Source: Escherichia coli
GTDB lineage: Bacteria > Pseudomonadota > Gammaproteobacteria > Enterobacterales > Enterobacteriaceae
DNA: 64,000 nucleotides
Direction: 5' to 3' (one strand)
Assembly: GCF_016026235.1 (NCBI RefSeq)
Contig: NZ_CP065613.1
Part shown: in pieces, positions 1 through 64,000 of the stretch
How positions within the stretch are numbered: position 1 is the first letter of the stretch
How the letters are laid out: each line of letters starts with the position of its first letter
The notes under the pieces: model-generated
Databases searched by the model: none
What the model was told of the DNA's origin: nothing
The model's input: only the letters and a program-made list of their open reading frames with translations
Program-made: the position numbers and the translations under genes

Positions 1-375
1 CGTTTGATTATTGAAGAATTACTGGAAGATGGCAGCGATCCGGACGCGCTGTACACCATCGAACACCATCTTTCCGCAGACGATCTGGAAACCCTGGAAA
101 AAGCAGCAGTTGAAGCGTTTAAACTTGGTTACGAAGTGACCGATCCAGAAGAGCTGGAAGTTGAAGATGGTGATATCGTGATTTGCTGCGACATCCTCAG
201 CGAGTGCGCGTTGAATGCCGATCTGATCGATGCCCAGGTTGAACAACTGATGACGCTGGCGGAGAAATTTGACGTTGAGTACGACGGTTGGGGCACTTAC
301 TTTGAAGATCCTAACGGCGAAGACGGCGACGATGAAGATTTTGTCGATGAAGACGATGACGGGGTTCGCCACTAA
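1..375 (+). CDS. rraB: RNase E inhibitor RraB, 5'-partial (start lies upstream of window)
   Basis: ORF 4..375 translation matches RraB C-terminal 123 aa including acidic tail [14 protein letters not shown]; frame stays open to position 1. Confidence 0.85.
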
Positions 376-420
376 TTAATTGATTAAAATGCCCGATAGC
401 ACACACTAGCGGGCATTTTT

Positions 421-924
421 TTAGAGTTCGCGTAGCATCCGCACTTCACAATCTACATGGCCCGTGCAGCCAAGTGCATAGTCGATATGTTGAAAACCTA
501 AATGTTCATACAAACCAATCGCTTCTTTCAAAAAAGCGGTCGTTTCCAGATAGCAGCGTTTGAAGCCCATCTCTCGTGCCTGCTCCATCGCCATTAAGGC
601 CAGTTTTTTCGCCAGCCCTTTACCGCGAATAGCCGGAAGAAAATACATCTTCTGCAGTTCGCAAATGTCCGACTCACTCCCGGTTAATGGCGCAATCCCA
701 CCGCCGCCGACCACTTCACCATCGTACTCAACCACCCAATATGCATGACCCGGCTGACTATACACTTGATACAACTCGTCCAGGTTCGGATCGGCGACGG
801 TGTAGCCTTTATCAGCGGTAAGACCGTATTCGGCGGATACCTGACGAATGACGCGGGCGATGGCGGGATTATCCTGCTGCGTCAGGCGACGCATTACAGG
901 TGATTGCGGCGCAATGTTATTCAT
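421..924 (-). CDS. yjgM: GNAT-family N-acetyltransferase YjgM
   Basis: 167-aa ORF with acetyl-CoA binding motif (RGKGLAKKL); conserved position between rraB and yjgN. Confidence 0.85.
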
Positions 925-1116
925 AGTTTAACCCAATAAAAATAAAGTAATTATACATTTGTTTAATACCACTCTCTTCTTACGTGCGCAAGCATCTTAT
1001 AAAGCAATAAAGTTTTTGCCAGCCTATTACTGATAAGAGTATTGTAACGTGGCAGAACATTTTACTGTCTGTATCTATAAATTATATCAATGGATTTTTT
1101 AATTCAGGGGATTTTT

Positions 1117-2313
1117 ATGGCTCAAGTTATTAATGAAATGGATGTTCCGTCCCATTCGTTTGTTTTTCATGGTACAGGTGAGAGATATTTTCTTATTTGT
1201 GTGGTGAATGTGTTGTTAACGATTATAACGCTAGGTATCTATTTACCATGGGCATTAATGAAATGTAAGCGTTATCTCTATGCTAATATGGAAGTTAACG
1301 GACAACGATTTTCTTATGGAATTACCGGTGGGAATGTTTTTTTTAGTTGTCTTGTTTTTGTTTTTTTCTATTTCGCAATCTTAATGACAGTGTCAGCAGA
1401 TATGCCACTTGTTGGCTGTGTTTTGACTTTGTTACTGTTGGTTTTGCTTATATTTATGGCAGCAAAAGGACTGCGTTATCAGGCCTTGATGACCAGTCTC
1501 AACGGCGTAAGATTTAGTTTTAATTGCTCTATGAAAGGGTTCTGGTGGGTAACCTTTTTCTTGCCGATTTTAATGGCCATTGGGATGGGGACTGTTTTCT
1601 TTATCTCGACAAAGATGCTACATGCCAATAGTTCAAGTAGTGTTATTATATCTGTGGTTCTGATGGCAATAGTTGGTATTGTTTCCATTGGTATTTTTAA
1701 TGGTACTTTATATAGTCTGGTAATGGGTTTTCTCTGGAGCAATACCAGTTTCGGTATACATCGTTTCAAGGTGAAATTAGATACTACGTATTGTATAAAA
1801 TATGCCATTCTCGCATTTTTAGCTTTATTACCTTTTCTCGCTGTTGCTGGTTATATTATCTTCGATTAAATATTAAATGCGTATGATAGTTCTGTGTATG
1901 CAAATGATGATATTGAGAATTTACAGCAATTTATGGAAATGCAACGTAAAATGATAATCGCGCAGTTAATCTATTATTTTGGGATTGCTGTTAGCACCAG
2001 TTATTTAACGGTGTCGTTGCGAAATCATTTTATGAGCAACCTGTCACTGAATGATGGGCGTATTCGTTTTCGCTCAACTTTAACATACCACGGTATGCTT
2101 TATCGCATGTGTGCGTTGGTGGTGATATCCGGGATTACGGGCGGTCTGGCTTATCCACTGCTGAAAATATGGATGATTGACTGGCAGGCAAAAAATACGT
2201 ATTTGCTGGGCGATTTGGATGACCTTCCTTTAATCAATAAAGAAGAACAACCAGATAAAGGCTTCTTAGCCAGTATTTCACGGGGAATTATGCCTTCTTT
2301 ACCATTTCTGTAA
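1117..2313 (+). pseudogene. yjgN: inner membrane protein YjgN (DUF898) interrupted by in-frame TAA at 1867..1869
   Basis: ORFs 1090..1869 and 1894..2313 are in the same frame separated only by one TAA codon; combined length from MAQVINEMD matches the ~398-aa YjgN. Confidence 0.6.
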
Positions 2314-2339
2314 GAGATAAAAAAGGCCGGAGCATGCTC

Positions 2340-3634
2340 CTGAGGGATCCCCAGAAAATTTAGTAAACCATTATCATATTGGTATACCGTTGCTGTAGAA
2401 CTTTCAGCCCTGCGTCAAGTGACAGTGTGTTTAGTATGAGTGGAGAATGTCGAATCACATTCTCCGCCAGTTTTAATAACGAGATGACTCGCCTGTGCTT
2501 CACTGTATTTGCCTGATATTTATGATGTATCCCTTTGTTTTCCAGGCTGAAACCGCTTAACCACATAATGATACTGGCTAATGTTGCGATCAGACTCAAT
2601 ACCGTGACCCGCCCAGATGAATGACTGGCACCAAACCGTAGTCCAAATCCCCAGCGAGGATTTTTTTCATCCCTGAAATTTTGCTCAATTTGCATTCTAC
2701 GGCTGTATAATTTCATTACCTGTTTTGGCGAGAACTCAGTACTGTTTGTGAAAATAAACCATGGTGATTTCCCGGCAGTACGAGCTTTAGCCGTCACCGA
2801 TGGTCTGGTTGCTCTTTCCTTCGAGCGTTTAAATCTACGACCTTTAGGCTTACTTTTATAAAGATAAAAATGCCCTTCATGTTGTGCATTTTTATCTCGA
2901 CCCAGCAGGCCTTCACCTAAATAAATTGCTGTCGTTGATGCTTTTGTGCCTGAGTCCGACACCTTTTCCCAGCCATTACCAACATTGTAATAATGATTGC
3001 CCAGTACCCGGCAAATATAGGTCCAGCCACGGGAGCGGAGCTGTTGGAACCATCGCCCCTGAAAACCGGCATCTGTAATAACAATGACATCAGTCCCGGG
3101 GGAAAAGCACTCAGCAAGCGATTCCAGAAAACGCTCATGTACATCTGCATTCGCTGTCTGTGATGATGGAACGACACAACTCATCAACGGTAAAGAACGC
3201 CCGTCACATGCCAGGCTTGCCCGCAAAAGCTGAAAACGAGAGGCATGATAAGCACTCCAGTCAATGAGTATCACAACACGAGACATTCCCCGCGTAATCT
3301 TTTGGGTAATTCGCTGAAAAATGGTGGAAACCTCATTTTGCAAATGTCGATTCCCCAACAGTCGATCCACCCGCTTTATTTTGTTTTTAACTGATGCCGT
3401 ACCGGTTAAATGACGCCCGATACTGGTAAGTGTGAGGGAAGCGCCATTTATTACAGCATTAGTTGCGTCAATCAGTGATTTTTGACGGTAAAGATGCAAA
3501 GGGGCCAGTATGTTGTTAAGGAAATTTTGGCATAATGAACGTGCAGGCATAGTGGTGATCTCCTTGAAATTGTTAGCACAATCAATTAGATCACATCTCA
3601 CTATGCCTGTCTTGTTTTCTGGGGATTCCTCAGG
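2340..3634 (-). mobile_element. IS4-family insertion sequence (IS10-like), copy 1, ~1295 bp, flanked by 9-bp direct repeat AGCATGCTC
   Basis: Imperfect terminal inverted repeats CTGAGGGATCCCCAG / CTGGGGATTCCTCAG; duplicated 9-mer at 2331..2339 and 3635..3643; internal transposase ORF. Confidence 0.85.
2360..3550 (-). CDS. IS4-family (IS10-like) DDE transposase
   Basis: Motifs KRVDRLLGNRHL, DAGF, YSRRMQIEQNFRDEK, HKYQANTVKHR resemble the IS10 transposase; start placed at MPARSLCQ by alignment to the IS10 transposase N-terminus. Confidence 0.8.
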   Translation of the reverse strand: MPARSLCQNFLNNILAPLHLYRQKSLIDATNAVINGASLTLTSIGRHLTGTASVKNKIKRVDRLLGNRHLQNEVSTIFQRITQKITRGMSRVVILIDWSAYHASRFQLLRASLACDGRSLPLMSCVVPSSQTANADVHERFLESLAECFSPGTDVIVITDAGFQGRWFQQLRSRGWTYICRVLGNHYYNVGNGWEKVSDSGTKASTTAIYLGEGLLGRDKNAQHEGHFYLYKSKPKGRRFKRSKERATRPSVTAKARTAGKSPWFIFTNSTEFSPKQVMKLYSRRMQIEQNFRDEKNPRWGFGLRFGASHSSGRVTVLSLIATLASIIMWLSGFSLENKGIHHKYQANTVKHRRVISLLKLAENVIRHSPLILNTLSLDAGLKVLQQRYTNMIMVY

Positions 3635-3672
3635 AGCATGCTCCGGCCTTCGTTTTCATCACTGTGTTTTGA

Positions 3673-6528
3673 TTACAGCGCGGCGATAACAGCCTGCTGT
3701 TCAATCAGCTTCGCTTTCGCTTCTGCATAGCCTTCCAGCTTCTCACGCTCTTTCGCGATGACCGCTTCCGGTGCGCGGGCGACAAAGCCTTCATTCGCCA
3801 GCTTGTTCTCGATACGGCTGATTTCACCTTCAATCTTCGCCACTTCTTTCGCCAGACGCGCCAGCTCATCTTCTTTGTTGATGAGGCCAGCCATCGGGAT
3901 CAGCAGCTCTGCACCGTCGATGATCTTCGTAACGGAAACCGGACCTTTGTCATCGGCAGGCAGCACGGTGATGCTTTCCAGACGCGCCAGGGTTTGCAGG
4001 AAGCCACGGTTTTCATTTACGCGACGTTCTGCATCCGCGCTGCAACCACGCAGCAGCAGCTCCAGCGGTTTGCCCGGCGCGATGTTCATCTCTGCACGGA
4101 TGTTACGTACCGCAACGATCGCCTGTTTCAGCCACTCGGTGTCGGCCAATGCGGCTTCATCAACCTGAGATGCATCATACTGCGGGAACGGCTGCAGCAT
4201 GATGGTGTCGGCAGTGATACCGCAAAGTACTTTCACACGCTGCCAGATGGTTTCGGTGATGAACGGAATGATCGGATGCGCGAGGCGCAGCAGACCTTCC
4301 AGCACGGTCACCAGCGTATGGCGAGTACCGCGCAGTTCGGCTTCGGTGCCACCGTTCATTACCGGCTTAGTCAGCTCCAGATACCAGTCACAGAACTGGT
4401 TCCAGGTGAACTCATACAGAATGCCTGCGGCGATATCGAAGCGGAAGCTGTCCAGCGCTTCGCGGTACGCTTTGATGGTCTGGTTGAACTCCGCCAGAAT
4501 CCAGCGATCCGCCAGCGACAGCGTCATCTCGCCGCCGTTGAAGCCGCAATCCTGATCTTCGGTGTTCATCAGCACAAAGCGGCTGGCGTTCCACAGCTTG
4601 TTACAGAAGTTACGGTAACCTTCCAGGCGTTTCATATCCCAGTTGATATCGCGACCGGTAGAAGCCAGCGCCGCCAGGGTGAAGCGCAGCGCGTCAGTAC
4701 CGTGCGGTTCAATACCGTTCGGGAACTGCTTCTCGGTGCGCTTACGGATTTTGTCCGCCAGCTGTGGCTGCATCATATTGCCGGTGCGTTTTTCCAGCAG
4801 TTCTGGCAGCGAAATACCGTCAACCATATCCAGTGGATCAATAACGTTACCCTTGGATTTGGACATCTTCTGGCCTTCGTCGTCACGAATCAGGCCGGTC
4901 ATGTAAACAGTGTGGAACGGCACCTGCGGTTTGCCATTTTCATCTTTGATGAAGTGCATGGTCATCATGATCATGCGGGCAATCCAGAAGAAGATGATGT
5001 CGAAACCAGATACCATCACGCTGGTTGGGTGGAACTGACGCAGGGCGTCGGTATTTTCCGGCCAGCCAAGGGTAGAGAAGGTCCACAGCGCAGAAGAGAA
5101 CCAGGTGTCGAGAACGTCTTCGTCCTGACGCAGGACAACATCAGCACCGAGGTTATTTTCTTTACGCACTTCGTCTTCGTTGCGGCCAACATAAACGTTA
5201 CCCGCTTCGTCATACCATGCCGGGATACGGTGACCCCACCACAACTGACGAGAGATACACCAGTCCTGAATATCGCGCATCCAGGAGAAGTACATGTTTT
5301 CGTACTGCTTCGGTACGAACTGAATGTCGCCGTTCTCAACCGCTTCAACTGCCGGTTTCGCCAGGACATCGGCACGCACGTACCACTGGTCGGTCAGCAT
5401 CGGTTCGATGACCACGCCACCACGGTCGCCATAAGGAACGGTCAGGTCATGTGGTTTAATTTCTTCCAGCAGGCCGAGTGCGTCAACCGCAGCAACGACC
5501 GCTTTACGTGCAGCAAAACGCTCCAGTTTCTGGAATTCTGCGGGGATCTCGCTGGAATAAACGTCAGATTCGTTACCTTTGGTATCGAACACCTGGGCAC
5601 TTTCACGGATATCGCCGTCAAAGGTCAGGATGTTGATCATCGGCAGGGCGTGACGTTTACCGACTTCATAGTCGTTAAAGTCGTGCGCCGGGGTGATCTT
5701 CACGCAGCCGGTGCCTTTTTCCATGTCGGCGTGTTCGTCGCCAACGATCGGAATACGACGGTTAACCAGCGGCAGAATGACATATTTGCCAATCAGATCT
5801 TTGTAACGCGGATCTTCCGGGTTAACGGCCACGCCGGTATCGCCCAGCAGGGTTTCCGGACGAGTAGTCGCAACCACCAGATAATCTTTACCATCTGCGG
5901 TTTTCGCGCCGTCAGCCAGCGGATAGCGGATGTGCCACATCGAACCTTTCGATTCGCGGTTTTCCACTTCCAGGTCAGAGATAGCGGTGCGCAGTTTCGG
6001 ATCCCAGTTTACCAGGCGTTTGCCACGGTAAATCAGGTCTTCTTTATACAGACGAACGAAAACTTCTTTCACCGCATTGGACAGGCCTTCGTCCATAGTG
6101 AAGCGTTCACGCTCCCAGTCTACGGAGTTGCCGAGACGGCGCATCTGACGGGTAATGGTGCCGCCAGATTCCGCTTTCCATTCCCAGATTTTGTCGATGA
6201 AAGCTTCGCGGCCGTAGTCGTGACGGGTTTTACCTTCTTCTGCGGCAATCTTGCGCTCAACGACCATCTGGGTAGCGATCCCGGCGTGGTCAGTACCGAC
6301 CTGCCACAGGGTGTTTTTGCCCTGCATGCGCTGATAGCGGATCATGGTATCCATGATGGTTTGCTGGAAGGCGTGACCCATATGCAAACTGCCGGTGACG
6401 TTCGGCGGCGGGATCATGATGCAGAAACTTTCCTGGCTTTCATCGCCATTAGGCTTAAAGTAGCCCTGCTTTTCCCAGTGCTCGTAAAGCGGCTGTTCGA
6501 TATCTTGTGGGTTATATGTCTTTTCCAT
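3673..6528 (-). CDS. valS: valine--tRNA ligase
   Basis: 951-aa ORF with class I aaRS HMGH and KMSKS motifs and C-terminal coiled coil. Confidence 0.97.
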
Positions 6529-6971
6529 TATTTCCAGGTTGCCGTATTCAGGTTGAAACCAGCCACGCGGTAGGCTTTATAGCGTTCGCGCGCCAGTTGT
6601 TTCAGAGAATCTTCATAAGGAACGAAGTCTACCACTTCTGTGAAAGCGGTGGCAAAATCTGCAAAGCTTGTTCGCAGACTAATCAATATATCGCGCGGGC
6701 TGCTGCTGCGTTTTTGCGGCCAGGCGATCTCCACCGGCGCACCGCCGCGCGGTCCTTCTCCCGCTAAATTATGCGGAACAAAGCTTTCTGCCGGACGCGC
6801 CCACAGGGCTTCATCCAGCCGGTAAGCCTGATTTTCATCTTCACAGGCGATGAGCACGCGCTTACCACTGCGCCAACGTTCTGCGGCAATTTCACACACC
6901 AGTTGCTCAACGGCGCTTAAGCCATCGACGGTGGTGTCATTGTCCAGAAGGTAGAACGTCGCGTTTTTCAT
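6528..6971 (-). CDS. holC: DNA polymerase III chi subunit
   Basis: Translation from [12 protein letters not shown] matches HolC (147 aa); stop overlaps valS start. Confidence 0.9.
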
Positions 6972-7104
6972 ATATGGGGCTTCTTGTGGTGGATTTAAAT
7001 ATTGCTGCATTCCTCACCCTGAAAGATGAGCAATGAATTTCTATTGCGCTCGATCGGCACCCTCTCCCTTAGGGAGAGGGTTAGGGTGAGGGTAAAACGC
7101 AAAC

Positions 7105-8619
<1,515 letters not shown>

Positions 8620-8882
8620 CTACGCTCCTGAATCTTAAAGACAACGGCGGTGGCTACAGATAGAATTGCAAGCTTTCGTAACTCATGTCCGCTGTTGCGA
8701 TGACTTCGTGTTAATCTTAACGTTATTACGGCATTGGCACGTCAGAACAAAATCTGAGAGGTGAATCCGTTGAGTATAATTATCTTAGCGACGATTTCGA
8801 CGACTCAAGAGAATAAATGACGTTTAAGCCATGAAACAAGCTAAAATCCTGCAAAAGACGAGTTTTTACGGGCGTATTTAAA

Positions 8883-9983
8883 GTGATAATCATAAGATAT
8901 CTGGTGCGGGAGACGCTCAAAAGCCAGCTGGCGATACTTTTCATCTTGCTTTTGATCTTCTTCTGTCAAAAGTTAGTGAGGATCCTCGGCGCAGCGGTTG
9001 ACGGCGATATTCCGGCGAATCTGGTGCTCTCCCTTCTCGGGTTGGGTGTGCCGGAAATGGCGCAGCTTATCCTGCCATTAAGCCTGTTCCTCGGGCTGCT
9101 GATGACGCTGGGCAAACTGTATACCGAAAGTGAAATTACGGTAATGCATGCCTGCGGCCTGAGCAAAGCGGTTCTGGTGAAAGCGGCAATGATCCTTGCG
9201 GTATTCACGGCAATCGTCGCGGCGGTTAACGTGATGTGGGCGGGACCGTGGTCATCGCGTCATCAGGATGAAGTGTTAGCAGAAGCGAAAGCGAACCCTG
9301 GCATGGCGGCGCTGGCGCAAGGGCAATTCCAGCAAGCGACTAATGGCAGTTCGGTGCTGTTCATCGAAAGCGTTGACGGCAGCGATTTCAAAGATGTATT
9401 CCTCGCGCAAATTCGACCAAAAGGTAATGCACGTCCTTCTGTGGTGGTGGCCGATTCCGGACATTTAACCCAGCTGCGCGACGGCTCCCAGGTCGTCACT
9501 CTCAACCAGGGAACGCGCTTCGAAGGCACTGCACTGTTACGTGATTTCCGCATTACGGACTTCCAGGATTATCAGGCGATCATTGGTCACCAGGCGGTGG
9601 CGCTCGACCCGAACGATACCGACCAGATGGACATGCGCACATTGTGGAACACTGACACCGATCGTGCCCGCGCAGAACTGAACTGGCGTATCACGTTGGT
9701 ATTCACCGTGTTTATGATGGCACTTATGGTTGTACCGTTGAGCGTGGTTAACCCGCGTCAGGGACGCGTACTGTCGATGCTGCCAGCCATGCTGCTGTAT
9801 CTACTTTTCTTCCTGATCCAGACCTCCCTGAAATCGAACGGCGGTAAAGGTAAGCTGGACCCAACGCTGTGGATGTGGACCGTTAACCTGATTTATCTGG
9901 CTTTGGCGATTGTTCTCAACCTTTGGGACACCGTGCCGGTCCGCCGCCTGCGCGCCAGTTTTTCGCGTAAAGGAGCGGTGTGA
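8883..9983 (+). CDS. lptF: LPS export ABC permease LptF
   Basis: 366-aa membrane protein; overlapping stop/start with lptG. Confidence 0.93.
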   Translation: MIIIRYLVRETLKSQLAILFILLLIFFCQKLVRILGAAVDGDIPANLVLSLLGLGVPEMAQLILPLSLFLGLLMTLGKLYTESEITVMHACGLSKAVLVKAAMILAVFTAIVAAVNVMWAGPWSSRHQDEVLAEAKANPGMAALAQGQFQQATNGSSVLFIESVDGSDFKDVFLAQIRPKGNARPSVVVADSGHLTQLRDGSQVVTLNQGTRFEGTALLRDFRITDFQDYQAIIGHQAVALDPNDTDQMDMRTLWNTDTDRARAELNWRITLVFTVFMMALMVVPLSVVNPRQGRVLSMLPAMLLYLLFFLIQTSLKSNGGKGKLDPTLWMWTVNLIYLALAIVLNLWDTVPVRRLRASFSRKGAV

Positions 9984-11065
9984 TGCAACCTTTTGGCGTA
10001 CTTGACCGCTATATCGGTAAAACTATTTTTACCACCATCATGATGACGCTGTTCATGCTGGTGTCGCTGTCGGGCATTATCAAGTTTGTCGATCAGCTGA
10101 AAAAAGCCGGGCAGGGGAGTTACGACGCGTTAGGCGCAGGAATGTATACCTTGCTGAGCGTGCCGAAAGATGTGCAAATCTTCTTCCCGATGGCGGCTCT
10201 GCTTGGGGCGTTGCTTGGTCTTGGGATGCTGGCGCAGCGCAGCGAACTGGTGGTGATGCAGGCTTCTGGTTTTACCCGTATGCAGGTGGCGCTGTCGGTG
10301 ATGAAAACCGCCATTCCGCTGGTCTTACTGACGATGGCGATTGGTGAATGGGTCGCGCCGCAGGGCGAGCAGATGGCGCGTAACTACCGTGCCCAGGCGA
10401 TGTACGGCGGCTCGTTACTCTCCACTCAGCAAGGCTTATGGGCGAAAGATGGCAACAACTTCGTCTACATTGAGCGGGTTAAAGGTGACGAAGAGTTAGG
10501 TGGCATCAGTATTTATGCCTTTAACGAGAATCGTCGTCTGCAATCCGTACGCTATGCCGCTACCGCGAAGTTTGACCCGGAACATAAAGTCTGGCGTCTG
10601 TCGCAGGTTGATGAATCTGATCTGACCAATCCGAAACAGATCACCGGTTCGCAGACGGTGAGCGGCACCTGGAAAACCAACCTCACGCCGGACAAACTGG
10701 GCGTGGTGGCGCTGGACCCGGATGCACTCTCCATCAGTGGTTTGCACAACTACGTGAAGTATCTGAAGTCGAGCGGTCAGGATGCCGGACGTTATCAGCT
10801 CAACATGTGGAGCAAAATCTTCCAGCCGCTATCCGTGGCGGTGATGATGTTGATGGCTCTGTCGTTCATCTTTGGCCCGCTGCGTAGCGTACCGATGGGC
10901 GTGCGTGTGGTCACCGGTATCAGCTTCGGTTTTGTCTTCTACGTACTGGACCAGATCTTCGGCCCGCTGACGTTGGTTTACGGCATCCCGCCGATTATCG
11001 GCGCGTTGCTGCCAAGCGCCAGCTTCTTCTTAATCAGTCTGTGGCTGTTAATGAGAAAATCGTAA
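9983..11065 (+). CDS. lptG: LPS export ABC permease LptG
   Basis: 360-aa product starting MQPFGVLDRY. Confidence 0.93.
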   Translation: MQPFGVLDRYIGKTIFTTIMMTLFMLVSLSGIIKFVDQLKKAGQGSYDALGAGMYTLLSVPKDVQIFFPMAALLGALLGLGMLAQRSELVVMQASGFTRMQVALSVMKTAIPLVLLTMAIGEWVAPQGEQMARNYRAQAMYGGSLLSTQQGLWAKDGNNFVYIERVKGDEELGGISIYAFNENRRLQSVRYAATAKFDPEHKVWRLSQVDESDLTNPKQITGSQTVSGTWKTNLTPDKLGVVALDPDALSISGLHNYVKYLKSSGQDAGRYQLNMWSKIFQPLSVAVMMLMALSFIFGPLRSVPMGVRVVTGISFGFVFYVLDQIFGPLTLVYGIPPIIGALLPSASFFLISLWLLMRKS

Positions 11066-11079
11066 TCTGATGAACGAAT

Positions 11080-11108
11080 AAAGGGAGCGAAAGCTCCCTT
11101 TATTATTG
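11080..11108 (+). terminator. rho-independent terminator downstream of lptG
   Basis: Hairpin AAGGGAGC-gaa-GCTCCCTT followed by T-rich run. Confidence 0.55.
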
Positions 11109-11225
11109 TTAGCAAAGTGAGCTTCGTTCATGTCTGAAAAATCATGAAAATTCAATATATTGCAGTAGTGTAGGCATGATAAGGCGCGCCAGCGTTGCAT
11201 CAGGCAAAGACAAATCGCACCTGGC

Positions 11226-12728
11226 TTACCTTTTTCTCCCCCCCAGCAAACTCCCCAACATTCCACGCACAATCTGATTCGTCACCTGGCGGGCGGCGCT
11301 TTTCGCCATTGTTTGCACAACACCATCTTTCTTCCCGCCGCGTGGTCCGGTAGTGCCGAACAAAATATCCTTCAATCCACCAAGAATGCCGTCATCTACC
11401 GCTACCTCTTTCCCTTTCGCGGGGGGATTATTTTGCTGCTCGGTGCTTGCCTGTACGCCTTTTTGCAACATCTCATAGGCGGATTCCCGGTCCACGTCAT
11501 CCTCGTACTTGCCATACACCGGAGAGTGATTAATCAAGCCATTACGCTCATCTTCCGTCACCGGTCCCATCCGCGAACAAGGCGCAATCACCATCGCCCG
11601 TTCCACCACAGAAGGACTTCCTTTTGCATCGAGAAACGAGATTAACGCCTCGCCGGTCCCCAGTTCCTGGATTGCCTTTTCGGTATCAAATGCCGGATTG
11701 GCCCGCATGGTTTGCGCCGCTACCTTCACTGCTTTCTGATCTTTTGGCGTAAAAGCCCGCAAAGCGTGCTGAACGCGATTACCGAGCTGGCCGAGCACAT
11801 TATCCGGAATATCAGACGGGTTTTGCGAAACGAACCAGACGCCCACGCCTTTTGAGCGAATAAGCCTTATCACCTGCTCAATCTTATCCAGCAGTACCTG
11901 TGGCGCATCGTTAAACAGCAGATGTGCTTCGTCGAAGAAAAACACCAGTTTTGGTTTCTCCAGATCGCCCGCTTCAGGCAATTGTTCATACAACTCTGAA
12001 AGCATCCACAGCAGGCTGGCGGCGTACAGTTTCGGCATCTGATAAAGCTTCTCGGCGCTGAGGATATTGATAACGCCTTTACCGTTGGCATCGGTACGCA
12101 TCCAGTCTTTGATATCCAGCATCGGCTCACCAAAGAAGTGTGCTGCGCCTTGCTGTTCCAGCGATAACAGCCCGCGCTGGATGGCACCAACCGATGCGCT
12201 ACTGATATTACCGTACTGATTCTGGAAGGATTTGGCGTTATCGCCGATGTACTGGGTAATTGCCCGCAGATCTTTAAAGTCGAGCAGTAACAGCCCCTGA
12301 TCGTCAGCAATGCGGAAAATGATATTCAGCACGCCAGATTGCACATCGTTGAGATTCAACAGCCGCGCCAGCAACAGCGGCCCCAGATCCGAAACCGTCG
12401 CCCGCACCGGATGGCCCTTCTCGCCAAAGATATCCCACACCACCACCGGATTAGCATGCGGTTGCCAGTCATTTACGCCGATATTTTTAAGCCTTGCGAG
12501 CAGTTTTTCCGACGCCGTTCCTGCCTGCGCGATGCCGGTCAGATCGCCTTTCACATCGGCCATAAACACCGGAACACCGATTTCCGATAGAGACTCCGCC
12601 AGTTTTTGCAGCGTGACAGTTTTACCCGTCCCCGTTGCGCCAGTAATCAGCCCGTGACGGTTAGCCATTCTCGGCAGTAAAAATAGTTCTGTGTCCGGCG
12701 TGCGGGCAATTAACAGGGGTTCGCTCAT
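11226..12728 (-). CDS. yjgR: DUF853 P-loop NTPase YjgR
   Basis: 500-aa ORF with Walker A GATGTGKT. Confidence 0.9.
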
Positions 12729-12805
12729 GAGATATCCTCCAGTTTCCTGCCTGGAGTATAGGCAACGTCCGGCAAAGAGAATACGTGTAATGAAGAGAAA
12801 ATAAC

Positions 12806-13804
12806 CTAAAGCGTGTTGCCGTGATAAATCTGATACCCGAGGTCAACAGTGTTGTGGTTGTGATCGTTATTTTTAATTTTGCTCAGCAACATTTGGGCGG
12901 CCATCCGACCAATATCAAAACGGGGAGTAATTACGCTGGCGAGGCTTGGGATCATTTGCCTGCCAATCTCCAGCCCATGAAAACCCGCAATGGAAATTTG
13001 TTCTGGCACGGCGAGGTTTCGCTCGCGGCACAGCAGAAGCGCACCCATCGCAATATCGTCATTGGTGCAAAATACACCGTCTAAATCCGGGTTTGCGCTA
13101 AGGGCATCACGCATTAACTGCATTCCTAAATGAATGGATGAGATGGCGCGTGGATTCATGCGTAATGGGGAAAGATTATGCAGCATCATCGCATCGCAAT
13201 ACCCCTGATAACGCTGTTCATCGCGGGTGTCATCTTTGGAACCGAGATACAGAATTTTGTGCCTGACTCGCTTCTCCAGCATGGTACACACCATGTCAAA
13301 AGCGGCCTGCCGATTATCAAAACCGACCTCCATATCCAGCCGTTCTCCCTGTACATCCATCAATTCCACGACCGGAATGGTGGCTGAACGCAGAAATTTC
13401 ACCGTCCTGATGGTGTGATATTTTTCCGAAAGTATAATCCCGTCAATGTTATAAGAGAGCAGGTTAATCACCGACTCTTCTTCGGAATCGCGATCGTAAT
13501 TGTAATTAGCAATAAGGGTCTGATAATTATGCTCAGAGGTGACGGATTCTATTCCCACGAGAATGTCAGCGAAGAGTTGATTTTGAAATGACGGAATCAA
13601 GATACCGAGGGTATAACTTTGTGCATTCAACAACATGCCGGGAGCGCGATTAGGGATATAATTGATCTCTTCCATAATTTTGGCGATGCGCTCGCCTGTT
13701 TCCTTTGCCACCTTTTTCGGCGAGCGGATATAACGACTCACGGTCATTTTTGTTACGCCAGCCAGCGTAGCGATATCCTGTAAAGAAATTCTGTGATTGC
13801 GCAT
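12806..13804 (-). CDS. idnR: LacI-family regulator of L-idonate catabolism IdnR
   Basis: N-terminal HTH ([18 protein letters not shown]) plus periplasmic-binding-like domain; start at MRNHRISL. Confidence 0.9.
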
Positions 13805-13870
13805 AACTTCTCCCAACGTCGGGGGAATCTTCAATCTTCCCCCGAAACTACATCACAATATTTTATTCTT

Positions 13871-15190
13871 TCAGTGCAATACGGCGTTAATGGCTAACAC
13901 GCCCAGCAAACCCATAATAGAAATAAGGGTTTCCATCACCGTCCAGGTACGCAACGTTTCACCAACCGTCAGATTAAAATACCCTTTAAATAGCCAGAAG
14001 CCAGGGTCGTTTACGTGTGACGCGATCACGCTGCCCGCACCGGTTGCCAGTACCATTAAAGCGGGATCGGCATGGGTAACGTTGATAATCGGCAACACCA
14101 CACCCGCGGTGGTAATGGCCGCGACGGTGGCAGAGCCCAGAGCGATACGCAACAGCGCCGCAACAGTCCAGCACATCAATAACGGCGAAAGCGTAGTTCC
14201 GGTCATTAAGTGTGAAATATAGTGCCCGACACCGCTATCTACTAATACCTGCTTAAACGCGCCGCCGCCAGCGATAATAAACACAATCATCGCGATAGCG
14301 CCTATAGAATCCCCAATGATATCCATGATTTGCTCGATGGTGCGTCCATTACGTCGGCCCAGTGTGAAAATCGCAATAACAATGGCAATAAACAGCGCAA
14401 CGGCAGGGTTACCGACAAATTCAAAGAAGAGGCGCACGGTGTTAGTTTTCGGTAACGTAATTTCACAAACGGCGGCGATAGCCATCAGGATGACCGGGAT
14501 CACGGCAGCGAAAATACTGTTCCAGAAGGAGGGCATCTCCTCTTCGCTAAACAGATGAGGATTAAATAAGCCTTCCGGTGGTGCTTTCTCAAAGCGAGTT
14601 AGCAGTTTAGAAAACAGCGGTCCTGCGACAATAACTGTCGGAATGGTAATGATAAATCCATACAGTAAAGTCGTTCCGAGATTAGCCTCAAAGATAGTCG
14701 CGATGGCAGTAGGCCCTGGATGTGGCGGCAGAAAACAGTGGGTTACAGAGAGCGCTGCTACCATTGGTACGCCAACATACAACAGGGGTAATCCTGATGA
14801 TGCTACGATGGTAAATACCAACGGCAACAGCAGGACAAAACCCACTTCAAAAAACATGGCGAGGCCCACAACCAGACCAGTGATCACTAGCGCCCATTGC
14901 ACGCGTTTTTTACCAAAAGTAGCAATCAGCGTAGTGGCGATACGTTGTGCCGCACCCGTATCAGAAATCAGCTTGCCTAACATGGCCCCGAAACCGAGGA
15001 TCATTGCCAGCCCACCGAGCGTGCTGCCGATACCATTTTGTATAGAGTGCAGGACGGCCTGTGCATCCATCCCTTCGGCAAATCCGACGACGGCAGCTAC
15101 CAGAACGAGGGCAATAAAGCCGTTAACTTTAAAGCCGATCATCAGGATAAGAAGCAGCGCGACGCCTGCCGCAATAATGATTAATGGCAT
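13871..15190 (-). CDS. idnT: GntP-family L-idonate/5-ketogluconate transporter IdnT
   Basis: 439-aa polytopic membrane protein in idn operon context. Confidence 0.92.
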   Translation of the reverse strand: MPLIIIAAGVALLLILMIGFKVNGFIALVLVAAVVGFAEGMDAQAVLHSIQNGIGSTLGGLAMILGFGAMLGKLISDTGAAQRIATTLIATFGKKRVQWALVITGLVVGLAMFFEVGFVLLLPLVFTIVASSGLPLLYVGVPMVAALSVTHCFLPPHPGPTAIATIFEANLGTTLLYGFIITIPTVIVAGPLFSKLLTRFEKAPPEGLFNPHLFSEEEMPSFWNSIFAAVIPVILMAIAAVCEITLPKTNTVRLFFEFVGNPAVALFIAIVIAIFTLGRRNGRTIEQIMDIIGDSIGAIAMIVFIIAGGGAFKQVLVDSGVGHYISHLMTGTTLSPLLMCWTVAALLRIALGSATVAAITTAGVVLPIINVTHADPALMVLATGAGSVIASHVNDPGFWLFKGYFNLTVGETLRTWTVMETLISIMGLLGVLAINAVLH

Positions 15191-15254
15191 AGTCTTTATC
15201 TCTTATTAGTGCCAGAAAAGCAGCGCTTTCGCGCTGCACGTAGGGTAGTAGGTG

Positions 15255-16019
15255 TTAAACAGCCACTAACATGCCGCCATCAACAAACAACAGGTGGCCG
15301 TTTACGAAATCAGAGGCTTTTGAAGAAAGGAACACCGCAGCACCAATCAGTTCCTGCGGATCTCCCCAGCGTGCGGCGGGGGTCCGTTTGCACAACCAGG
15401 CGGTGAAGGCTTCGTCCTCAACCAGTGCTTTAGTCATTTCTGTTTTGAAATAGCCCGGCGCAATACCGTTGACCTGAATATTGTGGCGCGCCAGCTCGAC
15501 GCACATGCCGCGGGTGAGCATTTTTACCGCCCCTTTCGATGCGGCATAAGGGGTGATGGTGTCACGTCCCAGTTCGCTTTGCATCGAGCAAATATTAATA
15601 ACTTTACCTGCCTTGCGTTCAACCATGTGACGAGTTACCGCTTGCGATACCAGGAACACGGCGGTCTGGTTTACTGCGATCACATCATTCCACTCTTGTT
15701 CAGGGAACTCAGTAAAAGGATGACGGCGCTGGATACCGGCGTTATTCACCAGCACATCAATGGGGCCGATGTCCTTTTCGATATGTTCAACGGCGGCATC
15801 AATTTCATGTTTATGAGTAACATTAAAAGGTGCGGCAACGGCCTGAATATCCTCCTGGTGGAGTTTTTCTACAGCAAGTTCTGCGCGTTCGGCAGTAATA
15901 TCATTAATAATTATTTGTGCGCCATATTTACCCAGGCCGGTTGCCAGTAAAAAGCCAATGCCCTGTGCTGAACCGGTAATCAAGATATTTTTTCCTGCCA
16001 GTGAAAATAGATCGTTCAT
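15255..16019 (-). CDS. idnO: 5-keto-D-gluconate 5-reductase (SDR family) IdnO
   Basis: 254-aa SDR with TGSAQGIG cofactor motif. Confidence 0.92.
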   Translation of the reverse strand: MNDLFSLAGKNILITGSAQGIGFLLATGLGKYGAQIIINDITAERAELAVEKLHQEDIQAVAAPFNVTHKHEIDAAVEHIEKDIGPIDVLVNNAGIQRRHPFTEFPEQEWNDVIAVNQTAVFLVSQAVTRHMVERKAGKVINICSMQSELGRDTITPYAASKGAVKMLTRGMCVELARHNIQVNGIAPGYFKTEMTKALVEDEAFTAWLCKRTPAARWGDPQELIGAAVFLSSKASDFVNGHLLFVDGGMLVAV

Positions 16020-16042
16020 TGTATTATTCCTTTATTTATCTC

Positions 16043-17074
16043 TTAGAAAACAAGCTGGACTTTTGCTGCCTGGGTTTTATCACCGGCGAAACGTAGCGCC
16101 TCTTCCAGGTCAGTGAAGGGATATTCAGCACTCAGTAAAGGCAGTGGATTGATAACGCCATTCGCCAGCCATGACACTGCGGTATTAAATTCGCTGGTAA
16201 AACGGAAAGAGCCTTTGAGTGAAATCTCCTTACCAATCAATGTCATCATTGGGAATTCTGCCATCGCGCCTCCCATACCTACCTGCACCATTACGCCGCG
16301 TGCACGAGTGACCTCCAGACAGGTATTCACTGATGAAGGATGACCGGACACTTCAAAGCTGACATCGAAATAGCCTTTTTCCGCTTTCCAGTGATCCATG
16401 TCGTCGTTTTGTGGGTTTACGAGCACATCCGCCCCCATCTCTTTACCCAGCGAAAGGGAACGGGGACTCACATCGGCACAGACAATTTCCGCGGCCCCCA
16501 GTGTTTTCACAGCACTGACAATCAGGCAGCCAATGGGCCCAACACCAGAAATAAATACTCGCTTGCCCTGTAACTCGCCGGCCTGATGTGCGGCATGAAT
16601 CGCGACGGCTAAAGGTTCGGCAAAAGCCATAACCTTTTCGTCAGCTTTGGCCGGATAAGGGACACATTGCGACGTTTCGACCATTTTATAACGGGTAAAA
16701 CCACCATCAACATGAGGGAAATACATGGCACTGCCAAAAAAACGCATATCTGTACACTGATTCTCGTTATGTTCAATGCAGTATTTGCAGTGACCGCACG
16801 GTTTAGACGGATTAATGGCTACCGTTTGCCCTTCATGTAATTCTGATGAGTCGCTATGAATAACTTTACCGATAACTTCATGACCTAACACCATCGGTGC
16901 CTTTATCATGAAATTACCTACTTTTCCTTCCTGATAATAATGTAAATCGGAACCGCAAATTCCACCTCGGGTTATTTGTACTAATGTTCCATTATTATTC
17001 CAATCTATCGTCTGCTCGGTAACGGCAACAGTTTTCTTGCCCGCAACAACGCAGGACTGTGTTTTCACTTGCAT
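16043..17074 (-). CDS. idnD: L-idonate 5-dehydrogenase (zinc MDR family) IdnD
   Basis: 343-aa zinc-ADH fold (GHE, CxxCxxC motifs). Confidence 0.92.
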   Translation of the reverse strand: MQVKTQSCVVAGKKTVAVTEQTIDWNNNGTLVQITRGGICGSDLHYYQEGKVGNFMIKAPMVLGHEVIGKVIHSDSSELHEGQTVAINPSKPCGHCKYCIEHNENQCTDMRFFGSAMYFPHVDGGFTRYKMVETSQCVPYPAKADEKVMAFAEPLAVAIHAAHQAGELQGKRVFISGVGPIGCLIVSAVKTLGAAEIVCADVSPRSLSLGKEMGADVLVNPQNDDMDHWKAEKGYFDVSFEVSGHPSSVNTCLEVTRARGVMVQVGMGGAMAEFPMMTLIGKEISLKGSFRFTSEFNTAVSWLANGVINPLPLLSAEYPFTDLEEALRFAGDKTQAAKVQLVF

Positions 17075-17290
17075 AAATTCCTCACTGGTCAGGTAGACAC
17101 CTCGGAAGCATTTAAGCGGTTTTAATTGTTATTATTTGTGATGAAGATCACGTCAGAAAATTGTTACATTACTATGTTACGCATAACGTGATGTGCCTTG
17201 TAATTCTTATCAGCAGAAATAAAAAAACGTGAAATTATTATGCCACCAGGCGTAGTATCGCAGCAGGTAAGATGATTCAGGAGATTTTAA

Positions 17291-17854
17291 ATGGCGGGTG
17301 AAAGCTTTATTTTGATGGGCGTTTCAGGGAGTGGTAAAACATTAATTGGTAGCAAGGTTGCCGCGTTATTATCTGCTAAATTTATTGATGGTGACGATCT
17401 TCATCCAGCCAAAAATATAGATAAAATGTCGCAGGGTATTCCATTATCTGATGAAGATCGACTTCCCTGGCTGGAACGCTTAAATGATGCTTCATACAGT
17501 CTTTATAAAAAGAATGAAACAGGATTTATTGTCTGTTCATCATTAAAAAAACAGTATCGTGATATTTTACGCAAGGGTAGCCCCCATGTTCATTTCCTCT
17601 GGTTAGATGGCGACTATGAAACTATTCTCGCGCGAATGCAGCGTCGGGCTGGGCATTTTATGCCGGTAGCGTTACTAAAAAGTCAGTTTGAGGCACTGGA
17701 GCGTCCACAAGAAGATGAACAGGATATTGTGCGCATTGATATCAACCATGATATTGCCAATGTCACTGAACAATGTCGGCAGGCTGTGCTGGCGATACGA
17801 CAAAACAGAATATGTGCGAAAGAGGGCAGCGCCTCAGATCAGCGCTGCGAATGA
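17291..17854 (+). CDS. idnK: gluconokinase IdnK
   Basis: 187-aa P-loop kinase (GVSGSGKT), divergent from idnD. Confidence 0.92.
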   Translation: MAGESFILMGVSGSGKTLIGSKVAALLSAKFIDGDDLHPAKNIDKMSQGIPLSDEDRLPWLERLNDASYSLYKKNETGFIVCSSLKKQYRDILRKGSPHVHFLWLDGDYETILARMQRRAGHFMPVALLKSQFEALERPQEDEQDIVRIDINHDIANVTEQCRQAVLAIRQNRICAKEGSASDQRCE

Positions 17855-17857
17855 TTT

Positions 17858-18877
17858 TCAAAAATCGGCTTTCAACACCACGCGGTAACGCGCCTTACCG
17901 TCGCGCACATGCTGGATGGCGTCGTTAATTTTCGACATCGGGAACAATTCGGTAGTCGGCGCAACCTTGCTGCGGGCGGCAAAACGCATCAGCTTACGCA
18001 ACTCATAAGGCGTGCCAGTAGCAGAGCCAGAGACACTGCGATCGCCCGCAATTAACGTAAAGGCCGGAACAGACAGCGGCGTGAGAACCGCACCGACCGT
18101 ATGGAAATTACCGCCATACGTCAGCGCCTCAAAATAAGGCTGCCAGTCGAGGCTGACGTTCACAGTATTGATAATGAGATCAAACTGCCCCGCCAGAGTT
18201 TTCAGTGCCTGCGGATCGCGGCTATTCACCACTTTATCGGCACCCATCGCCAGTACTTCCTGCTCTTTCGCCGGATTTGAACTAAAGGCTGTCACCTCGC
18301 ATCCCATTGCGTGCAGAAGTTTTATAGCGATATGCCCCAGCCCGCCAATACCAATTACCCCAACGCGGCTGGTAGCAGTGATATGGTGCATCAACAGTGG
18401 TTTAAAGACCGTGATACCGCCGCACAACAGCGGCCCGGCGGACTCGATATCAATATTTTCTGGCAGTGGAATCACCCATTGCCAGTCCGCACGCAACTTC
18501 TCGGCAAAGCCACCGCGATTCATAATCGTCGGCACCGCACCTTGCTCGCAGTTGATCTGATTACCGCTAATACAGGCGTCGCAGTGACCACAGCTACGCG
18601 CCGTCCAGCCAATCCCGACACGCTGACCGACCTGCAAACCTTTATCCTGCGCGGCGCTCCCGAGTGCCACCACGCGCCCAATCACCTCATGCCCGGCAAC
18701 CAGCGGATACTGTGAAAATCCCCATTCGTTATCGATCATCGACAGATCGGAATGGCAGATCCCGCAGTAATCCACCTGCACTTCAATATCTTGTGGCTTC
18801 AGCTCACCGGGATCGTACTCATAAACTTCCAGTTCTCCGCCCGCTTCTTTTGCGGCATAGCTTTTTATCATCGACAT
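17858..18877 (-). CDS. ahr: NADPH-dependent aldehyde reductase Ahr (YjgB)
   Basis: Zinc-ADH family; start at [11 protein letters not shown] giving 339 aa. Confidence 0.9.
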
Positions 18878-19015
18878 TTTTTGGTCCTTCTCTGGTGTTG
18901 TCTGGGAAGTGTAGAGCATGGCAGGGCGGGGTGCCTGGAGTGTGACAAAGGTTACACATCGCGGTATGCAATGCTGAAAATTTCAGCACTTAGCGAGGTG
19001 CGAGCAAGCTGGCGC

Positions 19016-19043
19016 TTGCATGGTGGTGCGTGACAGGTATAAT
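19016..19043 (+). promoter_or_regulatory. putative sigma70 promoter of leuX (-35 TTGCAT, -10 TATAAT)
   Basis: TTGCAT and TATAAT hexamers with ~16-17 bp spacing about 30 bp upstream of the tRNA 5' end. Confidence 0.5.
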
Positions 19044-19072
19044 TCACAACGTTTTCCGCATACCTCTTCAGT

Positions 19073-19157
19073 GCCGAAGTGGCGAAATCGGTAGACGCAG
19101 TTGATTCAAAATCAACCGTAGAAATACGTGCCGGTTCGAGTCCGGCCTTCGGCACCA
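19073..19157 (+). tRNA. leuX: tRNA-Leu (anticodon CAA)
   Basis: 85-nt sequence GCCGAAGTGGCGAAATCGGTAGACGCAGTTGATTCAAAATCAACC...GGCACCA with CAA anticodon loop, long variable arm and 3' CCA. Confidence 0.9.
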
Positions 19158-19320
19158 TTAGTACTTCCAAGAACATCCGAGAAAGTCCAATTATTCCTTA
19201 AAAATCAATGCTTGCAGCGACTTTTACGTCCTGTGTCTTCCGAGGTTGTCCGTTGAAATCCGGATGTTATTGGGGGCATAATTGGGGGCATCTTAACTTC
19301 GATTAGAAATGTGCCCCCAA

Positions 19321-20577
19321 ATGAAGCTTAACGCCAGACAGGTCGAGACCGCAAAGCCAAAAGACAAAACCTACAAAATGGCCGATGGTGGCGGTTTGTA
19401 TCTTGAGGTTTCGGTCAAAGGTTCCAAATACTGGCGCATGAAATACAGACGTCCCTCTGACAAAAAAGAGGATCGCCTCGCTTTTGGTGTTTGGCCTACT
19501 GTGACGCTTGCTCAGGCAAGAGCAAAACGCGATGAAGCTAAAAAGCTTTTAGTACAGGGCATAGACCCAAAAGTCGTACAAAAAGAAGCTCAGGCCGAGA
19601 ATTCGGGGGCATATACTTTTGAAACTATCGCCCGAGAATGGCATGCCAGTAACAAGCGTTGGAGTGAAGACCATCGATCGCGTGTTCTTCGCTATCTTGA
19701 GCTTTATATCTTTCCTCATATTGGTTCGTCCGACATTCGGCAGCTTAAAACCAGCCACCTGTTAACCCCGATTAAAAAAGTTGATGCCAGTGGCAAACAC
19801 GATGTCGCTCAGCGCCTGCAACAGCGCGTCACGGCCATTATGCGTTATGCCGTACAGAACGATTACATCGACTCAAATCCAGCCAGCGATATGGCCGGTG
19901 CGCTATCGACAACCAAAGCGCGACATTACCCTGCTTTACCTTCTAGCCGGTTCCCTGAGTTTCTTGCACGTCTTGCTGCCTATCGCGGCCGCAAAATGAC
20001 GCGTATTGCAGTCGAGTTATCTCTACTTACCTTCGTTCGCTCTAGTGAGATGCGATTTGCCCGATGGGATGAGTTTGATTTTGATAACGCCTGCTGGCGG
20101 ATACCGGCGCGGCGTGAAGAAATCGAAGGTGTGCGTTACTCCTATCGTGGGATGAAGATGAAAGAGGAACATATTGTTCCATTGAGCACTCAGGCTCTAG
20201 CTTTGCTGGATGAGTTGAAGAAGCTTAGTGGAGATAATCCTAGACTGTTTCCCGGTGATCATGATCCCAATAAAGTTATGAGCGAAAACACAGTTAATAA
20301 TGCGCTCAGGACTATGGGCTACGACACACAAACGGAAGTATGTGGGCATGGTTTTAGAACAATGGCGCGTGGTGCTTTGGGGGAGTCGGGGCTTTGGAGT
20401 GATGATGCGATAGAACGTCAGTTAAGCCACTCGGAGCGCAATAATGTTCGTGCAGCTTATATCCATACTTCAGAGCATTTGGACGAACGTCGATTGATGA
20501 TGCAATGGTGGGCGGATTTCCTATCAGCAAATCGTGAGACTTTCGTAACACCATTTGATTTTGCAAAAAAATATTAA
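19321..20577 (+). CDS. intB: P4-type tyrosine integrase
   Basis: Begins MKLNARQVETAKPKDKTYK; C-terminal catalytic region with HGFR...R motifs; lies immediately 3' of a tRNA gene. Confidence 0.9.
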   Translation: MKLNARQVETAKPKDKTYKMADGGGLYLEVSVKGSKYWRMKYRRPSDKKEDRLAFGVWPTVTLAQARAKRDEAKKLLVQGIDPKVVQKEAQAENSGAYTFETIAREWHASNKRWSEDHRSRVLRYLELYIFPHIGSSDIRQLKTSHLLTPIKKVDASGKHDVAQRLQQRVTAIMRYAVQNDYIDSNPASDMAGALSTTKARHYPALPSSRFPEFLARLAAYRGRKMTRIAVELSLLTFVRSSEMRFARWDEFDFDNACWRIPARREEIEGVRYSYRGMKMKEEHIVPLSTQALALLDELKKLSGDNPRLFPGDHDPNKVMSENTVNNALRTMGYDTQTEVCGHGFRTMARGALGESGLWSDDAIERQLSHSERNNVRAAYIHTSEHLDERRLMMQWWADFLSANRETFVTPFDFAKKY

Positions 20578-20668
20578 TAATTGATTTTTTCTGTATGTTT
20601 TTGTTAGGTATTAATCAATTTCAGTTTTACTTTCATCTATAACAGACTTATACACGGAATGATGCGTT

Positions 20669-23409
20669 ATGATTACAAAAGATATAGTTGTTAGTGCATA
20701 TAATTGTCTTAAGTCATATGCTTACTACGAAAACTTAAATTTTTTCCTAAAGGAAGAAATCGCTCAATTTGAAGATTCTCTCTATGACGAAAAAATAGAA
20801 AAAGTGGTTGATTTTTTTGAAAATAATAATGACATTAACTTTAATGAGTGGCTAAATAAAATTGATGTTGAATTATTACCAAAAAAAATTGATAGCCATT
20901 TGGATATTGAGCAAACGAGCGGAGCTCTTTTTTTAAGTAATAATAAGACATCAGATGAATACAAAGTAGGTGCTGTAAATTATTTGATCGTTGCTCCTAT
21001 TGAAATATATTTAATAGAAACACTCTGGTCTATCTTTGTTGGTTCAATGCTAGATGACAAGTTTTCTGATTCGGTTTATGGAAATAGAATATCAAAAGTA
21101 ATAAAAAATATTCTAAGAATAGTTTCGATGCGCCAAAAAACTCCTCAAAAAATATCTTTGAAAGATACATTGATAATTATAATAAATGGCGAGATGGTGG
21201 TATCGATAAAGCGATAGAAGTTATAGAAAAAGAGCGAAATGATGTTGCAATTCTTTCTCTGGATCTTAAGGGTTTTTATTATAATATAGATATAGATTTT
21301 GATGCCATTGATAGAATTATTGACGAAGAACAATTAGAAGAAATTAAAGCTCTTTCTATGTTGTTGAATAGTAAATTGAGGTTGATGCATCAAAAATACA
21401 GAGAGAAAATATCTCCATATATTGGTGTGACACATTCAACTCCTTCATCAAAAGGCATTCCAATTGGATTTACTTCTTCTGCCATATTATCTAATTGGTA
21501 TTTAATGGGTTTTGATAAAGATATTAAATCAAAAATTAACCCATCGTACTACGGTCGCTATGTGGATGATATTCTTTTAGTTTTTTCATCCCCGGACATT
21601 AAAAAAGAAGATAAAGGTGAAGAAGTAATAAAATTCATAGAGCGAACCCTTAATGGATTCATTAAACAGGCAGCGAATGATGAGAAAGGCTTTACGTTGA
21701 CCGAGAGTTATCATGAATTACCAATTCAAAAGGATAAATTGATTTTTCATTATTTCAATAAAGATCATAGTTTGGCTGGTTTACAAGTCTTCAAACAAGA
21801 AATTGAGAACAGAAGCAGTGCATTTCGTTTTTTACCGGAAGAACATATATCTAGCGATCTCGATAAATTTGCTTATGATATATTACTTGATGGTTCGGCA
21901 AATAAATTTAGAAGTATTGTAGGTTTGGCAGAGAATGAAACTGAATTATCAAAATATATATCATCACATATCTTAGCTCATAGGCTTTGCAATCTTCCAT
22001 CGAATGAGAATACCTTAAAGCAAATAACGCTGTTTTTTAAAGGTGAAAATTCTCTAAGGTTCAGTCGGTTATGGGAGAAAGTTCTATCGTATACATTAAT
22101 TACAAGAAAATATGGATTTTCAATCGCCTTTTACAAACAAATTAAAGAATCAATTAATAAAATTAAGTGGAAGGAAGGTGATAGTGTTATATCTCCAAAA
22201 CTTAAAAATGGAATGCAGAAATACATTGATATTTCTCTTTGTTTGAATTTGGCTTTGTTAGATTTAAATGTCATTTTAGGTGATAAAGAGCCACAAAATA
22301 GAGCTTTGGAAGGTTTGAAATCTTTAATTAAACAGTCCGATGGAATGTCTGTTCTAATTGAAAGATTTAGAAGCAGTAATTTGATTCGTCATAATCTAGT
22401 GTCTTGGCCTTTAGCTAACTATACTAAATATAAAGGAGATCTTACTGAGGAGAATTTATACAGTAAGATGCATGGTATTCCACTTGATAATGATAAATTA
22501 AATAAAACCCCTAGATATATTCATGCTGATGAAAAGCAGCTTTTCGATTTGATTGATGCTCTTCATACAAGAAAACTACATAAGTTTACGCATGAAAATA
22601 AGCATCACTTAAAAAATTGCTCTGTTACTAAGATAAAAGATAATAAAGCTCTTGAAATAAAGGTAGGAATTGATGATAGAAGTGGTAATGACACAATAAA
22701 AGTTGCGTTGGCAAATATGAGAGTTGAACGTCGTAATATTGAAAGTGCTTGCAGAAAAGATCAGTCTCCAAATTTAAGTTATGAACGACAAAGAAACCTT
22801 TATCGTATTCTCAACTCGGCAACTGAAGAAAATGTGCAGATATTACTACTCCCTGAGTTATCAATTCCTGTGTCGTGGTTACCTTTTATGGCAGCACATT
22901 CAAGGAGAAAACAAATATCTTTGATTTTCGGATTAGAGCATTGGGTTATTAACGAACGCGCATATAATATTTTGGTTGAAATGCTGCCTTATACTTCAAA
23001 CTTTAAACACAAATCCAGTATGTTAGTTTTTCGAGTGAAAAATCATTACGCACCTAGTGAGATTACGATGCTGAATTCTTTAAGGTTAAAAATATCCTCT
23101 CCTAAACCTAGTAAACAACGGTATCATTTGATTAAGTGGAAAAACGTATCATTTTCTACATACAACTGTTTTGAACTGGCTAATATCGAGCATAGAGCAT
23201 TATTTCGTTCGCAGTTGGATATTTTATTTGCTTGCGTATGGAATCAAGATATAAATTATTATCAACATATCACTGAGTCAGCGACACGGGATTTACATTG
23301 TTATGTGGCTCAATCGAATACTTCGCATTATGGCGGTTCTTGTGTTCTACAACCGACCAGTAGCACTATTTCAAATAAGATATATGTAAAAGGTGGGGAA
23401 AACCACTGA
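20669..23409 (+). pseudogene. reverse transcriptase-nitrilase fusion (DRT1/UG1-like), with a -1 frame change near 21130-21155 and 3' end severed by IS insertion
   Basis: Frame switch between ORF 20669..21217 and the frame carrying RT motif A (AILSLDLKGFYYNID) and motif C (YGRYVDDILLVF); C-terminal nitrilase-superfamily triad motifs LLLPELSIP, FRVKNHYAPSE, STYNCFELAN; stop codon TGA supplied by the IS end. Confidence 0.7.
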
Positions 23410-24700
23410 GGGATCCCCAGAAAATTTAGTAAACCATTATCATATTGGTATACCGTTGCTGTAGAACTTTCAGCCCTGCGTCAAGTGACAGTGTGTTTAG
23501 TATGAGTGGAGAATGTCGAATCACATTCTCCGCCAGTTTTAATAACGAGATGACTCGCCTGTGCTTCACTGTATTTGCCTGATATTTATGATGTATCCCT
23601 TTGTTTTCCAGGCTGAAACCGCTTAACCACATAATGATACTGGCTAATGTTGCGATCAGACTCAATACCGTGACCCGCCCGGATGAATGACTGGCACCAA
23701 ACCGTAGTCCAAATCCCCAGCGAGGATTTTTTTCATCCCTGAAATTTTGCTCAATTTGCATTCTACGGCTGTATAATTTCATTACCTGTTTTGGCGAGAA
23801 CTCAGTACTGTTTGTGAAAATAAACCATGGTGATTTCCCGGCAGTACGAGCTTTAGCCGTCACCGATGGTCTGGTTGCTCTTTCCTTCGAGCGTTTAAAT
23901 CTACGACCTTTAGGCTTACTTTTATAAAGATAAAAATGCCCTTCATGTTGTGCATTTTTATCTCGACCCAGCAGGCCTTCACCTAAATAAATTGCTGTCG
24001 TTGATGCTTTTGTGCCTGAGTCCGACACCTTTTCCCAGCCATTACCAACATTGTAATAATGATTGCCCAGTACCCGGCAAATATAGGTCCAGCCACGGGA
24101 GCGGAGCTGTTGGAACCATCGCCCCTGAAAACCGGCATCTGTAATAACAATGACATCAGTCCCGGGGGAAAAGCACTCAGCAAGCGATTCCAGAAAACGC
24201 TCATGTACATCTGCATTCGCTGTCTGTGATGATGGAACGACACAACTCATCAACGGTAAAGAACGCCCGTCACATGCCAGGCTTGCCCGCAAAAGCTGAA
24301 AACGAGAGGCATGATAAGCACTCCAGTCAATGAGTATCACAACACGAGACATTCCCCGCGTAATCTTTTGGGTAATTCGCTGAAAAATGGTGGAAACCTC
24401 ATTTTGCAAATGTCGATTCCCCAACAGTCGATCCACCCGCTTTATTTTGTTTTTAACTGATGCCGTACCGGTTAAATGACGCCCGATACTGGTAAGTGTG
24501 AGGGAAGCGCCATTTATTACAGCATTAGTTGCGTCAATCAGTGATTTTTGACGGTAAAGATGCAAAGGGGCCAGTATGTTGTTAAGGAAATTTTGGCATA
24601 ATGAACGTGCAGGCATAGTGGTGATCTCCTTGAAATTGTTAGCACAATCAATTAGATCACATCTCACTATGCCTGTCTTGTTTTCTGGGGATTCCTCAGG
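23406..24700 (-). mobile_element. IS4-family insertion sequence (IS10-like), copy 2, flanked by 9-bp direct repeat GGAAAACCA
   Basis: Same element as copy 1 at a constant offset; duplicated 9-mer at 23397..23405 and 24701..24709. Confidence 0.85.
23426..24616 (-). CDS. IS4-family (IS10-like) DDE transposase
   Basis: Identical protein to copy 1; the ORF-track N-terminal extension crosses the IS boundary and is not part of the gene. Confidence 0.8.
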   Translation of the reverse strand: MPARSLCQNFLNNILAPLHLYRQKSLIDATNAVINGASLTLTSIGRHLTGTASVKNKIKRVDRLLGNRHLQNEVSTIFQRITQKITRGMSRVVILIDWSAYHASRFQLLRASLACDGRSLPLMSCVVPSSQTANADVHERFLESLAECFSPGTDVIVITDAGFQGRWFQQLRSRGWTYICRVLGNHYYNVGNGWEKVSDSGTKASTTAIYLGEGLLGRDKNAQHEGHFYLYKSKPKGRRFKRSKERATRPSVTAKARTAGKSPWFIFTNSTEFSPKQVMKLYSRRMQIEQNFRDEKNPRWGFGLRFGASHSSGRVTVLSLIATLASIIMWLSGFSLENKGIHHKYQANTVKHRRVISLLKLAENVIRHSPLILNTLSLDAGLKVLQQRYTNMIMVY

Positions 24701-24709
24701 GGAAAACCA

Positions 24710-24848
24710 TTGCATCCTAACTACTACTTTAAATATATATGCATTGAGAGAGGCTCAATATCGTTCATTCAGAATTAACTCCGATACTATTAAACACAAT
24801 CCTCCAGGGTTTGACTATAATGCTCTATTAGAGCGAGGTGAGAAATGA
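24710..24848 (+). pseudogene. displaced 3' end (last 45 codons) of the RT-nitrilase gene
   Basis: After removing the IS and one duplicated 9-mer the RT frame continues ...GGENH-CILTTTLNIYALREAQYRSF...ERGEK to TGA at 24846..24848. Confidence 0.65.
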
Positions 24849-25534
24849 GTAGCTTTTGGGAAGGTATTTTGTCATCAAGCATTTCATTTGCAATTATTGG
24901 ATTTGTTTGTAAGGCTTTTTTACAACATATTGATAAAAGAGAGTTAGAATCATTTAAAAATAAGTTGAAATATGAAAGTGAACAGAGAATTAAAGAGGAT
25001 GAACGTGCTTATAATTTTAAAAAAGCAAGAGATCTTGAAATCGGACGTTGGGGGTTAACATTACTTAGTGCTGCAAATGGTTTTTTAGGAAGGCTATGTT
25101 ATATTAAAGATCACAATGACCTATCGTCGGATCAATATTATATTGATAGTACAAGATTCTATCTATGCCAATATTTTTGCTGGGTACATCAATTCAGGAA
25201 AAATAGAGATTCATCTGTATTTTCACCAACTAATGATGAAATGTTAATAACTGAATTAATCAAAAATATTTCTATAGCCCTACGAGAGAACGATATTGGT
25301 TTTCCTTGTATTAGATCTCTTGAACAAAAGTATATAGGTGAAAGCCTTAGCATTGGTGCTGAATGTATGTCCTATAAAGATTTTATCGATTCTAAAGTAT
25401 TAGAAAACTATGCACCTCTAAATGATTTTGTTGAAGCAATTCTACAAAATAATAATAAAGATTATATCGATAAACTCGTTATCCCATTCCAAGATCTCAA
25501 GACCAGATTTGATGCGGCATTACAAAATAAATGA
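24845..25534 (+). CDS. hypothetical protein with N-terminal transmembrane helix, translationally coupled to the RT-nitrilase gene
   Basis: 229-aa ORF; ATGA start/stop overlap with the RT tail; hydrophobic segment ILSSSISFAIIGFVCKAFL; AT-rich like the RT gene. Confidence 0.6.
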   Translation: MSSFWEGILSSSISFAIIGFVCKAFLQHIDKRELESFKNKLKYESEQRIKEDERAYNFKKARDLEIGRWGLTLLSAANGFLGRLCYIKDHNDLSSDQYYIDSTRFYLCQYFCWVHQFRKNRDSSVFSPTNDEMLITELIKNISIALRENDIGFPCIRSLEQKYIGESLSIGAECMSYKDFIDSKVLENYAPLNDFVEAILQNNNKDYIDKLVIPFQDLKTRFDAALQNK

Positions 25535-25735
25535 TTTTTTTACCTGCGCGCAATGCTCTCCCCGCCTCGCCCGCCCGCTTTGCGGGGCGGTTTTAATGCA
25601 GTTGCACTGACACGCTCAGACCGCGCCGGGAATGGCGCGGTCTGCAGAAAATGAGGCAGGGAAACGCATGCAAAGCCATGCACCTTATCGATGCATGGCT
25701 TTTTTCAGTAAAAACAGGCGGATTTTCGGGGAATT

Positions 25736-26279
25736 TTACACAGACTGACGTGATGCCAGTTGCGCACTTTTACGCGAAAAAATCATGTTCTGCGCAGGGG
25801 TGAATTTTTCACGGCTGTCATCCACCGAAGCCGCGTCAGGCCTGAATCCGATGGTCGTTAAAATGTCGCTATCCTGTGCGGAATAATTAATTTTTTCACC
25901 CTTCGCAAGCCAGGACAGGAGGGCTTCACGCAGGGCATCTGTGGCACGCTGTATGGCACAGTTTCGGGCAATGGCCGTCAGCTCACTGTAGCCCATCAGC
26001 TCCGGTGCCAGTGCCGCCGCCAGTGCTGTGCCGTGCTGCTGCATAAAATCATTCAGCCGGTCGCGGATGCTGATGTGCTGAACGGCTTCATGCGAACGAA
26101 TATAACGACCGGCGGCCTGATTCACCTGCCATTTTCTGACTTCGATAATATTGCGTAATTCGTCCAGGCGACTGACGTTTCTGCCTTCTCCTGACAGAAG
26201 CCGCAGATATTCCTGTTCGGCCGCAGCCAGCTCATTTTTGCGTTGCAGCCATGCTGCTTTGTTATTCTGACAGGTGTCA
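25736..26279 (-). pseudogene. psu: P4 Psu-like (polarity suppression) protein, 5' end truncated by IS1
   Basis: 180-aa alpha-helical product recognised as P4 Psu-like; the first codons of ORF 25736..26293 are read from IS1 terminal sequence, so the native start is missing. Confidence 0.55.
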
Positions 26280-26334
26280 GGTAATGCTGCCAACTTACTG
26301 ATTTAGTGTATGATGGTGATTTTAAGGTGCTTGC

Positions 26335-26610
26335 GTGGCTTCCATTTCCATCAGATGTGCTTCCTGCTCCGCTACTGAAGGCGTGGTGCGTAACGGCAAA
26401 AGCACTGCCGGACATCAGCGCTATCTCTGCTCTCATTGCCGTAAAACATGGCAACTGCAGTTCACTTACACCGCCTCTCAGCCCGGTACGCACCAGAAAA
26501 TCATTGATATGGCCATGAATGGCGTCGGATGTCGCGCCAGTGCACGCATTATGGGCGTTGGCCTCAACACGGTTTTACGTCACTTAAAAAACTCAGGCCG
26601 CAGTCGGTAA
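26335..26610 (+). CDS. insA: IS1 InsA
   Basis: 91-aa product with zinc-finger CxxC...CxxC and HTH, matching InsA. Confidence 0.9.
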
Positions 26611-27032
26611 CCTCGCGCATACAACCGGGCAGTGATGTGATTGTCTGCGCTGAAATGGACGAACAGTGGGGCTACGTCGGTGCTAAATCACGTCAGCGCT
26701 GGCTGTTTTACGCGTATGACAGGATACGGAGGACGGTTGTGGCGCACGTCTTCGGTGAACGCACTCTGGCCACACTGGAGCGTCTTCTGAGCCTGCTGTC
26801 GGCCTTTGAGGTCGTGGTATAGATGACGGATGGCTGGCCGCTGTATGAATCACGCCTGAAGGGAAAGCTGCACGTTATCAGCAAGCGTTACACTCAGCGC
26901 ATTGAGCGACATAATCTGAATCTGAGACAACATCTGGCAAGGCTGGGACGGAAGTCACTGTCGTTCTCAAAATCGGTGGAGCTGCATGACAAGGTCATCG
27001 GGCATTATCTGAACATAAAACACTATCAGTAA
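26529..27032 (+). pseudogene. insB: IS1 InsB with internal TAG stop at 26820..26822
   Basis: InsB frame is split into ORFs 26529..26822 and 26823..27032 by one stop where IS1 normally has a Trp codon (VVIWMTDGW). Confidence 0.7.
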
Positions 27033-27345
27033 GTTGGAGTCATTACCCGGCGTGCGTGCCAGGTACAGTCGTTCGGCTGGAAAAATACGGGGGCTGAGCC
27101 TGCTGGCAACACTGAGCACAATAGTGCGGTGGCTTATTGGCTATCACGCTTAAAATAAAGGGGTAGATCTGAGACAGCAGGCCAACAGAATTAAAACGCG
27201 GCGGGTAATATCGTATCTGACATTAGCGAAGAATATCTTGCGATACTCCTCGCTAATTTTAAAACGAATGGTGCTGATCACCGTTCTTAATCACTTCGCC
27301 AGAACCGACCATAATATGGTGTTGGTTTATTAGCGCTGATTCATG

Positions 27346-27358
27346 GGGATCCCTCAGT
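27346..27358. repeat. solo 13-bp match (GGGGATCCCTCAG) to the terminal repeat of the IS4-family element
   Basis: Exact reverse-complement of the IS left terminus (CTGAGGGATCCCC) with no adjacent IS body. Confidence 0.4.
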
Positions 27359-27380
27359 GCTTTTGCGGTTTTTTATATCT

Positions 27381-28205
27381 TTAAAGCAGTAGCGGTAGGG
27401 TCGCGCTGGCAGTTTGCTGGCTCACATCGCTGTACTTATGATCCAGCGCAATCAGCGATGTGGTGAGTAACTCTACCAACAGCATAACTCCCACCTTGGC
27501 ATTCAGCGCGCCAGCGCTCAAGGGGCCTTCCGGTTTGGCCGCGACCAGTTGAATATCACTCAGCGAAGCTAACGGACTGCGCGGCGTATTACTCAGCGCC
27601 AGTACACGCACACCTTGCTTACGCGCTAGTTTTACGACATGCAGCAGATCGCGCGTGGATCCAGAACTGGAAATCGCCACCACGAACGTGTTTTTACTAA
27701 GTGTTGTGGCGTTCATGGCAGCACGATGCATATCGCTGAACAATTGTGCGGGTTTCCCCAGACGCAGGAGTTTGTAATGTAAATACTCCCCCAGAATAGC
27801 ACTGGCTGCTACGCCATAAATCTGTACTGACTGAGCCTGATGCAGTGCAAGCGTGGCTGCTTCCAGCAAGGTCCTATCGAGTAATTTTGCTGTGTCCTGT
27901 AGTGCTTGCACGGATTCATTGACCACATTGTCAATCTCATCACCGCCGTACTCTACAGACTGTACTTGTCGGAGATCGAGTGCAAGCGCCATTTTGAATT
28001 CGTTATAGCCCTTACACCCCAGCGTTCGGCACAGACGTGTGACGCTAGCCTCGCTGGTGCCGCTTTCACGCGCCAGTTCGGTAATCGTCAGGTAGACAAC
28101 TTTTGCCGGATCGCTAAGTACAAACTCTCCCAGCTTCTGTTGAGTTCGACTATATCCATCAACGCTCTGGCGCAATCTCAGCAGCAGGTTTTCATTTTCT
28201 GGCAT
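27381..28205 (-). CDS. RpiR/MurR-family transcriptional regulator (HTH + SIS domain)
   Basis: 274-aa ORF; N-terminal HTH (LTITELARESGTSEASVTRL) and SIS sugar-phosphate-binding region; divergent from the PTS gene. Confidence 0.8.
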   Translation of the reverse strand: MPENENLLLRLRQSVDGYSRTQQKLGEFVLSDPAKVVYLTITELARESGTSEASVTRLCRTLGCKGYNEFKMALALDLRQVQSVEYGGDEIDNVVNESVQALQDTAKLLDRTLLEAATLALHQAQSVQIYGVAASAILGEYLHYKLLRLGKPAQLFSDMHRAAMNATTLSKNTFVVAISSSGSTRDLLHVVKLARKQGVRVLALSNTPRSPLASLSDIQLVAAKPEGPLSAGALNAKVGVMLLVELLTTSLIALDHKYSDVSQQTASATLPLLL

Positions 28206-28370
28206 GCAAAATCCTTAATGCGTTTCTCTGCCGATAGTGTGGCGGAAAGTAGGGGAGAGATGCCAGTCATTTTAAAAAAGTATGATCGGTGTCTTGGTTT
28301 TTGATGGTAATTTTCATTTTTAAAATTAGTTATGGTAAAAATTTTTATCAATAATCGGGGAGATGAAAAA

Positions 28371-29927
28371 ATGATGCAAATATTTAGCGGCGCTTCGTCA
28401 GGCGCATGGTTTGAAAAAGCGCAGCGGTTCGGCAAATCGTTCATGCTGCCGATTGCGGTATTGCCCGCAGCGGGGTTGTTGTTGGGGATTGGTGGGGCTC
28501 TGTCGAATCCCAATACGTTGACGGCCTACCCATTCTTGAATGTCGACTGGCTGCAGGCAATCTTCACAATCATGACCAGCGCAGGTTCTATTGTGTTTGC
28601 CAACCTGTCGGTACTCTTTGCGGTCGGCGTCGCCGTGGGGCTGGCGAAATCGGATAAAGGCACTGCCGGGCTTGCGGCATTGCTAGCGTTTCTGGTGATG
28701 AATGCTACCATCAACGCCTTATTAACGCTAAATGGAACGTTGGCGCACAAGAACCCCGGTTCAGTTGGCCAGGGGATGACGCTTGGTATTCAGACACTGG
28801 AAACTGGTGTGTTTGGTGGGGTGGTGATTGGTCTCGTCACCTGCACGTTACATAGCCGTTTCAATAAAGTCTCACTACCTCAGTTTCTCGGTTTTTTTAG
28901 TGGTTCTCGTTTTGTACCCATTATCAGCTCCCTTGCCGCGATAGTAGTGGGTGCGGTTATGACGGTGGTGTGGCCGCATTTCCAGAAACTCATTTTTGGA
29001 CTGGGCGGCCTGGTGGATGCGACGGGCTATCTGGGGACGCTGTTGTACGGCTTCATCCTGCGTATGCTTGGTCCACTGGGTTTACACCATATCTTTTATT
29101 TGCCGTTCTGGACGACGGCGCTGGGCGGCAGTGAAATCGTCAACGGCCAGTTGGTTGAAGGTACGCAGCGGATTTTCTTTGCCCAACTTGCCGATCCGAA
29201 TACGCAGCAGTTCTACGCGGGTACCGCTCGCTTTATGTCCGGGCGCTTTATCACCATGATGTTTGGCCTGCTTGGCGCATGTCTGGCAATGTACCATACG
29301 GCAAAGCCGGAGAATAGAAAGGTTGTCGCCGGACTACTTTTGTCGGCAGCCTTGACCTCTTTCCTGACGGGAATCACTGAGCCTGTTGAGTTCTCCTTCC
29401 TGTTTGTCGCGCCCGTATTATACGTAATTCACGCCTTCTTCGATGGTCTGGCGTTTATGGTCGCCCATATTTTACATATCACTATTGGGCAAACCTTTTC
29501 GGGCGGGCTTATCGATTTCCTTCTCTTCGGCGTGTTGCAGGGGGAATCTAAAACAAACTGGATGTATGTCCCCATAGTGGGAATACCGTGGTTCTTCCTT
29601 TACTACTTCACTTTCCGCTATTTGATTAACCGCTTTGGCTGGCTGACGCCGGGTCGTGAGAACGTAACCCTGGTTGAATCCGGCCAGCCTCAGAGTGAAC
29701 GCGCAGCGGCAGTCATTGCCGGGCTGGGAGGCAAAGAGAATCTGGAAGAGGTGGACTGTTGCGCCACGCGCCTGCGCGTGACGGTTAAAGAGAGCAGTAA
29801 GGTAGATGAAGCTGCGCTGAAAGTGACCGGAGCGCGTGGCGTGATTATTCGCGGCAACGGCGTTCAGGTGATTTATGGCCCTCATGTCACCATCATTAAA
29901 AACGAAGTCGAAGAGATTTTATCGTAA
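28371..29927 (+). CDS. PTS glucose-family EIICB component
   Basis: Polytopic EIIC followed by EIIB motif CATRLR; GGGGAG Shine-Dalgarno ahead of ATG at 28371 (ORF track starts at 28332). Confidence 0.8.
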
Positions 29928-30616
29928 TGAAAACTGTACTGGATTCCCTGAAAGGTAAATTAATCGTCTCCTGTCAGGCTCTGGAAAATGAGCCTCTACA
30001 TAGTCCGTTTATTATGTCACGTATGGCGCTGGCGGCAGCACAAGGTGGTGCTGCAGGTATCCGTGCCAACAGCGTGGCGGATATTAGTGCTATCAAAGAG
30101 ATTGTCTCCCTTCCGATGATAGGGATTATCAAACGCGATTACCCTGGCAGTGAGGTGTTTATCACGGCCACTCTCCGGGAAGTGGATGAGTTGATGACCG
30201 TTGAGCCGGAAATTATTGCCCTGGATGCTACTGCGCGCCCGCGCCCTGGTGGTCAGACGCTGGAAGAACTGGTCACGCAGATCCGCGCTCGCTACCCGTC
30301 CGTACTTCTGATGGCAGATATAGCAACAGTAGAAGAGGCGGTGACAGCTGAACGTCTGGGTTTTGACTGTGTGGGCACTACGCTCTACGGCTATACCGCA
30401 GAAACTGCCAGGCATGTGCTGGCGGAAAATGACTGTGGATTCTTACGTGAGGTCCTGGCAGCGGTCAGCGTTCCGGTTGTGGCGGAAGGGAACGTCGATA
30501 CCCCGGAACGTGCCGCACGTTGCCTAACATTAGGCGCTCATACCGTGGTGGTTGGGGGGGCAATCACTCGTCCGCAGCAGATAACGACACGCTTTATCGC
30601 GGCGATCGCCTCGTAA
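29927..30616 (+). CDS. putative N-acetylmannosamine-6-phosphate 2-epimerase (NanE family)
   Basis: 229-aa TIM-barrel-like product; start overlaps the EIICB stop (TAATG). Confidence 0.75.
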
Positions 30617-30643
30617 AGCACCGATGGGGTATGATACTTTGGT

Positions 30644-30673
30644 GGGGATAAGCGATAATTATCGCTTATCCCC
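30644..30673. repeat. perfect 30-bp palindrome GGGGATAAGCGATAATTATCGCTTATCCCC
   Basis: Exact dyad symmetry directly downstream of the NanE-like gene, without a T-run. Confidence 0.6.
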
Positions 30674-31856
30674 ATATTGAGAGTGTTATGCAGTACCCGA
30701 TTAGCTAGATTTTCCAGACCCTGCAAGGTGAGGGGGACTATTGACGCGCTGGACGAACTATTCGCCACGCTGAGCTACGACAAACCGCGGGTGATTGCGC
30801 TGCACTTTAAAATTTCCGAAGGTTATACCCTGTTGATGCTGATTACCACCTTCACCAGCTGCCTGATATTGTGCAAAAACTACGGCTGGTGAAGGTTGGT
30901 TTTACCATTACTGCTGTATATACCCTGCAACTGTTATGGCTGAATGGCGAGCAGTACATCCTTCCGTGTCTTATCAACACCATTATTGGTTGTTTAATTG
31001 CTTCGGCGGTACCGTCTGGTTGTGGTCACAGTGGTATAACGGGTTATTGCGTAAGAATGCCCATGACGCTTCAGAAGCCTATCAGAAAGTGATATTGGCT
31101 CAGCAGCACTTTACAAACGGCGGTACAGTGGCTGGGAGATTATTGCCGATCCGATATGCCGCATTAATGAGAGAGTTCATCATAGGAGAACGCTTTTGCC
31201 AAATAAACCACCTGCCTGTCGTCCAGAATCGCCGCGTAGCTGGTTTTCCCAACCGTTTGCTCAGAAATGAGATCAATAGCCGCAAATCGCGGGCCTGATC
31301 GATGCTTTCAATATAGTTAGCCGCCATTTTTTGCAGCGCCAGGCCCACGTGATACAAGCGTGTATCCGGCATATAGAGCGGATAGTCGTTATCGAGAAAC
31401 TCCTGAGTCAGGCAGTGGGCGGAGCTTCTGGGAATATAGAGGTAATCTGCGAGGCGATCTGATGTATAATCTGTTTAGTAAGAGTAGCGTTTTTAACGCT
31501 ATTACGTCCATGGTGTAGCCTATATGCAGGCAAAGTTCATATCCTTGAGTTTTATGTCAGCCTCTTCCTTTAAGCATCTACTTGGTGTCTATCGTTACTT
31601 CGCACACAAGCATCATGTATATGATGTAACGAAATTAGTTAACGCCCTTATAAGAATCAAGACGTTATCGGGACGCTGTTAACCTGGCTATCCATCCCAA
31701 AACCGGTGCTGACTGGCAATAGCGCGGACAGCAAAATCGGGTGATGACACCGGGGCAGAATGAAAAATATTATCTTGCTGGCGCGTTACATAGCTGAACG
31801 GGCAAAGTCTGCTACGTGGGCAGTAACCGCAAAGTTCAGCCTTATTTATCAGTCTG

Positions 31857-32090
31857 TTGAAGCAACTGAAGTCTGTGTACCGGCGGGCAAAAACGATGCC
31901 CCTCATCGTGGATAATTACATTATTCACAAAAGCCGGGAAACGCAGCGTTGGCTGAAGGAAAATCCGAAGTTCAGGGTGATTTATCAGCAAGTTTACTCG
32001 CCATGGGTAAATCATTTTGAACGGCTATGGCAGGCGCTTCATGAAACGATAACGCGCAATCATCAGTGCCGGAGATGTGGCAGTTGCTGA
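31857..32090 (+). pseudogene. C-terminal fragment of a DDE transposase (IS630-like motif YSPWVNHFERLW)
   Basis: 77-aa ORF with no N-terminal catalytic domain; surrounding frames broken. Confidence 0.4.
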
Positions 32091-32176
32091 AAAAAGTCCA
32101 ACACTTTATGGAAACTGCCAGTCCGTTCCCCGGCGGGAGACATGGTCTGGCAAAAGTGTAGCGGTATTAGGCGCAG

Positions 32177-32470
32177 CTATTTAGCGACATATTCCTTTGT
32201 TTTATCGTCAGTTCGTAAACGTCCGATAGCGATGATGTGAAGTGCACTATTTGCAGCACGCTCCCCACCCCGATTAAGTCGGTAACGGTTCATTTTTTTA
32301 GAAGATACGGTAACCGAGTTGACACCACACAGCACCGCAAAACCTGATTCTATTCTTAGCCGTTGGGGATTATCTCCGGCAGTGATGAGCAACTGCGAAG
32401 CGCTTTCGTATCCAACAGCATTACGTTTAATCAGTTCAGGTGCCAGTTCATCGACAATTGCCGCAATCAT
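32177..32470 (-). pseudogene. C-terminal fragment of an IS110-family-like transposase
   Basis: 97-aa ORF whose pattern (GVNSVTVSSKK...RGGERAANSALHIIAIGRLR) parallels the C-terminal region of the intact IS110-family protein at 36419..37546. Confidence 0.35.
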
Positions 32471-32861
32471 GACATCAAGGTCGGCGATTTCATCATGTAA
32501 CTCGAAATAGCGTCAGGCAAGTGATTTCAATGCAATGCGATAAACGTTGGTAACATTACGATATTCACTGGCACTAGGCTTCCAGGATCCCGGAGTCCTG
32601 ATAAGTTGCATACGTGTCATATTTCTGAGTGGTTCGCGTAATTCATCCGGTGCAGAGATAATATAGGAATGGATAATCTGGAGAGCGACTCTGCAGGCTG
32701 ATATTGCGGTTTTGCGGCAAGTTTTTGGCATCCGCTTCTACGCCAAATACCTGAAGTAGGAATGGATGCGTTAGCAGCATACATCCGGATCTGCGCGGGG
32801 AATAGCCGGAAACGGCTATCCCTACCACAATAGCTAACTTTGTAATAGTGCCCTTTTAGGC

Positions 32862-33893
32862 TCATGTACTCTGACGTAATTCTATCTGGTAGTTGAATTG
32901 CACGATACGCGACTCTTCTGATTCATCATGATTATTATTCAATAGCCCAATCAGTAACTTACCCGTCTCTATCCCCATTTTTTTGTAGTCAATACGGATG
33001 GATGTCAAGGTTGGGTGTGTTTGATCGCAATTGTCTGAACCATCAAGACAAGCTACAGCGATATTTTCAGGAATTTTTAACAAACGCCGCTGGCACTCAA
33101 ACATGATACCCAGCGCAATCTCTTCGTGGCTGCAAATCACAGCATCCAGCTCTGGTTGTCGCAGTAATATCTCGTTTAATGCGTAACGCCCCAATTGCAG
33201 ACTTGCGGCATCCGGCATGGTGATAACAAGATCAGAGTTCTGGTAATGGCTCAACATTGCTTTATGCCAGCCGTTCAGTTGCTGACGTTGCAGGCGGTTG
33301 TCCATATGCGCACCGATAAATCCGATATTCTTATAACCCTGTTCCAGCAGATGTTCGGTCAGTTTATGTGATGCTTCAAAAAATGCTGTTTCGATGGTAA
33401 TTTGAGCCGGACTGAAAGGGGAACCGACAACGTTAATGGTAGGTATATTTGTTTTCTCGAGTATCTGGTGAGTTTTATCAGCCAACTGAGAACCAAAAAT
33501 AACTAACGCCGCCGGGTTGCCTTGAAGAAGCGTCATCAGAATTTCAGCTTCTTTGAGCTGATTATACTCATGACACCCAAGCAGTAGCTGGAATTCATTT
33601 TTATTAAGCACCTGCTGCAACGACTGCATAAAGCGGGAGCTGGCTTTATCTGTCAGGGAAGGAACCAGTACGGCGACTGTATCACTGTGACCAGATGCAA
33701 GGGCGCCAGCAGTTCTGTTGGGAATATAACCCAACTCTTCTACGGCCTGTTCTATCTTTTCCCTCAGCTTGTCAGATACCTGTTCCGGTGTTCTCAGCGC
33801 ACGGGAAACGGTCATGGTTCCGACACCTGCAAAGTTAGCGACCTCCTGCAGCGTCACCCGTCCGGTACCACGGCGCTTACGTGTTTTTTCCAT
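32862..33893 (-). CDS. LacI-family transcriptional regulator
   Basis: 343-aa ORF with N-terminal HTH (TLQEVANFAGVGTMTVSRAL) and sugar-binding domain; divergent from the PTS operon. Confidence 0.8.
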   Translation of the reverse strand: MEKTRKRRGTGRVTLQEVANFAGVGTMTVSRALRTPEQVSDKLREKIEQAVEELGYIPNRTAGALASGHSDTVAVLVPSLTDKASSRFMQSLQQVLNKNEFQLLLGCHEYNQLKEAEILMTLLQGNPAALVIFGSQLADKTHQILEKTNIPTINVVGSPFSPAQITIETAFFEASHKLTEHLLEQGYKNIGFIGAHMDNRLQRQQLNGWHKAMLSHYQNSDLVITMPDAASLQLGRYALNEILLRQPELDAVICSHEEIALGIMFECQRRLLKIPENIAVACLDGSDNCDQTHPTLTSIRIDYKKMGIETGKLLIGLLNNNHDESEESRIVQFNYQIELRQST

Positions 33894-34163
33894 TTCGACT
33901 CCATGGATAATTACAACCAGCTGTTTTCATTACTGTTATTTCACCATTACTCTTTCCAGTTTTTGCCCACGGTAGCAAATATCCTGTTGCATTGTATATG
34001 CAGGAACCGAATATAGCCAAAGCATGGCGGCAGAGAAATGATAGCGCTATCACAAAGATTGGTAGCGTTATCAGATAGCGCTATCAAATGCGACAATCAT
34101 CACATTAATTAATGCGTAAAATATCTACTCTCCTGTTAATTATCATCGGGAGTTATCAGTAGC

Positions 34164-34607
34164 ATGTTAAAAAATCTATTAAATACAGAGGTCGTTCAGG
34201 TCGTGGAACAGGCCAAAGACTGGCGGGAAGCCGTGGCGATTTCATGCCGGCCGTTGATTGAAAACGGTTCTATCGAACCGCGTTATGTTGATGCGATCTA
34301 TCGCTCGCACGACACTATCGGTCCGTACTATGTGGTTGGCCCTGGTATTGCGATGCCTCATGCGCGCCCGGAAGAGGGAGCTAACAAGCTGTCATTAGCA
34401 CTGACCCTGATCCCTTCAGGTGTGAATTTTGATGCCGATGAAAACGATCCAGTGAAATTACTGATTGTGCTGGCTGCAACCGACAGTACCAGCCACATTG
34501 AAGCGATTTCTCAACTCGCCAAGTTATTCGATAACGAAAAAGACATACAGGCCATTTTGATGGCCAAAACGACGCAGGACATTTTGTCTGTTATTGCGCG
34601 CTATTAA
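34164..34607 (+). CDS. PTS EIIA component (ascorbate/mannitol-type)
   Basis: 147-aa ORF with phosphorylatable His region GIAMPHAR. Confidence 0.75.
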   Translation: MLKNLLNTEVVQVVEQAKDWREAVAISCRPLIENGSIEPRYVDAIYRSHDTIGPYYVVGPGIAMPHARPEEGANKLSLALTLIPSGVNFDADENDPVKLLIVLAATDSTSHIEAISQLAKLFDNEKDIQAILMAKTTQDILSVIARY

Positions 34608-34622
34608 TCCAGAGGAACATTT

Positions 34623-34910
34623 ATGAAAATTACAGTGGTTTGCGGTAACGGCTTAGGCACCAGCCTGATGATGGAAATGAGCATTAAAAGCATTTTGAAG
34701 GATTTGTCCGTCAGCGCTGATGTTGATCACGTCGACCTGGGCTCCGCGAAAGGGACGCCGAGTGATATCTATGTCGGCACCAAAGACATTGCCGAGCAGT
34801 TAGTCGCGCAGTCTGTCGCAGGCAAAATCGTCGCACTGGAAAATATGATTGATAAGAAAGCCATGAGAGAACGTTTATCCGTGGTATTAAACGAATTAGG
34901 CGCACTGTAA
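34623..34910 (+). CDS. PTS EIIB component (ascorbate-type)
   Basis: 95-aa ORF with N-terminal Cys motif VVCGNGLGTS. Confidence 0.75.
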   Translation: MKITVVCGNGLGTSLMMEMSIKSILKDLSVSADVDHVDLGSAKGTPSDIYVGTKDIAEQLVAQSVAGKIVALENMIDKKAMRERLSVVLNELGAL

Positions 34911-34922
34911 GCTGGGGGCGAT

Positions 34923-36179
34923 ATGGATTTCTTTCGTTTTTTGATGAGCGATGTACTTTCCGAACCCGCAGTGCTGGTCGGTTTAATCGCCCTGATTGGC
35001 CTGATTGCACAGAAAAAACCGGTAACCGAATGCATTAAAGGTACCGTCAAGACCATTATGGGGTTTGTGATTTTAGGCGCAGGGGCGGGTTTAGTTGTGT
35101 CGTCACTGGGTGACTTCGCAAACATTTTCCAGCATGCCTTTGGTATTCAGGGTGTAGTGCCGAACAATGAAGCCATTGTTTCCGTAGCGCAGAAAAGCTT
35201 CGGGAAAGAAATGGCGATGATTATGTTCTTTGCGATGGTTATCAACATTATGATTGCCCGTTTCACACCGTGGAAATTTATCTTCCTGACCGGTCATCAC
35301 ACGTTGTTTATGTCGATGATGGTAGCGGTAATTCTGGCAACAGCAGGCATGACCGGCATTACGCTTATAGCCGTTGGCTCTTTGGTTGTTGGCGTGGCAA
35401 TGGTCTTTTTCCCGGCTATTGCGCATCCGTACATGAAGAAAGTGACCGGTTCTGATGACGTTGCCATCGGCCACTTCTCAACATTATCTTATGTATTGGC
35501 CGGTTTCATCGGCAGCAAGTTTGGTAATAAAGAGCACTCGACTGAAGACATGAATGTGCCGAAAAGTCTGCTGTTCTTGCGCGACACGCCGGTTGCTATC
35601 TCTTTTACCATGAGCATAATTTTCCTGGTGACGTGCCTGTTTGCGGGTGCAGATGCGGTGAAAGAGCTTAGCGGTGGTAAAAACTGGTTCATGTTCTCTA
35701 TCATGCAATCCATTACCTTCGCAGCTGGCGTGTACATCATTCTGCAGGGTGTGCGCATGGTGATTGCGGAGATTGTCCCGGCATTCAAAGGTATTTCAGA
35801 CAAGCTGGTTCCGAATGCCAGACCTGCTCTCGATTGCCCGGTCGTCTTCCCTTACGCACCTAACGCTGTACTGGTTGGTTTCCTGAGTAGCTTTGCTGCA
35901 GGTTTAATCGGTATGTTCACGTTGTATCTGCTGAACATGATCGTGATTATTCCTGGTGTGGTGCCGCACTTCTTCGTAGGTGCAGCTGCAGGGGTATTCG
36001 GTAATGCAACGGGTGGACGTCGTGGTGCGATTTTGGGTGCCTTCGCTCAAGGCTTGCTTATTACCTTCCTGCCAGTATTCTTATTGCCGGTGCTGGGTGA
36101 TATTGGTTTTGCTAACACCACCTTCAGTGATGCTGACTTTGGCGCACTGGGTATTTTGTTAGGGATTATCGTTCGCTAA
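34923..36179 (+). CDS. PTS EIIC component (ascorbate-type, SgaT/UlaA-like)
   Basis: 418-aa polytopic membrane protein following EIIA and EIIB. Confidence 0.75.
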   Translation: MDFFRFLMSDVLSEPAVLVGLIALIGLIAQKKPVTECIKGTVKTIMGFVILGAGAGLVVSSLGDFANIFQHAFGIQGVVPNNEAIVSVAQKSFGKEMAMIMFFAMVINIMIARFTPWKFIFLTGHHTLFMSMMVAVILATAGMTGITLIAVGSLVVGVAMVFFPAIAHPYMKKVTGSDDVAIGHFSTLSYVLAGFIGSKFGNKEHSTEDMNVPKSLLFLRDTPVAISFTMSIIFLVTCLFAGADAVKELSGGKNWFMFSIMQSITFAAGVYIILQGVRMVIAEIVPAFKGISDKLVPNARPALDCPVVFPYAPNAVLVGFLSSFAAGLIGMFTLYLLNMIVIIPGVVPHFFVGAAAGVFGNATGGRRGAILGAFAQGLLITFLPVFLLPVLGDIGFANTTFSDADFGALGILLGIIVR

Positions 36180-36418
36180 TATTTTGATGACATTAATATC
36201 CTCCAGGATTTCAGGAACGTGGAGGATATTAATTCCTCTTATTTTCTCCATTTTTCTTTCTTCCAGTCAGGACTGCATCCGATTAATCGTAAGGCAGTAT
36301 GACTTTCTGTGAGACAGATGCTGGCCAACGTGGGATATTTAACGCGGGTTAACATCGTTGTCAGAGCCGCATGGGTGAGCTGTTGCTACACCCCGGTATT
36401 TCCACCACGGAGGCCAGC

Positions 36419-37546
36419 ATGAACAACAATAACACATTGTACGTCGGGTTAGATGTTCACAAAGAATCGATTACTGTCGCTTATGCTATCAATTCAGAAC
36501 CTGTTGAACTGATGGGTAAAATTGGCACATCACCTACTGATATTCAGAATCTTTGTAAACGTCTCAGGTCAAAGTCATCGCAGGTCAGTATCGTTTATGA
36601 AGCGGGGCCCTGTGGTTATGGACTTTATCGTCGGCTGGTGAAATCCGGTTTTGACTGCATGGTCTGCGCCCCCTCACTTATCCCGAAAAAACCGGGGGAG
36701 CGGGTTAAAACCGATCGCCGTGATGCCATCAGACTTGTGCGTTCACTGCGTGCAGGAGATCTTTCTGCTGTCTACGTACCCGGCATTGAAGATGAGGCAT
36801 TCCGGGATTTGGCCCGGGCATGGGCATCTGCCCGCGATGATTTACGGCATGCAAGGCAACGTCTGAAATCGTTTCTTCTGGTTCATGGGGTCCATTATGT
36901 CGGGCGAGCAGATTGGGGCCCTGCACACCGACGCTGGCTCAGCAAATACTCATTCGAAAGTCCCTGGCGACAATTAGCTTTTGACGAACACCGTCGTACA
37001 ATAGAAGACCGGCAGGCACAATGTGAACGGCTGGAATCCGCCCTGAAGGAGGCCGTTACCGAATGGAGGCTGTATCCGGTAGTAGAGGCGCTGCAAGCCA
37101 TGCGAGGGATTCAGTTTATTACTGCGGTTGGATTAATTTCTGAACTGGGTGATCTGACCCGTTTTGAACATCCACGACAACTGATGTCATGGTTTGGTAT
37201 CACGCCATCAGAATATTCATCGGGTGGAAGCAGACATCAGGGCAGCATTACCAAAGCCGGAAACAGCTATGCCAGAAAGCTATTGGTCGAGGCAGCGTGG
37301 AGTTACCGTCATCCGGCACGCATCAGTCCGGCAATACAAAAAAGGCAGGAAAATTTACCCCGCCCCGTCATTGACAGAGCATGGGATGCTCAACTCAGGC
37401 TTTGTAAGAGGTATCGAAAACTTCAGGCCAAAGGAAAGAATGTCAATATTACAATTGTTGCTGTTGCACGTGAGCTGGCGGGTTTTATCTGGGATATGGG
37501 CCGAATAGCAATATCTGTCGCACAACAACCACAATGTCACAAATAA
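36419..37546 (+). CDS. IS110-family transposase/recombinase (DEDD N-terminal domain)
   Basis: Start at MNNNNTLYVGLDVHKESI after GGAGG; C-terminal motif GITPSEYSSGGSRHQGSITKAGNSYARKLL typical of the IS110 family. Confidence 0.8.
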   Translation: MNNNNTLYVGLDVHKESITVAYAINSEPVELMGKIGTSPTDIQNLCKRLRSKSSQVSIVYEAGPCGYGLYRRLVKSGFDCMVCAPSLIPKKPGERVKTDRRDAIRLVRSLRAGDLSAVYVPGIEDEAFRDLARAWASARDDLRHARQRLKSFLLVHGVHYVGRADWGPAHRRWLSKYSFESPWRQLAFDEHRRTIEDRQAQCERLESALKEAVTEWRLYPVVEALQAMRGIQFITAVGLISELGDLTRFEHPRQLMSWFGITPSEYSSGGSRHQGSITKAGNSYARKLLVEAAWSYRHPARISPAIQKRQENLPRPVIDRAWDAQLRLCKRYRKLQAKGKNVNITIVAVARELAGFIWDMGRIAISVAQQPQCHK

Positions 37547-38138
37547 AAAATGAGAATAACCAGTTCCCTGAAGGCGACGTAGCCCGGTACAAGAGTAACC
37601 CACGTTAGCGCTTGGCGACGGCGGAACAAAGCTGATTCGCGACGTAAGAAAGTGGCAGGCTCATATGACGGACCTCTGTAATGCGGTATCCAACCCGCGA
37701 ATATCAGCGTGATTCACCGTCGGATTTACTGCTACGTCGCCCTCAGGGAATTAAACCTAAAAAGAAAATCGTCAAAATTAGAGATTCCGGTTTGACACGG
37801 AAAGTCATATCAGCGCTGACGGGTGACCCTAAGCCCTGATAATCATAGCTTAAGGTGAGGATTTATGAGGGATTAATTAGGAAAAGTAATAATTAATTTG
37901 TTGTCAGTCGGCGATGTTTGTTAGGCCAATATTTCAAAAATAATCCAGCTTGTCGTCAATAATTGCGATAAAGAGATAAATTAAAGTTAAATAATTAAAT
38001 CATTAAAAAATTACGCCATTAAAATGCGAGGCGTCTTCCGGATTAGAATCGATAAAACAGAATGGGTTAAAGAGAGCGATATAATAGCGGCGGGTGCTTG
38101 AGGCTGTCTGTCTCAGGCATTAGCTGAACGGCAGATAG

Positions 38139-38193
38139 AGAAAAGCCCCGAGTGATATTTTACCATCAACCCGAGGCCCCCTATATGCTGAAC
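38139..38193 (-). ncRNA. sokC: putative Sok-type antisense RNA of the hok/mok locus (position inferred, not seen)
   Basis: Inferred from the canonical hok/sok layout, in which the antitoxin RNA is antisense to the mok start region; no promoter or terminator verified. Confidence 0.3.
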
Positions 38194-38394
38194 ACATGTA
38201 GAGTGCCTCTTACTGACCGTAAGGTCAAGGAGAAGAGAGCAATGAAGCAGCATAAGGCGATGATTGTCGCCCTGATCGTCATCTGTATCACCGCCGTAGT
38301 GGCGGCGCTGGTAACGAGAAAAGACCTCTGTGAGGTTCACATCCGAACTGGCCAGACGGAGGTTGCTGTTTTCACGGCTTACGAATCCGAGTAA
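38185..38394 (+). CDS. mokC: Mok-type translational coupling frame overlapping hok
   Basis: 69-codon frame starting MLNTCRVPL that ends at the same stop as hok. Confidence 0.6.
   Translation: MLNTCRVPLTDRKVKEKRAMKQHKAMIVALIVICITAVVAALVTRKDLCEVHIRTGQTEVAVFTAYESE
38242..38394 (+). CDS. hokC: Hok/Gef-family type I toxin (50 aa)
   Basis: MKQHKAMIVALIVICITAVVAALVTRKDLCEVHIRTGQTEVAVFTAYESE, a single-TM Hok family peptide. Confidence 0.85.
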   Translation: MKQHKAMIVALIVICITAVVAALVTRKDLCEVHIRTGQTEVAVFTAYESE

Positions 38395-38417
38395 GAGCAA
38401 CGGCGGGGAGTGATCCC

Positions 38418-39712
38418 CTGAGGGATCCCCAGAAAATTTAGTAAACCATTATCATATTGGTATACCGTTGCTGTAGAACTTTCAGCCCTGCGTCAAGTGA
38501 CAGTGTGTTTAGTATGAGTGGAGAATGTCGAATCACATTCTCCGCCAGTTTTAATAACGAGATGACTCGCCTGTGCTTCACTGTATTTGCCTGATATTTA
38601 TGATGTATCCCTTTGTTTTCCAGGCTGAAACCGCTTAACCACATAATGATACTGGCTAATGTTGCGATCAGACTCAATACCGTGACCCGCCCGGATGAAT
38701 GACTGGCACCAAACCGTAGTCCAAATCCCCAGCGAGGATTTTTTTCATCCCTGAAATTTTGCTCAATTTGCATTCTACGGCTGTATAATTTCATTACCTG
38801 TTTTGGCGAGAACTCAGTACTGTTTGTGAAAATAAACCATGGTGATTTCCCGGCAGTACGAGCTTTAGCCGTCACCGATGGTCTGGTTGCTCTTTCCTTC
38901 GAGCGTTTAAATCTACGACCTTTAGGCTTACTTTTATAAAGATAAAAATGCCCTTCATGTTGTGCATTTTTATCTCGACCCAGCAGGCCTTCACCTAAAT
39001 AAATTGCTGTCGTTGATGCTTTTGTGCCTGAGTCCGACACCTTTTCCCAGCCATTACCAACATTGTAATAATGATTGCCCAGTACCCGGCAAATATAGGT
39101 CCAGCCACGGGAGCGGAGCTGTTGGAACCATCGCCCCTGAAAACCGGCATCTGTAATAACAATGACATCAGTCCCGGGGGAAAAGCACTCAGCAAGCGAT
39201 TCCAGAAAACGCTCATGTACATCTGCATTCGCTGTCTGTGATGATGGAACGACACAACTCATCAACGGTAAAGAACGCCCGTCACATGCCAGGCTTGCCC
39301 GCAAAAGCTGAAAACGAGAGGCATGATAAGCACTCCAGTCAATGAGTATCACAACACGAGACATTCCCCGCGTAATCTTTTGGGTAATTCGCTGAAAAAT
39401 GGTGGAAACCTCATTTTGCAAATGTCGATTCCCCAACAGTCGATCCACCCGCTTTATTTTGTTTTTAACTGATGCCGTACCGGTTAAATGACGCCCGATA
39501 CTGGTAAGTGTGAGGGAAGCGCCATTTATTACAGCATTAGTTGCGTCAATCAGTGATTTTTGACGGTAAAGATGCAAAGGGGCCAGTATATTGTTAAGGA
39601 AATTTTGGCATAATGAACGTGCAGGCATAGTGGTGATCTCCTTGAAATTGTTAGCACAATCAATTAGATCACATCTCACTATGCCTGTCTTGTTTTCTGG
39701 GGATTCCTCAGG
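38418..39712 (-). mobile_element. IS4-family insertion sequence (IS10-like), copy 3, flanked by 9-bp direct repeat AGTGATCCC
   Basis: Same termini as copies 1 and 2; duplicated 9-mer at 38409..38417 and 39713..39721; target lies in GGGGAGTGATCCCC. Confidence 0.85.
38438..39628 (-). CDS. IS4-family (IS10-like) DDE transposase
   Basis: Identical protein to copies 1 and 2. Confidence 0.8.
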   Translation of the reverse strand: MPARSLCQNFLNNILAPLHLYRQKSLIDATNAVINGASLTLTSIGRHLTGTASVKNKIKRVDRLLGNRHLQNEVSTIFQRITQKITRGMSRVVILIDWSAYHASRFQLLRASLACDGRSLPLMSCVVPSSQTANADVHERFLESLAECFSPGTDVIVITDAGFQGRWFQQLRSRGWTYICRVLGNHYYNVGNGWEKVSDSGTKASTTAIYLGEGLLGRDKNAQHEGHFYLYKSKPKGRRFKRSKERATRPSVTAKARTAGKSPWFIFTNSTEFSPKQVMKLYSRRMQIEQNFRDEKNPRWGFGLRFGASHSSGRVTVLSLIATLASIIMWLSGFSLENKGIHHKYQANTVKHRRVISLLKLAENVIRHSPLILNTLSLDAGLKVLQQRYTNMIMVY

Positions 39713-39801
39713 AGTGATCCCCGCCACTTTACAGGTGCTCGCATATCTTCAACGCACCCTATTTTTACCCAGGCCTGCCCACGGGCAGGCTTTTGGGGAG
39801 G

Positions 39802-40932
39802 TTAGCGGGTCAGGTCGTCAAAAAACTTCTTCACACCATCAAAGAAGCTCTTTGAGCGCGGGCTGTTGTGCTCGCCGGTTGGGCCACCGAAGCTTTCTTG
39901 CAGCTCTTGCAGCAGCTGTTTCTGCTTCTCGTTCAGGCCTACCGGTGTTTCGACGACAACGCGGCACAGCAAATCACCCTGTGCGCCACCGCGGACAGAC
40001 TTGACGCCTTTACCGCGCATACGGAATAGCTTACCGGTCTGGGTTTCGCCAGGCACTTTCAGTTTGACGCGACCATCAAGGGTCGGTACTTCGATTTCGC
40101 CACCCAGCGCCGCCATAGCGAAGTTGATCGGGACTTCGCAATACAGGTTGTTGCCTTCACGCTCGAAAATCGGGTGCTGTTTAACCTGAACCTGAACGTA
40201 CAGATCGCCTGCCGGTGCGCCATGCTCGCCCGCTTCACCTTCGCCCGCAAGACGGATGCGGTCTCCAGTGTCCACCCCTGCCGGGATTTTAACGGACAGC
40301 GTTTTGCTGCGCTCAACACGACCATGACCATGACATTTGTTGCACGGATCTTTGATCAGCGTACCGCGGCCCTGACAGTGTGGACAGGTCTGCTGCACGG
40401 CAAAGAAACCCTGGCGCATCTGCACCTGACCAGAACCATGACAGGTCGGACAGGTCTGCGGCTGTGTACCTGGTTTTGCACCGCTACCGTGGCAAACGTC
40501 ACACTCTTCCAGAGTCGGAATGCGGATCTCTTTGGTCACGCCACGTACAGCTTCTTCGAGGGTGAGCTCCATGTTATAGCGTAAATCAGCACCGCGCGCC
40601 GCACGTTGACGACCACGTCCGCCGCCAAAAATATCGCCGAAAACGTCACCAAAAATATCGCTGAAGTCTGCGCCGCCGCCAAAACCGCCGCCGCCCATGC
40701 CACCTTGCTCAAACGCAGCATGACCATACTGATCGTATGCCGCACGTTTTTGCGAGTCGGTCAGAACTTCATAAGCTTCCTTGATCTCTTTAAATTTCGC
40801 CTCGGCCTCTTTGTCACCCTGGTTACGGTCTGGGTGGTATTTCATGGCCAGGCGTTTGTAGGCCTTTTTGATTTCACGCTCTTCCGCTGTTTTGGAAACG
40901 CCTAAAATCTCGTAATAATCTTGCTTAGCCAT
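39802..40932 (-). CDS. dnaJ: chaperone DnaJ (Hsp40)
   Basis: J-domain with HPD, G/F-rich region and four CxxCxGxG zinc motifs; start at [11 protein letters not shown]. Confidence 0.97.
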
Positions 40933-41020
40933 CTTTTTTAAATTGCCCCTAGATGAATGCACGGGCGGAGAGGAAATTCCCCTTCGCCCGTGTCAGTATA
41001 ATTACCCGTTTATAGGGCGA

Positions 41021-42937
41021 TTATTTTTTGTCTTTGACTTCTTCAAATTCAGCGTCGACAACATCGTCATCTTTCGCGTTGTTTGCAGAAGCATCAGCAC
41101 CGGCAGTCTGCTGCTGGGCATGTTGCTGCTGGGCGATTTCCATCAGTTTCTGGGAAACCTGTGCCAGTTCCTGCATTTTCGCTTCGATAGCGGCTTTGTC
41201 TTCACCTTTCAGAGCAGTTTCCAGTGCAGTCAGCGCAGACTCGATAGCAGTTTTGTCGTCAGCCGGCAGTTTGTCGCCTGCTTCTTCAACCTGCTTACGG
41301 GTGCTGTGCAGCAGATGGTCGCCCTGGTTGCGAGTCTGTACCAGCTCTTCAAACTTACGGTCAGCTTCGGCGTTAGCTTCTGCGTCGCGTACCATTTTCT
41401 GGATTTCATCTTCGTTCAGACCAGAAGAAGCCTTGATGGTGATCTTCTGCTCTTTACCGCTGTTTTTATCTTTCGCGGAAACGTGCAGGATACCGTCAGC
41501 ATCGATATCGAAGGTAACTTCGATCTGCGGCATGCCGCGCGGTGCCGGGTTGATACCATCCAGGTTGAACTGACCCAGAGATTTGTTATCAGCCGCACGT
41601 TTACGTTCACCCTGCAGCACGTGGATGGTTACCGCAGACTGGTTGTCTTCAGCGGTAGAGAACACCTGGCTGTGCTTGGTCGGGATAGTGGTGTTTTTCG
41701 CGATCAGCGTCGTCATCACACCGCCCATGGTTTCGATACCCAGAGACAGCGGGGTAACGTCCAGCAGCAGTACGTCTTTTACGTCACCAGTCAGAACACC
41801 ACCCTGAACAGCAGCACCGATTGCTACAGCTTCGTCCGGGTTAACATCTTTACGCGGCTCTTTACCAAAGAACTCAGCAACTTTCTTCTGAACCATTGGC
41901 ATACGAGTCTGACCACCAACGAGGATAACGTCGTCGATATCAGATACGGACAGGCCAGCGTCCTGCAGTGCAACTTTCAGCGGCTCAATGGAACGGTTTA
42001 CCAGATCTTCAACCAGGCTTTCCAGTTTCGCACGAGTCACTTTGATGTTCATGTGTTTCGGACCGGTCGCGTCTGCAGTGATGTACGGCAGGTTAACGTC
42101 GGTCTGCTGAGCGGAAGACAGTTCGATTTTCGCTTTTTCTGCCGCTTCTTTCAGGCGCTGCATTGCCAGCGGATCGTTGCGCAGGTCAATGCCCTGATCT
42201 TTCTTGAATTCTTCAACCAGATAGTTGATCAGACGGCTGTCGAAGTCTTCACCACCCAGGTGGGTATCACCGTTGGTTGCCAGAACTTCGAAGGTTTTTT
42301 CGCCGTCAACTTCGTCGATTTCGATAATAGAAATATCGAAAGTACCACCACCCAGGTCATAAACCGCGATAGTACGGTTGCCAGTACCTTTGTCCAGACC
42401 GTAAGCCAGCGCAGCTGCGGTCGGTTCGTTGATGATACGTTTTACTTCGAGACCAGCGATACGGCCTGCGTCTTTGGTTGCCTGACGCTGAGCATCGTTA
42501 AAGTATGCCGGTACGGTGATAACAGCTTCAGTTACCGGTTCACCCAGGTAATCTTCAGCGGTTTTCTTCATTTTTTTCAGCACTTCAGCAGAGATCTGCG
42601 GCGGTGCCATTTTCTGGCCTTTAACTTCGACCCATGCGTCGCCGTTATCAGCAGCAATAATTTTGAACGGCATGATGGAAACATCACGCTGTACTTCTTC
42701 GTCCTGGAAGCGGCGGCCAATCAGGCGTTTAATCGCAAACAGGGTGTTTTGCGGGTTCGTCACTGCCTGACGTTTAGCCGGCTGACCAACCAGAGTTTCA
42801 CCATCCTGGGTATAGGCAATAATAGAAGGCGTGGTGCGATCGCCTTCGGCGTTCTCCAGCACGCGAGGAGTGGTGCCATCCATAATCGCTACACAAGAGT
42901 TGGTAGTACCCAGGTCGATACCAATTATTTTACCCAT
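41021..42937 (-). CDS. dnaK: chaperone DnaK (Hsp70)
   Basis: 638-aa Hsp70 with signatures IDLGTTNS and DLGGGTFD. Confidence 0.98.
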
Positions 42938-43054
42938 CTAAACGTCTCCACTATATATTCGGTCATCATGTGGTTGTGAGTCTGTAATAGGGGCGAAACG
43001 TCTGGTTTCAACTGCCCAATTTCATTTTTTTGCAGACTCACTCACTGCGGTTGA

Positions 43055-43100
43055 CTACTAAATGGGGTCGTAACCCACGTCATCAAGGGGGAGATGCAAA
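43055..43100 (-). promoter_or_regulatory. putative sigma32 heat-shock promoter of dnaK
   Basis: Minus-strand reading CCCCCTTGATGACGTGG...CCCCATTTAGT resembles the sigma32 -35 (CTTGAA) and -10 (CCCCATNT) consensus. Confidence 0.5.
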
Positions 43101-43313
43101 AATTTTTTGTGCTTTTGCTCAGAAATTTCGCGATATGGCAGGACAAGACGTAAAATTGACAGCAATTTTATTCATATAAAGAATGAATCGCAGCCAAGGT
43201 ATTCATCAAAAAATTGTAATAAAAAGAAAAGATTACGTGCCTGAATCTTCTCTTTATCAGCAGTAAACTAGTGGGTATTCATCCCCCTACCTCTTCCCAC
43301 TAAGAGAATCCTT

Positions 43314-43718
43314 ATGAAATCCGTTTTTACGATTTCCGCCAGCCTGGCGATTAGCCTGATGCTGTGCTGCACGGCGCAGGCAAACGACCATAAACTCCTC
43401 GGCGTCATTGCAATGCCGCGTAACGAAACCAACGATCTGGCGCTGAAACTTCCTGTTTGTCGCATTGTGAAACGCATACAACTCTCTGCCGACCATGGCG
43501 ATTTACAGTTAAGCGGTGCATCGGTTTATTTCAAAGCCGCCCGTAGCGCCAGTCAGAGCCTGAATATTCCTTCAGAAATAAAAGAAGGGCAAACCACTGA
43601 CTGGATCAACATTAACAGTGATAACGACAATAAACGCTGCGTCTCAAAAATCACCTTTTCCGGTCATACGGTGAACTCATCGGATATGGCCACGCTGAAA
43701 ATTATCGGCGACGACTAA
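43314..43718 (+). CDS. yaaI: DUF2541 periplasmic protein YaaI
   Basis: 134-aa ORF with signal peptide; conserved position next to dnaK. Confidence 0.85.
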
Positions 43719-43743
43719 CGCCAGAATATAGAAGCCACAAAAA

Positions 43744-44457
43744 ATGAATGTTAATTACCTGAATGATTCAGATCTGGATTTTCTCCAGCATTGTAGTGAG
43801 GAACAGTTAGCAAATTTCGCCCAGCTGCTCACCCATAATGAAAAAGGCAAAACTAGCCTCTCCAGCGTACTGATGCGCAACGAACTGTTTAAATCGATGG
43901 AAGGACATCCCGAGCAACATCGCCGCAACTGGCAGCTGATTGCTGGAGAATTACAGCATTTTGGTGGCGATAGTATCGCCAACAAACTGCGCGGACACGG
44001 TAAATTGTATCGGGCCATTTTGCTCGATGTTTCAAAACGATTGAAGCTGAAAGCCGACAAAGAGATGTCTACGTTTGAAATTGAGCAACAGTTACTGGAA
44101 CAATTTCTGCGTAATACCTGGAAGAAAATGGACGAGGAACATAAGCAGGAGTTTCTGCACGCGGTCGATGCCAGGGTGAATGAGCTGGAAGAGCTGCTGC
44201 CGCTGCTGATGAAAGACAAATTATTGGCAAAAGGCGTGTCGCATTTGCTTTCCAGCCAATTGACCCGCATTTTACGCACCCACGCAGCAATGAGCGTGCT
44301 TGGGCATGGTTTGCTGCGCGGCGCGGGTCTGGGAGGCCCTGTGGGCGCAGCATTAAATGGGGTTAAAGCGGTCAGCGGCAGCGCCTATCGCGTGACGATT
44401 CCAGCCGTACTGCAAATCGCCTGCCTGCGCCGGATGGTTAGCGCCACTCAGGTCTGA
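43744..44457 (+). CDS. yaaW: UPF0174 protein YaaW
   Basis: 237-aa ORF in conserved synteny. Confidence 0.85.
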   Translation: MNVNYLNDSDLDFLQHCSEEQLANFAQLLTHNEKGKTSLSSVLMRNELFKSMEGHPEQHRRNWQLIAGELQHFGGDSIANKLRGHGKLYRAILLDVSKRLKLKADKEMSTFEIEQQLLEQFLRNTWKKMDEEHKQEFLHAVDARVNELEELLPLLMKDKLLAKGVSHLLSSQLTRILRTHAAMSVLGHGLLRGAGLGGPVGAALNGVKAVSGSAYRVTIPAVLQIACLRRMVSATQV

Positions 44458-44605
44458 TACCGGAAACCGGGGAAAATTTTCATTTTCCCCTCAAAAGATC
44501 GTAGACACTGCCCCACTGGCTGATTATTATGCCGCGCCCTGAAAACACTACAGTTATTCAGGGAAATTATTTCACCATTCATTCGATGATGATTTTTGAG
44601 GAATT

Positions 44606-45172
44606 ATGGGCAACACTAAGTTGGCTAATCCGGCACCGCTGGGCCTGATGGGCTTCGGCATGACCACCATTCTGCTTAACCTGCACAACGTGGGTTATTT
44701 CGCTCTGGACGGTATTATTCTTGCCATGGGCATTTTCTACGGCGGCATCGCGCAAATTTTTGCCGGTCTGCTGGAGTACAAAAAAGGCAACACTTTCGGT
44801 TTAACCGCATTCACCTCTTACGGTTCTTTCTGGCTGACGCTGGTTGCGATTCTGCTGATGCCGAAACTGGGTCTGACCGATGCGCCAAATGCACAGTTCC
44901 TTGGTGTCTACCTGGGTCTGTGGGGCGTATTTACGCTGTTTATGTTCTTCGGCACTCTGAAAGGCGCACGCGTCCTGCAATTCGTTTTCTTTAGCCTGAC
45001 CGTGCTGTTTGCCCTGCTGGCGATCGGTAACATTGCCGGTAATGCCGCGATCATCCACTTTGCCGGCTGGATTGGTCTGATCTGCGGTGCCAGCGCAATC
45101 TATCTGGCGATGGGTGAAGTGCTGAACGAGCAGTTTGGTCGCACCGTTCTGCCGATTGGTGAATCCCACTAA
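44606..45172 (+). CDS. satP: succinate-acetate/proton symporter SatP (YaaH)
   Basis: 188-aa six-TM product, GPR1/FUN34/YaaH family. Confidence 0.9.
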   Translation: MGNTKLANPAPLGLMGFGMTTILLNLHNVGYFALDGIILAMGIFYGGIAQIFAGLLEYKKGNTFGLTAFTSYGSFWLTLVAILLMPKLGLTDAPNAQFLGVYLGLWGVFTLFMFFGTLKGARVLQFVFFSLTVLFALLAIGNIAGNAAIIHFAGWIGLICGASAIYLAMGEVLNEQFGRTVLPIGESH

Positions 45173-45182
45173 TTGTTTTGAG

Positions 45183-45208
45183 ATCCCCCCGCTCGGGGGG
45201 ATTTTTTT
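45183..45208 (+). terminator. rho-independent terminator after satP
   Basis: Hairpin ATCCCCCCGCTCGGGGGGAT followed by TTTTTTT. Confidence 0.6.
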
Positions 45209-45797
45209 ATTCGCTAACGTCGCGTCTTGCACTCTTCGGTCTGAATGCAGCAACCACTTCTGGTGCCGTTTCAACGTATGGCCCTTCCAGCAACTGAATG
45301 CAGTACGGTACGCTGGCAAAAATACCGTGTACCACAACGTTACCCTCAGCGTCCTTCACACCTTCCAGCGTCTCTTTAATAGACTTCGGCTGACCGGGTA
45401 AGTTAAGGATCAGCGCCTGTTTGCGAATCACACCCACCTGACGCGAAAGGATCGCAGTTGGTACAAAATGCAGGCTGATCTGACGCATCTGTTCACCAAA
45501 GCCAGGCATCTCGCGGTCCGCTACTGCCAGCGTCGCATCGGGCGTTACGTCACGACGCGCCGGGCCAGTTCCGCCCGTGGTGAGCACCAGATGGCAACTC
45601 ATTTCATCCACCAGCTCACACAACGTTTGTTCGATGATCGCCTGCTCATCGGGGATTAAGCGGGTTTCCAGTTCAAACGGCGTGGTTAGCGCCGATGTCA
45701 GCCATTCTTCCAGCGCAGGGATGCCTTTATCCTGATAAACGCCGCTGGATGCGCGATCAGAGATGGAAACTAAGCCAATACGTAAAGTATTCATCAA
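45207..45797 (-). CDS. mog: molybdopterin adenylyltransferase Mog
   Basis: 196-aa MoaB/MogA-fold product (TTGGTG motif). Confidence 0.92.
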   Translation of the reverse strand: MMNTLRIGLVSISDRASSGVYQDKGIPALEEWLTSALTTPFELETRLIPDEQAIIEQTLCELVDEMSCHLVLTTGGTGPARRDVTPDATLAVADREMPGFGEQMRQISLHFVPTAILSRQVGVIRKQALILNLPGQPKSIKETLEGVKDAEGNVVVHGIFASVPYCIQLLEGPYVETAPEVVAAFRPKSARRDVSE

Positions 45798-45908
45798 GAT
45801 TTTTCCGTTTAAACAGTCTCGTTAAACAGAATGATACACTGCGAAGGGAGTGACAGACAGGCTTCAGAAGAGGTAGCGTGACCGACTTCCCGGTCACGCT
45901 AAGAATGA

Positions 45909-46862
45909 TTACAGCAGATCGCCGATCATTTTTTCCAGTTTTTCCTGGTCAATAGCAAACTTACGGATACCTTCCGCCAGTTTATCTACTGCCATTGGAT
46001 CCTGGTTGTGCTGCCACAGGAACTCGGACTCAGTGATACGCGCCGGACGCGCTTTCACTTCGCCGGTGTAAGACAGTTTACGTTCGATAGCCCCTTCGCT
46101 CTCCGCCAGCTCTTTCAGCAGTGCCGGTGCGATGGTCAGACGGTCGCAGCCTGCCAGTTCCAGAATTTCGCCGATGTTACGGAAGCTTGCGCCCATAACC
46201 ACGGTTTCATAACCGTGCTCTTTGTAGTACTGGTAGATTTCAGATACAGAAACCACGCCCGGATCTTCTGCCGGAGCGTACTCTTTCTTATCGGTATTCG
46301 CTTTGTACCAGTCAAGAATACGGCCAACAAACGGCGAGATCAGGAACACGCCCGCTTCCGCACAAGCACGAGCCTGAGCGAAGGAGAACAGCAGGGTCAG
46401 GTTACAGTTGATGCCTTCTTTTTCCAGCTGTTCTGCAGCACGGATACCCTGCCAGGTAGAAGCCAGTTTGATCAGAATACGATCGTTGCTAATACCTGCA
46501 TCGTTGTAAAGTTTGATCAGGCGTTTTGCTTTCGCAATTGACGCTTCGGTGTCATAGGAAAGACGCGCATCAACTTCAGTTGAGATACGGCCCGGAACCA
46601 GTTTCAGGATTTCCAGACCAATATTTACTGCCAGTTTGTCGGTCGCGTCCACGATCTGCTGCGCGCGATCGTTGCTCTGCTGTTTCGCCCAGGCGACAGC
46701 ATCATCAATCAACTTACGATATTCCGGAATCTGCGCTGCGTTAAGAATGAGAGAAGGGTTGGTTGTGGCATCCTGCGGTTGATACAGCTTCATTGCCGCG
46801 ATGTCCCCAGTGTCGGCCACTACGGTGGTGTACTGACGAAGGGAGGTCAATTTGTCCGTCAT
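45909..46862 (-). CDS. talB: transaldolase B
   Basis: Start at [13 protein letters not shown] giving 317 aa. Confidence 0.95.
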
Positions 46863-47140
46863 GATAGTATTTCTCTTTAAACAGCTTGTTAGGGGGATGT
46901 AACCGGTCTGCCCTGATGATATCACGACGCAACGTCAGCGCAACCGCCGACAAGACGGTTATCGCCAGGCGAGACTGTTTCGGATTTCTGACACTGCGTT
47001 GATATCGCCCGCCATTTTTATACAAAACCTCATGTATGCTACGCAGAAGTTATCAAGTACCTCGTAGCGTATATACTTCTTAAACAATTGGTAACGTTTA
47101 CACAGGAAAGTCATCGCGACCGGCAATAAGAGGGATATGC

Positions 47141-48571
47141 ATGCCAGATTTTTTCTCCTTTATTAACAGCGTCCTTTGGGGATCGGTAATGATTTACCTG
47201 CTCTTCGGCGCAGGTTGTTGGTTCACTTTTCGCACCGGATTTGTGCAGTTTCGCTACATCCGCCAGTTTGGCAAAAGTCTTAAAAATAGCATTCATCCAC
47301 AGCCAGGCGGTTTAACCTCATTTCAGTCATTGTGTACCAGTCTTGCGGCGCGCGTGGGTAGCGGCAACCTGGCCGGCGTTGCGCTGGCAATTACCGCCGG
47401 TGGACCTGGAGCCGTCTTTTGGATGTGGGTTGCCGCGTTTATCGGCATGGCGACCTCGTTTGCCGAATGTTCTCTGGCACAACTTTATAAAGAACGTGAC
47501 GTCAATGGACAGTTTCGTGGCGGACCGGCATGGTATATGGCGCGCGGGCTGGGGATGCGTTGGATGGGCGTTCTGTTCGCCGTCTTTTTGCTCATCGCCT
47601 ATGGCATAATTTTCAGCGGAGTTCAGGCGAACGCCGTTGCCCGCGCCCTAAGTTTTTCTTTTGATTTTCCTCCGCTGGTGACAGGCATTATTCTCGCTGT
47701 CTTTGCTCTGCTGGCAATCACTCGCGGTCTTCATGGCGTCGCCCGGCTCATGCAGGGGTTTGTCCCGTTGATGGCGATAATCTGGGTGCTGACCAGCATG
47801 GTGATTTGCGTAATAAATATCGGGCAACTTCCCCACGTCATTTGGTCTATTTTTGAGAGTGCTTTTGGCTGGCAGGAAGCGGCAGGCGGCGCGGCGGGAT
47901 ATACCTTAAGCCAGGCGATTACTAACGGTTTTCAGCGCAGTATGTTTTCCAATGAGGCGGGAATGGGTTCGACGCCAAACGCGGCAGCGGCAGCGGCGTC
48001 CTGGCCTCCGCATCCGGCAGCGCAAGGGATTGTCCAGATGATTGGCATTTTTATCGACACCCTGGTCATCTGTACGGCAAGCGCCATGCTGATATTACTG
48101 GCGGGTAACGACACAACCTACATGCCGCTGGAAGGTATTCAGCTTATCCAGAAGGCGATGCGGGTGCTAATGGGTTCCTGGGGTGCTGAGTTTGTTACCC
48201 TCGTGGTTATTCTGTTTGCCTTCAGCTCCATCGTTGCCAACTACATTTATGCCGAAAACAATCTCTTCTTTTTACGCCTGAACAACCCTAAAGCGATCTG
48301 GTGTTTGCGGATCTGCACCTTCGCAACGGTCATCGGCGGCACCTTGCTAAGCCTTCCGCTGATGTGGCAATTGGCAGATATCATAATGGCCTGCATGGCT
48401 ATTACCAATTTGACCGCCATTTTACTGCTCTCGCCTGTGGTTCATACCATTGCCAGTGATTATCTACGCCAGCGTAAACTCGGCGTGCGCCCGGTGTTTG
48501 ATCCGTTGCGTTATCCGGATATCGGTCGCCAGCTTTCTCCGGACGCGTGGGATGATGTTTCGCAGGAGTAA
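47141..48571 (+). CDS. yaaJ: sodium:alanine symporter family transporter YaaJ
   Basis: 476-aa polytopic membrane protein. Confidence 0.9.
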   Translation: MPDFFSFINSVLWGSVMIYLLFGAGCWFTFRTGFVQFRYIRQFGKSLKNSIHPQPGGLTSFQSLCTSLAARVGSGNLAGVALAITAGGPGAVFWMWVAAFIGMATSFAECSLAQLYKERDVNGQFRGGPAWYMARGLGMRWMGVLFAVFLLIAYGIIFSGVQANAVARALSFSFDFPPLVTGIILAVFALLAITRGLHGVARLMQGFVPLMAIIWVLTSMVICVINIGQLPHVIWSIFESAFGWQEAAGGAAGYTLSQAITNGFQRSMFSNEAGMGSTPNAAAAAASWPPHPAAQGIVQMIGIFIDTLVICTASAMLILLAGNDTTYMPLEGIQLIQKAMRVLMGSWGAEFVTLVVILFAFSSIVANYIYAENNLFFLRLNNPKAIWCLRICTFATVIGGTLLSLPLMWQLADIIMACMAITNLTAILLLSPVVHTIASDYLRQRKLGVRPVFDPLRYPDIGRQLSPDAWDDVSQE

Positions 48572-48640
48572 TCACAACTATCGATCAACTCATTCTCTTT
48601 TTTTGCTAAAGTCGGCATAAATTTCCTGCAAGGACTGGAT

Positions 48641-49417
48641 ATGCTGATTCTTATTTCACCTGCGAAAACGCTTGATTACCAAAGCCCGTTGACCACCACG
48701 CGCTATACGCTGCCGGAGCTGTTAGACAATTCCCAGCAGTTGATCCATGAAGCGCGGAAACTGACGCCTCCGCAGATTAGCACGCTGATGCGCATCAGCG
48801 ACAAACTGGCGGGTATCAACGCCGCTCGCTTTCATGACTGGCAGCCAGATTTCACGCCGGAGAATGCCCGCCAGGCGATTCTGGCGTTTAAAGGTGATGT
48901 CTACACCGGCTTGCAGGCCGAAACCTTCAGCGAAGACGATTTCGATTTTGCCCAACAGCATTTGCGAATGCTTTCCGGCTTGTATGGCGTACTGCGCCCG
49001 CTCGATTTAATGCAGCCTTATCGTCTGGAAATGGGGATCCGTCTTGAGAATGCCCGAGGGAAAGATCTGTATCAATTCTGGGGAGATATCATCACCAACA
49101 AGCTGAACGAGGCGCTCGCAGCACAAGGCGATAATGTGGTGATTAATCTGGCGTCAGATGAGTATTTTAAATCGGTGAAGCCGAAGAAATTGAATGCCGA
49201 GATTATCAAGCCGGTGTTCCTCGATGAGAAGAACGGCAAATTTAAGATAATCAGCTTCTACGCTAAGAAAGCACGCGGTCTGATGAGTCGTTTTATTATT
49301 GAAAATCGGCTGACCAAACCAGAGCAACTGACAGGTTTTAATAGCGAAGGTTACTTCTTTGATGAAGCTTCCTCCAGCAATGGCGAACTGGTGTTTAAAC
49401 GCTACGAGCAGCGTTAA
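48641..49417 (+). CDS. yaaA: peroxide stress protein YaaA (DUF328)
   Basis: 258-aa ORF in conserved synteny. Confidence 0.9.
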
Positions 49418-49424
49418 GTTTGCA

Positions 49425-49560
49425 GTCAATGCCGGATGCGGCGTGAACGCCTTATCCGGCCTACAAAAGCATGCAGATTCAATATATTGCAGAATTCACG
49501 TAGGCCTGATAAGACGCGCCAGCGTCGCATCAGGCGCTGAATGCCGGATTGTTACCCGGC
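49425..49560. repeat. REP/BIME palindromic repeat cluster
   Basis: GCCGGATGCGGCGTGAACGCCTTATCCGGCCTAC and an inverted partner GTAGGCCTGATAAGACGCGCCAGCGTCGCATCAGGC. Confidence 0.65.
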
Positions 49561-49569
49561 ATTTGTCAT

Positions 49570-49866
49570 TTAGCGGTGATGTTTGCCTGGACCATGACCG
49601 CCGTGATGATCATGAGGAGCTTTCTTATGGTGGCGCGGCGGTGGCGGCGGTCCGTGTGGGTGCCAGCGATTGCCTCGCCATTCATAATGTTGTTTCCACC
49701 AGCCGTGGTCGCGCCAGTGACCGCCATCCCAGTAATAGCCACGATTATCACGATCGCCTATCTGTAATTTTACTGACGGGACTAACGTAATTTCCGCAGC
49801 CTGTGCTGCCATGGGAGCGACCAGAACCAGGGAAAGTGCGAGTACGATAGATTGCATCTTTTTCAC
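49570..49866 (-). CDS. yaaX: DUF2502 secreted protein YaaX
   Basis: 98-aa ORF with signal peptide and His/Gly/Trp-rich repeats. Confidence 0.8.
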
Positions 49867-50079
49867 AGGTTACTCCTTTTATCATTGCCCGTTATGGGTC
49901 GATATCTGGAGATTACGCGATGAGAACGACGGTTGTTATTCTCCGCAATCCTAATCTCTAAGTTACCGCATTTATTGAGAATTTCTCCTTTTTCCCTGCC
50001 GTTTTTCTCCATAATTTCTTCATAAAAAAGCCGGGCTGCATAAAAGCAAACCCGGCCTGATTGAGATAATGAATAGATT

Positions 50080-51366
50080 TTACTGATGATTCATCATCAA
50101 TTTACGCAACGCAGCAAAATCGGCGGGCAGATTATGTGAAAGCAAGGGTAAATCAGCACGTTCTGCCAGCTCTTTTGGCAGATCCAACGTTTCACCGAGA
50201 ATCGCTTCCACGCTCTCTTTAAATTTCGCCGGATGCGCGGTGCCGAGGAACAAGCCATATTCGCCTGGATTCAACTGGTCACGCAGCGCACGATACGCTA
50301 CGGCAGCGTGCGGCTCCGAGGTGTAGCCCAGTTCTTTTAACTCACGCATTGTCTGTTGCGTGGTTTCATCATCCACGGCTGCATAACCCAGCTCTTTCAG
50401 TTGCCAGATTTTGCGGCGGAACAACTCTTCCACACGCGGCCAGTTGTTCGGCTGACTCACGTCCATCGCGTTGGATAACGTCGCCTGAGTCGCTTTGGGT
50501 GACCACTGACCGTCGTGCAGGAAACGTGGCACGGTATCGTTCACGTTGGTCGCAGCAATAAAACGTTTCACCGGCAGACCGAGTGACTTCGCCAGCAGAC
50601 CCGCCGTCAAATCGCCGAAGTTTCCGCTTGGCACCGAGACAACCAGCTGGTTGCGCGCTTCCTGCGGCAGCTGCGCAACTGCTTCAAAGTAGTAGCAAAT
50701 CTGCGCCAGCAAACGGCTGATGTTAATCGAGTTAGCCGAGTTTAACCCCAGCGCCACTTTCAGTTCTTCATCATCAAACGCCTGCTTCACCAGCGCCTGA
50801 CAGGCATCGAAATCGCCGTCGATGGCAACAGTTTCGATATTGCCGCCCAACGTACAGAACAGTTTTTCTTGCAGTGGACTGATTTTGCCTCGTGGATAGA
50901 GGATAACCACTTTCACATTCGGCAAACCGTAGAAAGCATGAGCCACTGCCGCTCCGGTATCACCGGAGGTCGCGGTCAGAATGGTCACTGGCTTATCGCC
51001 CGCAATATGGGTCAGCATTTGTGCCATAAAGCGACCGCCGAAATCTTTAAATGCCAGCGTTGGCCCGTGGAACAATTCCAGACAACCGACATCGCTTTCA
51101 ACATTGGCGACCGGAGCCGGGAAGGCAAACGCCGCGCGCACGCGCTCTTCCAGGATTTCCTGCGGGATTTCATCACCAATAAACGCCGAGAGGATCTTCG
51201 CACTGCGGGTGACAAAATCCAGCTTCAGCATCTCATCAATTTCAGTCAGGCTGAATTCCGGCAGGTCATGCGGAAAAAACAGCCCCTGATTTTTGCCCAA
51301 CCCCTGGGTTACGGCTTGCGCAAAGCTGACCTGCTCGTTGTGATCTTTCAGATTGTAGAGTTTCAT
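50080..51366 (-). CDS. thrC: threonine synthase
   Basis: 428-aa PLP enzyme; last gene of thrLABC. Confidence 0.97.
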   Translation of the reverse strand: MKLYNLKDHNEQVSFAQAVTQGLGKNQGLFFPHDLPEFSLTEIDEMLKLDFVTRSAKILSAFIGDEIPQEILEERVRAAFAFPAPVANVESDVGCLELFHGPTLAFKDFGGRFMAQMLTHIAGDKPVTILTATSGDTGAAVAHAFYGLPNVKVVILYPRGKISPLQEKLFCTLGGNIETVAIDGDFDACQALVKQAFDDEELKVALGLNSANSINISRLLAQICYYFEAVAQLPQEARNQLVVSVPSGNFGDLTAGLLAKSLGLPVKRFIAATNVNDTVPRFLHDGQWSPKATQATLSNAMDVSQPNNWPRVEELFRRKIWQLKELGYAAVDDETTQQTMRELKELGYTSEPHAAVAYRALRDQLNPGEYGLFLGTAHPAKFKESVEAILGETLDLPKELAERADLPLLSHNLPADFAALRKLMMNHQ

Positions 51367-52299
51367 TTAGTTTTCCAGTACTCGTGCGCCCGCCGTATCC
51401 AGCCGGCAAATATGAACAAAACCTTCCTGATTTTGCAGGTAGTTCTTACCCAACCAGTCGGCAACGCGCTGGGCGGTATCCGGCTTGTCACATAGAGCGA
51501 ACAAGGTCGGGCCGGAGCCGGAGATACCGCTCGCTACCGCGCCGATTTCCGCGACCGCCTGCCGCGCCTGCCGGAAGCCAGGCAGTAACCGTTCACGGTA
51601 GGGTTCAGCGATAACATCTTTCATCAGCTTCGCGGCAAGCTCAGGCTGACGGGAATAGCAGGCGTGAATGAAGCCAGCCAGATGTCGCCCGTGCGCAATG
51701 CAATCCTGGCGGCGATACTGCGCCGGTAAAATAGCCCGGGCTTCTGCCGTCGAGACTTTAATTCCCGGATACGCCAGCACCCACAGCCACTCATCAAACC
51801 CTGGCACTTGCTGGCTGATGATGTCGTTTTCTTCGATCATCAACTGCATACCACCAAGAAAACACGGTGCCACGTTGTCGTAATGAATGCTGCCGGAGAT
51901 ACGTCCTTCCAGCTCGCCCATCAAAGCCAGCAAACGGGTGTCATTAAGTGGCTTGCCGCAGTGTTCATTCATCGCCATCAGCGCCGCGACCACCGAACAG
52001 GCGCTGGAGCCTAAGCCCGAGCCGATCGGCATATTCTTTTCCAGAGTCATCGCCACTGGAATTTGCTTGCCCAGCTCCAGGCAAAAACGCTCCCAGCACT
52101 GATAAACGATATTTTCCCGTGGTTCTGACGGCAGCTTATCGGCAAAGCGTCCGAGGTTGTTGAGACTGAATGTCTCTGCCGCCTCAACCGTGACTACATC
52201 TCCGAGCAATGCACCATCAACGGGTGTCACCGCCGCCCCGAGCACATCAAACCCGACGCTCATATTGGCACTGGAAGCCGGGGCATAAACTTTAACCAT
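51367..52299 (-). CDS. thrB: homoserine kinase
   Basis: 310-aa GHMP kinase ([10 protein letters not shown] motif). Confidence 0.97.
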
Positions 52300-52300
52300 G

Positions 52301-54763
52301 TCAGACTCCTAACTTCCATGAGAGGGTACGTAGCAGATCGGCAAAGACACCAGCAGCGGTAACGTCATTGCCCGCACCATATCCGCGCAGCACCAACGGC
52401 AGCGGCTGATAATAGTGGCTATAAAAGGCCAGGGCGTTTTCGCCATTTTTCACTTTGAACAGCGGATCATTCCCATCCACTTCGGCAATCTTCACGCGGC
52501 AGACACCATCTTCATCAATATTGCCAACATAGCGCAAAACTTTTCCTTCATCACGGGCCTTCGCCACGCGCGCGGCAAAGAGATCGTCGAGCTGTGACAG
52601 ATTCGCCATAAAAGCGGCAACATCACCCTCGGCGTTAAACTCTGCGGGCAGCACAGGTTCAATTTCAATATCCGCCAGCTCCAGTTCACGTCCCGTTTCA
52701 CGAGCGAGAATCAATAGTTTACGCGCCACATCCATACCAGAAAGATCATCTCGCGGGTCCGGTTCGGTATAACCCATTTCCCGCGCCAGCGTGGTCGCCT
52801 CGGAGAAACTCATGCCTTCGTCTAACTTGCCGAAGATATAAGAAAGCGAACCTGAAAGAATGCCGGAGAACTTCACCAATTCATCACCTGCATTGAGCAG
52901 ATTTTGCAGGTTCTCAATAACCGGTAATCCAGCCCCAACGTTGGTGTCATAGAGGAATTTACGCCGCGATTTTTCCGCCGCATAACGCAACTGATGATAG
53001 TAATCCATCGACGAGGTGTTGGCCTTTTTGTTCGGCGTGACAACGTGGAAACCTTCGCGCAGGAAGTCGGCATATTGATCCGCCACTGCCTGGCTGGAGG
53101 TGCAGTCAACAATGACCGGGTTCAGCAGATGATATTCTTTCACGAGGCGAATTAAGCGCCCGAGATTAAACGGCTCTTTGGCTTGTGCAAGTTCTTCCTG
53201 CCAGTTTTCCAGATTAAGGCCATGCACACTAGTGAGCAGAGCCTTCGAGTTGGCAACGCCGCAGACACGTAAGTCGATATGTTTATTCTTCAGCCAGCTT
53301 TGCTGACGCTTCAGTTGCTCCAGCAGCGCACCGCCAACGCCACCGACGCCAATCACAAACACTTCGATAACCTGATCGGTATTGAACAGCATCTGATGAG
53401 TAACGCGCACGCCAGTGGTCGCATCATCGTTATTTACCACGACAGAGATTGAGCGTTCAGAAGATCCCTGAGCAATGGCGACAATGTTGATATTGGCGCG
53501 GGCCAGCGCGGCAAAGAATTTCGCCGAGATCCCACGCAAGGTGCGCATACCATCACCTACCACCGAGATAATGGCCAGCCGTTCCGTCACCGCCAGCGGC
53601 TCCAGTAAGCCTTCTTTCAGTTCCAGGTAGAACTCTTCCTGCATTGCCCGTTCAGCCCGCACACAGTCGCTTTGCGGAACGCAGAAACTGATACTGTATT
53701 CGGAAGATGATTGCGTAATCAGCACCACGGAAATACGGGCGCGTGACATCGCGGCAAAGACGCGCGCCGCCATGCCGACCATTCCTTTCATCCCCGGGCC
53801 GGAAACGCTGAACATTGCCATGTTATTCAGATTGGAAATGCCCTTGACCGGTAATTCGCCTTCATCACGACTGGCACCAATGAGCGTACCTGGTGCTTGA
53901 GGATTTCCGGTATTTTTAATCAGGCAAGGGATCTGGAACTGGGCGATGGGGGTAATGGTGCGGGGGTGAAGAACTTTAGCGCCGAAGTAGGAAAGCTCCA
54001 TCGCTTCCTGGTAGGACATCGACTTCAACAACCTCGCATCGGGCACCTGACGCGGGTCGCAGGTATAGACCCCGTCAACGTCCGTCCAAATCTCGCAACA
54101 ATCGGCGCGTAAACAGGCAGCCAGCACCGCCGCGGAGTAGTCGGAACCGTTGCGTCCAAGTACCACCAGTTCGCCTTTTTCATTACCGGCGGTGAAGCCT
54201 GCCATCAGCACCATGTGATCAGCCGGAATACGACTTGCCGCAATACGGCGGGTGGACTCAGCAATATCGACGGTAGATTCGAGGTAATGCCCCACTGCCA
54301 GTAGTTTTTCGACCGGATCGATAACGGTAACGTTGTGACCACGCGCTTCTAACACGCCGGCCATAATGGCGATCGACATTTTCTCGCCACGGCAAATCAG
54401 CGCAGCGTTAATGCTATCCGGGCACTGCCCTAACAAACTAATGCCATGCAGGACATGTTTTATTTGGGCAAATTCCTGGTCGACGAAAGTTTTCAATTGC
54501 GCCAGCGGGAATCCCGGCTGGGCGGCGGCGAGTCCCGTCAAAAGTTCGGCAAAAATACGTTCGGCATCGCTGATATTGGGTAAAGCATCCTGGCCGCTAA
54601 TGGTTTTTTCAATCATCGCCACCAGGTGGTTGGTGATTTTGGCGGGGGCAGAGAGGACGGTGGCCACCTGCCCCTGCCTGGCATTGCTTTCCAGAATATC
54701 GGCAACCCGCAGAAAACGTTCTGCATTTGCCACTGATGTACCGCCGAACTTCAACACTCGCAT
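52301..54763 (-). CDS. thrA: bifunctional aspartokinase I / homoserine dehydrogenase I
   Basis: Start at [17 protein letters not shown] giving 820 aa. Confidence 0.97.
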
Positions 54764-54791
54764 GGTTGTTACCTCGTTACCTTTGGTCGAA

Positions 54792-54828
54792 AAAAAAGCC
54801 CGCACTGTCAGGTGCGGGCTTTTTTCTG
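54792..54828 (-). terminator. thr operon attenuator terminator
   Basis: Minus-strand hairpin AAAAGCCCGCACCTGACAGTGCGGGCTTTTTTTT between thrL and thrA. Confidence 0.75.
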
Positions 54829-54843
54829 TGTTTCCTGTACGCG

Positions 54844-54912
<69 letters not shown>

Positions 54913-55122
54913 TGTTGTGTACTCTGTAATTTTTATCTGTCTGTGCGCTATGCCTATATTGGTTAAAGTATTTAGTGACCTAAGTCAATAAAATTTTAAT
55001 TTACTCACGGCAGGTAACCAGTTCAGAAGCTGCTATCAGACACTCTTTTTTTAATCCACACAGAGACATATTGCCCGTTGCAGTCAGAATGAAAAGCTGA
55101 AAAATACTTACTAAGGCGTTTT

Positions 55123-55809
55123 TTATTTGGTGATATTTTTTTCAATATCATGCAGCAAACGGTGCAACATTGCCGTGTCTCGTTGCTCTAAAAGCCCCAG
55201 GCGTTGCTGTAACCAGTCGACCAGTTTTATGTCATCTGCCACTGCCAGAGTCGTCAGCAATGCCATGACTCGTTCGCGTAAAGCTTGCAGTTGATGTTGG
55301 TCTGCCGTTGTGTCACTTTTCGCCGGTTGTTGTATTAATGTTGCTAATTGATAGCAATAGACCATCACCGCCTGCCCCAGATTGAGCGAAGGATAATCCG
55401 CCACCATCGGCACACCAGTAAGAACGTCAGCCAACGCTAACTCTTCGTTAGTCAGCCCGGAATCTTCGCGACCAAACACCAGCGCGGCATGGCTCATCCA
55501 TGAAGATTTTTCCTCTAACAGCGGCACCAGTTCTACTGGCGTGGCGTAGTAATGATATTTCGCCCGACTGCGCGCAGTGGTGGCGACAGTGAAATCGACA
55601 TCGTGTAACGATTCAGCCAGTGTTGGGAAAACTTTAATATTATCAATAACATCACCAGATCCATGTGCGACCCAGCGGGTGGCTGGCTCCAGGTGTGCCT
55701 GACTATCGACAATCCGCAGTTCGCTAAAACCCATCGTTTTCATTGCCCGCGCCGCTGCCCCAATATTTTCTGCTCTGGCGGGTGCGACCAGGATAATCGT
55801 TATACGCAT
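55123..55809 (-). CDS. yjtD: SpoU-type tRNA/rRNA methyltransferase YjtD (LasT)
   Basis: Start at MRITIILVAPARAENIGA giving 228 aa. Confidence 0.88.
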   Translation of the reverse strand: MRITIILVAPARAENIGAAARAMKTMGFSELRIVDSQAHLEPATRWVAHGSGDVIDNIKVFPTLAESLHDVDFTVATTARSRAKYHYYATPVELVPLLEEKSSWMSHAALVFGREDSGLTNEELALADVLTGVPMVADYPSLNLGQAVMVYCYQLATLIQQPAKSDTTADQHQLQALRERVMALLTTLAVADDIKLVDWLQQRLGLLEQRDTAMLHRLLHDIEKNITK

Positions 55810-56444
55810 ATTGCCACTCTTCTTGACCAAATAACCGCGAACAGGGTGATCACTGTCAACTTATTACGCGGTGCGAATTTACAAATTCTTAACGTAAGTC
55901 GCAGAAAAAGCCCTTTACTTAGCTTAAAAAAGGCTAAACTATTTCCTGACTGTACTAACGGTTTAATTGTTAAAAAATGCTACATATCCTTCTGTTTACT
56001 TAGGATAATTTTATAAAAAATAAATCTCGACAATTGGATTCACCACGTTTATTAGTTGTATGATGCAACTAGTTGGATTATTAAAATAATGTGACGAAAG
56101 CTAGCATTTAGATACGATGATTTCATCAAACTGTTAACGTGCTACAATTGAACTTGATATATGTCAACGAAGCGTAGTTTTATTGGGTGTCCGGCCCCTC
56201 TTAGCCTGTTATGTTGCTGTTAAAATGGTTAGGATGACAGCCGTTTTTGACACTGTCGGGTCCTGAGGGAAAGTACCCACGACCAAGCTAATGATGTTGT
56301 TGACGTTGATGGAAAGTGCATCAAGAACGCAATTACGTACTTTAGTCATGTTACGCCGATCATGTTAATTTGCAGCATGCATCAGGCAGGTCAGGGACTT
56401 TTGTACTTCCTGTTTCGATTTAGTTGGCAATTTAGGTAGCAAAC

Positions 56445-57161
56445 ATGCAGACCCCGCACATTCTTATCGTTGAAGACGAGTTGGTAACACGCAACACGTT
56501 GAAAAGTATTTTCGAAGCGGAAGGCTATGATGTTTTCGAAGCGACAGATGGCGCGGAAATGCATCAGATCCTCTCTGAATATGACATCAACCTGGTGATC
56601 ATGGATATCAATCTGCCGGGTAAGAACGGTCTTCTGTTAGCGCGTGAACTGCGCGAGCAGGCGAATGTTGCGTTGATGTTCCTGACTGGCCGTGACAACG
56701 AAGTCGATAAAATTCTCGGCCTCGAAATCGGTGCAGATGACTACATCACCAAACCGTTCAACCCGCGTGAACTGACGATTCGTGCACGCAACCTGCTGTC
56801 CCGTACCATGAATCTGGGTACTGTCAGCGAAGAACGTCGTAGCGTTGAAAGCTACAAGTTCAATGGTTGGGAACTGGACATCAACAGCCGTTCGTTGATC
56901 GGCCCTGATGGCGAGCAGTACAAGCTGCCGCGCAGCGAGTTCCGCGCCATGCTTCACTTCTGTGAAAACCCAGGCAAAATTCAGTCCCGTGCTGAACTGC
57001 TGAAGAAAATGACCGGCCGTGAGCTGAAACCACACGACCGTACTGTAGACGTGACGATCCGCCGTATTCGTAAACATTTCGAATCTACGCCGGATACGCC
57101 GGAAATCATCGCCACCATCCACGGTGAAGGTTATCGCTTCTGTGGTGATCTGGAAGATTAA
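56445..57161 (+). CDS. arcA: aerobic respiration control response regulator ArcA
   Basis: 238-aa OmpR-family response regulator beginning [12 protein letters not shown]. Confidence 0.97.
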
Positions 57162-57182
57162 TCGGCTTTTCCACCGTCAAAA

Positions 57183-57216
57183 AAAACGGCGCTTTTTAGC
57201 GCCGTTTTTATTTTTC
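57183..57216. terminator. bidirectional rho-independent terminator between convergent arcA and creD
   Basis: Hairpin AACGGCGC-TTTTTA-GCGCCGTT flanked by A-run and T-run. Confidence 0.6.
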
Positions 57217-57220
57217 AACC

Positions 57221-58573
57221 TTATTTCCAGATACGTAATTCATCGTCCGTTGTAACTTCTTTACTGGCTTTCATTTTCGGCAGTGAAAACGCATACCAGT
57301 CGATATTACGAGTCACAAACATCATGCCGGCCAGCGCCACCACCAGCACACTGGTTCCCAACAACAGCGCGCTATCGACAGAGTTGAGCAGTCCCCACAT
57401 CACTCCATCCAGCAACAACAGCGCGAGGGTAAACAACATGCTATTGCGCCAGCCTTTCAATACCGCCTGCAAATAAATACCGTTCATTAACGCCCCAATC
57501 AGACTGGCGATTATCCATGCCACGGTAAAACCGATATGTTCAGAAAGCGCCAGCAAGAGCAAATAAAACATCACCAATGAAAGCCCCACCAGCAAATATT
57601 GCATTGGGTGTAAACGTTGCGCGGTGAGCGTTTCAAAAACAAAGAACGCCATAAAAGTCAGTGCAATCAGCAGAATGGCGTACTTAGTCGCCCGGTCCGT
57701 TAATTGGTATTGATCGGCTGGCGTCGTCACTGCGACGCTAAACGCGGGGAAGTTTTCCCAGCCGGTATCATTGCCTGAAGCAAAACGCTCACCGAGATTA
57801 TTAGCAAACCAGCTGCTTTGCCATTGCGCCTGAAAACCTGACTCGCTAACTTCCCGTTTGGCTGGCAAAAAATCACCTAAAAAACTGGGATGCGGCCAGT
57901 TGCTGGTTAAGGTCATTTCGCTATTACGCCCGGCAGGCACCACAGAAAGATCGCCGGTACCGCTTAAATTCAGGGCCATATTCAGCTTCAGGTTCTGCTT
58001 CCGCCAGTCCCCTTCGGGTAAAGGGATATGCACGCCCTGCCCGCCTTGCTCTAACCCGGTGCCGGGTTCAATGGTCAGCGCCGTTCCGTTAACTTCAGGC
58101 GCTTTCACCACACCAATACCACGCGCATCCCCGACGCTAATCACAATAAATGGCTTGCCAAAGGTGATATTTGGCGCGTCGAGTTCGCTAAGACGCGAAA
58201 CATCGAAATCGGCTTTTAGCGTTAAATCACTGTGCCAGACCTGACCGGTATAAATCCCTATCTTGCGTTCTTCCACGTTCTGATTGCCATCAACCATCAA
58301 TGACTCAGGTAACCAAAAATGGATAAAACTTCGTTTCCGCTCCACGGTTTTATCCTCTTCCTGTACCGTATAAAGCTCGGTCACAGGAATAGCGATAAGC
58401 GGCCCAACGAGTTTTTGCGGCCCGCTGGTACTTTGGCGAATCGCATCTTCCACATCGCTACGGTAATCGGCACGTTCGACAATCACCTGCCGAATCAGCA
58501 TTATCGGAATCAACAACAGCAATACTGCACCAAACAGGGTGGTCATTTTCCAGAACAGGGGGGATTTCAACAT
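57221..58573 (-). CDS. creD: inner membrane protein CreD
   Basis: 450-aa ORF, last gene of creABCD. Confidence 0.92.
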   Translation of the reverse strand: MLKSPLFWKMTTLFGAVLLLLIPIMLIRQVIVERADYRSDVEDAIRQSTSGPQKLVGPLIAIPVTELYTVQEEDKTVERKRSFIHFWLPESLMVDGNQNVEERKIGIYTGQVWHSDLTLKADFDVSRLSELDAPNITFGKPFIVISVGDARGIGVVKAPEVNGTALTIEPGTGLEQGGQGVHIPLPEGDWRKQNLKLNMALNLSGTGDLSVVPAGRNSEMTLTSNWPHPSFLGDFLPAKREVSESGFQAQWQSSWFANNLGERFASGNDTGWENFPAFSVAVTTPADQYQLTDRATKYAILLIALTFMAFFVFETLTAQRLHPMQYLLVGLSLVMFYLLLLALSEHIGFTVAWIIASLIGALMNGIYLQAVLKGWRNSMLFTLALLLLDGVMWGLLNSVDSALLLGTSVLVVALAGMMFVTRNIDWYAFSLPKMKASKEVTTDDELRIWK

Positions 58574-58630
58574 AGTCTTCTCCTTTGCAATGGCAGCAGG
58601 ATACGAAGGCTATGTGGGAAGAATTTGAAG

Positions 58631-60055
58631 CTATGTGAAGTGACGGTGAAGTCGAAGCGAGGCCAGCACGCCACCTTCCTGCACGTTGCGCAGCGTGACT
58701 TCGCCGTTAAACAAACGGGCGACCTCACTGACGAACGCCAACCCCAGACCGCTGCTTTTTTGCCCATTTGCACGCGGCAAAGAGTAAAAGCGTTCAAAAA
58801 TACGTGACAGCGCGTAGTCAGGAATACCACTACCGGTATCCAGCACCTTAAGCGTGACGTGTTCCTGATCCACTTCGGCGCTTAGCGTTATACGACCGCT
58901 CTCGGGGGTAAAATCGATGGCGTTATCCAGTAAATTCCCCAGCGCCTGATCCAGTAACGCCGGTTCAGCAGCAACATTAACCTCGGTGGGCGTAACATGT
59001 AGAGTGATGTTTTTTTCTGCCAACTGCACGGTGCGCGCTTCGCTGACGCGGCGGAATAATGCCGCCACATCAACAGCAGTCAAAACGACTTCCTGACGAT
59101 TCTCCAGTCTTGCCTGGCGTAGTAACGTTTCCACCAGTGCCTGCATTCGCGCATTTTGCGTCAGAATGTTGTCAGTAAAACGAGCCACTACTTCAGGCGG
59201 CGGACCTTCGCGTAAAATTTCCGCCGCGCCACGAATCGCCGCCAGTGGGCTTTTTAGCTCATGGGTTAACGCATAAACATACTGCTCAATATAGTTTTTC
59301 CCTTCCAGCTTCACGCGCATACTTTCCAGCGCCTGCGCGAGTTTACGCAGCTCGCTACTACCGAGATCGGGAAGAGGAACGGGCTTATTGTCAGTGACGG
59401 AATCAGCATAGCGAGTGAGCCGGGCAATGGAGCGGTTGATCCACCAAACCATGCCTGCGCCAATCACCAGTGCGATCCCCAACAAAATGGCGCTGGCCCA
59501 TAAAATTCGCCGCTCGCTGCGTTTAATGACCGGAGCCATCGCCGCGTTCGGTTTGCCTACGCTCAAAACGCCAATAAGCCGCGAGCCGTCCATAATCGGC
59601 GCGGCAACATACATCACCGAACTTTCGGGATCGGCAGGATTTTGCAACGTGCTACGCGCACCATACTGACCACGCAACGTTAGCCAGACGTCATTCCAGC
59701 GCGAATAATCCTGCCCAACGGCTTTATTTGCCGAATCGAACAATACTTTGCCCTGCGCATCGGTCATATAGACATGATATTCATTGCGCACTTTGTTAAT
59801 GCCACCGATATTGGCGCGAAACGGGCGGTGTTGTAGCTGATTAAACGCCTGCGCCAGTTGCCCATGCGTTGGGTCCCCAGAGAGCAAATCGGGACGCGCC
59901 AGCTCCGCCAGCAACGTTGCGGTATCGATTAACGTCCCCTCCGTTGCTCTTCGCACGCCCGGTTTAACTTCTTTGACAAAAATAGCCAGTACGAACCAGG
60001 CCGCCACCGCCACCAGTAAAAAATAGCCCAGCAGCAACCGCATGCCGATACGCAT
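58631..60055 (-). CDS. creC: sensor histidine kinase CreC
   Basis: 474-aa kinase with H-box (HELKSPLAAIRG) and ATPase domain. Confidence 0.93.
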   Translation of the reverse strand: MRIGMRLLLGYFLLVAVAAWFVLAIFVKEVKPGVRRATEGTLIDTATLLAELARPDLLSGDPTHGQLAQAFNQLQHRPFRANIGGINKVRNEYHVYMTDAQGKVLFDSANKAVGQDYSRWNDVWLTLRGQYGARSTLQNPADPESSVMYVAAPIMDGSRLIGVLSVGKPNAAMAPVIKRSERRILWASAILLGIALVIGAGMVWWINRSIARLTRYADSVTDNKPVPLPDLGSSELRKLAQALESMRVKLEGKNYIEQYVYALTHELKSPLAAIRGAAEILREGPPPEVVARFTDNILTQNARMQALVETLLRQARLENRQEVVLTAVDVAALFRRVSEARTVQLAEKNITLHVTPTEVNVAAEPALLDQALGNLLDNAIDFTPESGRITLSAEVDQEHVTLKVLDTGSGIPDYALSRIFERFYSLPRANGQKSSGLGLAFVSEVARLFNGEVTLRNVQEGGVLASLRLHRHFT

Positions 60056-60744
60056 TACAGGCCCCTCAGGCTATATCCCATGCCGCGATGAGTATTAATC
60101 GGAGAAAGATCGGGGTTGATGGCGCGCAGCTTGGCACGCAACGTTTTAATGTGGGTATCGACGGTGCGATCGTAGGTGTCCTGCGCATCTTCCCACACGC
60201 TATCCATTAGTTGCTGGCGGGACCAGACGCGGCCTGGCGACTTGAGTAACGTCTTCAGCAATAAAAACTCATACCGCGTCAGCGTTAATGGCGTGTCAAA
60301 CCAGCTGATCTGCGCCGCGGGTTCATTCAATTCAAAATGACCAATACGGATGACGGGAGACGGCGACGAGAACTTCTTCACCCGACGCAGTAAGGTGCGC
60401 ACCCTGGCGCACACTTCGCGGGGTGAAAACGGTTTAGCCACATAGTCGTCAGCGCCAATTTCCAGCCCAAGCAGGCGATCGACCTCTTCACTTCGGGCCG
60501 TCAGGAACAGTACAGGTAACGCCGGATGGAGCGCCAGTAACTGGCGGCACAATTCAAAGCCGCTGATATCAGGCAAACCAACATCGAGAATCATGACGTC
60601 GGGAACCTGCTGGCGAGCTTTATCCAGCACCGGCAAGCCTCGCTCAAAGACCTCGACGGCAAAACCTTCCTGCTGCAACATGTAGACCAGCGTGTCGGCT
60701 ATCCCTTGCTCATCTTCCACTAACCAGACCGTTTCCCGTTGCAT
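60055..60744 (-). CDS. creB: response regulator CreB
   Basis: 229-aa OmpR-family regulator; overlaps creC start. Confidence 0.93.
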   Translation of the reverse strand: MQRETVWLVEDEQGIADTLVYMLQQEGFAVEVFERGLPVLDKARQQVPDVMILDVGLPDISGFELCRQLLALHPALPVLFLTARSEEVDRLLGLEIGADDYVAKPFSPREVCARVRTLLRRVKKFSSPSPVIRIGHFELNEPAAQISWFDTPLTLTRYEFLLLKTLLKSPGRVWSRQQLMDSVWEDAQDTYDRTVDTHIKTLRAKLRAINPDLSPINTHRGMGYSLRGL

Positions 60745-60756
60745 AAATCGCCTCTG

Positions 60757-61230
60757 TTATTGCCGCCACGGCATGACAGGAACCGCGCTAATCGCGTTTT
60801 TCGGCGAACCTTCTACAACTTTGTCGGAGTAAGCCAGATAAGCGAGCGCGTTGCGTTTGGCGTCATAAAAGCGCACGACCTGTAACGACTTAAAGACCAG
60901 GGACGTGCGTTTTTTGAATACTACCTCGCCCTGAGCTTTGCCGTTTTTAATACGATCCGACAGTTCAATCGGCCCGACTTGCTGACAAGAAATAGCCGCA
61001 TCGGAGGTATCTTCCGCCAGACCCAATCCCCCTTTAATACCACCTGTTTTCGCCCGGCTCACATAACAGGTGACATTTTTCACATCGGGATCGTCAAAGG
61101 CTTCCACAACAATTTTGTGATCCGGGCCGATCATTTTAAATACGGTGTCGACCGAACCAATCTCTTCTGCATGAGCCAATGGCCCCAGCATTATCAGGCT
61201 TAAAGACAGGATCAAATGCTTGTATTTCAT
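60757..61230 (-). CDS. creA: periplasmic protein CreA
   Basis: 157-aa ORF with signal peptide. Confidence 0.9.
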
Positions 61231-61440
61231 ATTGTTACCATTTTTATCTATTACACGAGCAATTAGTTCGTCACGGTAAATAACATATTGATTAAGAACA
61301 AAATCTCAATACTTTTATTTCCGTCAAGCCCTAAAACATACTCTACTAAGAAAAAAACACTGAATGCTAAAACAGCAAAAAATGCTATTATCCAATTACC
61401 TGATGTCAGGTGCTCGTTGTTGAAAGGATGAGGATATTTT

Positions 61441-62310
61441 ATGGATCAGGCCGGCATTATTCGCGACCTTTTAATCTGGCTGGAAGGTCATCTGGATCAG
61501 CCCCTGTCGCTCGACAATGTAGCGGCGAAAGCAGGTTATTCCAAGTGGCACTTACAGAGAATGTTTAAAGATGTCACTGGCCATGCTATTGGCGCGTATA
61601 TTCGTGCTCGTCGTTTGTCGAAATCGGCGGTCGCACTACGCCTGACTGCGCGTCCGATTCTGGACATCGCGCTGCAATACCGCTTCGACTCTCAACAGAC
61701 ATTTACTCGCGCATTCAAGAAGCAGTTTGCCCAGACTCCTGCACTTTACCGCCGTTCTCCTGAATGGAGCGCCTTTGGTATTCGCCCGCCGCTACGTCTG
61801 GGTGAATTCACAATGCCAGAGCACAAATTTGTCACCCTGGAAGATACGCCGCTGATTGGTGTTACCCAGAGCTACTCCTGTTCGCTGGAGCAAATCTCTG
61901 ATTTCCGCCATGAAATGCGTTATCAGTTCTGGCACGATTTTCTCGGCAACGCGCCGACCATTCCGCCAGTGCTCTACGGCCTGAATGAAACGCGTCCGAG
62001 TCAGGATAAAGACGACGAACAAGAGGTATTCTATACCACCGCGTTAGCCCAGGATCAGGCAGATGGCTATGTACTGACGGGGCATCCGGTGATGCTGCAG
62101 GGCGGCGAATATGTGATGTTTACCTATGAAGGTCTGGGAACCGGCGTGCAGGAGTTTATCCTGACGGTATACGGAACGTGCATGCCAATGCTCAACCTGA
62201 CGCGCCGTAAAGGTCAGGATATTGAGCGATACTACCCGGCAGAAGACGCCAAAGCGGGAGATCGCCCAATTAATCTGCGCTGTGAACTGCTGATTCCTAT
62301 CCGCCGTTAA
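61441..62310 (+). CDS. rob: AraC/XylS-family right-origin-binding protein Rob
   Basis: 289-aa product with N-terminal dual HTH and C-terminal GyrI-like domain. Confidence 0.95.
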   Translation: MDQAGIIRDLLIWLEGHLDQPLSLDNVAAKAGYSKWHLQRMFKDVTGHAIGAYIRARRLSKSAVALRLTARPILDIALQYRFDSQQTFTRAFKKQFAQTPALYRRSPEWSAFGIRPPLRLGEFTMPEHKFVTLEDTPLIGVTQSYSCSLEQISDFRHEMRYQFWHDFLGNAPTIPPVLYGLNETRPSQDKDDEQEVFYTTALAQDQADGYVLTGHPVMLQGGEYVMFTYEGLGTGVQEFILTVYGTCMPMLNLTRRKGQDIERYYPAEDAKAGDRPINLRCELLIPIRR

Positions 62311-62954
62311 CGCTGCAGCTCATCTAATGCAGGGGCGTCCAGATGCGAGATGTCCCCTGCGGTTTCAACGACCCAGCCAGACGCCAGCCACAGGCTTTCC
62401 TGATAATCCACGCGCGAAATAGAACAGTTACGCAGACGTAAGCGGCGCTCTGCCCATGCTGGTAATCCGAGAATCGTACTCACCAGACATCCCAGTGCAA
62501 TACCATGGCTCACCAGCAGCGGTCGGCTTCCCTGCGGTAAGTCCCGGCAAGATTCCAGTGCCGCATTGACGCGATCGCTGAGCTCCTGCATTGACTCGCC
62601 TTCAGGAATACGCCCGTCAACGGTGCCATTGACCAGCTGCCGACGCCAGTTCTCTTCTTCTTCGGTCAGAGAATCGATATGTCTTTTTTCCAGCACACCC
62701 ATGTTTAATTCACGCAGGCGAGAATCAAAGATGATGTCACAGCCGCAGGCCTGGGCGATGATTTCCGCCGTACGCCGGGTGCGTCCTAAATCGCTACTGA
62801 TAATATGCGTAATGCCAAGCTCTTTGGCACGGGTTGCCACCTGCATCGCCTGTTGCTCACCTTTGGCGGTCAGCGGGCTGTCAGACTGGCCCTGAATACG
62901 TCGCTCGGCGTTCCACTGCGTTTCACCGTGGCGGACTAGGTATACCTGTAACAT
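62307..62954 (-). CDS. gpmB: probable phosphoglycerate mutase GpmB (YtjC)
   Basis: 215-aa histidine phosphatase (LVRHGETQWN). Confidence 0.93.
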   Translation of the reverse strand: MLQVYLVRHGETQWNAERRIQGQSDSPLTAKGEQQAMQVATRAKELGITHIISSDLGRTRRTAEIIAQACGCDIIFDSRLRELNMGVLEKRHIDSLTEEEENWRRQLVNGTVDGRIPEGESMQELSDRVNAALESCRDLPQGSRPLLVSHGIALGCLVSTILGLPAWAERRLRLRNCSISRVDYQESLWLASGWVVETAGDISHLDAPALDELQR

Positions 62955-62993
62955 GCTTTTTTTCCGTATACTGCTGTAACGTTAATTTTCTGA

Positions 62994-63527
<534 letters not shown>

Positions 63528-63606
63528 GACGGATAAGGCGTTCACGCCGCATCCGGCATTCGGTGCACGATGCCTGATGCGACGCTGCCGCGTCTTATCA
63601 GGCCTA
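63528..63606. repeat. REP palindromic element
   Basis: GGCGTTCACGCCGCATCCGGCA...GCCTGATGCGACGCTGCCGCGTCTTATCAGGCCTAC. Confidence 0.6.
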
Positions 63607-63611
63607 CAAAA

Positions 63612-63953
<342 letters not shown>

Positions 63954-64000
63954 TTAGCGGGGGAAGCAAAATGCCTCCCCCGGTTGTACTCGCTAAAGAG

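Follow-up and report, generated by a model that had tools for sequence, protein, structure and literature searches.

A single inherited nonsense mutation, Q251*, interrupts the inner-membrane protein gene yjgN in an IS-rich Escherichia coli

The reference for the locus considered here is yjgN of Escherichia coli K-12 (b4257, WP_000079634.1), a gene of 1197 nt which belongs to the Pfam family DUF898 (PF05987), has CAA at codon 251 and encodes a full protein of 398 aa. In the titles and abstracts of papers that mention yjgN or DUF898, no functional study of YjgN/DUF898 is apparent, and the mentions of yjgN, where checked, appear in gene lists or concern its use as a marker only. A yjgN::tet allele has been used in lptFG transductions as a neutral linked marker (PMC9544173). 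A search of the PDB found no solved structure related to YjgN. The alleles most similar to the one described below are already annotated as pseudogenes. The yjgN of FDAARGOS_943 (I6H00_RS15745 on NZ_CP065615.1) carries the identical TAA at codon 251, hereafter TAA251, and differs from our sequence at 2 of 1197 positions, with an identical valS. The same stop is found in C7M85_RS18675 of strain 2013C-3342 and C6953_RS06830 of strain 2015C-4498, both annotated as YjgN family pseudogenes with an internal stop; these two CDC strains differ from our sequence at 9 positions of the yjgN haplotype and at 59 of 2856 nt in valS. The window, by which we mean the whole stretch of 64,000 nt from E. coli contig NZ_CP065613.1 that was analysed, shares with K-12 the locus, the gene length of 1197 nt, the Pfam family and 98.1% nucleotide identity, but it has TAA where K-12 has CAA, so that a protein of only 250 aa is possible. 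It also differs from FDAARGOS_943, 2013C-3342 and 2015C-4498 in having an ISEc60-like element between yjgN and valS, which is missing from all three. The features of the interrupted gene are as follows.

1106..1111, + strand: Shine-Dalgarno-like AGGGGA ahead of ATG 1117, with an anti-Shine-Dalgarno (16S 3' end) duplex of -6.5 kcal/mol
1117..2313, + strand: yjgN pseudogene (YjgN/DUF898 inner-membrane protein), 398 codons and the normal stop, broken at codon 251
1117..1869, + strand: residual N-terminal ORF, 250 aa and stop, hydrophobic stretches kept to residue ~253
1867..1869, + strand: premature ochre stop TAA, derived from CAA (Gln251) via C→T at 1867 by codon comparison with K-12 and O8:H8
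1870..2313, + strand: C-terminal remnant, 147 codons, with a mechanical ORF 1894..2313 from GTG that has no ribosome-binding site

The gene is found at the orthologous position, between yjgM and valS and convergent with valS, and the order rraB-yjgM-yjgN-valS-holC-pepA in the window is that of K-12 and other strains. Alignment to orthologues, which had been suggested as a check of the sequence-only reading, is gapless, with 23 substitutions in 1197 nt relative to K-12 and 9 in 1197 relative to the O8:H8 strain, and the yjgN of FDAARGOS_943 is likewise collinear with no gaps. The conceptually joined protein matches DUF898 with 162.6 bits (cut-off 28) over residues 13-369, that is, across the stop, and each fragment alone also matches PF05987. 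The match of the joined frame across the stop, together with the gapless alignment to annotated yjgN, indicates that the pair of ORFs is not a chance juxtaposition. Concerning the start site, the duplex energy before ATG 1117 stands out from a background mean of -2.1 kcal/mol, whereas ATG 1090 has an energy of +0.9 kcal/mol and no Shine-Dalgarno sequence. The true start of yjgN is therefore most likely ATG 1117 rather than ATG 1090, judging from these predicted pairings. The earlier reading had counted the protein from MAQVINEMD, which implied the start at 1117 and agrees with the Shine-Dalgarno sequence at 1106-1111. An uninterrupted frame for a full-length multi-pass membrane protein is absent, the stop falling at codon 251 of 398, and the yjgN of the window is a pseudogene of the DUF898 family and not a functional member.

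The TAA at 1867-1869 can be read directly in the sequence. The window contains the ORFs 1090..1869 (+ strand, 259 aa) and 1894..2313 (+ strand, 139 aa), and as their starts are 804 nt apart (1894-1090, or 3 x 268) the two lie in one frame; the eight codons that separate them (1870-1893, ILNAYDSS) are free of stops. Translation of 1117-2313 gives 399 codons, in which codon 251 is the sole internal stop, plus the terminal stop at 2311-2313. When read through from ATG 1117 the frame has 398 aa, the length of the annotated K-12 YjgN. The claim that the two ORFs share a frame and together amount to about 398 aa is thus exact by translation. Both K-12 MG1655 and the O8:H8 strain 16F5M1D1 encode Gln at codon 251 with CAA, and the lesion is one C→T transition at 1867, Q251*. 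The intact codon is accordingly one substitution away from a stop, as is to be expected of a pseudogene made by a nonsense mutation. An origin from a sense codon such as CAA had been anticipated, and CAA is what K-12, the O8:H8 strain and 3135 complete genomes have at this place. It may be mentioned separately that the nonsense mutation hits the final C of a GATC (Dam) site (window 1865-1868; ttcGATCaaa in intact alleles) and also destroys this site.

The stop is found well beyond the sequence under study. The window is identical at 4869 of 4869 overlapping bases to UGFA01000002.1 of the NCTC assembly GCA_900449985.1. TAA251 is present in the complete RefSeq genomes FDAARGOS_943, 2013C-3342 and 2015C-4498, which come from other laboratories and in which PGAP annotates yjgN as 'pseudo, internal stop', and also in three draft assemblies from other projects (L009, L010 and L011). 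The lesion is thus reproducible in independent sequences, as a pseudogene assignment calls for. Six variants of the 250-aa N-terminal fragment occur on 13, 45, 33, 6, 5 and 3 public contigs, about 105 altogether, and one of them is labelled Shigella boydii. An exact 71-mer around the site is found in its T version in 3 complete E. coli genomes and in its C version in 3135. TAA251 is a rare allele and, since it is already annotated in RefSeq genomes, a known and ordinary null allele. The possibility that orthologues terminate here too, which would have spoken against pseudogenisation, formally holds for the genomes that carry TAA251; but these are a small null-allele minority, and 250 aa is not the normal length of the protein.

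We propose that the C→T change at 1867, by turning Gln251 (CAA) into an ochre TAA, would end translation from ATG 1117 after 250 residues and would leave the downstream ORF of 139 codons as an out-of-use remainder of yjgN. In a hydropathy scan, residues 223-253 form a hydrophobic stretch at whose end Q251 lies. The truncation costs 148 residues, which comprise a variable loop, both of the remaining hydrophobic segments and a conserved C-terminal tail. The contrast between the loop and its surroundings is evident when the K-12-type YjgN is compared with the divergent ABU 83972-type YjgN discussed below: identity is 42% over residues 1-250, 4% over residues 251-275 and 48% over residues 276-398, for 41.5% overall. 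Intact alleles compared with one another give a pN/pS of 0.13-0.16 over the whole gene and of 0.08-0.16 over codons 252-398. These low values and the conservation of residues 276-398 imply that the lost part is constrained wherever yjgN is intact; a pseudogene assignment calls for just this, namely that the removed part be conserved and kept by purifying selection where the gene is whole. The N-terminal ORF 1117..1869 is likely the only part of yjgN that is translated; the GenBank entry STM01658.1, 'inner membrane protein', is exactly its 250-aa product. No Shine-Dalgarno sequence was found upstream of GTG1894, ATG1933 or ATG1939, where the anti-Shine-Dalgarno energies (+0.6, -2.7 and -3.3 kcal/mol) lie within background. 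The most plausible view of ORF 1894..2313 is that of an untranslated remainder of yjgN, and the missing Shine-Dalgarno sequence makes loss of function the best reading of the lesion. The truncated YjgN is presumably non-functional. The stop can have no polar effect on other genes, as no further gene lies between yjgN and the convergent valS.

Loss of yjgN by other lesions is common in the species. The W144* mutation (TGG→TGA), which leaves a 143-aa fragment, is found on at least 1000 contigs, compared with about 105 for the Q251* fragments looked up; among the loci compared it is carried by L007, L012, L013, L015 and L016, the last of which has added a second stop, L253*. IS1 insertions interrupt the gene in L008, H21, H108 and H110, and the yjgN of L014 shows two gap positions when aligned to K-12. 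The W144*, IS1 and small-indel null alleles resemble Q251* in occurring in natural isolates and in leaving an identical C-terminal remnant ORF of 139 aa; they differ from it in being other lesions at other positions, W144* being much commoner. Natural null alleles and the yjgN::tet marker together indicate that the loss of yjgN is tolerated in nature and in the laboratory, and this loss would seem to be neutral or nearly so. As regards gene content, the idea that yjgN is absent from about 15% of strains (some 800 complete genomes without a megablast match) was considered and rejected, as ABU 83972 and Ec-050 carry a divergent yjgN. In both, the yjgM/valS locus holds a 395-aa 'YjgN family protein' (ABU 83972, L017 4193-5380; Ec-050, L018 4197-5384). 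This 395-aa class accounts for about 15% of complete E. coli genomes and has the protein identity to the K-12 type given above; the yjgM that flanks it has about 92-94% DNA identity. The two classes of yjgN would represent either a deep allelic dimorphism or an old gene replacement.

The sequences that carry TAA251 fall into at least four haplotypes. One unites the window with FDAARGOS_943 (L001) and L009, another the two CDC strains 2013C-3342 and 2015C-4498 (L004 and L005), and L010 and L011 each represent a further one. The haplotypes mutually differ at 5-13 of the 1197 positions of yjgN, and in the valS flank they show, in the same order, 0, 56, 17 and 72 differences from the window in 2440 nt (up to 3%). 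The presence of TAA251 on at least four yjgN/valS backgrounds means either that recombination has carried it about or that it originated repeatedly. L011 resembles L010 on the 5' side of the stop and L007 on the 3' side and in valS; it looks like a recombinant, if the pattern of shared bases is a guide, and this pattern fits a single origin of TAA251 that was then spread by recombination. Apart from the stop, the yjgN of the CDC strains has a single difference from L003, the intact O8:H8 allele. It carries L003-type bases upstream of TAA251 at 1716 (151 nt away) as well as downstream of it at 2085 (218 nt away); either TAA251 came in with a gene-conversion tract no longer than 369 bp, or a second, independent mutation must be assumed. 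As a separate observation on one of them, rraB of 2013C-3342 (L004 2143-2544, upstream of yjgM) is annotated 15 nt shorter than in other strains, and there are 15 gap positions in the alignment of this strain to window 1-1116.

Our preferred explanation is that yjgN is a pseudogene through one real, inherited point mutation, which is one of many knock-outs of a dispensable gene, and we hold this to be very probable. TAA251 would then be inherited and would circulate at low frequency, on several haplotypes, in E. coli and Shigella-labelled genomes. The sequence-only reading had left room for a sequencing error, that is, for a TAA that arose in base calling or assembly in a strain whose yjgN is really intact. 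The NCTC assembly that is identical to the window appears to be long-read, which might be thought to favour such an origin. Long-read errors are mostly indels and not substitutions, however, and the identical TAA recurs in three independently sequenced complete genomes of other laboratories and in several drafts on different haplotypes. Identical substitution errors across unrelated projects are not credible, and the error alternative, being highly improbable, can be set aside. The stop could also be read through, whether an ochre suppressor tRNA or programmed recoding were responsible, and full-length YjgN be made. The frame is indeed open from TAA251 to its normal end, but nothing else was found in favour of readthrough. 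Neither selenocysteine nor pyrrolysine is encoded by TAA, which both release factors recognise. The stop stands in the context TAA-A with no notable downstream structure, PGAP treats it as an internal stop, and most E. coli have a plain CAA at this place, so that there is no conserved recoding site; the chance of readthrough is close to nil. More can be said for a split gene that still works, in which the 250-aa N-part and a separately translated C-part (from GTG 1894 or ATG 1933/1939, perhaps by re-initiation) assemble in the membrane. The stop coincides with the first residue of the least conserved loop (251-275), between hydrophobic segments, where a membrane protein might tolerate a split; in-frame start codons follow 25-70 nt after it; both pieces match DUF898 separately; and no stops or indels have been added to the C-terminal remnant in any of the TAA251 carriers examined. 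If such a split gene were real, it could explain the persistence of TAA251 on several backgrounds, of which there are at least four, and on the roughly 105 contigs counted above. Against this stand the background-level energies and missing Shine-Dalgarno sequences at every candidate restart, the great rarity of TAA251 among complete genomes, and changes private to the TAA251 lineages that are all non-synonymous. Clear null alleles (W144* and the IS1 insertions) are moreover far commoner, which shows that simple loss is tolerated and makes a special explanation unneeded. A working split gene is thus quite improbable.

It can further be asked whether Q251* has arisen repeatedly, either because the C of the GATC site is a mutational hotspot or because a YjgN truncated or split at the variable inter-helix loop has been selected several times. 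The occurrence of one mutation on at least four backgrounds could point to something beyond neutral decay, such as a hotspot or selection. To our knowledge, there is no reason for this particular GATC C to be hypermutable. The private changes of the TAA251 lineages (G204 in the window, A126 in FDAARGOS_943, M43 in the two CDC strains) are non-synonymous in 3 of 3 cases, too few to demonstrate relaxed selection and no more than suggestive. Between TAA-bearing haplotypes pN/pS is 0.19-0.37, a range drawn from just 5-8 substitutions that cannot separate relaxed from purifying selection. Recurrence by a hotspot or by selection is regarded as unlikely; were it true, the 250-aa form might be suspected of having a selectable phenotype. 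The main interpretation of the earlier reading, a nonsense mutation that has pseudogenised yjgN, is supported.

Immediately downstream of this pseudogene, the region between yjgN and valS has been altered by the insertion sequence mentioned above, with the following features.

2319..2340, no strand assigned: left half of the bidirectional yjgN/valS intrinsic terminator, an A-run and GGCCGGAGCATGCTCC, separated from the other half by the IS
2339..3634, - strand: ISEc60-like IS4-family IS of 1296 bp, with terminal inverted repeats CCTGAGGGATCCCCAGAAAA / CCTGAGGAATCCCCAGAAAA of ~20 bp
2360..3601, - strand: ISEc60-like transposase ORF, PF01609 DDE_Tnp_1, 73.9 bits
3633..3656, no strand assigned: right half of the split terminator, GGAGCATGCTCCGGCCTTCGTTTT, adjoining the valS 3' end
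3673..6528, - strand: valS

The element is 99.2-99.9% identical to elements annotated as 'IS4-like element ISEc60 family transposase'. It has the attributes of the IS4 family, namely a DDE transposase, inverted repeats, a target-site duplication and an empty site in FDAARGOS_943. The duplication measures 8-12 bp, its exact length being ambiguous because the target is palindromic. The empty site in FDAARGOS_943 (L001 5233-5258) preserves the intact terminator palindrome AAGGCCGGAGCATGCTCCGGCCTT, with T-runs on both strands. The insertion thus sits at the centre of a palindromic bidirectional terminator common to the convergent yjgN and valS, and a terminator search of the window no longer detects it. 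Transcription of valS may now continue into the IS, in the same sense as its transposase gene.

This insertion is not an isolated event in the window, which holds three copies of the element altogether, the two further ones being 99.8-99.9% identical. One of them lies in a genomic island that adjoins a tRNA gene. The features concerned are as follows.

19073-19157: tRNA-Leu(CAA), which the island 19073-26293 adjoins
19309-20577: island ORF annotated in FDAARGOS_943 as a tyrosine integrase
20669-21217 and 21358-23409: defence-associated reverse transcriptase (DRT), PADLOC RT_UG5-nitrilase, broken, its 3' end cut by the IS at 23406-24700
23406-24700: second copy of the IS
24845-25534: RTasTM, the partner gene of the reverse transcriptase, intact
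25736-26293: ORF annotated as a phage polarity suppression gene
38417-39712: third copy of the IS

The chromosome of FDAARGOS_943, the closest relative, has at least 38 places that match this IS, which points to a recent expansion of the element in the lineage. In the 50 kb of FDAARGOS_943 that correspond to the window there are in addition IS600, ISSfl3, IS1, IS2, IS21 and IS630, together with several pseudogenes. Set against this build-up of IS elements and pseudogenes in the genome, the stop in yjgN is a minor event.

In terms of annotation, the two ORFs 1090/1117..1869 and 1894..2313 should be recorded as one yjgN pseudogene; some GenBank records call them two 'inner membrane proteins'. 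Q251* is one more example of gene decay in IS-rich E. coli and matters little beyond annotation. The repeated natural loss of yjgN, a conserved gene, is nevertheless a slight indication that its function can be dispensed with under some conditions.

Follow-up and report, generated by a model that had tools for sequence, protein, structure and literature searches.

Insertion sequences of the IS4 family are defined by a Y(2)R(3)E(6)K signature that lies downstream of the third catalytic residue of the transposase. In the case of IS10, the insertion hotspot reads NGCTNAGCN, and Davis, Simons and Kleckner are said to have reported in 1985 that the element is protected from external promoters by fold-back pairing. 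RNA-OUT, the promoter pIN and a Dam site overlapping the -10 element of pIN are documented for IS10 (PMC5006887). Two other elements serve for comparison. The target of IS186, 5'-GGGG(N6/N7)CCCC-3', is highly specific, and only its 6-7 bp core is described as duplicated (PMC5009759). ISPpu9 inserts in REPs and is subject to control by an sRNA and by 5'-UTR structure (PMC8450116).

The locus considered here lies in a window (the whole stretch of Escherichia coli DNA that was analysed) of 64,000 nucleotides, in which sequence reading places an intact copy of ISEc60 between the convergent genes yjgN and valS (Table 1). The insertion is real but ordinary, and the element is a known one. Our reading, to which we attach a probability of roughly 0.85, is that valS and yjgN had a Rho-independent hairpin in common and that an active ISEc60 moved into its apex. 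The element is a member of the IS4 family and IS10 group, specifically ISEc60: it is 99.9% identical in DNA and 100% identical in protein to copies named "IS4-like element ISEc60 family transposase" by PGAP, and its transposase scores 360.3 bits (cutoff 152) against the NCBIfam IS4-family transposase model NF033591. The identical protein matches Pfam DDE_Tnp_1, and alignments place the family signature at YSRRMQIEQNFRDEK. The two ends agree at 18 of 19 positions; the end motif is matched six times in the window and never in 100 shuffles. A 10-bp duplication accompanies 11 of the 15 ISEc60 copies examined. As the earlier note on this DNA had stated, the transposase is oriented as valS is, both being on the minus strand. 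(A side observation: the lineage was found via an exact-protein match, GCA_031665325.1, L012.)

Table 1. Features of the valS/yjgN locus and other ISEc60 copies in the window
Feature	Position	Strand	Remarks
yjgN, pseudogene here	1117-2313	+	By alignment to annotated ECONIH4 yjgN; in the ORF list, frame broken at 1869
A6 run	2319-2324		U-tract template for valS-sense RNA
Left palindrome half GGCCGGAGCATGCTC	2325-2339	.	Left duplication copy is 2330-2339
ISEc60, IS4 family, IS10 group, intact, 1,294 bp	2340-3633	-	99.9% identical to annotated copies
Inner terminal inverted repeat CTGAGGGATCCCCAGAAAA	2340-2358	+	Transposase 3' side; GATC (Dam) at 2346-2349
Transposase, 396 aa, DDE type	2360-3550	-	Same coordinates as PGAP CDS WP_001111632.1
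Hairpin, then CAGTTTTAAT	2440-2467	+	About 100 nt inside the IS; low-confidence candidate stop for transcripts from yjgN
TGGCATAAT, extended -10-like motif, outward	3528-3536	+	May drive an RNA-OUT-like antisense transcript starting at ~3543
66-nt stem-loop	3544-3609	-	Downstream arm holds SD AAGGAG (3565-3560) and AUG (3550-3548)
Second GATC	3557-3560		
TGATCTAAT, putative -10 of transposase promoter	3585-3593	-	GATC embedded at 3589-3592; predicted activity
Outer terminal inverted repeat CTGAGGAATCCCCAGAAAA	3615-3633	-	Transposase 5' side; without GATC, reads GAATCC
Right palindrome half GAGCATGCTCCGGCC	3634-3648	.	Right duplication copy is 3634-3643; then TTCGTTTTC
TTCGTTTTC	3' of right half 3634-3648		U-rich tract for yjgN-sense RNA
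valS (valine--tRNA ligase), intact, 951 aa	3673-6528	-	TIGR00422, 1,305 bits
ISEc60 copy 2	23406-24699	-	TSD TGGTTTTCCC (transposase orientation); weaker, non-hairpin site
ISEc60 copy 3	38418-39711	-	Apex of hairpin GGCGGGGAGTGATCCCCGCC (window + strand), downstream of hokC; TSD GGGATCACTC (transposase orientation)

The palindrome halves flank ISEc60, and the 10-bp direct repeat within them, GAGCATGCTC, is the target duplication. When the element is taken out, the 20-bp palindrome GGCCGGAGCATGCTCCGGCC is whole again, with T-runs on both sides, just as had been proposed from the two flanking halves. Strain ECONIH4 holds the empty site, AAAAAAGGCCGGAGCATGCTCCGGCCTTCGTTTTC, which is exactly the window minus ISEc60 and one copy of the repeat. 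Among 5,426 complete E. coli genomes, 5,412 contain matches to a 121-bp probe spanning the empty junction, and 4,621 of these cover at least 80% of its length; the IS-containing junction, at the same coverage of at least 80%, was found at 0 places among these 5,426. The comparison with strains that lack the insertion, suggested in the earlier note, thus comes out in its favor, and the location of the IS within the shared terminator, at the apex of a GC-rich palindrome, holds. Could the palindrome halves instead be extended inverted repeats belonging to ISEc60 itself, rather than a split host terminator? An inverted-repeat finder does extend the arms to 43 nt, flanks included (I1), and BLAST matches to other ISEc60 copies do run 10-25 bp beyond the IS ends; but the palindrome stands uninterrupted in ECONIH4, most of the complete genomes match the empty junction, and 14 other copies of the element, identical in length, have different flanks. 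The empty site and the copies with unrelated flanks refute element-owned halves, which we hold to be practically impossible: the repeat appears to extend past the IS ends because target sequences resemble one another, not because the element includes them.

Before the insertion, this site is predicted to have been a bidirectional Rho-independent terminator. A terminator scan of the empty site yields a stem of 11 pairs on the minus strand and one of 10 pairs on the plus strand, each with a T-rich tail; they fold at -24.8 kcal/mol (z -5.8) and -20.9 kcal/mol (z -4.8), respectively. Of the two tails, UUCGUUUUC on the yjgN side is the weaker and U6 on the valS side the stronger; the former hairpin is 24 nt downstream of the valS stop codon. 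With ISEc60 in place the two junctions fold at -6.0 kcal/mol (z +0.9) and -7.4 kcal/mol (z +0.7), values equalled or bettered by 170 and 156 of 200 shuffles, and the scan returns no terminator-like match at 2325-2345 or 3625-3650. Terminator features are, by these predictions, kept at neither junction. Since the junction folds are at shuffle level, neither half looks in silico like a terminator in its own right; a working terminator in each half is what the earlier note had named as counting against it. At each junction a mini-hairpin of 4 bp, GGAG/CUCC, would be all that is left (with one pair restored by the terminal C of the IS), and transcripts arriving there would no longer meet a U-tract. 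With so little of the hairpin left and the U-tract gone, transcripts of valS and yjgN have probably lost this site of intrinsic termination, and those of valS would run on into ISEc60 from the 5' end of the transposase. Computation thus sides with the split terminator, the lost yjgN terminator and the possible valS read-through that had been suggested; the effects on transcription at valS/yjgN are predicted ones.

It is unlikely, if worth serious consideration, that half-sites or IS-borne hairpins still terminate efficiently and that the insertion is transcriptionally neutral. Some candidates can be offered: 1) The plus-strand hairpin at 2440-2467 might stop yjgN-sense RNA. It folds at -17.4 kcal/mol (z -4.6), is followed by a U-rich tail, matches in the scan and is kept in the 85% relative. 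It was not found in ISSfl1 or in a Salmonella plasmid relative, and was consequently dropped as a conserved IS-borne terminator; it is a low-confidence candidate only. 2) RNA leaving the IS would encounter GGAGCAUGCUCC followed by GGCC-U6 at the left junction, where the original U6 is retained four nucleotides past the mini-hairpin. The scan calls neither junction, however, and neither folds better than its shuffles. 3) Rho might act on untranslated transposase RNA, untranslated RNA being its classical substrate. As to the region in general, it holds three terminator-like matches, against 1.6 +/- 1.3 expected by chance, and for valS-sense RNA nothing terminator-like appears in the first 400 nt of ISEc60.

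If the terminator is indeed lost to both genes, the consequences for the locus itself are probably of little importance. A CAA to TAA change at 1867-1869 makes a stop of Gln251 in yjgN (398 codons in other E. coli); the gene being a pseudogene already, loss of its terminator should have a negligible effect. An essential valS is left without its predicted 3' hairpin and a dead yjgN without a terminator, and the strain evidently tolerates both. One can think of the locus as a natural test case for what the loss of a bidirectional terminator does to convergent transcription.

Why did ISEc60 land at the tip of this particular hairpin? Eighteen independent ISEc60 sites with 10-bp duplications (a convenience sample of available assemblies, so that the consensus may be biased by fixation) yield the consensus G/GGGAWWTCCC/C, which is GGGG-N4-CCCC: G occupies positions 0, 1, 2 and 3 in 15, 17, 14 and 15 of the 18 sites, and C occupies positions 8, 10 and 11 in 15, 17 and 15 of them. 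The uidA/uidR site has been used in both orientations in unrelated strains (L003, L022), and so has the ampH/iprA site (L018, L030). In the 60,088 bp that make up the IS-free window there are two matches to the loose motif GGRG-N4-CYCC, and both are occupied. ISEc60 has target specificity of the IS186 type; a search of the literature found no published target rule for ISEc60, which appears there in lists only. ISEc60 selects the short symmetric sequence GGGG-N4-CCCC, with cuts staggered by 10 bp, and the apex of the valS/yjgN terminator, GGAG-CATG-CTCC, fits that rule. The element is accordingly at this hairpin tip not by chance but because the tip matches its preferred G-run/C-run target. A 10-bp stagger centred on the loop accounts for a duplication made up of the 4-nt loop and 3 bp of each stem arm, which is what this insertion duplicated, leaving the arms 1.3 kb apart. 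The proposal that the IS lies "in the loop" is therefore right as to the centre of the insertion but not as to its extent, the duplication taking in the ends of both arms as well as the loop. (A technical note: a 9-bp duplication as in IS10, with an extra C assigned to the outer end, is disfavored although position 10 is C; the symmetry of the consensus and the duplicated T at position 1 of copy 2 favor 10 bp.)

The other way of explaining the choice of site is that the transposase or transpososome recognizes structure: an extruded hairpin, a cruciform or a single-stranded hairpin at a fork. In that case terminator stems, being GC-rich, would produce the G-run/C-run consensus incidentally. Twelve of the 18 sites are indeed very stable hairpins, their 40-nt fold energies falling in the lowest 2.5% of 2,000 control windows, their stems reaching well past the 12-bp motif and the duplication centred on the loop in 11 of the 12. 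Positions -1 and 12 are complementary too (C in 12/18, G in 11/18), and several empty window sites that have the 10-bp core have weaker stems. Yet the strong hairpin is missing at six of the 18 sites: a G...C core occurs without a significant hairpin at L003, L005, L010, L024 traL, L029 mscL and window copy 2. Positions 0-3 and 8-11 are, moreover, specifically G and C, which goes beyond mere complementarity, and IS186, with its similar motif, is described as reading its GC-rich flanks as sequence (PMC5009759). We therefore think recognition of structure, and with it the demotion of the consensus to a by-product, distinctly unlikely.

Selection of GGGG-N4-CCCC as sequence makes the target highly predictable, and as a consequence ISEc60 copies accumulate at the tips of terminator and toxin-mRNA hairpins. 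The rule, which is close to that of IS186 and is the only mildly new point here, makes it possible to predict where insertions will fall in E. coli lineages undergoing IS expansion (EIEC/Shigella-like). A much more ambitious proposal, and a long shot, is that ISEc60 and its relatives are dedicated seekers of hairpin apices, reading both the structure and the sequence of GC-rich tips (intrinsic terminators; the 3' hairpins of hok and ibs type I toxin mRNAs; CRISPR repeats). They would systematically dismantle host terminators in an IS-expanding E. coli lineage, while their own end-proximal hairpins (the RNA-OUT-like stem with its U-tract; 2440-2467) insulate the element and partly replace the terminators that are lost.

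What would valS read-through mean for the transposase? The 66-nt stem-loop at 3544-3609 (inverted repeats I11 and I12; followed on the plus strand by TCTTGTTTTCT) folds at -37.9 kcal/mol (z -6.5), and it forms in the fold of the full valS read-through RNA. It is predicted to lie over the SD and AUG, with its upstream arm between the IS end and a putative transposase promoter, which TGATCTAAT would place inside the hairpin. An RNA beginning at that predicted promoter shows no structure (-5.4 kcal/mol, z +0.5). Read-through RNA, on the other hand, would carry the upstream arm, burying the transposase SD and AUG; with both sequestered, valS read-through should not switch on the transposase, in the manner of the fold-back protection of IS10. 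By analogy with pOUT of IS10, TGGCATAAT may be an antisense promoter; on its strand, the plus strand, the hairpin has a U-rich tail. Antisense transcription of this hairpin, giving an RNA-OUT-like RNA, would probably add to silencing. A consensus promoter scan called neither of the proposed promoters, TGATCTAAT and TGGCATAAT.

The stem-loop is conserved in five elements, down to 50% protein identity and including ISSfl1 and the Salmonella relative; covariation among these five sequences consists of compensatory changes at two pairs. TC24, an 82% relative, was set aside as a source of covariation: this copy has decayed into a pseudogene, its changes are offset and do not compensate one another, and so it adds little. 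To judge from the sequence, Dam sites are placed in the putative transposase -10 and in the inner end only. The Rfam RNA-OUT model (RF00240), searched at E<=1, finds nothing in ISEc60 or its 82-85% relatives, nor in ISSfl1 and the Salmonella relative, while the IS10A control scores 85.9 bits; membership of ISEc60 is accordingly not claimed. Other Rfam matches are at chance level (ST7-OT3_4, E 0.78; STnc290, E 0.065, below the gathering score). The fold-back and Dam design of IS10 thus appears to be kept in elements that the RNA-OUT model misses.

ISEc60 and IS10 have several features in common. The two transposases are 36% identical over 372 aa (IS10A; E 5e-76), the ends of both elements begin CTGA-GAATCCCC, and each has a single ORF, whose start is some 85-110 bp in from the outer end. 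Both have a stem-loop over the start codon, on both strands, and the Rfam RNA-OUT of IS10A lies over the AUG just as the ISEc60 hairpin does. Both have GATC in the putative -10 (TGATCTAAT in ISEc60, the equivalent TGATCAAAT in IS10A) and in the inner end, with none in the outer end. They differ in the length of the duplication (10 bp against 9 bp for IS10), in the target, GGGG-N4-CCCC being unlike the IS10 hotspot, in the position of the hairpin, which is nearer the end in ISEc60 (IS bp 25-90, against 45-113 in IS10A), and in the RNA-OUT model, which fits IS10A but not ISEc60.

As to target choice, ISEc60 is like IS186 in using a specific palindromic G-run/C-run target in either orientation, and IS186A of K-12 sits, with a 1-bp offset, in the same hairpin downstream of hokC as ISEc60 copy 3. 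The transposases are barely related: the likeness of ISEc60 to InsL of IS186 is confined to 22 aa of the YREK region (E 0.008), and no homology was found beyond that match. ISEc60 has a spacer of N4, and three of the four Gs and as many of the Cs fall within its 10-bp duplication. The closest named relative is ISSfl1 of Shigella flexneri (52% protein identity), with the Salmonella plasmid relative at 50%; both share the outer-end 19-mer of ISEc60 and the 5' hairpin, with GATC in both arms. At the one site at hand ISSfl1 is also within a small GC hairpin, GCCCTGAAGGGGC, with a 9-bp duplication, CCTGAAGGG, whose C-run/G-run polarity is opposite to that of ISEc60. Elements that, like ISPpu9, home to palindromes or terminators share with ISEc60 the avoidance of gene disruption through insertion in intergenic hairpins. 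They belong to other families (IS110, tyrosine and serine recombinases, retroelements) and use other mechanisms, whereas ISEc60 is of the DDE cut-and-paste type, with target duplications.

The yjgN-valS spacer of this strain is interrupted by a complete copy of ISEc60, an IS10-group member of the IS4 family: after the yjgN stop codon come GAGATAAAAAAGGCCGGAGCATGCTC, the IS itself (from CTGAGGGATCCCCAGAAAA to TTTTCTGGGGATTCCTCAG), GAGCATGCTCCGGCCTTCGTTTTC and the valS stop codon. The insertion is real and was read correctly in the earlier note: the palindrome halves that it quoted flank the IS exactly, and the transposase is, as it stated, co-oriented with valS and opposed to the convergent yjgN. 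The event is also ordinary: a known IS inserted where its own target preference directs it. Its end motif matches six times in the window and never in 100 shuffles, which accounts for three full ISEc60 copies.

Features of the three ISEc60 insertions and their surroundings (window positions)
Feature	Position	Strand	Remarks
yjgN premature stop	1867-1869	plus	CAA (as in ECONIH4) to TAA, codon 251 of 398
yjgN stop codon	2311-2313	plus	convergent with valS
Palindrome halves	2325-2339 and 3634-3648		
Direct repeat, 10 bp	2330-2339 and 3634-3643		GAGCATGCTC, both flanks of copy 1
ISEc60 copy 1	2340-3633		1,294 bp; bounds set by end motif CTGAGGRATCCCCAGAAAA
Terminal 15 bp of copy 1	2340-2354 and 3619-3633		CTGAGGGATCCCCAG
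GATC, inner end	2346-2349		
Hairpin inside IS	2440-2467	plus	-17.4 kcal/mol, then CAGUUUUAAU; 100 nt inside IS
Transposase gene	3550 to 2360	minus	396 aa
66-nt hairpin	3609-3544		IS bp 25-90; -37.9 kcal/mol, z -6.5; AAGGAG and AUG in downstream arm
valS stop codon	3673-3675	minus	
valS	3673-6528	minus	TIGR00422, 1,305 bits
683-aa ORF	21358-23409		3' end abutted by copy 2
ISEc60 copy 2	23406-24699		duplication to 24709; target TGGTTTTCCC, weaker, non-hairpin
ISEc60 copy 3	38418-39711		hairpin GGCGGGGATCACTCCCCGCC (K-12 orientation) just downstream of hokC

The empty site is represented by E. coli ECONIH4, whose spacer, AAAAAAGGCCGGAGCATGCTCCGGCCTTCGTTTTC, is exactly the window sequence minus the IS and one repeat copy. 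Among complete E. coli genomes (5,426), a 121-bp probe over this junction has matches in 5,412, and in 4,621 these span 80% or more of the probe; the IS-containing junction was found in none of the 5,426 at 80% coverage or more. Bidirectional terminators are pervasive between convergent E. coli genes. The proposal that the IS split one shared by valS and yjgN is supported by prediction: the empty site scores as terminator-like on both strands (stems of 11 and 10 pairs with T-rich tails), with fold energies of -24.8 kcal/mol (valS sense, z -5.8) and -20.9 kcal/mol (yjgN sense, z -4.8).

Copy 1 shares 99.9% identity with copies named "IS4-like element ISEc60 family transposase" by PGAP; its transposase scores 360 bits against the IS4-family model NF033591 (cutoff 152), carries the YSRRMQIEQNFRDEK motif, and is 52% identical to that of ISSfl1 and 36% to that of IS10A (E 5e-76). 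The element is rare: copies at least 80% complete occur in 14 of the 5,426 genomes, including FDAARGOS_943, with 38 ISEc60 places, and CFSAN029787, with its 294-kb plasmid. An exact-protein look-up showed that assembly GCA_031665325.1 carries the valS insertion too (locus L012; 1 mismatch in 6,050 bp), and a second locus of that assembly (L011) is identical to the window across 6,191 bp; the window therefore belongs to that lineage. The coordinates of those records imply that the valS and hokC sites lie 1,304 bp closer together there than in the window, exactly one ISEc60 plus its 10-bp duplication, so that copy 2 appears to be absent there and to be a recent, polymorphic insertion. At two other loci (L007 and L009) full-length copies lack matching duplications: the left and right flanks of each derive from separate target sites, a pattern to be expected where homologous recombination between IS copies has caused inversions or deletions in the lineage.

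What should splitting the terminator do to the flanking genes? The scan calls no terminator-like site at either IS junction, and the incoming RNAs fold poorly: -6.0 kcal/mol in the valS sense (...GGCCGGAGCAUGCUCCUGAGGAAUCCCC; 170 of 200 shuffles at least as stable) and -7.4 in the yjgN sense (156 of 200). Each junction keeps just a 4-bp GGAG/CUCC mini-hairpin with no U-tract after it; in silico, neither half-site looks like a terminator that still works. It is from these predictions that we infer the consequences for valS and yjgN transcription. Judged by its in-frame stop and truncation, yjgN is already a pseudogene in this strain; that stop codon and three ISEc60 copies in 64 kb suggest that IS expansion and gene decay are under way in this genome. 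The plus-strand hairpin inside the IS could stop yjgN-sense transcripts, a suggestion given low weight because the hairpin was not found in ISSfl1 or a Salmonella relative and because three such terminator-like hits are within chance expectation.

Read-through from valS would enter ISEc60 at the transposase 5' end, where the 66-nt hairpin would enclose the Shine-Dalgarno sequence and AUG. When the whole read-through RNA is folded from the valS stop onward, this hairpin is present (-45.2 kcal/mol); RNA from about IS bp 55, downstream of a putative -10 (TGATCTAAT), shows no such structure (-5.4 kcal/mol, z +0.5). Five elements keep the hairpin, the most divergent at 50% protein identity, with compensatory changes at two pairs (U-A/C-G/A-U and G-C/A-U). 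On the plus strand TGGCATAAT comes before it and UCUUGUUUUCU after it, the form expected of a putative RNA-OUT analogue. The inner-end Dam site has a role in IS10, and ISEc60, like IS10, has GATC in its inner but not its outer end. The layout also parallels that of IS10A: there the Rfam RNA-OUT match (85.9 bits) spans the AUG, and pIN has a Dam-controlled -10, TGATCAAAT (PMC5006887). The Rfam model does not match ISEc60: the element is likened to IS10 in how its control may work, and membership in RF00240 is not claimed. Given the hairpin in read-through RNA, its conservation and the IS10A-like layout, valS read-through is expected to be translationally silent. This would be the "protection from external promoters" that Davis, Simons and Kleckner reportedly described in 1985 for Tn10.

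The target preference is drawn from 18 independent sites (the three window copies, 10 look-up places and 11 complete-genome loci, with redundant ones removed). The duplication is 10 bp wherever there is one. In transposase orientation, G occupies positions 0, 1, 2 and 3 in 15, 17, 14 and 15 sites, and C positions 8, 10 and 11 in 15, 17 and 15; position 9 is C or T, and positions 4-7 are A/T-rich. The consensus is G|GGGAWWTCCC|C, that is, GGGG-N4-CCCC, which the valS/yjgN terminator apex, GGAG-CATG-CTCC, fits. GGRG-N4-CYCC occurs exactly twice in the window minus its three IS copies (60,088 bp), with ISEc60 at both. Unrelated strains carry opposite-orientation insertions at the same site, at uidA/uidR (L003, L022) and at ampH/iprA (L018, L030).

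Many targets are hairpins: 12 of 18 rebuilt sites have 40-nt fold energies in the lowest 2.5% of 2,000 control 40-mers, among them the ftsH/folP and deoD terminators, a convergent-gene terminator (L006), and 3' hairpins of hok and ibs. In 11 of the 12 the loop lies at the centre of the duplication; at the twelfth, a CRISPR repeat (L008), the hairpin lies just beside it. That copy (L008 2418-3711; duplication GCGAGTTCCC) sits at the edge of a repeat, GAGTTCCCCGCGCCAGCGGGGATAAACC, which we take to be type I-E. At the other six the motif occurs with no significant hairpin, and sequence alone therefore appears sufficient; DNA structure may contribute as well. On the CFSAN029787 chromosome (L019) two copies with a common duplication, GGGTTTCCCC, adjoin two Ibs-family type I toxin genes, which with the hok sites shows that ISEc60 repeatedly targets the 3' hairpins of type I toxin mRNAs.

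ISEc60 can also adjoin itself. Tandem dimers with a spacer of exactly 10 bp (GGGATTTACC) are found at a chromosomal hok site (L004 2418-5015) and on the large CFSAN029787 plasmid (L025). At L025 the spacer sequence recurs as the outer flank; at L004 the dimer is bounded by the duplication GGGATTTTCC, as would be the case had both copies moved together. The G and C beside each duplication copy are supplied anew by the IS termini (...CAG, CTG...), which re-creates a target next to a resident copy. The terminal 15 bp include GGGATCCCC, similar to the preferred GGGAWWTCCC but shorter in the centre.

No published target rule for ISEc60 turned up in the literature that could be searched. The nearest precedent is IS186, which targets 5'-GGGG(N6/N7)CCCC-3' in either orientation (PMC5009759). 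In K-12, IS186A (L032, 15387-16731) occupies the same hokC-downstream hairpin as copy 3, with a 1-bp offset, despite essentially unrelated transposases (E 0.008 against InsL). Modestly new, then, are: 1) the GGGG-N4-CCCC rule and 10-bp duplication for an IS10-group element; 2) the retention of IS10's fold-back and Dam design in elements that the Rfam model misses; and 3) the convergence of the ISEc60 rule with IS186 on the same hairpins.

Follow-up and report, generated by a model that had tools for sequence, protein, structure and literature searches.

What are the short GGGGGCA-containing repeats that lie between a tRNA gene and a phage-type integrase gene in the 64-kb stretch of E. coli DNA analysed here (the window), and at which of two in-frame ATG codons does the integrase begin? 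The tRNA gene is leuX, tRNA-Leu(CAA), at 19073..19157 (+), identified by ARAGORN and by an Rfam tRNA match of 59.4 bits. The genes ahr, idnK and idnD flank it upstream, as expected for the E. coli leuX locus. This tRNA is the integration target, and the 20-bp attL core at its 3' end (19138..19157, +) is identical to the 'attP core' at 4078-4097 of phage P4 (X51522).

Direct reading of the sequence places ATTGGGGGCATAATTGGGGGCATC at 19269-19292 and ATGTGCCCCCAA, the reverse complement of TTGGGGGCACAT, at 19309-19320. A repeat search returned an 11-nt direct pair, ATTGGGGGCAT (19269-19279 and 19281-19291; period 12 nt), and an inverted pair, TGCCCCCAA (19282-19290 and 19312-19320), with 100% complementarity. 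Both agree with the initial annotation, which had described two direct copies of TTGGGGGCA and an inverted copy over the first in-frame ATG of the integrase reading frame. Exact TTGGGGGCA occurs three times on the two strands of the window, as direct copies that start at 19270 and 19282 and as the inverted copy at 19312-19320, all inside one 51-bp stretch. Shuffled versions of the window hold a mean of 0.68 copies, and three copies anywhere were reached in 3 of 100 shuffles. Three copies within 51 bp are far beyond chance, with a probability that we roughly estimate at ~1e-7. When one mismatch is allowed, the sole extra copy nearby is a degenerate TCGGGGGCA at 19603, inside int.

The repeats correspond to annotated features of phage P4. 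Window positions 19120-19420 align without gaps, at 96% identity, with the P' arm of P4 attP and the start of int, and the homologous 12-mers are labelled 'attP arm sequence repeat' in GenBank entries X51522 and NC_001609. Base for base, arm-type repeat 1 (TTGGGGGCATAA; 19270..19281, +) is P4 feature 3954-3965, repeat 2 (TTGGGGGCATCT; 19282..19293, +) is 3942-3953, and the inverted repeat 3 (TTGGGGGCACAT on the - strand; 19309..19320) is 3915-3926, which lies over the P4 int ATG. Here the inverted unit spans the upstream ATG (19309) and borders on the second one (19321). The 12-bp units (consensus TTGGGGGCAYNN), two direct and one inverted, are thus at the positions annotated in P4, and the whole group (19270-19320) sits between the core at the 3' end of tRNA-Leu(CAA) and the int start at 19309 or 19321. 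The initial annotation had suggested that the repeats might be arm-type or autoregulatory sites of the integrase. The P4 features, the arm-binding domain of the integrase, the overlap with the promoter and the published autorepression in P4 (both discussed below) all point the same way. The TTGGGGGCA units are very probably P'-arm arm-type sites of a P4-type integrase, located at the attL junction of a P4-like remnant in leuX, where they overlap the int promoter (Pint), which Int bound to them would repress. Our reading of them as a putative Int operator draws on the GenBank features and on secondary citations. The arrangement itself is the P4 layout of arm sites and Pint operator that is already described and annotated; it is ordinary and already known.

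P4 has further features with the same label, at 4163-4174 and 4151-4162 on the P arm and at 3621-3632 inside int. The counterpart of the last one, TCGGGGGCATAT at 19603..19614 (+), encodes Ser-Gly-Ala-Tyr in int. We rejected it as a constrained site, as the wobble positions of these codons vary freely among orthologues (GGG/GGA/GGC/GGT and GCA/GCC/GCG/GCT). This fourth annotated repeat probably resembles the arm units by chance and does not function as a binding site. Given this lack of constraint at the DNA level, an annotated copy is not necessarily functional.

The adjacent gene (19321..20577, +) is that of a P4-type tyrosine integrase, which has an arm-binding domain at its N-terminus. The product has 418 aa from the conserved start, or 422 aa from a possible alternative start at 19309, and is 91.5% identical to P4 Int at the amino acid level. 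Pfam profiles matched are Arm-DNA-bind_3 (residues 3-89 counted from 19321, E 4e-26), Phage_int_M and Phage_integrase. The open reading frame at 19309-20577 opens with ATG TGC CCC CAA ATG, so that in-frame ATG codons occur at 19309 (the first) and 19321. Both are in frame here and in P4, and the classical P4 annotation starts int at the first. The initial annotation had raised the possibility that the ATG at 19309 belongs to an operator and is not the true start, and comparison across loci favours this view. None of the 32 P4-clade loci (described below) lacks the ATG equivalent to 19321 (MKLNARQ..., MKLNARQVETAKP...). The equivalent of 19309 is in frame in 15 of the 32; in the other 17 an extra A displaces it (spacing of 13 nt), or it is shifted, mutated, or followed by a stop in frame. 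PGAP places the start at the 19321 equivalent in four of four E. coli genomes. Since the 19321 ATG is kept throughout the clade, the Pfam profile begins at residue 3 and PGAP makes the same choice, 19321 is, as judged from these alignments, the conserved int start, and its annotation as such is supported. The ATG at 19309 would exist because it is part of a binding site, ATGTGCCCCCAA being the complement of TTGGGGGCACAT. As both codons are in frame here, some initiation at 19309 may also occur; P4 Int, reportedly, may be translated from two start codons. A terminator-like hairpin, GGCCGATGGTGGCGGTT followed by TGTATCTT, occurs on the + strand at 19380-19396, some 60 nt inside the int coding sequence. 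Short 5' int transcripts have been reported in P4 lysogens, and the hairpin might relate to these.

The direct repeats overlap the int promoter. A sigma-70-like promoter scan of 19100-19450 returned a single match, with a -35 of TTGAAA at 19253..19258 (+) and a -10 of CATAAT at 19277..19282 (+). The -35 is homologous to that of X05947 (GTTGAAA), and the -10, which spans the junction of direct repeats 1 and 2, is the X05947 -10 feature. The hexamers in X05947 are a consensus-based annotation, and both Pint and its overlap with the repeats are assigned here by sequence alone. Comparison with the P4 int promoter and attP arm sites thus finds the repeats and the -35/-10 pair alike at annotated P4 positions. 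The transcription start is predicted to fall within repeat 2, near 19289-19291. According to PMC2951348 and PMC7286903, which both cite Piazzolla et al. (2006), P4 Int binds DNA directly near the transcription start and so represses its own promoter. Both also report down-regulation of P4 int by Vis, with Piazzolla et al. (2006) and Pierson & Kahn (1987) as sources. PMC2951348 mentions a suggestion that Vis targets int mRNA, and PMC7286903 includes an IHF site in the P4 int region. We found no match to the IHF consensus WATCAANNNNTTR in 19158-19325 at one mismatch or fewer.

By analogy with P4, Int autorepression may also operate at 19270-19320. Int would be heterobivalent, with its N-terminal Arm-DNA-bind_3 domain bound to the 12-bp units and its C-terminal domains acting on the core in the 3' end of the tRNA. 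The int promoter would lie inside the arm, with the -10 at the junction of repeats 1 and 2 and the predicted start in repeat 2, and the inverted repeat would fall at about +20 to +30, in a short leader and over the upstream ATG at 19309. Because the -10 and the predicted start are inside the repeats, bound Int would occlude RNA polymerase, and possibly also the start of translation, and so repress its own synthesis. The N-terminus of P4 Int is reportedly sufficient for autorepression. In an intact element the same arm sites would also help to build the integrative and excisive complexes.

The element at leuX is no longer intact. P4 positions 2717-4101 (int and the arm) correspond to 19134-20518, and P4 10917-11624 (psu and cos) correspond to 25572-26279; beyond int and psu/cos, no other P4 DNA or protein homology was detected in the window. 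The only P4 proteins with a counterpart in the window are Int and Psu (residues 11-190). We did not find vis, alpha, sid, delta, cI, epsilon, attR or the P arm in the window. A second core is absent from the window at up to four mismatches, as are partner P-arm repeats beside such a core (attR) and any other GGGGGCA cluster. The missing P arm and attR reflect truncation of the element and leave the identity of the P' sites unchanged. Without attR, P arm or vis, the sites can no longer serve recombination here. As the replication genes are lost as well, autoregulation of an orphan int would be the one plausible role that is left to them. The repeats mark the left boundary (attL) of the leuX island, which is a decayed P4-like satellite, and they are of value for its annotation.

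Other parts of the remnant are also recognizable. The cos and psu segment (25572-26293) has 98.9% DNA identity to P4, and its psu lacks the codons for the first 10 residues. P4 homology ends at ~26279, where IS1-like sequence begins, and the satellite is truncated at that point. Between int and cos/psu, at 20669-23409, the cargo is a defence-type reverse transcriptase (PADLOC RT_UG5-nitrilase), in the position occupied in P4 by cII, beta and gop. It is split into two open reading frames that cover profile positions 1-150 and 231-913 of 958, and is apparently disrupted.

We then consider how widely the repeats are kept. The arm and the 5' region of int are present at leuX in ~718 of 5,426 complete E. 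coli genomes. Alignment of four E. coli leuX variants and P4 (query regions 91-100% identical to the window) shows that the sequence is invariant from the -35 through the start codon and that the proximal arm is variable. A cross-species scan with one genome per species gave 79 loci, whose integrases range from 97% to 36% protein identity. The P4 clade accounts for 32 of these loci, in Buttiauxella, Kluyvera, Citrobacter, Raoultella, Serratia, Pantoea, Erwinia, Dickeya, Rosenbergiella, Edwardsiella and others. Absence of the motif from other P4-type loci would have counted against its being an integrase site. The motif proved to be conserved there: in 23 of the 32, exact GGGGGCA is present as two or more direct copies together with an inverted one, and the count rises to 26 when up to one mismatch is allowed. 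In a set of 27 unique arms, the inverted core matches the window at 0.97 identity, and direct repeats 2 and 1 match it at 0.93 and 0.84; the corresponding values are 0.90 for the -35, 0.88 for the -10, and 0.71-0.73 for the rest of the arm. On these alignments, the cross-genus pattern is one of constraint in the lineage as a whole. Copy number varies among the loci: four have three direct copies (L013, L014, L016 and L028) and five have one or none (L017, L022, L025, L035 and L039). By eye, the -35 has moved with a deletion in the single-copy loci L025 and L035, which preserves the -35/-10 spacing.

The layout extends beyond the motif. Integrases at 36-62% identity have no GGGGGCA; clade-specific motifs are found in its place (e.g., GTTGGTA, GGGGGTA, GGTGCTA and TTAGGCCC). 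An unbiased layout search identified two direct copies at a 12-bp period, with an inverted copy shortly 5' of the start codon, in 56 of 77 upstream regions. Among controls, 2 of 73 regions taken further upstream and 0 of 77 taken from within the gene had this layout. Some clades (loci L053 and L054) have a perfect TTGACA-17-TATAAT promoter with the -10 within the repeat. Since the motif changes while the layout is fixed, the pattern is that expected of sites read by a co-evolving protein domain. Motif similarity and N-terminal domain identity are related over all loci (rho -0.77), a correlation that is significant but confounded by phylogeny; among the 36 distant loci it is not significant (rho -0.27, p 0.11). 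There is one single-locus anecdote for co-evolution, L059, in which the N-terminal domain is 62% identical, the catalytic domain is 39.5% identical, and the motif is TTGGGGGTA.

A mosaic locus occurs in Yersinia vastinensis (L060, 1900-3100), where int is frameshifted and the arm motif is TGCGGGTA. Its N-terminal domain is 58% identical to that of the integrase in the window, and its best tblastn segment is 78% identical to the same Int. The locus looks recombinant, as if the arm sites had moved together with the domain that binds them.

Two direct sites at a 12-bp period that carry the -10, with an inverted site before the start codon, are thus a lineage-wide hallmark of Arm-DNA-bind_3 integrases. 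It could serve to predict where arm sites and autoregulated int promoters lie in genomic islands. The survey adds to existing knowledge of these sites and overturns nothing.

Could the inverted pair act in RNA instead? In a transcript that reads through from leuX, or one that begins upstream, direct repeat 1 or 2 could pair with the inverted copy to form a hairpin that sequesters the ATG at 19309, abuts 19321 and lowers int translation. The region 19262-19330 does fold into a stem of -23 kcal/mol (z -2.57; 3 of 200 shuffles fold as well), the inverted relation persists where the motif differs between clades, and no Shine-Dalgarno sequence is visible 5' of either ATG. However, an RNA hairpin leaves unexplained both the tandem direct copies at a 12-bp period and the copies on the P arm of P4. 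The annotated -10 lies within the 5' arm of the hairpin, so a transcript from Pint would lack that arm and an upstream start would be needed; folded from the predicted Pint start, the RNA is unremarkable (z -0.42). The hairpin also corresponds to no Rfam family and has no U-run for termination. We therefore consider this explanation improbable, with a small chance of being correct. An intrinsic terminator or other structured RNA was also considered and rejected, as there is no terminator at the inverted repeat and Rfam recognizes only the tRNA; a DicF match scores 17.8 bits, below the gathering score (48), and is due to chance.

The repeats might also be vestigial, inherited with a P4-like arm, kept because the element is young, and without function at a decayed locus. 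The loss of attR, the P arm, vis, alpha, sid and delta is consistent with this, as is the 96% identity of the arm to P4; at that identity, E. coli sequences on their own do not distinguish constraint from recent descent. The 27 arms from many genera do bear on the question, and argue against neutral decay of the sites: the cores of direct repeat 2 and the inverted repeat are at 0.93-0.97 and the -35 at 0.90, versus 0.71-0.73 for the rest of the arm. The constraint is seen in the lineage as a whole; at this locus itself, the int reading frame is intact and retains all three domains. That the repeats are merely relics here seems very improbable to us. The preferred reading is still that they are arm-type sites through which Int would regulate its own promoter.

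Two further elements of the arm were identified. CTTCGAT (19297..19303, +), located between the second direct repeat and the inverted one, is the best-conserved 7-mer of the arm (0.995 over the 27 unique arms). In other clades with other arm motifs, GGTTCRAT is found at this position (L029, L030, L033, L038, L059, L060, L064, L067 and L085). Over 6-9 nt it exactly matches the T arm of the target tRNA next to it, in the 5' half of that arm (shuffle p 0-0.018 at individual loci). In the P4 clade only TTCGA matches the T arm (p ~0.04), and the clade that targets tmRNA lacks the element. Covariation of GGTTCRAT with the T loop of the neighbouring tRNA is mixed, with agreement in L064, L067 and L038 and disagreement in L059 and L024. 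One speculative idea, which we think rather unlikely, is that CTTCGAT is a pseudo core-type half-site, such that Int would be bivalent on its own promoter, contacting the repeats through its arm domain and a mimic of the T arm through its core-binding domain. If this were true, generic recognition of GGTTCRA could explain the preference of the family for T-loop targets in tRNAs. Alternatively, CTTCGAT could be a 5'-UTR element, for example the reported RNA target of Vis.

The second element is a pair of phased NTCC arrays between the core and the repeats. Array 1 (19165..19197, +) has four units phased at 9-10 bp (19165, 19175, 19185 and 19194), and array 2 (19228..19261, +) has four units phased at 10 bp (19228, 19238, 19248 and 19258). 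The P' arm contains eight NTCC tetramers, and every one of them belongs to one of the two arrays. The last unit of array 2 overlaps the -35 (TTGAAATCC), and this array is partly conserved among the 27 arms. Such phasing is the pattern expected of sites for a directionality factor, and the arrays may be Vis binding boxes; two Vis boxes have reportedly been mapped between the core and int. Three distant loci (L045, L057 and L038) also have similar phased TCC arrays ahead of their arm repeats.

Among known systems, the closest is the P' arm and Pint of phage P4 itself. The 12-bp units are the same in both and are spaced and oriented alike; in both they overlap the -10 and the first ATG, the 20-bp core lies in leuX, and the integrases are 91.5% identical. 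Unlike P4, the element here is a truncated remnant that consists of int, replaced cargo, cos and most of psu, and the P-arm repeats, vis and attR are missing from it. Int is also 18 aa shorter at its end than the 440-aa P4 product. The Int of phage lambda is similarly heterobivalent, with an N-terminal domain that binds short repeated arm sites far from the core. In contrast, lambda P'1-P'3 are three direct copies that do not overlap an int promoter, and lambda int is expressed from PI and PL. Heterobivalent integrases with arm sites distant from the core are summarised in PMC2951348.

The prophage KplE1 (HK620-like), with IntS and TorI, offers a parallel in regulation. As described by Panis et al. 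(2010; PMC2951348), its attL overlaps the intS promoter and int adjoins the tRNA at attL. The arm-type P' sites extend over the -10 there, and both Int and the directionality factor act as repressors of int. KplE1 differs in that its integrase is of another lineage, its target is argW, its arm motif contains TAAA, and its sites are arranged differently (PMC2951348). Chitto et al. (2020; PMC7286903) describe another P4-like island integrase that represses its own promoter, IntI of PAI I536 in uropathogenic E. coli. That island differs from the leuX remnant in its tRNA locus and upstream sequence, and attenuation by IHF is reported there as the main control (PMC7286903).

Follow-up and report, generated by a model that had tools for sequence, protein, structure and literature searches.

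Does the AT-rich interval between an integrase gene and a psu-like gene in this Escherichia coli genome encode an antiphage reverse transcriptase (RT) system and, if so, of which family and in what state? Using a 64,000-nucleotide stretch of contig NZ_CP065613.1 (the window), we found that the locus is very probably a decayed UG5-large 'RT-nitrilase + 1TM' system, as judged by sequence comparison, carried as int-psu cargo by the remnant of a P4-like satellite at leuX.

Borders and composition of the interval

The satellite integration site is leuX, the tRNA-Leu(CAA) gene at 19073..19157 (+ strand; ARAGORN and Rfam tRNA), and the order ahr-tRNA-Leu-int is also present in annotated E. coli genomes. 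Downstream of the tRNA gene lies an intact ORF for a 422-aa P4-type tyrosine integrase (19309..20577, +; NCBIfam PRK09692 integrase domain, E 1.5e-82), whose orthologues are labelled tyrosine recombinase/integrase in RefSeq. At the opposite border, the psu (polarity suppression) ORF at 25736-26293 (- strand) matched PHROG 6366 over profile positions 11-190/190 (E 2.6e-96). Two overlapping genes make up the cassette between these borders, one of 958 codons for the RT-nitrilase and one of 229 codons for a membrane protein; the interior GC content is 0.29-0.36 versus 0.48-0.54 in the flanks. The AT-rich leader at 20578..20668 (+) is assigned the native promoter region, as the pFR76 clone described below, whose activity was driven by its native promoter, begins at window position 20546 and has leader DNA identical to the window from there. 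A strict sigma-70 consensus scan of the leader found no site, and an Rfam search of the locus, leader included, matched no RNA family in the cassette. Beyond the cassette, the spacer at 25535..25735 is GC-rich P4 backbone with a terminator-like hairpin at 25571-25590, identical to the backbone printed for other P4 clones (Rousset Table S2A). The original prediction had described an AT-rich locus between a P4-type integrase and a Psu-like gene, placed at leuX in the int-psu hotspot of a P4-like satellite, and the base composition, the borders and an intact satellite homologue all agree with this.

The RT-nitrilase gene and its membrane-protein partner

The RT-nitrilase gene is present in three parts. 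Part 1 (20669..21102, +; codons 1-145) ends in the A6 run at 21097-21102; part 2 (21103..23405, +; codons 146-913), in a different frame from part 1, carries RT motif A (D199), the YVDD box (298-301), the nitrilase residues E730, K791, C834 and E836, and the match to Pfam RVT_1; and part 3 (24710..24848, +) comprises the final 45 codons and the stop. The three RT fragments matched the PADLOC model RT_UG5-nitrilase, jointly covering positions 1-150 (part 1), 231-913 and 909-958 (part 3) of 958. All of the motif elements previously claimed were located: SDSVYGNRISK is encoded in the ORF at 20669-21217, AILSLDLKGFYYNID at approximately 21246-21293, in frame with the ORF that follows, and YGRYVDDILLVF, LLLPELSIP, FRVKNHYAPSE and STYNCFELAN within that next ORF, 21358-23409. 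Adding one A to the run at 21097-21102 and removing 23406-24709 restored an ORF of 958 aa, exactly the length foreseen for the frame-corrected, IS-deleted protein, with a single difference from WP_000628823.1 (I499M).

Profile searches, structure prediction and comparison with intact homologues had been proposed as checks on these motifs. RVT_1 was matched with an E value of 9e-11, and RT_UG5-nitrilase over its full length. The Pfam CN_hydrolase profile had no match in the E. coli protein alone, but 12 of the 30 homologues examined matched it at E <= 0.1, and 5 of the 12 at E <= 0.001. Across the 30 homologues, with identity down to 44%, D199, Y298-V299-D300-D301, E730, K791, C834 and E836 were invariant, as were the K941, P944, P945 and G946 columns of the C-terminal motif K941-x-x-P-P-G-F. 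The AF2 model of the RT-nitrilase matched nitrilase-superfamily amidases (TM about 0.63) and the AbiA/AbiK/DRT9 RTs. Since the RVT_1 and RT_UG5-nitrilase profiles match and the residues are invariant in 30 homologues, the RT and nitrilase motifs are, on sequence evidence, genuine and not chance similarities.

The second gene (24845..25534, +) is intact, and its first 4 bases overlap the RT stop. Its 229-aa product is covered end to end by the dedicated 229-position PADLOC model RTasTM (1-229/229, E 5e-164), the sole match among PADLOC models even at E <= 10. The protein has one N-terminal TM helix and a helical domain, which would be cytoplasmic; its AF2 model is all helical (pLDDT 87), and a structure comparison returned generic helical bundles as the only matches. 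Homologues from Pantoea, Pectobacterium and Aeromonas likewise have an overlapping TM gene after the RT gene. Within the homologue sample it is confined to the clade with at least 60% identity (Enterobacterales and Aeromonas), and two homologues at about 45% identity are without it.

This cassette has a known counterpart. Rousset et al. 2022 cloned 'RT-nitrilase + 1TM' as pFR76 from the P4 int-psu hotspot of E. coli E101 and demonstrated phage resistance; the defence was seen at room temperature, with expression driven by the native promoter (PMC9122126). Both genes and the hotspot are those of the E101 system: protein 2 of pFR76 and the membrane protein have 100% identity, and residues 1-399 of the repaired RT are the 399 E101 RT residues printed by Rousset et al. 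Intact copies (WP_000628823.1 and WP_000094232.1) belong to a P4-like satellite at leuX that is complete. PADLOC covers E101-type systems with RT_UG5-nitrilase and RTasTM; in DefenseFinder, the E101 system is the entry Rst_RT-nitrilase-Tm.

State of the window copy and of near-identical copies

Intact copies carry an A7 run where the window has A6 at 21097-21102; alignment to an intact locus, L001, places the one-base deletion at window 21103 / L001 9526. The resulting frameshift at codon 145 lies upstream of all catalytic RT motifs, and the same deletion is present in FDAARGOS_943 and JNE170426. Codon 913 is interrupted by a 1293-bp ISEc60-like element of the IS4 family (23406..24698, -; NCBIfam transpos_IS4_2, E 1e-107) that shows 100% identity with E. 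coli genome elements annotated as ISEc60 and has the terminal inverted repeats CTGAGGGATCCCC / TGAGGAATCCCC. Sequence comparison identified the 11-bp target-site duplication GGGGAAAACCA on its left (23395..23405) and right (24699..24709), and 11-bp duplications also flank the two other copies of this IS in the window. The insertion separates the last 45 residues, including the conserved C-terminal lid motif. An IS1 at 26280..27047 (+), its ends read from the sequence, cuts the 5' end of psu, leaving 25736..26279 (the L001 alignment ends at 26279), and replaces the remainder of the satellite, with delta, sid, alpha and others absent; no part of L001 13400-20400 was found anywhere in the window. 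FDAARGOS_943 has the same IS1 arrangement beyond psu.

As the codon 145 frameshift, the split of the last 45 residues and the IS1 loss beyond psu together mean that this copy cannot work, the window RT-nitrilase reads as an inactive pseudogene in a truncated satellite, unlike the E101 system. The earlier description of a satellite-borne antiphage RT system therefore stands for the type of system but not for this copy. That description had counted the frameshift and the IS in its repair, yet named the locus an antiphage system.

Among 15 near-identical copies, we found at least 6 independent disruptions of the RT gene (A7-to-A6, +A at nt 122, W174*, IS1 at nt 305, IS1 at nt 1808 and ISEc60 at nt 2738) and an intact TM gene in 15/15. 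This pattern might indicate an independent role for the membrane protein, with the RT-nitrilase half alone being dispensable or counter-selected. We consider this improbable, as the RT gene makes up 81% of the target and the chance of all six disruptions falling there is about 0.28 from gene lengths, the TM family occurs only immediately 3' of these RT genes, and 11 non-synonymous versus 7 synonymous changes point to weak constraint. Still harder to credit is a copy that functions as it stands, whether by slippage restoring the frame or by split fragments cooperating with the intact membrane protein. The lesion does lie in a homopolymer (A6), open to transcriptional or translational slippage, and the membrane-protein gene is identical to the tested E101 version; however, ISEc60 takes away the final 45 residues in any frame, the invariant K-x-x-P-P-G-F tail included, and short deletions in the homologous tail of DRT1 abolish defence (PMC13275509). 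The frameshift is also a fixed feature of three independent assemblies, two of whose lineages have each gained an additional IS insertion. A shared frameshift followed by further IS insertions is the pattern of decay after loss of function.

Family and proposed activity of the intact system

The original prediction assigned the locus to the DRT1/UG1 class. An RT-nitrilase UG/Abi fusion it is, but since RT_UG5-nitrilase scores 1649 bits over the full length versus 68.6 bits for a partial Drt1a match, and the protein has 958 aa versus 1200-1300 aa for DRT1 (PMC9226505), the sequence places the cassette in UG5-large, an RT-nitrilase fusion among the defence-associated UG/Abi RTs. DRT1 (Gao et al. 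2020; structure 9yfd), likewise a class 3 RT-nitrilase fusion, shares the architecture of an RT with a C-terminal nitrilase; 9yfd_A was the top solved-structure sequence match (E 1.9e-25), spanning both parts; in our family profile, YVDD and C834 line up with the DRT1 YVDD box (D324/D325, mutated in the RT knockout) and C1116; a C-terminal K-x-x-P-x-G-F tail is common to both proteins by eye; UG1 nitrilases are nested inside the UG5 radiation; and a TM gene, drt1b, is present at some DRT1 loci. Membership of DRT type 1, which would make the membrane-protein pairing a new DRT1 variant, is nonetheless very unlikely, and we rejected it on the weak, partial Drt1a match. DRT1 forms a separate clade with weak HMM similarity, the window protein is about 270 residues shorter (958 versus about 1230 aa), its partner is RTasTM, without detectable similarity to other PADLOC models, and Rousset et al. 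put the RT in a clade other than type I DRT (PMC9122126).

Mestre et al. 2022 placed UG5-large in class 3 of the UG/Abi RTs, described it with a TM protein (clusters 85/1858) and stated that the TM gene is necessary (PMC9226505). The coupling to a membrane protein had been thought a possible undescribed variant; given the RTasTM model, the Mestre clusters and the Rousset clone with defence shown (PMC9226505, PMC9122126), it is already described. The system is real but known: its description and testing in E. coli date from 2022.

Judging from its homology to DRT1 and DRT5L (Neville et al. 2026), the intact system probably synthesises untemplated DNA, primed by protein, through which the nitrilase effector is controlled; this transfer takes 'DRT5L' to mean UG5-large, our reading of the name in PMC13275509. 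Purified DRT1, DRT5S and DRT5L need no template to make covalent DNA, protein-primed synthesis is reported for DRT5L as for DRT1, and the DRT1 nitrilase and C-terminal tail are essential (PMC13275509). The DRT1 priming serine, S402, had no alignable counterpart in the RT-nitrilase protein, and is reported to lack conservation across other class 3 RTs (PMC13275509). By analogy with these close relatives, the RT domain would carry out template-independent, protein-primed DNA synthesis, the covalent adduct would drive oligomerisation with the C-terminal nitrilase held dormant, and phage replication functions would free the nitrilase, leading to abortive infection. UG5-large, including DRT11 of Sinorhizobium meliloti, likewise has a YVDD-box RT fused to a C-terminal CN-hydrolase domain, and abortive-infection-like defence with no associated ncRNA detected is common ground with the window system. 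DRT11 is plasmid-borne, has 1005 aa and works without any TM protein, with no ncRNA seen (bioRxiv 10.64898/2025.12.16.694600), whereas the system here has 958 aa, is satellite-borne and has a TM gene.

Hailong, in which the HalA channel is blocked by a HalB poly-dA adduct, was used as an analogy for DRT1b by Neville et al. 2026 (PMC13275509), and a purely speculative model for the TM partner is that a polymerase-made DNA adduct might gate it. PADLOC and structure comparisons found no sequence or fold similarity for the TM protein, which has one TM helix and not a channel-like multi-pass fold. In the enterobacterial clade, the membrane protein whose translation is coupled to that of the RT-nitrilase would be its obligatory partner, and may act as a membrane effector or anchor under the control of the RT-DNA adduct.

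The RT-nitrilase cassette and its satellite

The chromosome in the window is of E. coli/Shigella type, with idnD, idnK and ahr followed by a tRNA-Leu(CAA) gene (leuX, 19073-19157) and a P4-type tyrosine integrase of 422 aa (19309-20577). Downstream, an RT-nitrilase gene is present as three plus-strand ORF fragments (20669-21217, 21358-23409 and 24576-24848), which carry all of the motifs quoted in the original prediction. Its stop overlaps by four bases a plus-strand ORF of 229 codons encoding a membrane (TM) protein (24845-25534), and this is followed by psu on the minus strand (25736-26293; PHROG 6366, E = 2.6e-96). The cargo therefore lies between a tRNA-adjacent P4-type integrase and psu, as had been predicted for a hotspot at leuX, and the coordinates given in the prediction (20578-25735) hold as well. 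The AT-richness that had been described was also recovered, with a GC content of 0.29-0.36 from 20578 to ~25535 versus 0.48-0.54 in both flanks; a 1.3-kb stretch within the interval, at 0.43-0.48, is the exception. A strict sigma-70 promoter scan of the cassette leader returned no match. Elsewhere in the window, the antisense sRNA family Ysr276 (Rfam, 175.6 bits) was found at 7864-8058 (+) inside a minus-strand ORF (7105-8616), and is unrelated to the cassette.

An IS1 element (26280-27047) cuts the 5' end of psu and stands in place of the remaining P4-like satellite. In the intact E. coli reference locus, L001 (NZ_CP062910.1), WP_000628823.1 (958 aa, 'RNA-directed DNA polymerase') and WP_000094232.1 (229 aa, hypothetical) lie between integrase and psu, and the cassette belongs to a complete P4-like satellite with psu, delta, a gene in the sid position, the alpha primase and further genes. 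Alignment of the window to this satellite stops at 26279, where IS1 starts, and the delta-to-alpha region of L001 (13400-20400) had no match anywhere in the 64-kb window. A complete set of delta, sid, cI/epsilon region and alpha primase-helicase is thus missing from the window, and the satellite here is a stump. The IS1/psu junction is identical in E. coli strain FDAARGOS_943.

Assignment to UG5-large and conserved features

The original prediction had placed the RT-nitrilase fusion in the DRT1/UG1 class. Against the PADLOC model RT_UG5-nitrilase (PDLC02995, 958 positions), the three fragments matched positions 1-150, 231-913 and 909-958 with 279.5, 1649.3 and 101.5 bits, whereas the Drt1a models gave 68.6 and 35.3 bits over ~90-100 residues. 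Since a DRT1 (UG1) protein would be expected to have a full-length Drt1a match as its best hit and a size of 1200-1300 aa, and the protein here is 958 aa long once repaired, it is not a member of that class. The TM protein matched the PADLOC model RTasTM over positions 1-229 of 229 (E = 5e-164), and no other PADLOC model matched it even at E <= 10. Within the class 3 UG/Abi RTs, UG5-large is defined by its fusion to a C-N hydrolase; a downstream TM protein is present in some members (Mestre et al. 2022, PMC9226505). On the strength of its sequence, we assign the locus by descent to UG5-large, the 'RT-nitrilase + 1TM' system.

Pairing with a small membrane protein had been suspected to be an undescribed variant, but the combination has already been published and tested. 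Rousset et al. (2022, PMC9122126) came across the system in the psu-int hotspot. Their clone from E. coli E101, pFR76, includes the native promoter, and this near-identical cassette gave phage resistance at room temperature, the sole assay temperature. The pFR76 insert, as printed in their Table S2A, begins at window position 20546; its second protein is 100% identical to the 229-aa ORF of the window, and the first, of which 399 residues are printed, agrees with the repaired RT at every one of them. The two-gene system has been in the literature since 2022, together with its place in the P4 hotspot and its anti-phage activity, and is already represented in PADLOC. The sole difference of the window copy from the published system is that it is broken.

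The fusion itself stood up to the profile searches. Pfam RVT_1 was found in the E. coli protein (E = 9e-11) and in all 30 homologues sampled (44-81% identity), and the PADLOC model RTasNitrilase also matched (E = 1.8e-28). Pfam CN_hydrolase, which had been expected alongside the RT profiles, gave no match in the E. coli protein alone but was detected in 5 of the 30 homologues at E <= 0.001 and in 12 at E <= 0.1. This single-protein miss was resolved by the homologue scan together with the residues found to be invariant among all 30 proteins (D199 and YVDD 298-301 in the RT; E730, K791, C834 and E836, the Glu-Lys-Cys(-Glu) catalytic set, in the nitrilase) and a fold search. An AlphaFold2 model of the RT-nitrilase (pLDDT 78.7, pTM 0.82) has a C-terminal domain matching nitrilase-superfamily amidases (target TM-score ~0.63, probability 1.0) and an N-terminal half matching the AbiA, AbiK, DRT9, G2L4 and DGR RTs. 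When the family profile was compared with PDB sequences, the best match was the DRT1 structure 9yfd_A (E = 1.9e-25), with YVDD aligned to the YVDD box of DRT1 and C834 to its C1116; mutation of D324/D325 or C1116 abolishes DRT1 defence (Neville et al. 2026, PMC13275509). The structure 9yfd was not among the Foldseek matches of the AlphaFold2 model, in a library with entries up to April 2026.

Two further motifs were conserved outside the catalytic sites. The C-terminal tail K941-x-x-P944-P945-G946-F is invariant (residues 941-947, window ~24792-24812) and resembles, by eye, the essential lid tail K1219-T-Q-P-A-G-F of DRT1. An invariant R-S-S-A-F-x-F-L-P loop of low pLDDT (residues 382-390, window ~21811-21837), ~82 residues after YVDD, is a candidate priming site. 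A profile built on the segment 335-460 gave no alignment to DRT1, whose priming serine is S402, and had insignificant matches only (AcrIIC4, E = 0.08).

Homologues of the TM protein fell into 29 clusters (45-100% identity), all of them in Enterobacterales. Its gene accompanies the RT clade at least 60% identical to the E. coli protein, in Pantoea, Pectobacterium aquaticum and Aeromonas (loci L003, L004 and L011), and in every such locus examined it overlaps the end of an RT gene encoding 957-963 aa; in Aeromonas the overlapping ORF is an unnamed one of 228 aa. The two more distant RT homologues examined (~45% identity), from Pectobacterium odoriferum (L012) and Marinobacter nauticus (L013), have no TM neighbour. 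This distribution agrees with the 31 of 299 UG5-large members reported to have a TM protein (PMC9226505), and with DRT11, the UG5-large system of Sinorhizobium meliloti, which has none. The TM pairing is canonical for this RT clade. The AlphaFold2 model of the TM protein is all helical (pLDDT 87), residues 3-28 forming an N-terminal helix, and as basic residues come after this helix, the rest of the protein is probably cytoplasmic. Fold searches with it gave generic helical-bundle matches only. We infer that the TM protein is a clade-specific partner, acting as effector or anchor.

Lesions and recurrent loss of the RT-nitrilase gene

Alignment of the window to L001 revealed two lesions in the RT-nitrilase gene. 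A run of seven A residues is reduced to six at 21097-21102, so that the gene is read out of frame from codon 145 on, ahead of RT motif A. Since the same deletion is found in E. coli strains FDAARGOS_943 and JNE170426, it is not a sequencing error. The second lesion is a 1293-bp IS (23406-24698) within codon 913, flanked by an 11-bp duplication, GGGGAAAACCA. Its transposase is of the IS4 family (NCBIfam, E = 1e-107), and the element is 100% identical to copies annotated as ISEc60. With the A put back and the IS excised together with one copy of the duplication, the predicted 958-aa ORF was obtained, which differs from WP_000628823.1 by one change, I499M. The RT-nitrilase gene of the window thus lacks the intact frame that a functional UG5-large member would carry: the locus is a pseudogene, and its RT-nitrilase cargo gene is dead. 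Rescue by programmed frameshifting at the A run was weighed and dismissed, since the invariant C-terminal tail lies downstream of the insertion and the IS by itself would be enough to inactivate the protein. A search of 5,426 complete E. coli genomes recovered the ISEc60/RT junction in none of them; the closest of these, FDAARGOS_943, has the frameshift and the IS1-truncated psu in common with the window, but a different IS hit in the RT gene.

To place these lesions in context, we compared 15 copies of the cassette, namely 14 annotated E. coli loci and the window. Over 3.56 kb, these near-identical copies have 18 non-disruptive differing positions, and their RT gene has suffered at least six independent disruptions (loci L002, L005, L006, L009, L014 and the window, relative to L001). 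Two are homopolymer indels (A7 to A6 at nt 435 in the window, FDAARGOS_943 and JNE170426; +A at nt 122 in FORC_031), one is a nonsense codon (W174* in strain M15), two are IS1 insertions at different sites (nt 305 in FDAARGOS_943, nt 1808 in AF14) and one is ISEc60 (nt 2738 in the window). M-series mouse genomes are listed without the RT protein in Table S1 of Rousset et al. (PMC9122126). None of the 15 copies has a disrupted TM gene. As the RT gene makes up 81% of the target, this asymmetry is not significant (p ~0.28), and we rejected it as a sign of independent TM function.

The disruptions are compatible with weak constraint and with a cost alike. The stronger reading, that the RT-nitrilase is counter-selected in host-adapted E. 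coli/Shigella-like lineages, is a lead that we regard as improbable, as we do the second lead, that loop 382-390 holds the UG5-large priming residue. Counter-selection might reflect autoimmunity, or a cost, at 37 °C; this comes to mind because the published assays were performed at room temperature only.

The surroundings point to a genome rich in insertion sequences. Three ISEc60-like IS4-family copies of 1293 bp lie in the same orientation (2340-3632, 23406-24698 and 38418-39710), are mutually identical at 1292 of 1293 positions and have their own 11-bp target duplications; FDAARGOS_943 carries ~38 copies. An IS110-family transposase ORF lies at 36371-37546. The order over ~27000-64000 is sokC (38092-38244), dnaJ/dnaK (39802-42937, minus strand), talB, thrCBA with the thr leader (54789-54908, minus strand), then arcA and creDCBA, so that the leuX region is joined to the dnaK-thr-arcA region within ~35 kb. 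As leuX and thrL are much further apart on the K-12 map, a large deletion or rearrangement seems to be present here, probably IS-mediated. Together, the several ISs and this joining indicate an IS-rich, rearranged genome.

Proposed mechanism and significance

Purified DRT1, DRT5S and DRT5L (the last of which we take to be UG5-large) carry out template-free polymerisation of dNTPs, with the protein as the site of attachment. For DRT1, the resulting DNA adduct brings about assembly into tetramers and filaments, licensing the nitrilase and also holding it closed; the last ~19 residues form an essential domain-swapped lid, activation requires the phage T4 helicase Dda, and the outcome is abortive infection (PMC13275509). 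For DRT11, the RT and nitrilase catalytic residues are both needed and no ncRNA was seen (bioRxiv 10.64898/2025.12.16.694600). From these class 3 RT and DRT11 results, we suggest that the intact E. coli system would follow this scheme, working by analogy like DRT1. [quoted passage not shown] Phage-triggered activation would then lead to abortive infection, with the TM protein perhaps serving as a clade-specific effector or anchor. The invariant tail and R-S-S-A-F-x-F-L-P loop fit this scheme, and the Rfam scan, which found no RNA family inside 20578-25735, provides a supporting absence for a template-free class 3 mechanism.

The value of this analysis lies in its corrections, UG5-large instead of DRT1 and a TM pairing that is the rule in its clade; as a discovery it adds little. 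Being a pseudogene in a satellite remnant, the window copy ought to be left out of any tally of active defences in this genome. The locus illustrates the rapid decay of defence cargo on satellites in IS-rich genomes, and the repeated, independent knock-outs of the RT gene could be a sign of a fitness cost.

What the first reader, a model, noticed from the sequence alone, without database searches (positions are those of the whole stretch)
21088..21217. Frame change inside the RT gene at A6 runs: programmed -1 slippage, sequencing error, or inactivating mutation
Seen: RT motifs 1-2 are in the frame of ORF 20669..21217, while motif A onward is in the -1 frame that is open from ~21088. The overlap contains two A6 runs (CCAAAAAACTCC and TCAAAAAATATC). 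A single -1 shift there would give a continuous RT. Inference: either a 1-nt indel pseudogenised the gene, or slippage at the homopolymer yields full-length product at low frequency.
Basis: partly seen in the sequence, partly recalled or inferred. Interest (0 to 1): 0.5.

Follow-up and report, generated by a model that had tools for sequence, protein, structure and literature searches.

The report
Frameshifted, IS-disrupted antiphage RT-nitrilase pseudogene
The frame change is real but ordinary: a known anti-phage reverse-transcriptase gene on an E. coli satellite-prophage remnant lost one A from a run of seven, was later also hit by an insertion sequence, and is a dead gene rather than a case of programmed frameshifting.

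Summary
The frame change is real. Intact E. coli orthologues (958 aa, 2877 nt) differ from the window by one base: their A7 run is A6 here, at 21103-21108.

The gene is the UG5-large RT-nitrilase. With its downstream transmembrane partner (24845-25534) it forms a published anti-phage system in the int-psu hotspot of P4-like satellites integrated at the tRNA-Leu(CAA) gene.

The deletion is not a sequencing error. The exact 182-aa ORF1 product occurs on 32 or more public contigs, on four SNP haplotypes.

It is not programmed frameshifting either:
- Close and distant homologues are single polypeptides across the site.
- No downstream RNA structure is present.
- The -1 frame has no start codon before catalytic motif A.
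- An ISEc60 copy (23406-24698, 11-bp target duplication) also cuts off the last 45 codons.

A sister assembly has the frameshift without the IS, so the frameshift came first. All A/T runs of 7 or more in this 31% GC gene show recurrent ±1 indels in other strains. Nine of 18 complete-genome loci fetched are disrupted.

Verdict: pseudogene of a known system, low interest.

The parts
19073..19157 (+). tRNA-Leu (anticodon CAA), the attachment site of the P4-like satellite
   Evidence: ARAGORN, Rfam tRNA. The same tRNA-int-RT order is annotated in complete genomes.
19309..20577 (+). P4-type tyrosine integrase of the satellite
   Evidence: ORF. The orthologous CDS is annotated 'tyrosine-type recombinase/integrase'. 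Pfam Arm-DNA-bind_3, Phage_int_M and Phage_integrase on the same gene.
20669..21217 (+). ORF1 of the broken RT gene. Codons 1-146 are native UG5 RT N-terminus; the following 36 codons are out of frame and end at a stop at 21215-21217.
   Evidence: The exact 182-aa product is found on 32 or more public contigs.
21103..21108 (+). The lesion: an A6 run that is A7 in intact orthologues (1-nt deletion, nt 435-441 of the intact gene). In the ORF1 frame it reads A_AAA_AAT.
   Evidence: Alignment of the window with L001 and 26 other loci.
21135..21152 (+). They are unchanged relative to intact genes and are not the site of the frameshift.
   Evidence: No public allele carries a deletion in either run.
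21088..23405 (+). The -1 frame, carrying the rest of the RT (motif A 21253-21279, YVDD 21559-21570) and the nitrilase domain up to residue 913. The first ATG/GTG/TTG in this frame is at 21358, downstream of motif A.
   Evidence: PADLOC RT_UG5-nitrilase and RTasNitrilase. Pfam RVT_1.
23406..24698 (-). ISEc60 (IS4 family, 1293 bp) inserted in the nitrilase-coding 3' end of the RT gene. The 11-bp target duplication GGGGAAAACCA lies at 23395-23405 and 24699-24709, and the terminal inverted repeats start at 23406 and end at 24698.
   Evidence: NCBIfam IS4-family transposase. 100% identical copies are annotated ISEc60.
24699..24848 (+). Displaced 3' remnant of the RT-nitrilase gene: the last 45 codons plus the stop, which overlaps the start of the TM gene (ATGA).
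   Evidence: BLAST of the intact gene against the window: nt 2728-2877 map to 24699-24848 at 100%.
24845..25534 (+). Intact 229-aa RT-associated transmembrane protein (RTasTM), the partner or effector of the UG5-large system.
   Evidence: PADLOC RTasTM E=5e-164 over its full length. Identical to WP_000094232.1 of L001.
25736..26293 (-). psu (polarity suppression protein). It marks the other edge of the P4-like defence hotspot. The satellite is cut off by an IS1 immediately beyond it.
   Evidence: Annotation of orthologous loci. Pfam Psu.

Best explanation
The gene is a decayed copy of the UG5-large reverse transcriptase-nitrilase, one half of the 'RT-nitrilase + TM' anti-phage system. That system sits in the int-psu hotspot of P4-like satellites integrated at the tRNA-Leu(CAA) gene of E. 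coli.

A slipped-strand deletion shortened an A7 run to A6 at 21103-21108. This moved everything from residue 147 onward, including the catalytic motifs A and YVDD and the nitrilase domain, into the -1 frame. Translation from the native start now ends after 182 residues. The downstream frame has no start codon ahead of motif A, so no active polymerase can be made by normal decoding.

Later in this lineage an ISEc60 element inserted 139 nt before the stop and removed the last 45 residues. The rest of the satellite had also been lost beyond psu. The locus is a pseudogene in a satellite remnant.

Shown: the position and nature of both lesions, the family assignment, the spread of the allele, and the order of events. 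Inferred: loss of function, and replication slippage as the mutational mechanism.
For: Lesions:
- There is a single 1-nt difference from intact 2877-nt orthologues, inside the A7 run.
- ISEc60 sits at 23406-24698 with an 11-bp target duplication and truncates the ORF at residue 913.
- The first start codon in the -1 frame is ATG 21358, whereas motif A is at 21253-21279.

Native organisation:
- The intact protein matches PADLOC RT_UG5-nitrilase end to end (1-958 of 958, E=0), and the downstream gene matches RTasTM.
- Distant homologues at 31-47% identity are single proteins of about 950-1050 aa, aligned in one stretch across residue 146.

The allele is real and the frameshift came first:
- The allele is on 32 or more contigs and is annotated 'frameshifted' in complete genomes JNE170426 and FDAARGOS_943.
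- L020 has the window's haplotype and is 100% identical in both flanks. It carries the frameshift but no IS.
- The same haplotype took two other, independent IS1 hits (L003, L026).
- An intact version of this haplotype (M499I) is absent from about 15 billion proteins.

Decay of this gene is general:
- Nine of 18 complete-genome loci fetched are disrupted by other frameshifts, W174*, IS1 or IS3.
- ±1 indels occur at every A/T run of 7 or more, on several haplotypes.
- The satellite is truncated by IS1 just after psu.
Against: - The deletion creates a formally slippery heptamer, A_AAA_AAT, in the ORF1 frame. A small fraction of ribosomes (or RNA polymerase adding an A) could therefore restore the frame. 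That was not measured here.
- The same deletion occurs on four haplotypes, three of which also exist intact. This could be read as a reversible switch rather than plain decay.
- Loss of function is inferred from the sequence, not assayed.
- The TM partner gene is still intact.
Confidence: 0.9

Rival explanations
1. Phase variation. The A/T homopolymers in the first 450 nt of the gene act as contingency tracts, and A7 to A6 is the OFF state of a reversible switch for a costly abortive-infection system. In this window the switch would be locked OFF by the IS.
For: - The A7 deletion sits on four SNP haplotypes. Haplotypes A, B and C exist both intact and deleted.
- A7-to-A8, A8±1 and T7±1 alleles also exist, and A8-1 and T7+1 each sit on several haplotypes.
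- All four runs of 7 or more lie in the first 441 nt. Runs of 6 or more are more numerous than in synonymous-codon shuffles (13 against 7.4, P about 0.001).
Against: - Tracts of 7-8 A/T are short for phase-variable loci (own knowledge).
- The excess of runs of 7 or more is not significant (4 against 2.3, P=0.13), and their 5' clustering is largely dictated by the protein sequence (shuffle mean 1.97 of 2.31 in the first 450 nt).
- Irreversible lesions (IS1, IS3, ISEc60, W174*) are about as common as indels.
- The window's haplotype is never seen intact.
- Recombination between satellites could also place one deletion on several haplotypes.
Confidence: 0.06
2. Programmed or adventitious -1 recoding. 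Ribosomal slippage on A_AAA_AAT, or transcriptional slippage on the A run, yields enough full-length RT for function.
For: - The heptamer A_AAA_AAT is in the ORF1 frame at 21103-21109.
- The shift site lies in a variable-length linker of the family, so a one-residue change there should be tolerated.
- Translational 'correction' of indels is a recognised phenomenon (PMC5009743, abstract).
Against: - Intact orthologues need no shift.
- The downstream 91 nt folds worse than shuffles (-8.3 against -11.1 kcal/mol, z=+1.13), and the 201-nt context has z=+0.37.
- I saw no Shine-Dalgarno-like element at the usual distance upstream.
- In E. coli, heptamers without stimulators give only 2-10 times a background of about 0.055% (PMC4066793).
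- The frame-corrected product would still be cut at residue 913 by ISEc60.
Confidence: 0.02
3. Sequencing or assembly artefact: a homopolymer miscall in a long-read assembly.
For: - The lesion is a 1-nt homopolymer length change, the typical long-read error.
- The window is 100% identical to a contig of GCA_900449985.1. STM-prefixed accessions such as the one listed for this protein come, as far as I know, from the NCTC long-read project (own knowledge).
Against: - The exact ORF1 product is on 32 or more contigs from independent NCBI, ENA and Logan assemblies.
- These include two other complete genomes from different groups and drafts sharing the window's haplotype (L020, L026).
Confidence: 0.02

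Closest known systems
UG5-large 'RT-nitrilase + TM' anti-phage system of P4-like satellite hotspots (Rousset et al. 2022, PMC9122126; classified in Mestre et al. 2022, PMC9226505)
   Same: The same two genes in the same order (RT fused to a C-N hydrolase, then a 229-aa TM protein overlapping by ATGA), in the same place (between int and psu of a tRNA-Leu-integrated P4-like element). The PADLOC models match over their full length.
   Different: The RT gene here is frameshifted at codon 147 and truncated by ISEc60 at codon 913, and the satellite is a remnant. I did not compare it directly with the experimentally tested E. coli E101 allele.
DRT type 1 (UG1 RT-nitrilase; Gao et al. 2020, as cited in PMC9226505) and DRT11 (UG5-large of Sinorhizobium meliloti, bioRxiv 10.64898/2025.12.16.694600)
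   Same: [quoted passage not shown] The nitrilase domain is required for defence in UG1 and in DRT11.
   Different: The RT belongs to a different clade from UG1: Drt1a models match the RT core only, E=3e-28 against E=0 for UG5. DRT11 lacks the TM partner, whereas this locus has it.
Programmed -1 frameshift sites of E. coli (dnaX; IS1, IS3 and IS911 transposases)
   Same: An A-rich X_XXY_YYZ heptamer lies at the junction of two overlapping frames.
   Different: There is no conserved two-frame organisation, no stimulatory structure and no Shine-Dalgarno-like element. The heptamer exists only because of the deletion.
Homopolymer frameshift pseudogenes annotated 'frameshifted' by NCBI's pipeline (PGAP)
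   Same: This is exactly that class. The same allele is already flagged this way in NZ_AP027217.1 and NZ_CP065615.1.
   Different: Nothing material.

Membership tests
UG5-large RT-nitrilase + TM defence system | Reverse transcriptase of the UG5 clade | tested here: met
   For the frame-restored/intact orthologue, PADLOC RT_UG5-nitrilase PDLC02995 matches 1-958 of 958 at E=0 and PDLC03780 at E=2e-252. Pfam RVT_1 covers residues 171-328. Motif A and YVDD are present in the window's -1 frame.
UG5-large RT-nitrilase + TM defence system | C-N hydrolase (nitrilase) domain fused to the C-terminus of the RT | tested here: inconclusive
   Present in the intact orthologue (PADLOC RTasNitrilase, residues 674-948, E=3e-34). 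In the window the domain is cut at residue 913 by ISEc60, and the last 45 codons are displaced to 24699-24848.
UG5-large RT-nitrilase + TM defence system | Downstream transmembrane partner protein | tested here: met
   The product of 24845-25534 matches PADLOC RTasTM at E=5e-164 over its full length and is identical to WP_000094232.1.
UG5-large RT-nitrilase + TM defence system | A single uninterrupted RT-nitrilase reading frame, i.e. a functional gene | tested here: not met
   A 1-nt deletion at 21103-21108 plus an IS insertion at 23406-24698. By descent this is a member of the family, but a pseudogene.
UG5-large RT-nitrilase + TM defence system | Confers phage resistance | not testable with these tools
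   Shown for an E. coli P4-hotspot allele at room temperature (PMC9122126). Not assayable here. Expected to be lost in this copy.
Programmed -1 ribosomal frameshift | Slippery X_XXY_YYZ heptamer in the upstream frame | tested here: met
   A_AAA_AAT at 21103-21109 in the ORF1 frame. It is created by the deletion itself.
Programmed -1 ribosomal frameshift | Two-frame organisation conserved among orthologues | tested here: not met
   Intact single-ORF alleles are on 201 + 130 + 12 contigs. Distant homologues are contiguous across the site.
Programmed -1 ribosomal frameshift | Stimulatory element (downstream stem-loop or pseudoknot, or upstream Shine-Dalgarno-like sequence) | tested here: not met
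   The downstream 91 nt has an MFE of -8.3 kcal/mol against a shuffle mean of -11.1 (z=+1.13). I saw no Shine-Dalgarno-like sequence in the 6-17 nt upstream.
Phase-variable (contingency) locus | ON and OFF tract lengths among near-identical alleles | tested here: met
   A7, A6 and A8 forms occur on shared SNP haplotypes. Recombination is not excluded.
Phase-variable (contingency) locus | Hypermutable repeat tract, longer or more frequent than composition predicts | tested here: inconclusive
   Runs of 7 or more: 4 against 2.3 expected (P=0.13). Runs of 6 or more: 13 against 7.4 (P about 0.001). Both compare with synonymous-codon shuffles. Tracts are only 7-8 nt long.
Phase-variable (contingency) locus | High-frequency reversible switching within a clone | not testable with these tools
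   This needs fluctuation assays or deep read data.

The most novel reading that the evidence does not exclude
The cluster of A7, A8 and T7 tracts in the first 450 nt of this E. coli UG5-large RT-nitrilase gene works as a set of contingency switches. Slippage would turn a costly abortive-infection system OFF and, by reversion, ON again across the satellite population. The window's allele would be one OFF state, later fixed by IS insertion.
Probability: 0.07. Interest if true: 0.5.

Novelty: already known. Interest (0 to 1): 0.12.

Why it matters
For annotation, this locus should be called a pseudogene of the UG5-large RT-nitrilase + TM defence system. It should not be called two genes or a recoding event, and the strain should not be counted as carrying an active copy.

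One wider point is modest. In public E. coli genomes this AT-rich, horizontally carried defence gene is very often broken. About half of the complete-genome loci I fetched are disrupted, mostly by ±1 slips in its few long A/T runs and by IS hits. That fits the idea that such systems are costly or only intermittently useful. Surveys that count defence systems by homology will overestimate functional copies unless frame integrity is checked.

Tried and rejected
- **RNA structure near the slip site.** I folded the 91 nt downstream and the 201-nt context to look for a frameshift stimulator. Neither folds better than shuffles.
Rejected by alignment and by exact look-ups, which found no allele deleted in either run.
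- **An independent start for ORF2.** There is no ATG, GTG or TTG in the -1 frame before 21358. Gene callers elsewhere picked various downstream or non-canonical starts, and none retains motifs 1-2.
- **Is this A7 run a uniquely hot site?** No. A6@122+1 (36 contigs), T7@144+1 (22) and A8@213-1 (12) are comparably frequent, and the latter two were checked and also sit on several haplotypes.
- **Are the homopolymers enriched by design?** The result is weak and mixed.
- **Rfam scan of the window.** It found no RNA family in or next to the RT locus other than the tRNA.
- **NCBIfam.** It has no specific model for this RT or for the TM protein, only sub-threshold Drt3a, Drt2 and retron hits.

Full report
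**Observation**

An ATG-initiated ORF runs from 20669 to 21217 (182 aa). The -1 frame is open from 21088 to 23409. The overlap is 21088-21217. Both quoted A6 runs are present, at 21135-21140 and 21147-21152.

**Where the lesion is**

A megablast of 20580-23430 against 5,426 complete E. coli genomes found the locus in 32 chromosomes at 99% identity or more. A 33rd record matched only the 36 nt of ISEc60 at the end of the query. In strains such as Res13-Lact-EA06-22 the gene is one 2877-nt CDS, WP_000628823.1 (958 aa), annotated 'RNA-directed DNA polymerase'.

Base-by-base comparison shows one indel between the window and this intact gene. The intact A7 run at nt 435-441 is A6 in the window, at 21103-21108. 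The site is different from the one proposed.

**A second lesion**

The window's similarity to intact genes stops at 23405 and resumes at 24699, with 11 bp (GGGGAAAACCA) present on both sides.

- The intervening 1293 bp has terminal inverted repeats.
- It encodes an IS4-family transposase.
- It is 100% identical to elements annotated ISEc60.

The insertion truncates the RT-nitrilase at residue 913 ('...GGENH*'). It displaces the last 45 codons to 24699-24848, where the stop overlaps the start of the next gene.

**What the gene is**

- The intact protein matches PADLOC's RT_UG5-nitrilase model end to end (1-958 of 958, E=0).
- Its C-terminal part matches the RT-associated nitrilase model (residues 674-948).
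- The next gene (24845-25534, 229 aa) matches RTasTM at E=5e-164.
- Pfam sees RVT_1 at residues 171-328.

The locus lies between a P4-type integrase next to tRNA-Leu(CAA) (19073-19157) and psu. This is the defence hotspot of P4-like satellites.

[quoted passage not shown] Mestre et al. classify it as UG5-large and note that the TM protein is required (PMC9226505). A related UG5-large system, DRT11, needs both the RT and the nitrilase domain (bioRxiv 10.64898/2025.12.16.694600).

**Not a native split**

A full HMMER scan of 1.84 billion cluster representatives gave 992 hits at E of 1e-30 or lower. Most full-length relatives among the best hits, at 31-47% identity, are proteins of about 950-1050 aa aligned in a single stretch across residue 146 (for example 7-952 against 8-986). 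An alignment of 14 of them is contiguous through the site. The site falls in a variable-length linker between the conserved 'YGNRL' and 'LFxxYxxQYxxWRD' blocks.

**Not a sequencing error**

- The exact 182-aa ORF1 product is on 32 contigs from NCBI, ENA and Logan assemblies. The contig index lists it in 50 blocks of the collection.
- It occurs in two other complete genomes, JNE170426 and FDAARGOS_943, where PGAP already flags the gene 'frameshifted'.
- The window is 100% identical over 9.5 kb to UGFA01000002.1 of GCA_900449985.1.

**Not programmed frameshifting**

The deletion does create a formal slippery heptamer, A_AAA_AAT, in the ORF1 frame. Three things argue against function:

- The 91 nt downstream folds worse than shuffled sequence (-8.3 against -11.1 kcal/mol, z=+1.13). 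The wider 201 nt gives z=+0.37.
- I saw no Shine-Dalgarno-like element at the usual distance upstream.
- In E. coli, heptamers without stimulators give only 2-10 times a background of about 0.055% (PMC4066793).

The -1 frame has no ATG, GTG or TTG before 21358, whereas catalytic motif A is at 21253-21279. ORF2 on its own therefore cannot make an active polymerase. Any frame-corrected product would still end at the IS.

**Order of events and population picture**

The SNPs define four haplotypes of this gene. The deletion occurs on all four:

| Haplotype | Defining SNPs | Protein change | Loci with the deletion |
|---|---|---|---|
| A | reference | none | L022, L023 |
| B | 996T, 1017A, 2291A, 2649G | R764H | L025, L027 |
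| C | 996T, 1900G | T634A | L002, L019, L021 |
| D | 873C, 996T, 1497T, 2649G | M499I | window, L003, L020, L024, L026 |

Intact proteins of haplotypes A, B and C are on 201, 130 and 12 contigs. An intact haplotype D protein is not in the collection.

Within haplotype D, L020 has the frameshift and no IS, and its flanks are 100% identical to the window's. The window has ISEc60, L003 has IS1 near nt 300, and L026 ends in IS1 at nt 2678. The frameshift therefore came first, and the dead gene then collected three independent IS insertions.

The satellite itself is cut off by an IS1 immediately after psu.

**Is this run special?**

No. The gene is 31% GC and has four A/T runs of 7 or more: T7 at nt 144, A8 at nt 213, T7 at nt 260 and A7 at nt 435. 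I predicted the N-terminal peptide for ±1 indels at each run and looked each one up by exact sequence. Each count is the number of contigs carrying that exact peptide.

| Allele | Contigs |
|---|---|
| A6@122 +1 | 36 |
| A7@435 -1 (the window's allele) | 32 |
| T7@144 +1 | 22 |
| A8@213 -1 | 12 |
| A7@435 +1 | 4 |
| T6@914 -1 and A6@934 -1 | 3 and 1 (which count belongs to which allele was not resolved) |
| T7@144 -1 | 2 |
| T7@260 -1 | 2 |
| T7@260 +1 | 2 |
| A6@468 +1 | 2 |
| A8@213 +1 | 1 |
| A6@468 -1; A6@480 ±1 | 0 |

The T7+1 and A8-1 alleles also sit on several haplotypes. Among the 18 complete-genome loci I fetched, nine are intact and nine are disrupted, by frameshifts, W174*, IS1 or IS3.

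Synonymous-codon shuffling shows that the 5' clustering of long runs is mostly dictated by the protein sequence. The excess of runs of 7 or more is not significant (4 against 2.3, P=0.13). Runs of 6 or more are modestly enriched (13 against 7.4, P about 0.001).

Sharma et al. note that AAAAAAA and UUUUUUU are avoided in E. coli genes, possibly because of transcriptional slippage or high indel rates. This foreign, AT-rich gene carries four such tracts and pays for it.

**Conclusion**

The finding is a genuine frameshift. It is a slipped-strand 1-nt deletion in a known anti-phage gene, followed by an IS insertion, in a satellite remnant. In short, it is a pseudogene.

The only mildly interesting residue is the recurrent, multi-haplotype inactivation of this defence gene at its homopolymers. 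I read that as mutational hot spots combined with weak or negative selection on the gene. A true phase-variation mechanism is not excluded, but I give it about 7%.

Noticed in passing
window 23406-24698; also 2340-3634 and 38415-39712: Three near-identical copies of ISEc60 (IS4 family) lie in 64 kb. The close relative FDAARGOS_943 has at least 38 matching places. This lineage appears to be undergoing an ISEc60 expansion.
   Followed up: partly
window ~36290 (junction); thr leader at 54789-54908 (-): The leuX island and sugar-PTS region (up to about 36.3 kb) directly abuts the thrABC-dnaK region. In FDAARGOS_943 the two segments lie about 105 kb apart. This suggests a large, probably IS-mediated, deletion or rearrangement in the window's strain.
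   Followed up: partly
window 26272-27047: An IS1-family element lies immediately after psu, and the remaining P4-like genes (ogr/delta, the primase gene and others, present in L001) are absent. The satellite is a remnant consisting of int, RT, TM and psu.
   Followed up: partly
related loci L005, L012 and protein P0005: An independent nonsense allele of the same RT gene (521G>A, W174*) is on 40 contigs, including several mouse-derived strains (M9-M19 series). This is another common way the gene is lost.
   Followed up: yes
related loci L028, L029: Some alleles carry two homopolymer indels (150insT + 220insA; 150insT + 938delA). Either decay continued after the first frameshift, or some short-read assemblies contain errors.
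   Followed up: no
window 12767-17858: The idn (L-idonate) gene block between yjgR and ahr is present in the window but absent from L001 and L002, where yjgR and ahr are adjacent. This is a presence/absence polymorphism just upstream of leuX.
   Followed up: no
window 38092-38244 (+), 7864-8058 (+): Rfam hits above gathering score to sok antitoxin RNA (a hok/sok-type locus next to an ISEc60 copy) and to Ysr276. Neither is related to the finding.
   Followed up: no

What the first reader, a model, noticed from the sequence alone, without database searches (positions are those of the whole stretch)
23397..24848. IS insertion severs the last 45 codons of the RT-nitrilase gene and separates it from its coupled partner
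Seen: the RT ORF ends in a TGA that belongs to the IS terminus (cacTGAggg). Removing the IS (23406..24700) and one copy of the 9-bp duplication GGAAAACCA restores the frame through 45 more codons to a stop at 24846..24848, which overlaps the ATG of the next gene. Inference: the insertion truncated the nitrilase C-terminus and removed the downstream gene from the operon, so the system is probably inactive; the clean duplication and identical IS copies suggest a recent event.
Basis: seen in the sequence. Interest (0 to 1): 0.55.

Follow-up and report, generated by a model that had tools for sequence, protein, structure and literature searches.

The report
IS insertion in a dead defence gene
A mobile element (ISEc60) has inserted into the end of a known anti-phage reverse-transcriptase gene in an E. 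coli satellite-prophage remnant, but the gene already carried an older one-base frameshift, so this is ordinary gene decay.

Summary
An IS4-family element, ISEc60, lies at 23406..24700, flanked by GGAAAACCA. The upstream ORF stops at a TGA inside the IS. Removing the IS and one repeat copy restores 45 codons to a stop at 24846..24848, overlapping the ATG of the next gene. The excised sequence has no base difference at the junction from IS-free E. coli loci.

The gene is the known UG5-large "RT-nitrilase + 1TM" anti-phage system of the P4-like satellite hotspot at tRNA-Leu, validated by Rousset et al. 2022. The intact protein has 958 aa.

A 1-bp deletion (A7 to A6, 21103..21108) shifts the frame at codon 147. 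IS-free relatives share it, and its exact product is on 32 public contigs, against one for the IS-truncated product. The IS therefore most likely hit an existing pseudogene.

The lost 45 residues are conserved in all full-length homologues. They align to the C-terminus whose deletion abolishes defence in the related DRT1. The TM partner gene is intact, but no promoter was detected for it. The satellite itself is cut by IS1. All components are known, so interest is low.

The parts
19073..19154 (+). tRNA-Leu, the attachment site of the P4-like satellite
   Evidence: Rfam tRNA, 59 bits. Annotated tRNA-Leu at the same place in homologous loci.
19309..20577 (+). P4-type tyrosine integrase (422 aa)
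   Evidence: NCBIfam integrase domain, E 1.5e-82. Annotated tyrosine recombinase in L001-L003.
20546..20668 (+). Upstream region of the RT operon, part of the native-promoter insert of the validated clone
   Evidence: Window 20546..20944 is identical to the first 399 nt shown for clone pFR76 of Rousset et al. 2022.
20669..21217 (+). 5' fragment of the RT-nitrilase gene: residues 1-146 correct, then 36 out-of-frame residues
   Evidence: PADLOC RT_UG5-nitrilase profile positions 1-150 of 958, E 1.4e-83. The translation diverges from the intact protein at aa 147.
21103..21108 (+). A6 run: site of the 1-bp deletion (A7 in intact alleles) that frameshifts the RT gene
   Evidence: Alignment with the intact locus L001 and the frameshifted locus L002; coordinates.
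21358..23409 (+).
   Evidence: PADLOC profile positions 231-958 for the repaired version. YVDD lies at residues 298-301. There is no Shine-Dalgarno sequence before 21358.
23397..23405 (.). Left copy of the target-site duplication GGAAAACCA (possibly 10 bp, from 23396)
23406..24700 (-). ISEc60 (IS4 family): terminal inverted repeats CTGAGG(G/A)ATCCCCAGAAAA, transposase on the minus strand (about 23426..24616)
   Evidence: 100% identical to copies annotated ISEc60 on E. coli and Shigella plasmids. NCBIfam transpos_IS4_2, 360 bits against a cutoff of 152. Three copies in the window.
24701..24709 (.). Right copy of the target-site duplication GGAAAACCA
24711..24848 (+). Severed 3' end of the RT-nitrilase gene: codons 914-958 plus stop
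   Evidence: In-silico excision. No base difference from IS-free loci. Conserved columns L916, L925, R926, Q929, K941, P944, P945, G946, R955.
24845..25534 (+). Intact partner gene: 229-aa single-TM protein (RTasTM), start overlapping the RT stop (ATGA)
   Evidence: PADLOC RTasTM positions 1-229 of 229, E 5e-164. Hydrophobic helix at residues 8-26. No nucleotide difference from WP_000094232 loci.
25571..25590 (+). Terminator-like hairpin after the operon
25736..26293 (-). psu (polarity suppression) gene of the satellite, cut at its 5' end by IS1
   Evidence: Homology to L001 ends at window 26279. Annotated psu.
26280..27047 (.). IS1 copy that ends the P4-like remnant; the rest of the satellite is absent

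Best explanation
Shown: ISEc60, an IS4-family insertion sequence carried on EIEC/Shigella pINV-type plasmids, transposed into codon 913/914 of the UG5-large RT-nitrilase gene. That gene belongs to the 'RT-nitrilase + 1TM' anti-phage system, which sits in the defence hotspot (int to psu) of a P4-like satellite integrated at tRNA-Leu. The insertion duplicated 9-10 bp of target. The reading frame now runs into a TGA four bases inside the IS. The lost segment is the last predicted beta-strand of the nitrilase domain plus the conserved C-terminal tail, 45 aa in all. About 1.3 kb carrying an antisense transposase gene now separates the RT gene from the TM gene, which was probably translationally coupled to it.

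Inferred: the RT gene was already a pseudogene when the IS arrived. A slip in a poly-A run (A7 to A6, 21103..21108) shifts the frame at codon 147, before the RT catalytic motifs. That allele is shared with close relatives that lack the IS. The locus is therefore a defence system dead from at least two lesions. It sits in a satellite remnant that IS1 has also truncated, in an IS-rich genome with rearrangements at IS copies. The TM gene is intact, but the simple promoter scan found nothing between the IS and its start codon, so it is probably silent.
For: - IS identity, boundaries and duplication.
- Exact restoration on excision, and identity to IS-free loci.
- System identity: PADLOC RT_UG5-nitrilase (E = 0) and RTasTM, full length. 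The first 399 nt shown for the validated E101 clone pFR76 are identical to window 20546..20944. Mestre et al. 2022 describe UG5-large and state that the TM protein is required.
- Frameshift. PGAP flags the gene 'frameshifted' in JNE170426 and FDAARGOS_943.
- Order of events: FDAARGOS_943 is 99.9-100% identical to the window over 36 kb. It shares the A6 allele but has an empty ISEc60 site and an IS1 elsewhere in the gene. The 182-aa frameshift product is on 32 contigs; the IS-truncated 683-aa product is on 1.
- Importance of the lost tail: more than 100 homologues of 955-1040 aa cover the whole query. Nine columns are invariant beyond residue 913. The region aligns to DRT1 residues around 1196-1229, and catalytic C834 aligns to DRT1 C1116. 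C-terminal deletions of 8 to 12 residues abolish DRT1 defence (PMC13275509).
- No sigma-70-type promoter between the IS and the TM start codon.
Against: - The order of events rests on parsimony. An A7 run is a slippage hotspot, so the frameshift could have arisen more than once. Precise IS excision from the relative is conceivable, though rare.
- No expression or phage data exist for this allele.
- The AlphaFold model has low confidence over most of 810-958 (pLDDT mostly below 50). The structural role of the 45 residues therefore rests on conservation and a weak pairwise alignment to DRT1 (E = 0.039).
- An extended -10-like motif inside the IS faces outward, so the TM gene may not be fully silent.
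Confidence: 0.85

Rival explanations
1. One reading: the ISEc60 insertion is the event that inactivated a working RT-nitrilase/TM system, and the frameshift came later or independently as neutral decay.
For: The IS removes a conserved, probably essential C-terminus and uncouples the TM gene. An A7 homopolymer can slip recurrently.
Against: The closest relative, FDAARGOS_943, has the frameshift without the IS, as does JNE170426. The frameshift product is on 32 contigs, against 1 for the IS product. This order would need two independent identical slips or a precise excision.
Confidence: 0.1
2. The insertion is not pure loss. An outward-facing promoter near the transposase end of ISEc60 (as with pOUT of IS10) now drives the orphan TM gene. 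A 90-aa hybrid ORF (24576..24848) may help, because it ends on the ATGA overlap. The TM protein would then be expressed without the RT.
For: - An extended -10-like TGGCATAAT lies at 24594..24602 on the + strand, about 100 bp inside the IS end and pointing at the TM gene.
- The hybrid ORF keeps the stop/start overlap.
- From my own knowledge: IS10 pOUT can activate adjacent genes.
Against: - The standard promoter scan finds nothing on the + strand between 24400 and 24845.
- There is no Rfam RNA-OUT match.
- A very stable hairpin lies just downstream of the motif, at 24609..24676, and could stop or structure such a transcript.
- No recognisable -35 element.
- No expression data.
Confidence: 0.07
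3. Assembly artefact: the IS was misplaced by the assembler, or the A6 run is a homopolymer sequencing error.
For: IS copies and homopolymers are classic sources of assembly and base-calling errors.
Against: - Both junctions carry a proper target duplication.
- The left junction and the A6 run are present in an independent draft assembly.
- A6 is found in at least four other independent assemblies and on 32 contigs.
Confidence: 0.02

Closest known systems
UG5-large 'RT-nitrilase + 1TM' anti-phage system of P4-like satellite hotspots (E. coli E101, clone pFR76; Rousset et al. 2022, PMC9122126; Mestre et al. 2022, PMC9226505)
   Same: - Same gene pair, same position (between int and psu at tRNA-Leu), same overlap of RT stop and TM start.
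- The 399 nt of the clone that are available are identical to the window.
- The repaired protein differs from WP_000628823 by one residue, M499I.
   Different: Here the RT gene carries a -1 frameshift at codon 147 and an ISEc60 insertion after codon 913, so the system is a pseudogene. The surrounding satellite is truncated by IS1.
DRT1 (UG1 RT-nitrilase; structure 9yfd; PMC13275509)
   Same: - Class 3 UG/Abi RT with a fused C-terminal nitrilase domain.
- The catalytic Cys aligns (C834 to C1116).
- The paper reports that the UG5-large enzyme (DRT5L) also makes protein-primed, template-free DNA.
- The DRT1 C-terminal tail is essential, which is the best available guide to what losing 45 residues does here.
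   Different: - Different clade and size (958 aa against about 1230 aa).
- Only weak, partial matches to the PADLOC Drt1a profile.
- The paper says the DRT1 priming serine is not conserved in other class 3 DRTs.
ISEc60 (IS4 family)
   Same: 100% nucleotide identity to copies annotated ISEc60. It has an IS4-family DDE transposase, about 19-bp terminal inverted repeats and a 9-10 bp target duplication.
   Different: Nothing of note. The exact duplication length (9 or 10 bp) could not be settled, because every target examined has a G at the ambiguous position.
IS-driven pseudogenisation in Shigella/EIEC-type E. coli genomes
   Same: The window holds many IS copies (ISEc60 x3, IS1, ISSso6, an IS4 fragment), disrupted genes and a rearrangement at an IS copy. 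The nearest genome, FDAARGOS_943, is full of IS600, IS1, ISSfl3 and flagged pseudogenes.
   Different: None; this is a typical example.

Membership tests
UG5-large RT-nitrilase + TM defence system | Reverse-transcriptase domain with a YxDD active site | tested here: met
   Pfam RVT_1 at residues 171-328, E 9e-11. YVDD at 298-301. PADLOC RT_UG5-nitrilase, E = 0.
UG5-large RT-nitrilase + TM defence system | C-terminal fused C-N hydrolase (nitrilase) domain with a catalytic Cys | tested here: met
   PADLOC RTasNitrilase, E 1.6e-34. E730, K791 and C834 are invariant. C834 aligns with DRT1 C1116. HHpred places CN_hydrolase at 678-929 in Rousset Table S3.
UG5-large RT-nitrilase + TM defence system | Downstream single-TM partner protein | tested here: met
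   PADLOC RTasTM positions 1-229 of 229, E 5e-164. One hydrophobic helix at residues 8-26.
UG5-large RT-nitrilase + TM defence system | Uninterrupted RT-nitrilase reading frame of about 958 aa | tested here: not met
   Frameshift at 21103..21108 and ISEc60 at 23406..24700.
UG5-large RT-nitrilase + TM defence system | Confers phage resistance | not testable with these tools
   Shown for the E101 allele at room temperature (PMC9122126). Not expected for this disrupted copy.
DRT1 (UG1) | Full-length match to the Drt1a profile, protein of about 1200-1300 aa | tested here: not met
   Drt1a matches only residues 26-128 of the 728-aa query, at 73 bits. The intact protein is 958 aa.
ISEc60 / IS4 family insertion sequence | IS4-family DDE transposase | tested here: met
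   NF033591, 360 bits against a cutoff of 152.
ISEc60 / IS4 family insertion sequence | Terminal inverted repeats and a target-site duplication | tested here: met
   Inverted repeats match at 18 of 19 positions. Distinct 9(10)-bp duplications flank 3 of 3 window copies and 5 independent insertions elsewhere.
ISEc60 / IS4 family insertion sequence | Near-identity to the named element | tested here: met
   100% over 1295 bp to several copies annotated ISEc60.
P4-like satellite | Integrase next to a tRNA, with the defence hotspot bounded by psu | tested here: met
   Order is tRNA-Leu, int, RT/TM, psu.
P4-like satellite | Remaining core genes (delta, sid, alpha primase and others) | tested here: not met
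   Homology to the complete element L001 stops at window 26279, inside psu, where IS1 begins.

The most novel reading that the evidence does not exclude
The insertion has functional consequences beyond loss. An outward promoter in ISEc60, with a hybrid ORF that keeps the ATGA overlap, would express the orphan TM effector without its RT. Alternatively, the repeated independent hits on this RT gene (A-run slip, IS1, ISEc60, and partial-coverage loci in other genomes) reflect selection against a costly defence system that was assayed only at room temperature, in an invasive E. coli lineage.
Probability: 0.07. Interest if true: 0.35.

Novelty: already known. Interest (0 to 1): 0.15.

Why it matters
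It matters mainly for annotation.
- Defence-system finders that score HMM hits would report an RT_UG5-nitrilase plus RTasTM pair here, although the system is dead from two lesions.
- The largest ORF (683 aa) misrepresents the gene.
- The locus is a dated example of stepwise decay: first the frameshift, then independent IS1 or ISEc60 hits in sister strains.
- No new biology is implied.

Tried and rejected
- AlphaFold2 on the 958-aa intact protein with a 24-sequence alignment. The RT half is confident, but most of 810-958 has pLDDT below 50. I did not use the model to judge the C-terminus and ran no fold search.
- Pfam finds only RVT_1; the nitrilase domain is too divergent for it.
- NCBIfam has no model for the RT-nitrilase, the TM protein or psu.
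- Rfam finds no RNA-OUT-like family or any ncRNA near the RT gene, only the tRNA.
- The sigma-70 scan found no outward promoter at the IS end.
- I tried to settle 9 against 10 bp for the duplication with five more ISEc60 copies. All have G at the ambiguous base, so it stays unresolved.
- No complete RefSeq E. coli genome carries this exact insertion. Only one draft contig does.
Full report
**1. The observation**

- ORF 21358..23409 ends ...GAA AAC CAC TGA. The final C of the His codon and the TGA are bases 1-4 of an inserted element that begins CTGAGGGATCCCCAGAAAA.
- The other end of the element is the near-perfect inverted repeat, ...TTTTCTGGGGATTCCTCAG(G).
- GGAAAACCA flanks it at 23397..23405 and at 24701..24709.
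- The window holds two further copies in the same orientation, at 2340..3634 and 38418..39712. Each is 1 nt different from this copy and has its own 9-bp duplication.
- Deleting 23406..24700 and one repeat copy extends the ORF by exactly 45 codons, to a stop at 24846..24848 that overlaps ATG 24845.

One small correction applies. In all eight independent insertions examined (three in the window, five on plasmids), a G precedes the left 9-mer. The event could therefore equally be a 10-bp duplication by a 1294-bp element with symmetric ends. The targets look like GGGG-N5/6-CC(C). This does not affect the excision product.

**2. What the inserted element is**

- It is 100% identical to elements annotated 'IS4-like element ISEc60' on plasmids. 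Several of these are large IncF plasmids of E. coli from humans, and one is a Shigella dysenteriae pINV plasmid.
- Its transposase scores 360 bits on NCBIfam transpos_IS4_2, against a cutoff of 152.
- The transposase is on the minus strand, antisense to the disrupted gene.

**3. What the disrupted gene is**

PADLOC assigns the repaired ORF to RT_UG5-nitrilase (E = 0), but only to profile positions 231-958 of 958. The small upstream ORF 20669..21217 matches positions 1-150 of the same profile. The downstream 229-aa ORF is a full-length RTasTM, with a single N-terminal hydrophobic helix.

A search of complete E. coli genomes with the excised locus found 30 chromosomes that carry it at 99.7-99.9% identity. 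In intact examples such as NZ_CP062910, the gene order is:
- tRNA-Leu;
- tyrosine integrase;
- a 958-aa 'RNA-directed DNA polymerase' (WP_000628823);
- a 229-aa hypothetical protein (WP_000094232) overlapping it by 4 nt;
- psu, an ogr/delta-like gene, and the rest of a P4-like satellite.

This is the P4 defence hotspot described by Rousset et al. 2022 (PMC9122126). They validated an 'RT-nitrilase + 1TM' system (UG5) from E. coli E101 as anti-phage, assayed at room temperature. The 399 nt available from their cloned insert pFR76 are identical to window 20546..20944. Mestre et al. 2022 (PMC9226505) classify it as UG5-large and state that the TM protein is required. It is not DRT1, because Drt1a profiles give only weak partial matches.

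**4.

Alignment of the excised window gene with the intact gene shows a single-base gap. The run GTAATAAAAAAATATT (A7) in the intact gene is A6 in the window, at 21103..21108.
- The frame is lost at residue 147, well before the RT motifs (Pfam RVT_1 at 171-328, YVDD at 298-301).
- The result is a 182-aa product.
It starts at an internal Met (residue 231) with no Shine-Dalgarno sequence.
- Once repaired for both lesions, the gene differs from WP_000628823 by one residue, M499I, and three synonymous changes.

**5. Order of events**

- E. coli JNE170426 has the A6 allele and no IS. PGAP flags its gene 'frameshifted'.
- E. coli FDAARGOS_943 is colinear with window 1..36293 at 99.9-100% identity. 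It shares A6, shares the IS1 that cuts psu, and shares the ISEc60 copy near dnaJ. It has an empty site at 23405/23406 and instead carries an IS1 at window position 20965-20973 of the same gene.
- The exact 182-aa frameshift product is recorded on 32 public contigs. The IS-truncated 683-aa product is on one, GCA_002467115.1, which carries both the junction and A6.

The most parsimonious history is that the frameshift came first and sister lineages then took independent IS hits in a gene that was already dead. I put about 0.85 on this. Recurrent slippage at A7, or precise excision, are the alternatives.

**6. Would the truncation alone have mattered?**

The evidence says yes, by three lines.
- More than 100 homologues from many genera are 955-1040 aa long and cover the whole query.
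- In a 24-sequence alignment (43-88% identity), columns L916, L925, R926, Q929, K941, P944, P945, G946 and R955 are invariant.
- The segment aligns with DRT1 (PDB 9yfd) from about residue 1196 onward, and catalytic C834 aligns with DRT1 C1116. In DRT1 the last 19 residues are domain-swapped over the neighbouring nitrilase pocket, and deletions of 8 to 12 C-terminal residues abolish defence (PMC13275509). The same paper reports that the UG5-large enzyme (DRT5L) performs protein-primed, template-free DNA synthesis. That is the best current guide to how the intact system works.

This remains an inference by homology. My AlphaFold model was unreliable over most of 810-958.

**7. The partner gene**

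RTasTM is intact, with no nucleotide difference from functional loci. It now lies behind 1.3 kb of IS that carries an antisense gene. No sigma-70-like promoter was detected between the IS and its ATG. Three features suggest a small chance of outward transcription:
- an extended -10-like motif (TGGCATAAT, 24594..24602, + strand);
- a very stable hairpin at 24609..24676 (z = -5.1);
- a 90-aa hybrid ORF that ends on the ATGA overlap.

Rfam finds no RNA-OUT homologue. I rate this possibility low.

**8. Context**

- The satellite is a remnant. IS1 cuts the 5' end of psu, and everything beyond psu is missing.
- The window also contains an IS110-family ISSso6 copy at a rearrangement breakpoint relative to FDAARGOS_943.
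- The nearest genome is rich in IS600, IS1 and ISSfl3 and in flagged pseudogenes.

**9. Verdict**

The IS truncates the gene and uncouples its partner, and the event is recent. The gene model was incomplete, and an older frameshift most likely did the killing. Every component is already described, so novelty is 'already known' and interest is low. The value lies in correct annotation and in a tidy example of stepwise decay.

Noticed in passing
window 21103-21108: A 1-bp deletion in a poly-A run (A7 to A6) frameshifts the RT-nitrilase gene at codon 147. IS-free E. coli strains share it, and its product is on 32 public contigs.
   Followed up: yes
window 2340-3634: A second ISEc60 copy is inserted in the palindromic terminator-like sequence GGCCGGAGCATGCTCCGGCC between valS and yjgN. 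The site is empty in the near-identical strain FDAARGOS_943.
   Followed up: partly
window 38418-39712: A third ISEc60 copy lies between mokC/hokC and dnaJ. FDAARGOS_943 shares it, so it is older than the other two.
   Followed up: partly
window 36289-37815: An ISSso6 (IS110 family) copy marks a rearrangement breakpoint. Window 1-36293 matches FDAARGOS_943 3088711 to 3054251 in reverse. Window 36290-64000 matches 2927630 to 2955341 forward. This is consistent with recombination between two ISSso6 copies.
   Followed up: partly
window 25736-27333: IS1 (about 26280-27047) replaces the first ~10 codons of psu, and the rest of the P4-like satellite is deleted. An IS4-family transposase fragment follows at about 27049-27333.
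   Followed up: partly
window 23396-23405, and loci L007-L012: ISEc60 target sites in eight independent insertions resemble GGGG-N5/6-CC(C). A G always precedes the 9-bp repeat, so a 9-bp duplication cannot be told from a 10-bp one.
   Followed up: partly
window 24576-24848: An extended -10-like TGGCATAAT (24594-24602, + strand), a very stable hairpin over the transposase start (24609-24676, z = -5.1) and a 90-aa hybrid IS/RT ORF that ends on the ATGA overlap with the TM gene. There is no Rfam RNA-OUT hit.
   Followed up: partly
L003 (NZ_CP065615.1), and hits H17, H18, H46, H47: The same RT gene is independently disrupted in other E. coli genomes. Three genomes have an IS1 at window-equivalent 20965-20973, and two genomes match only 51% and 29% of the locus.
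   Followed up: partly
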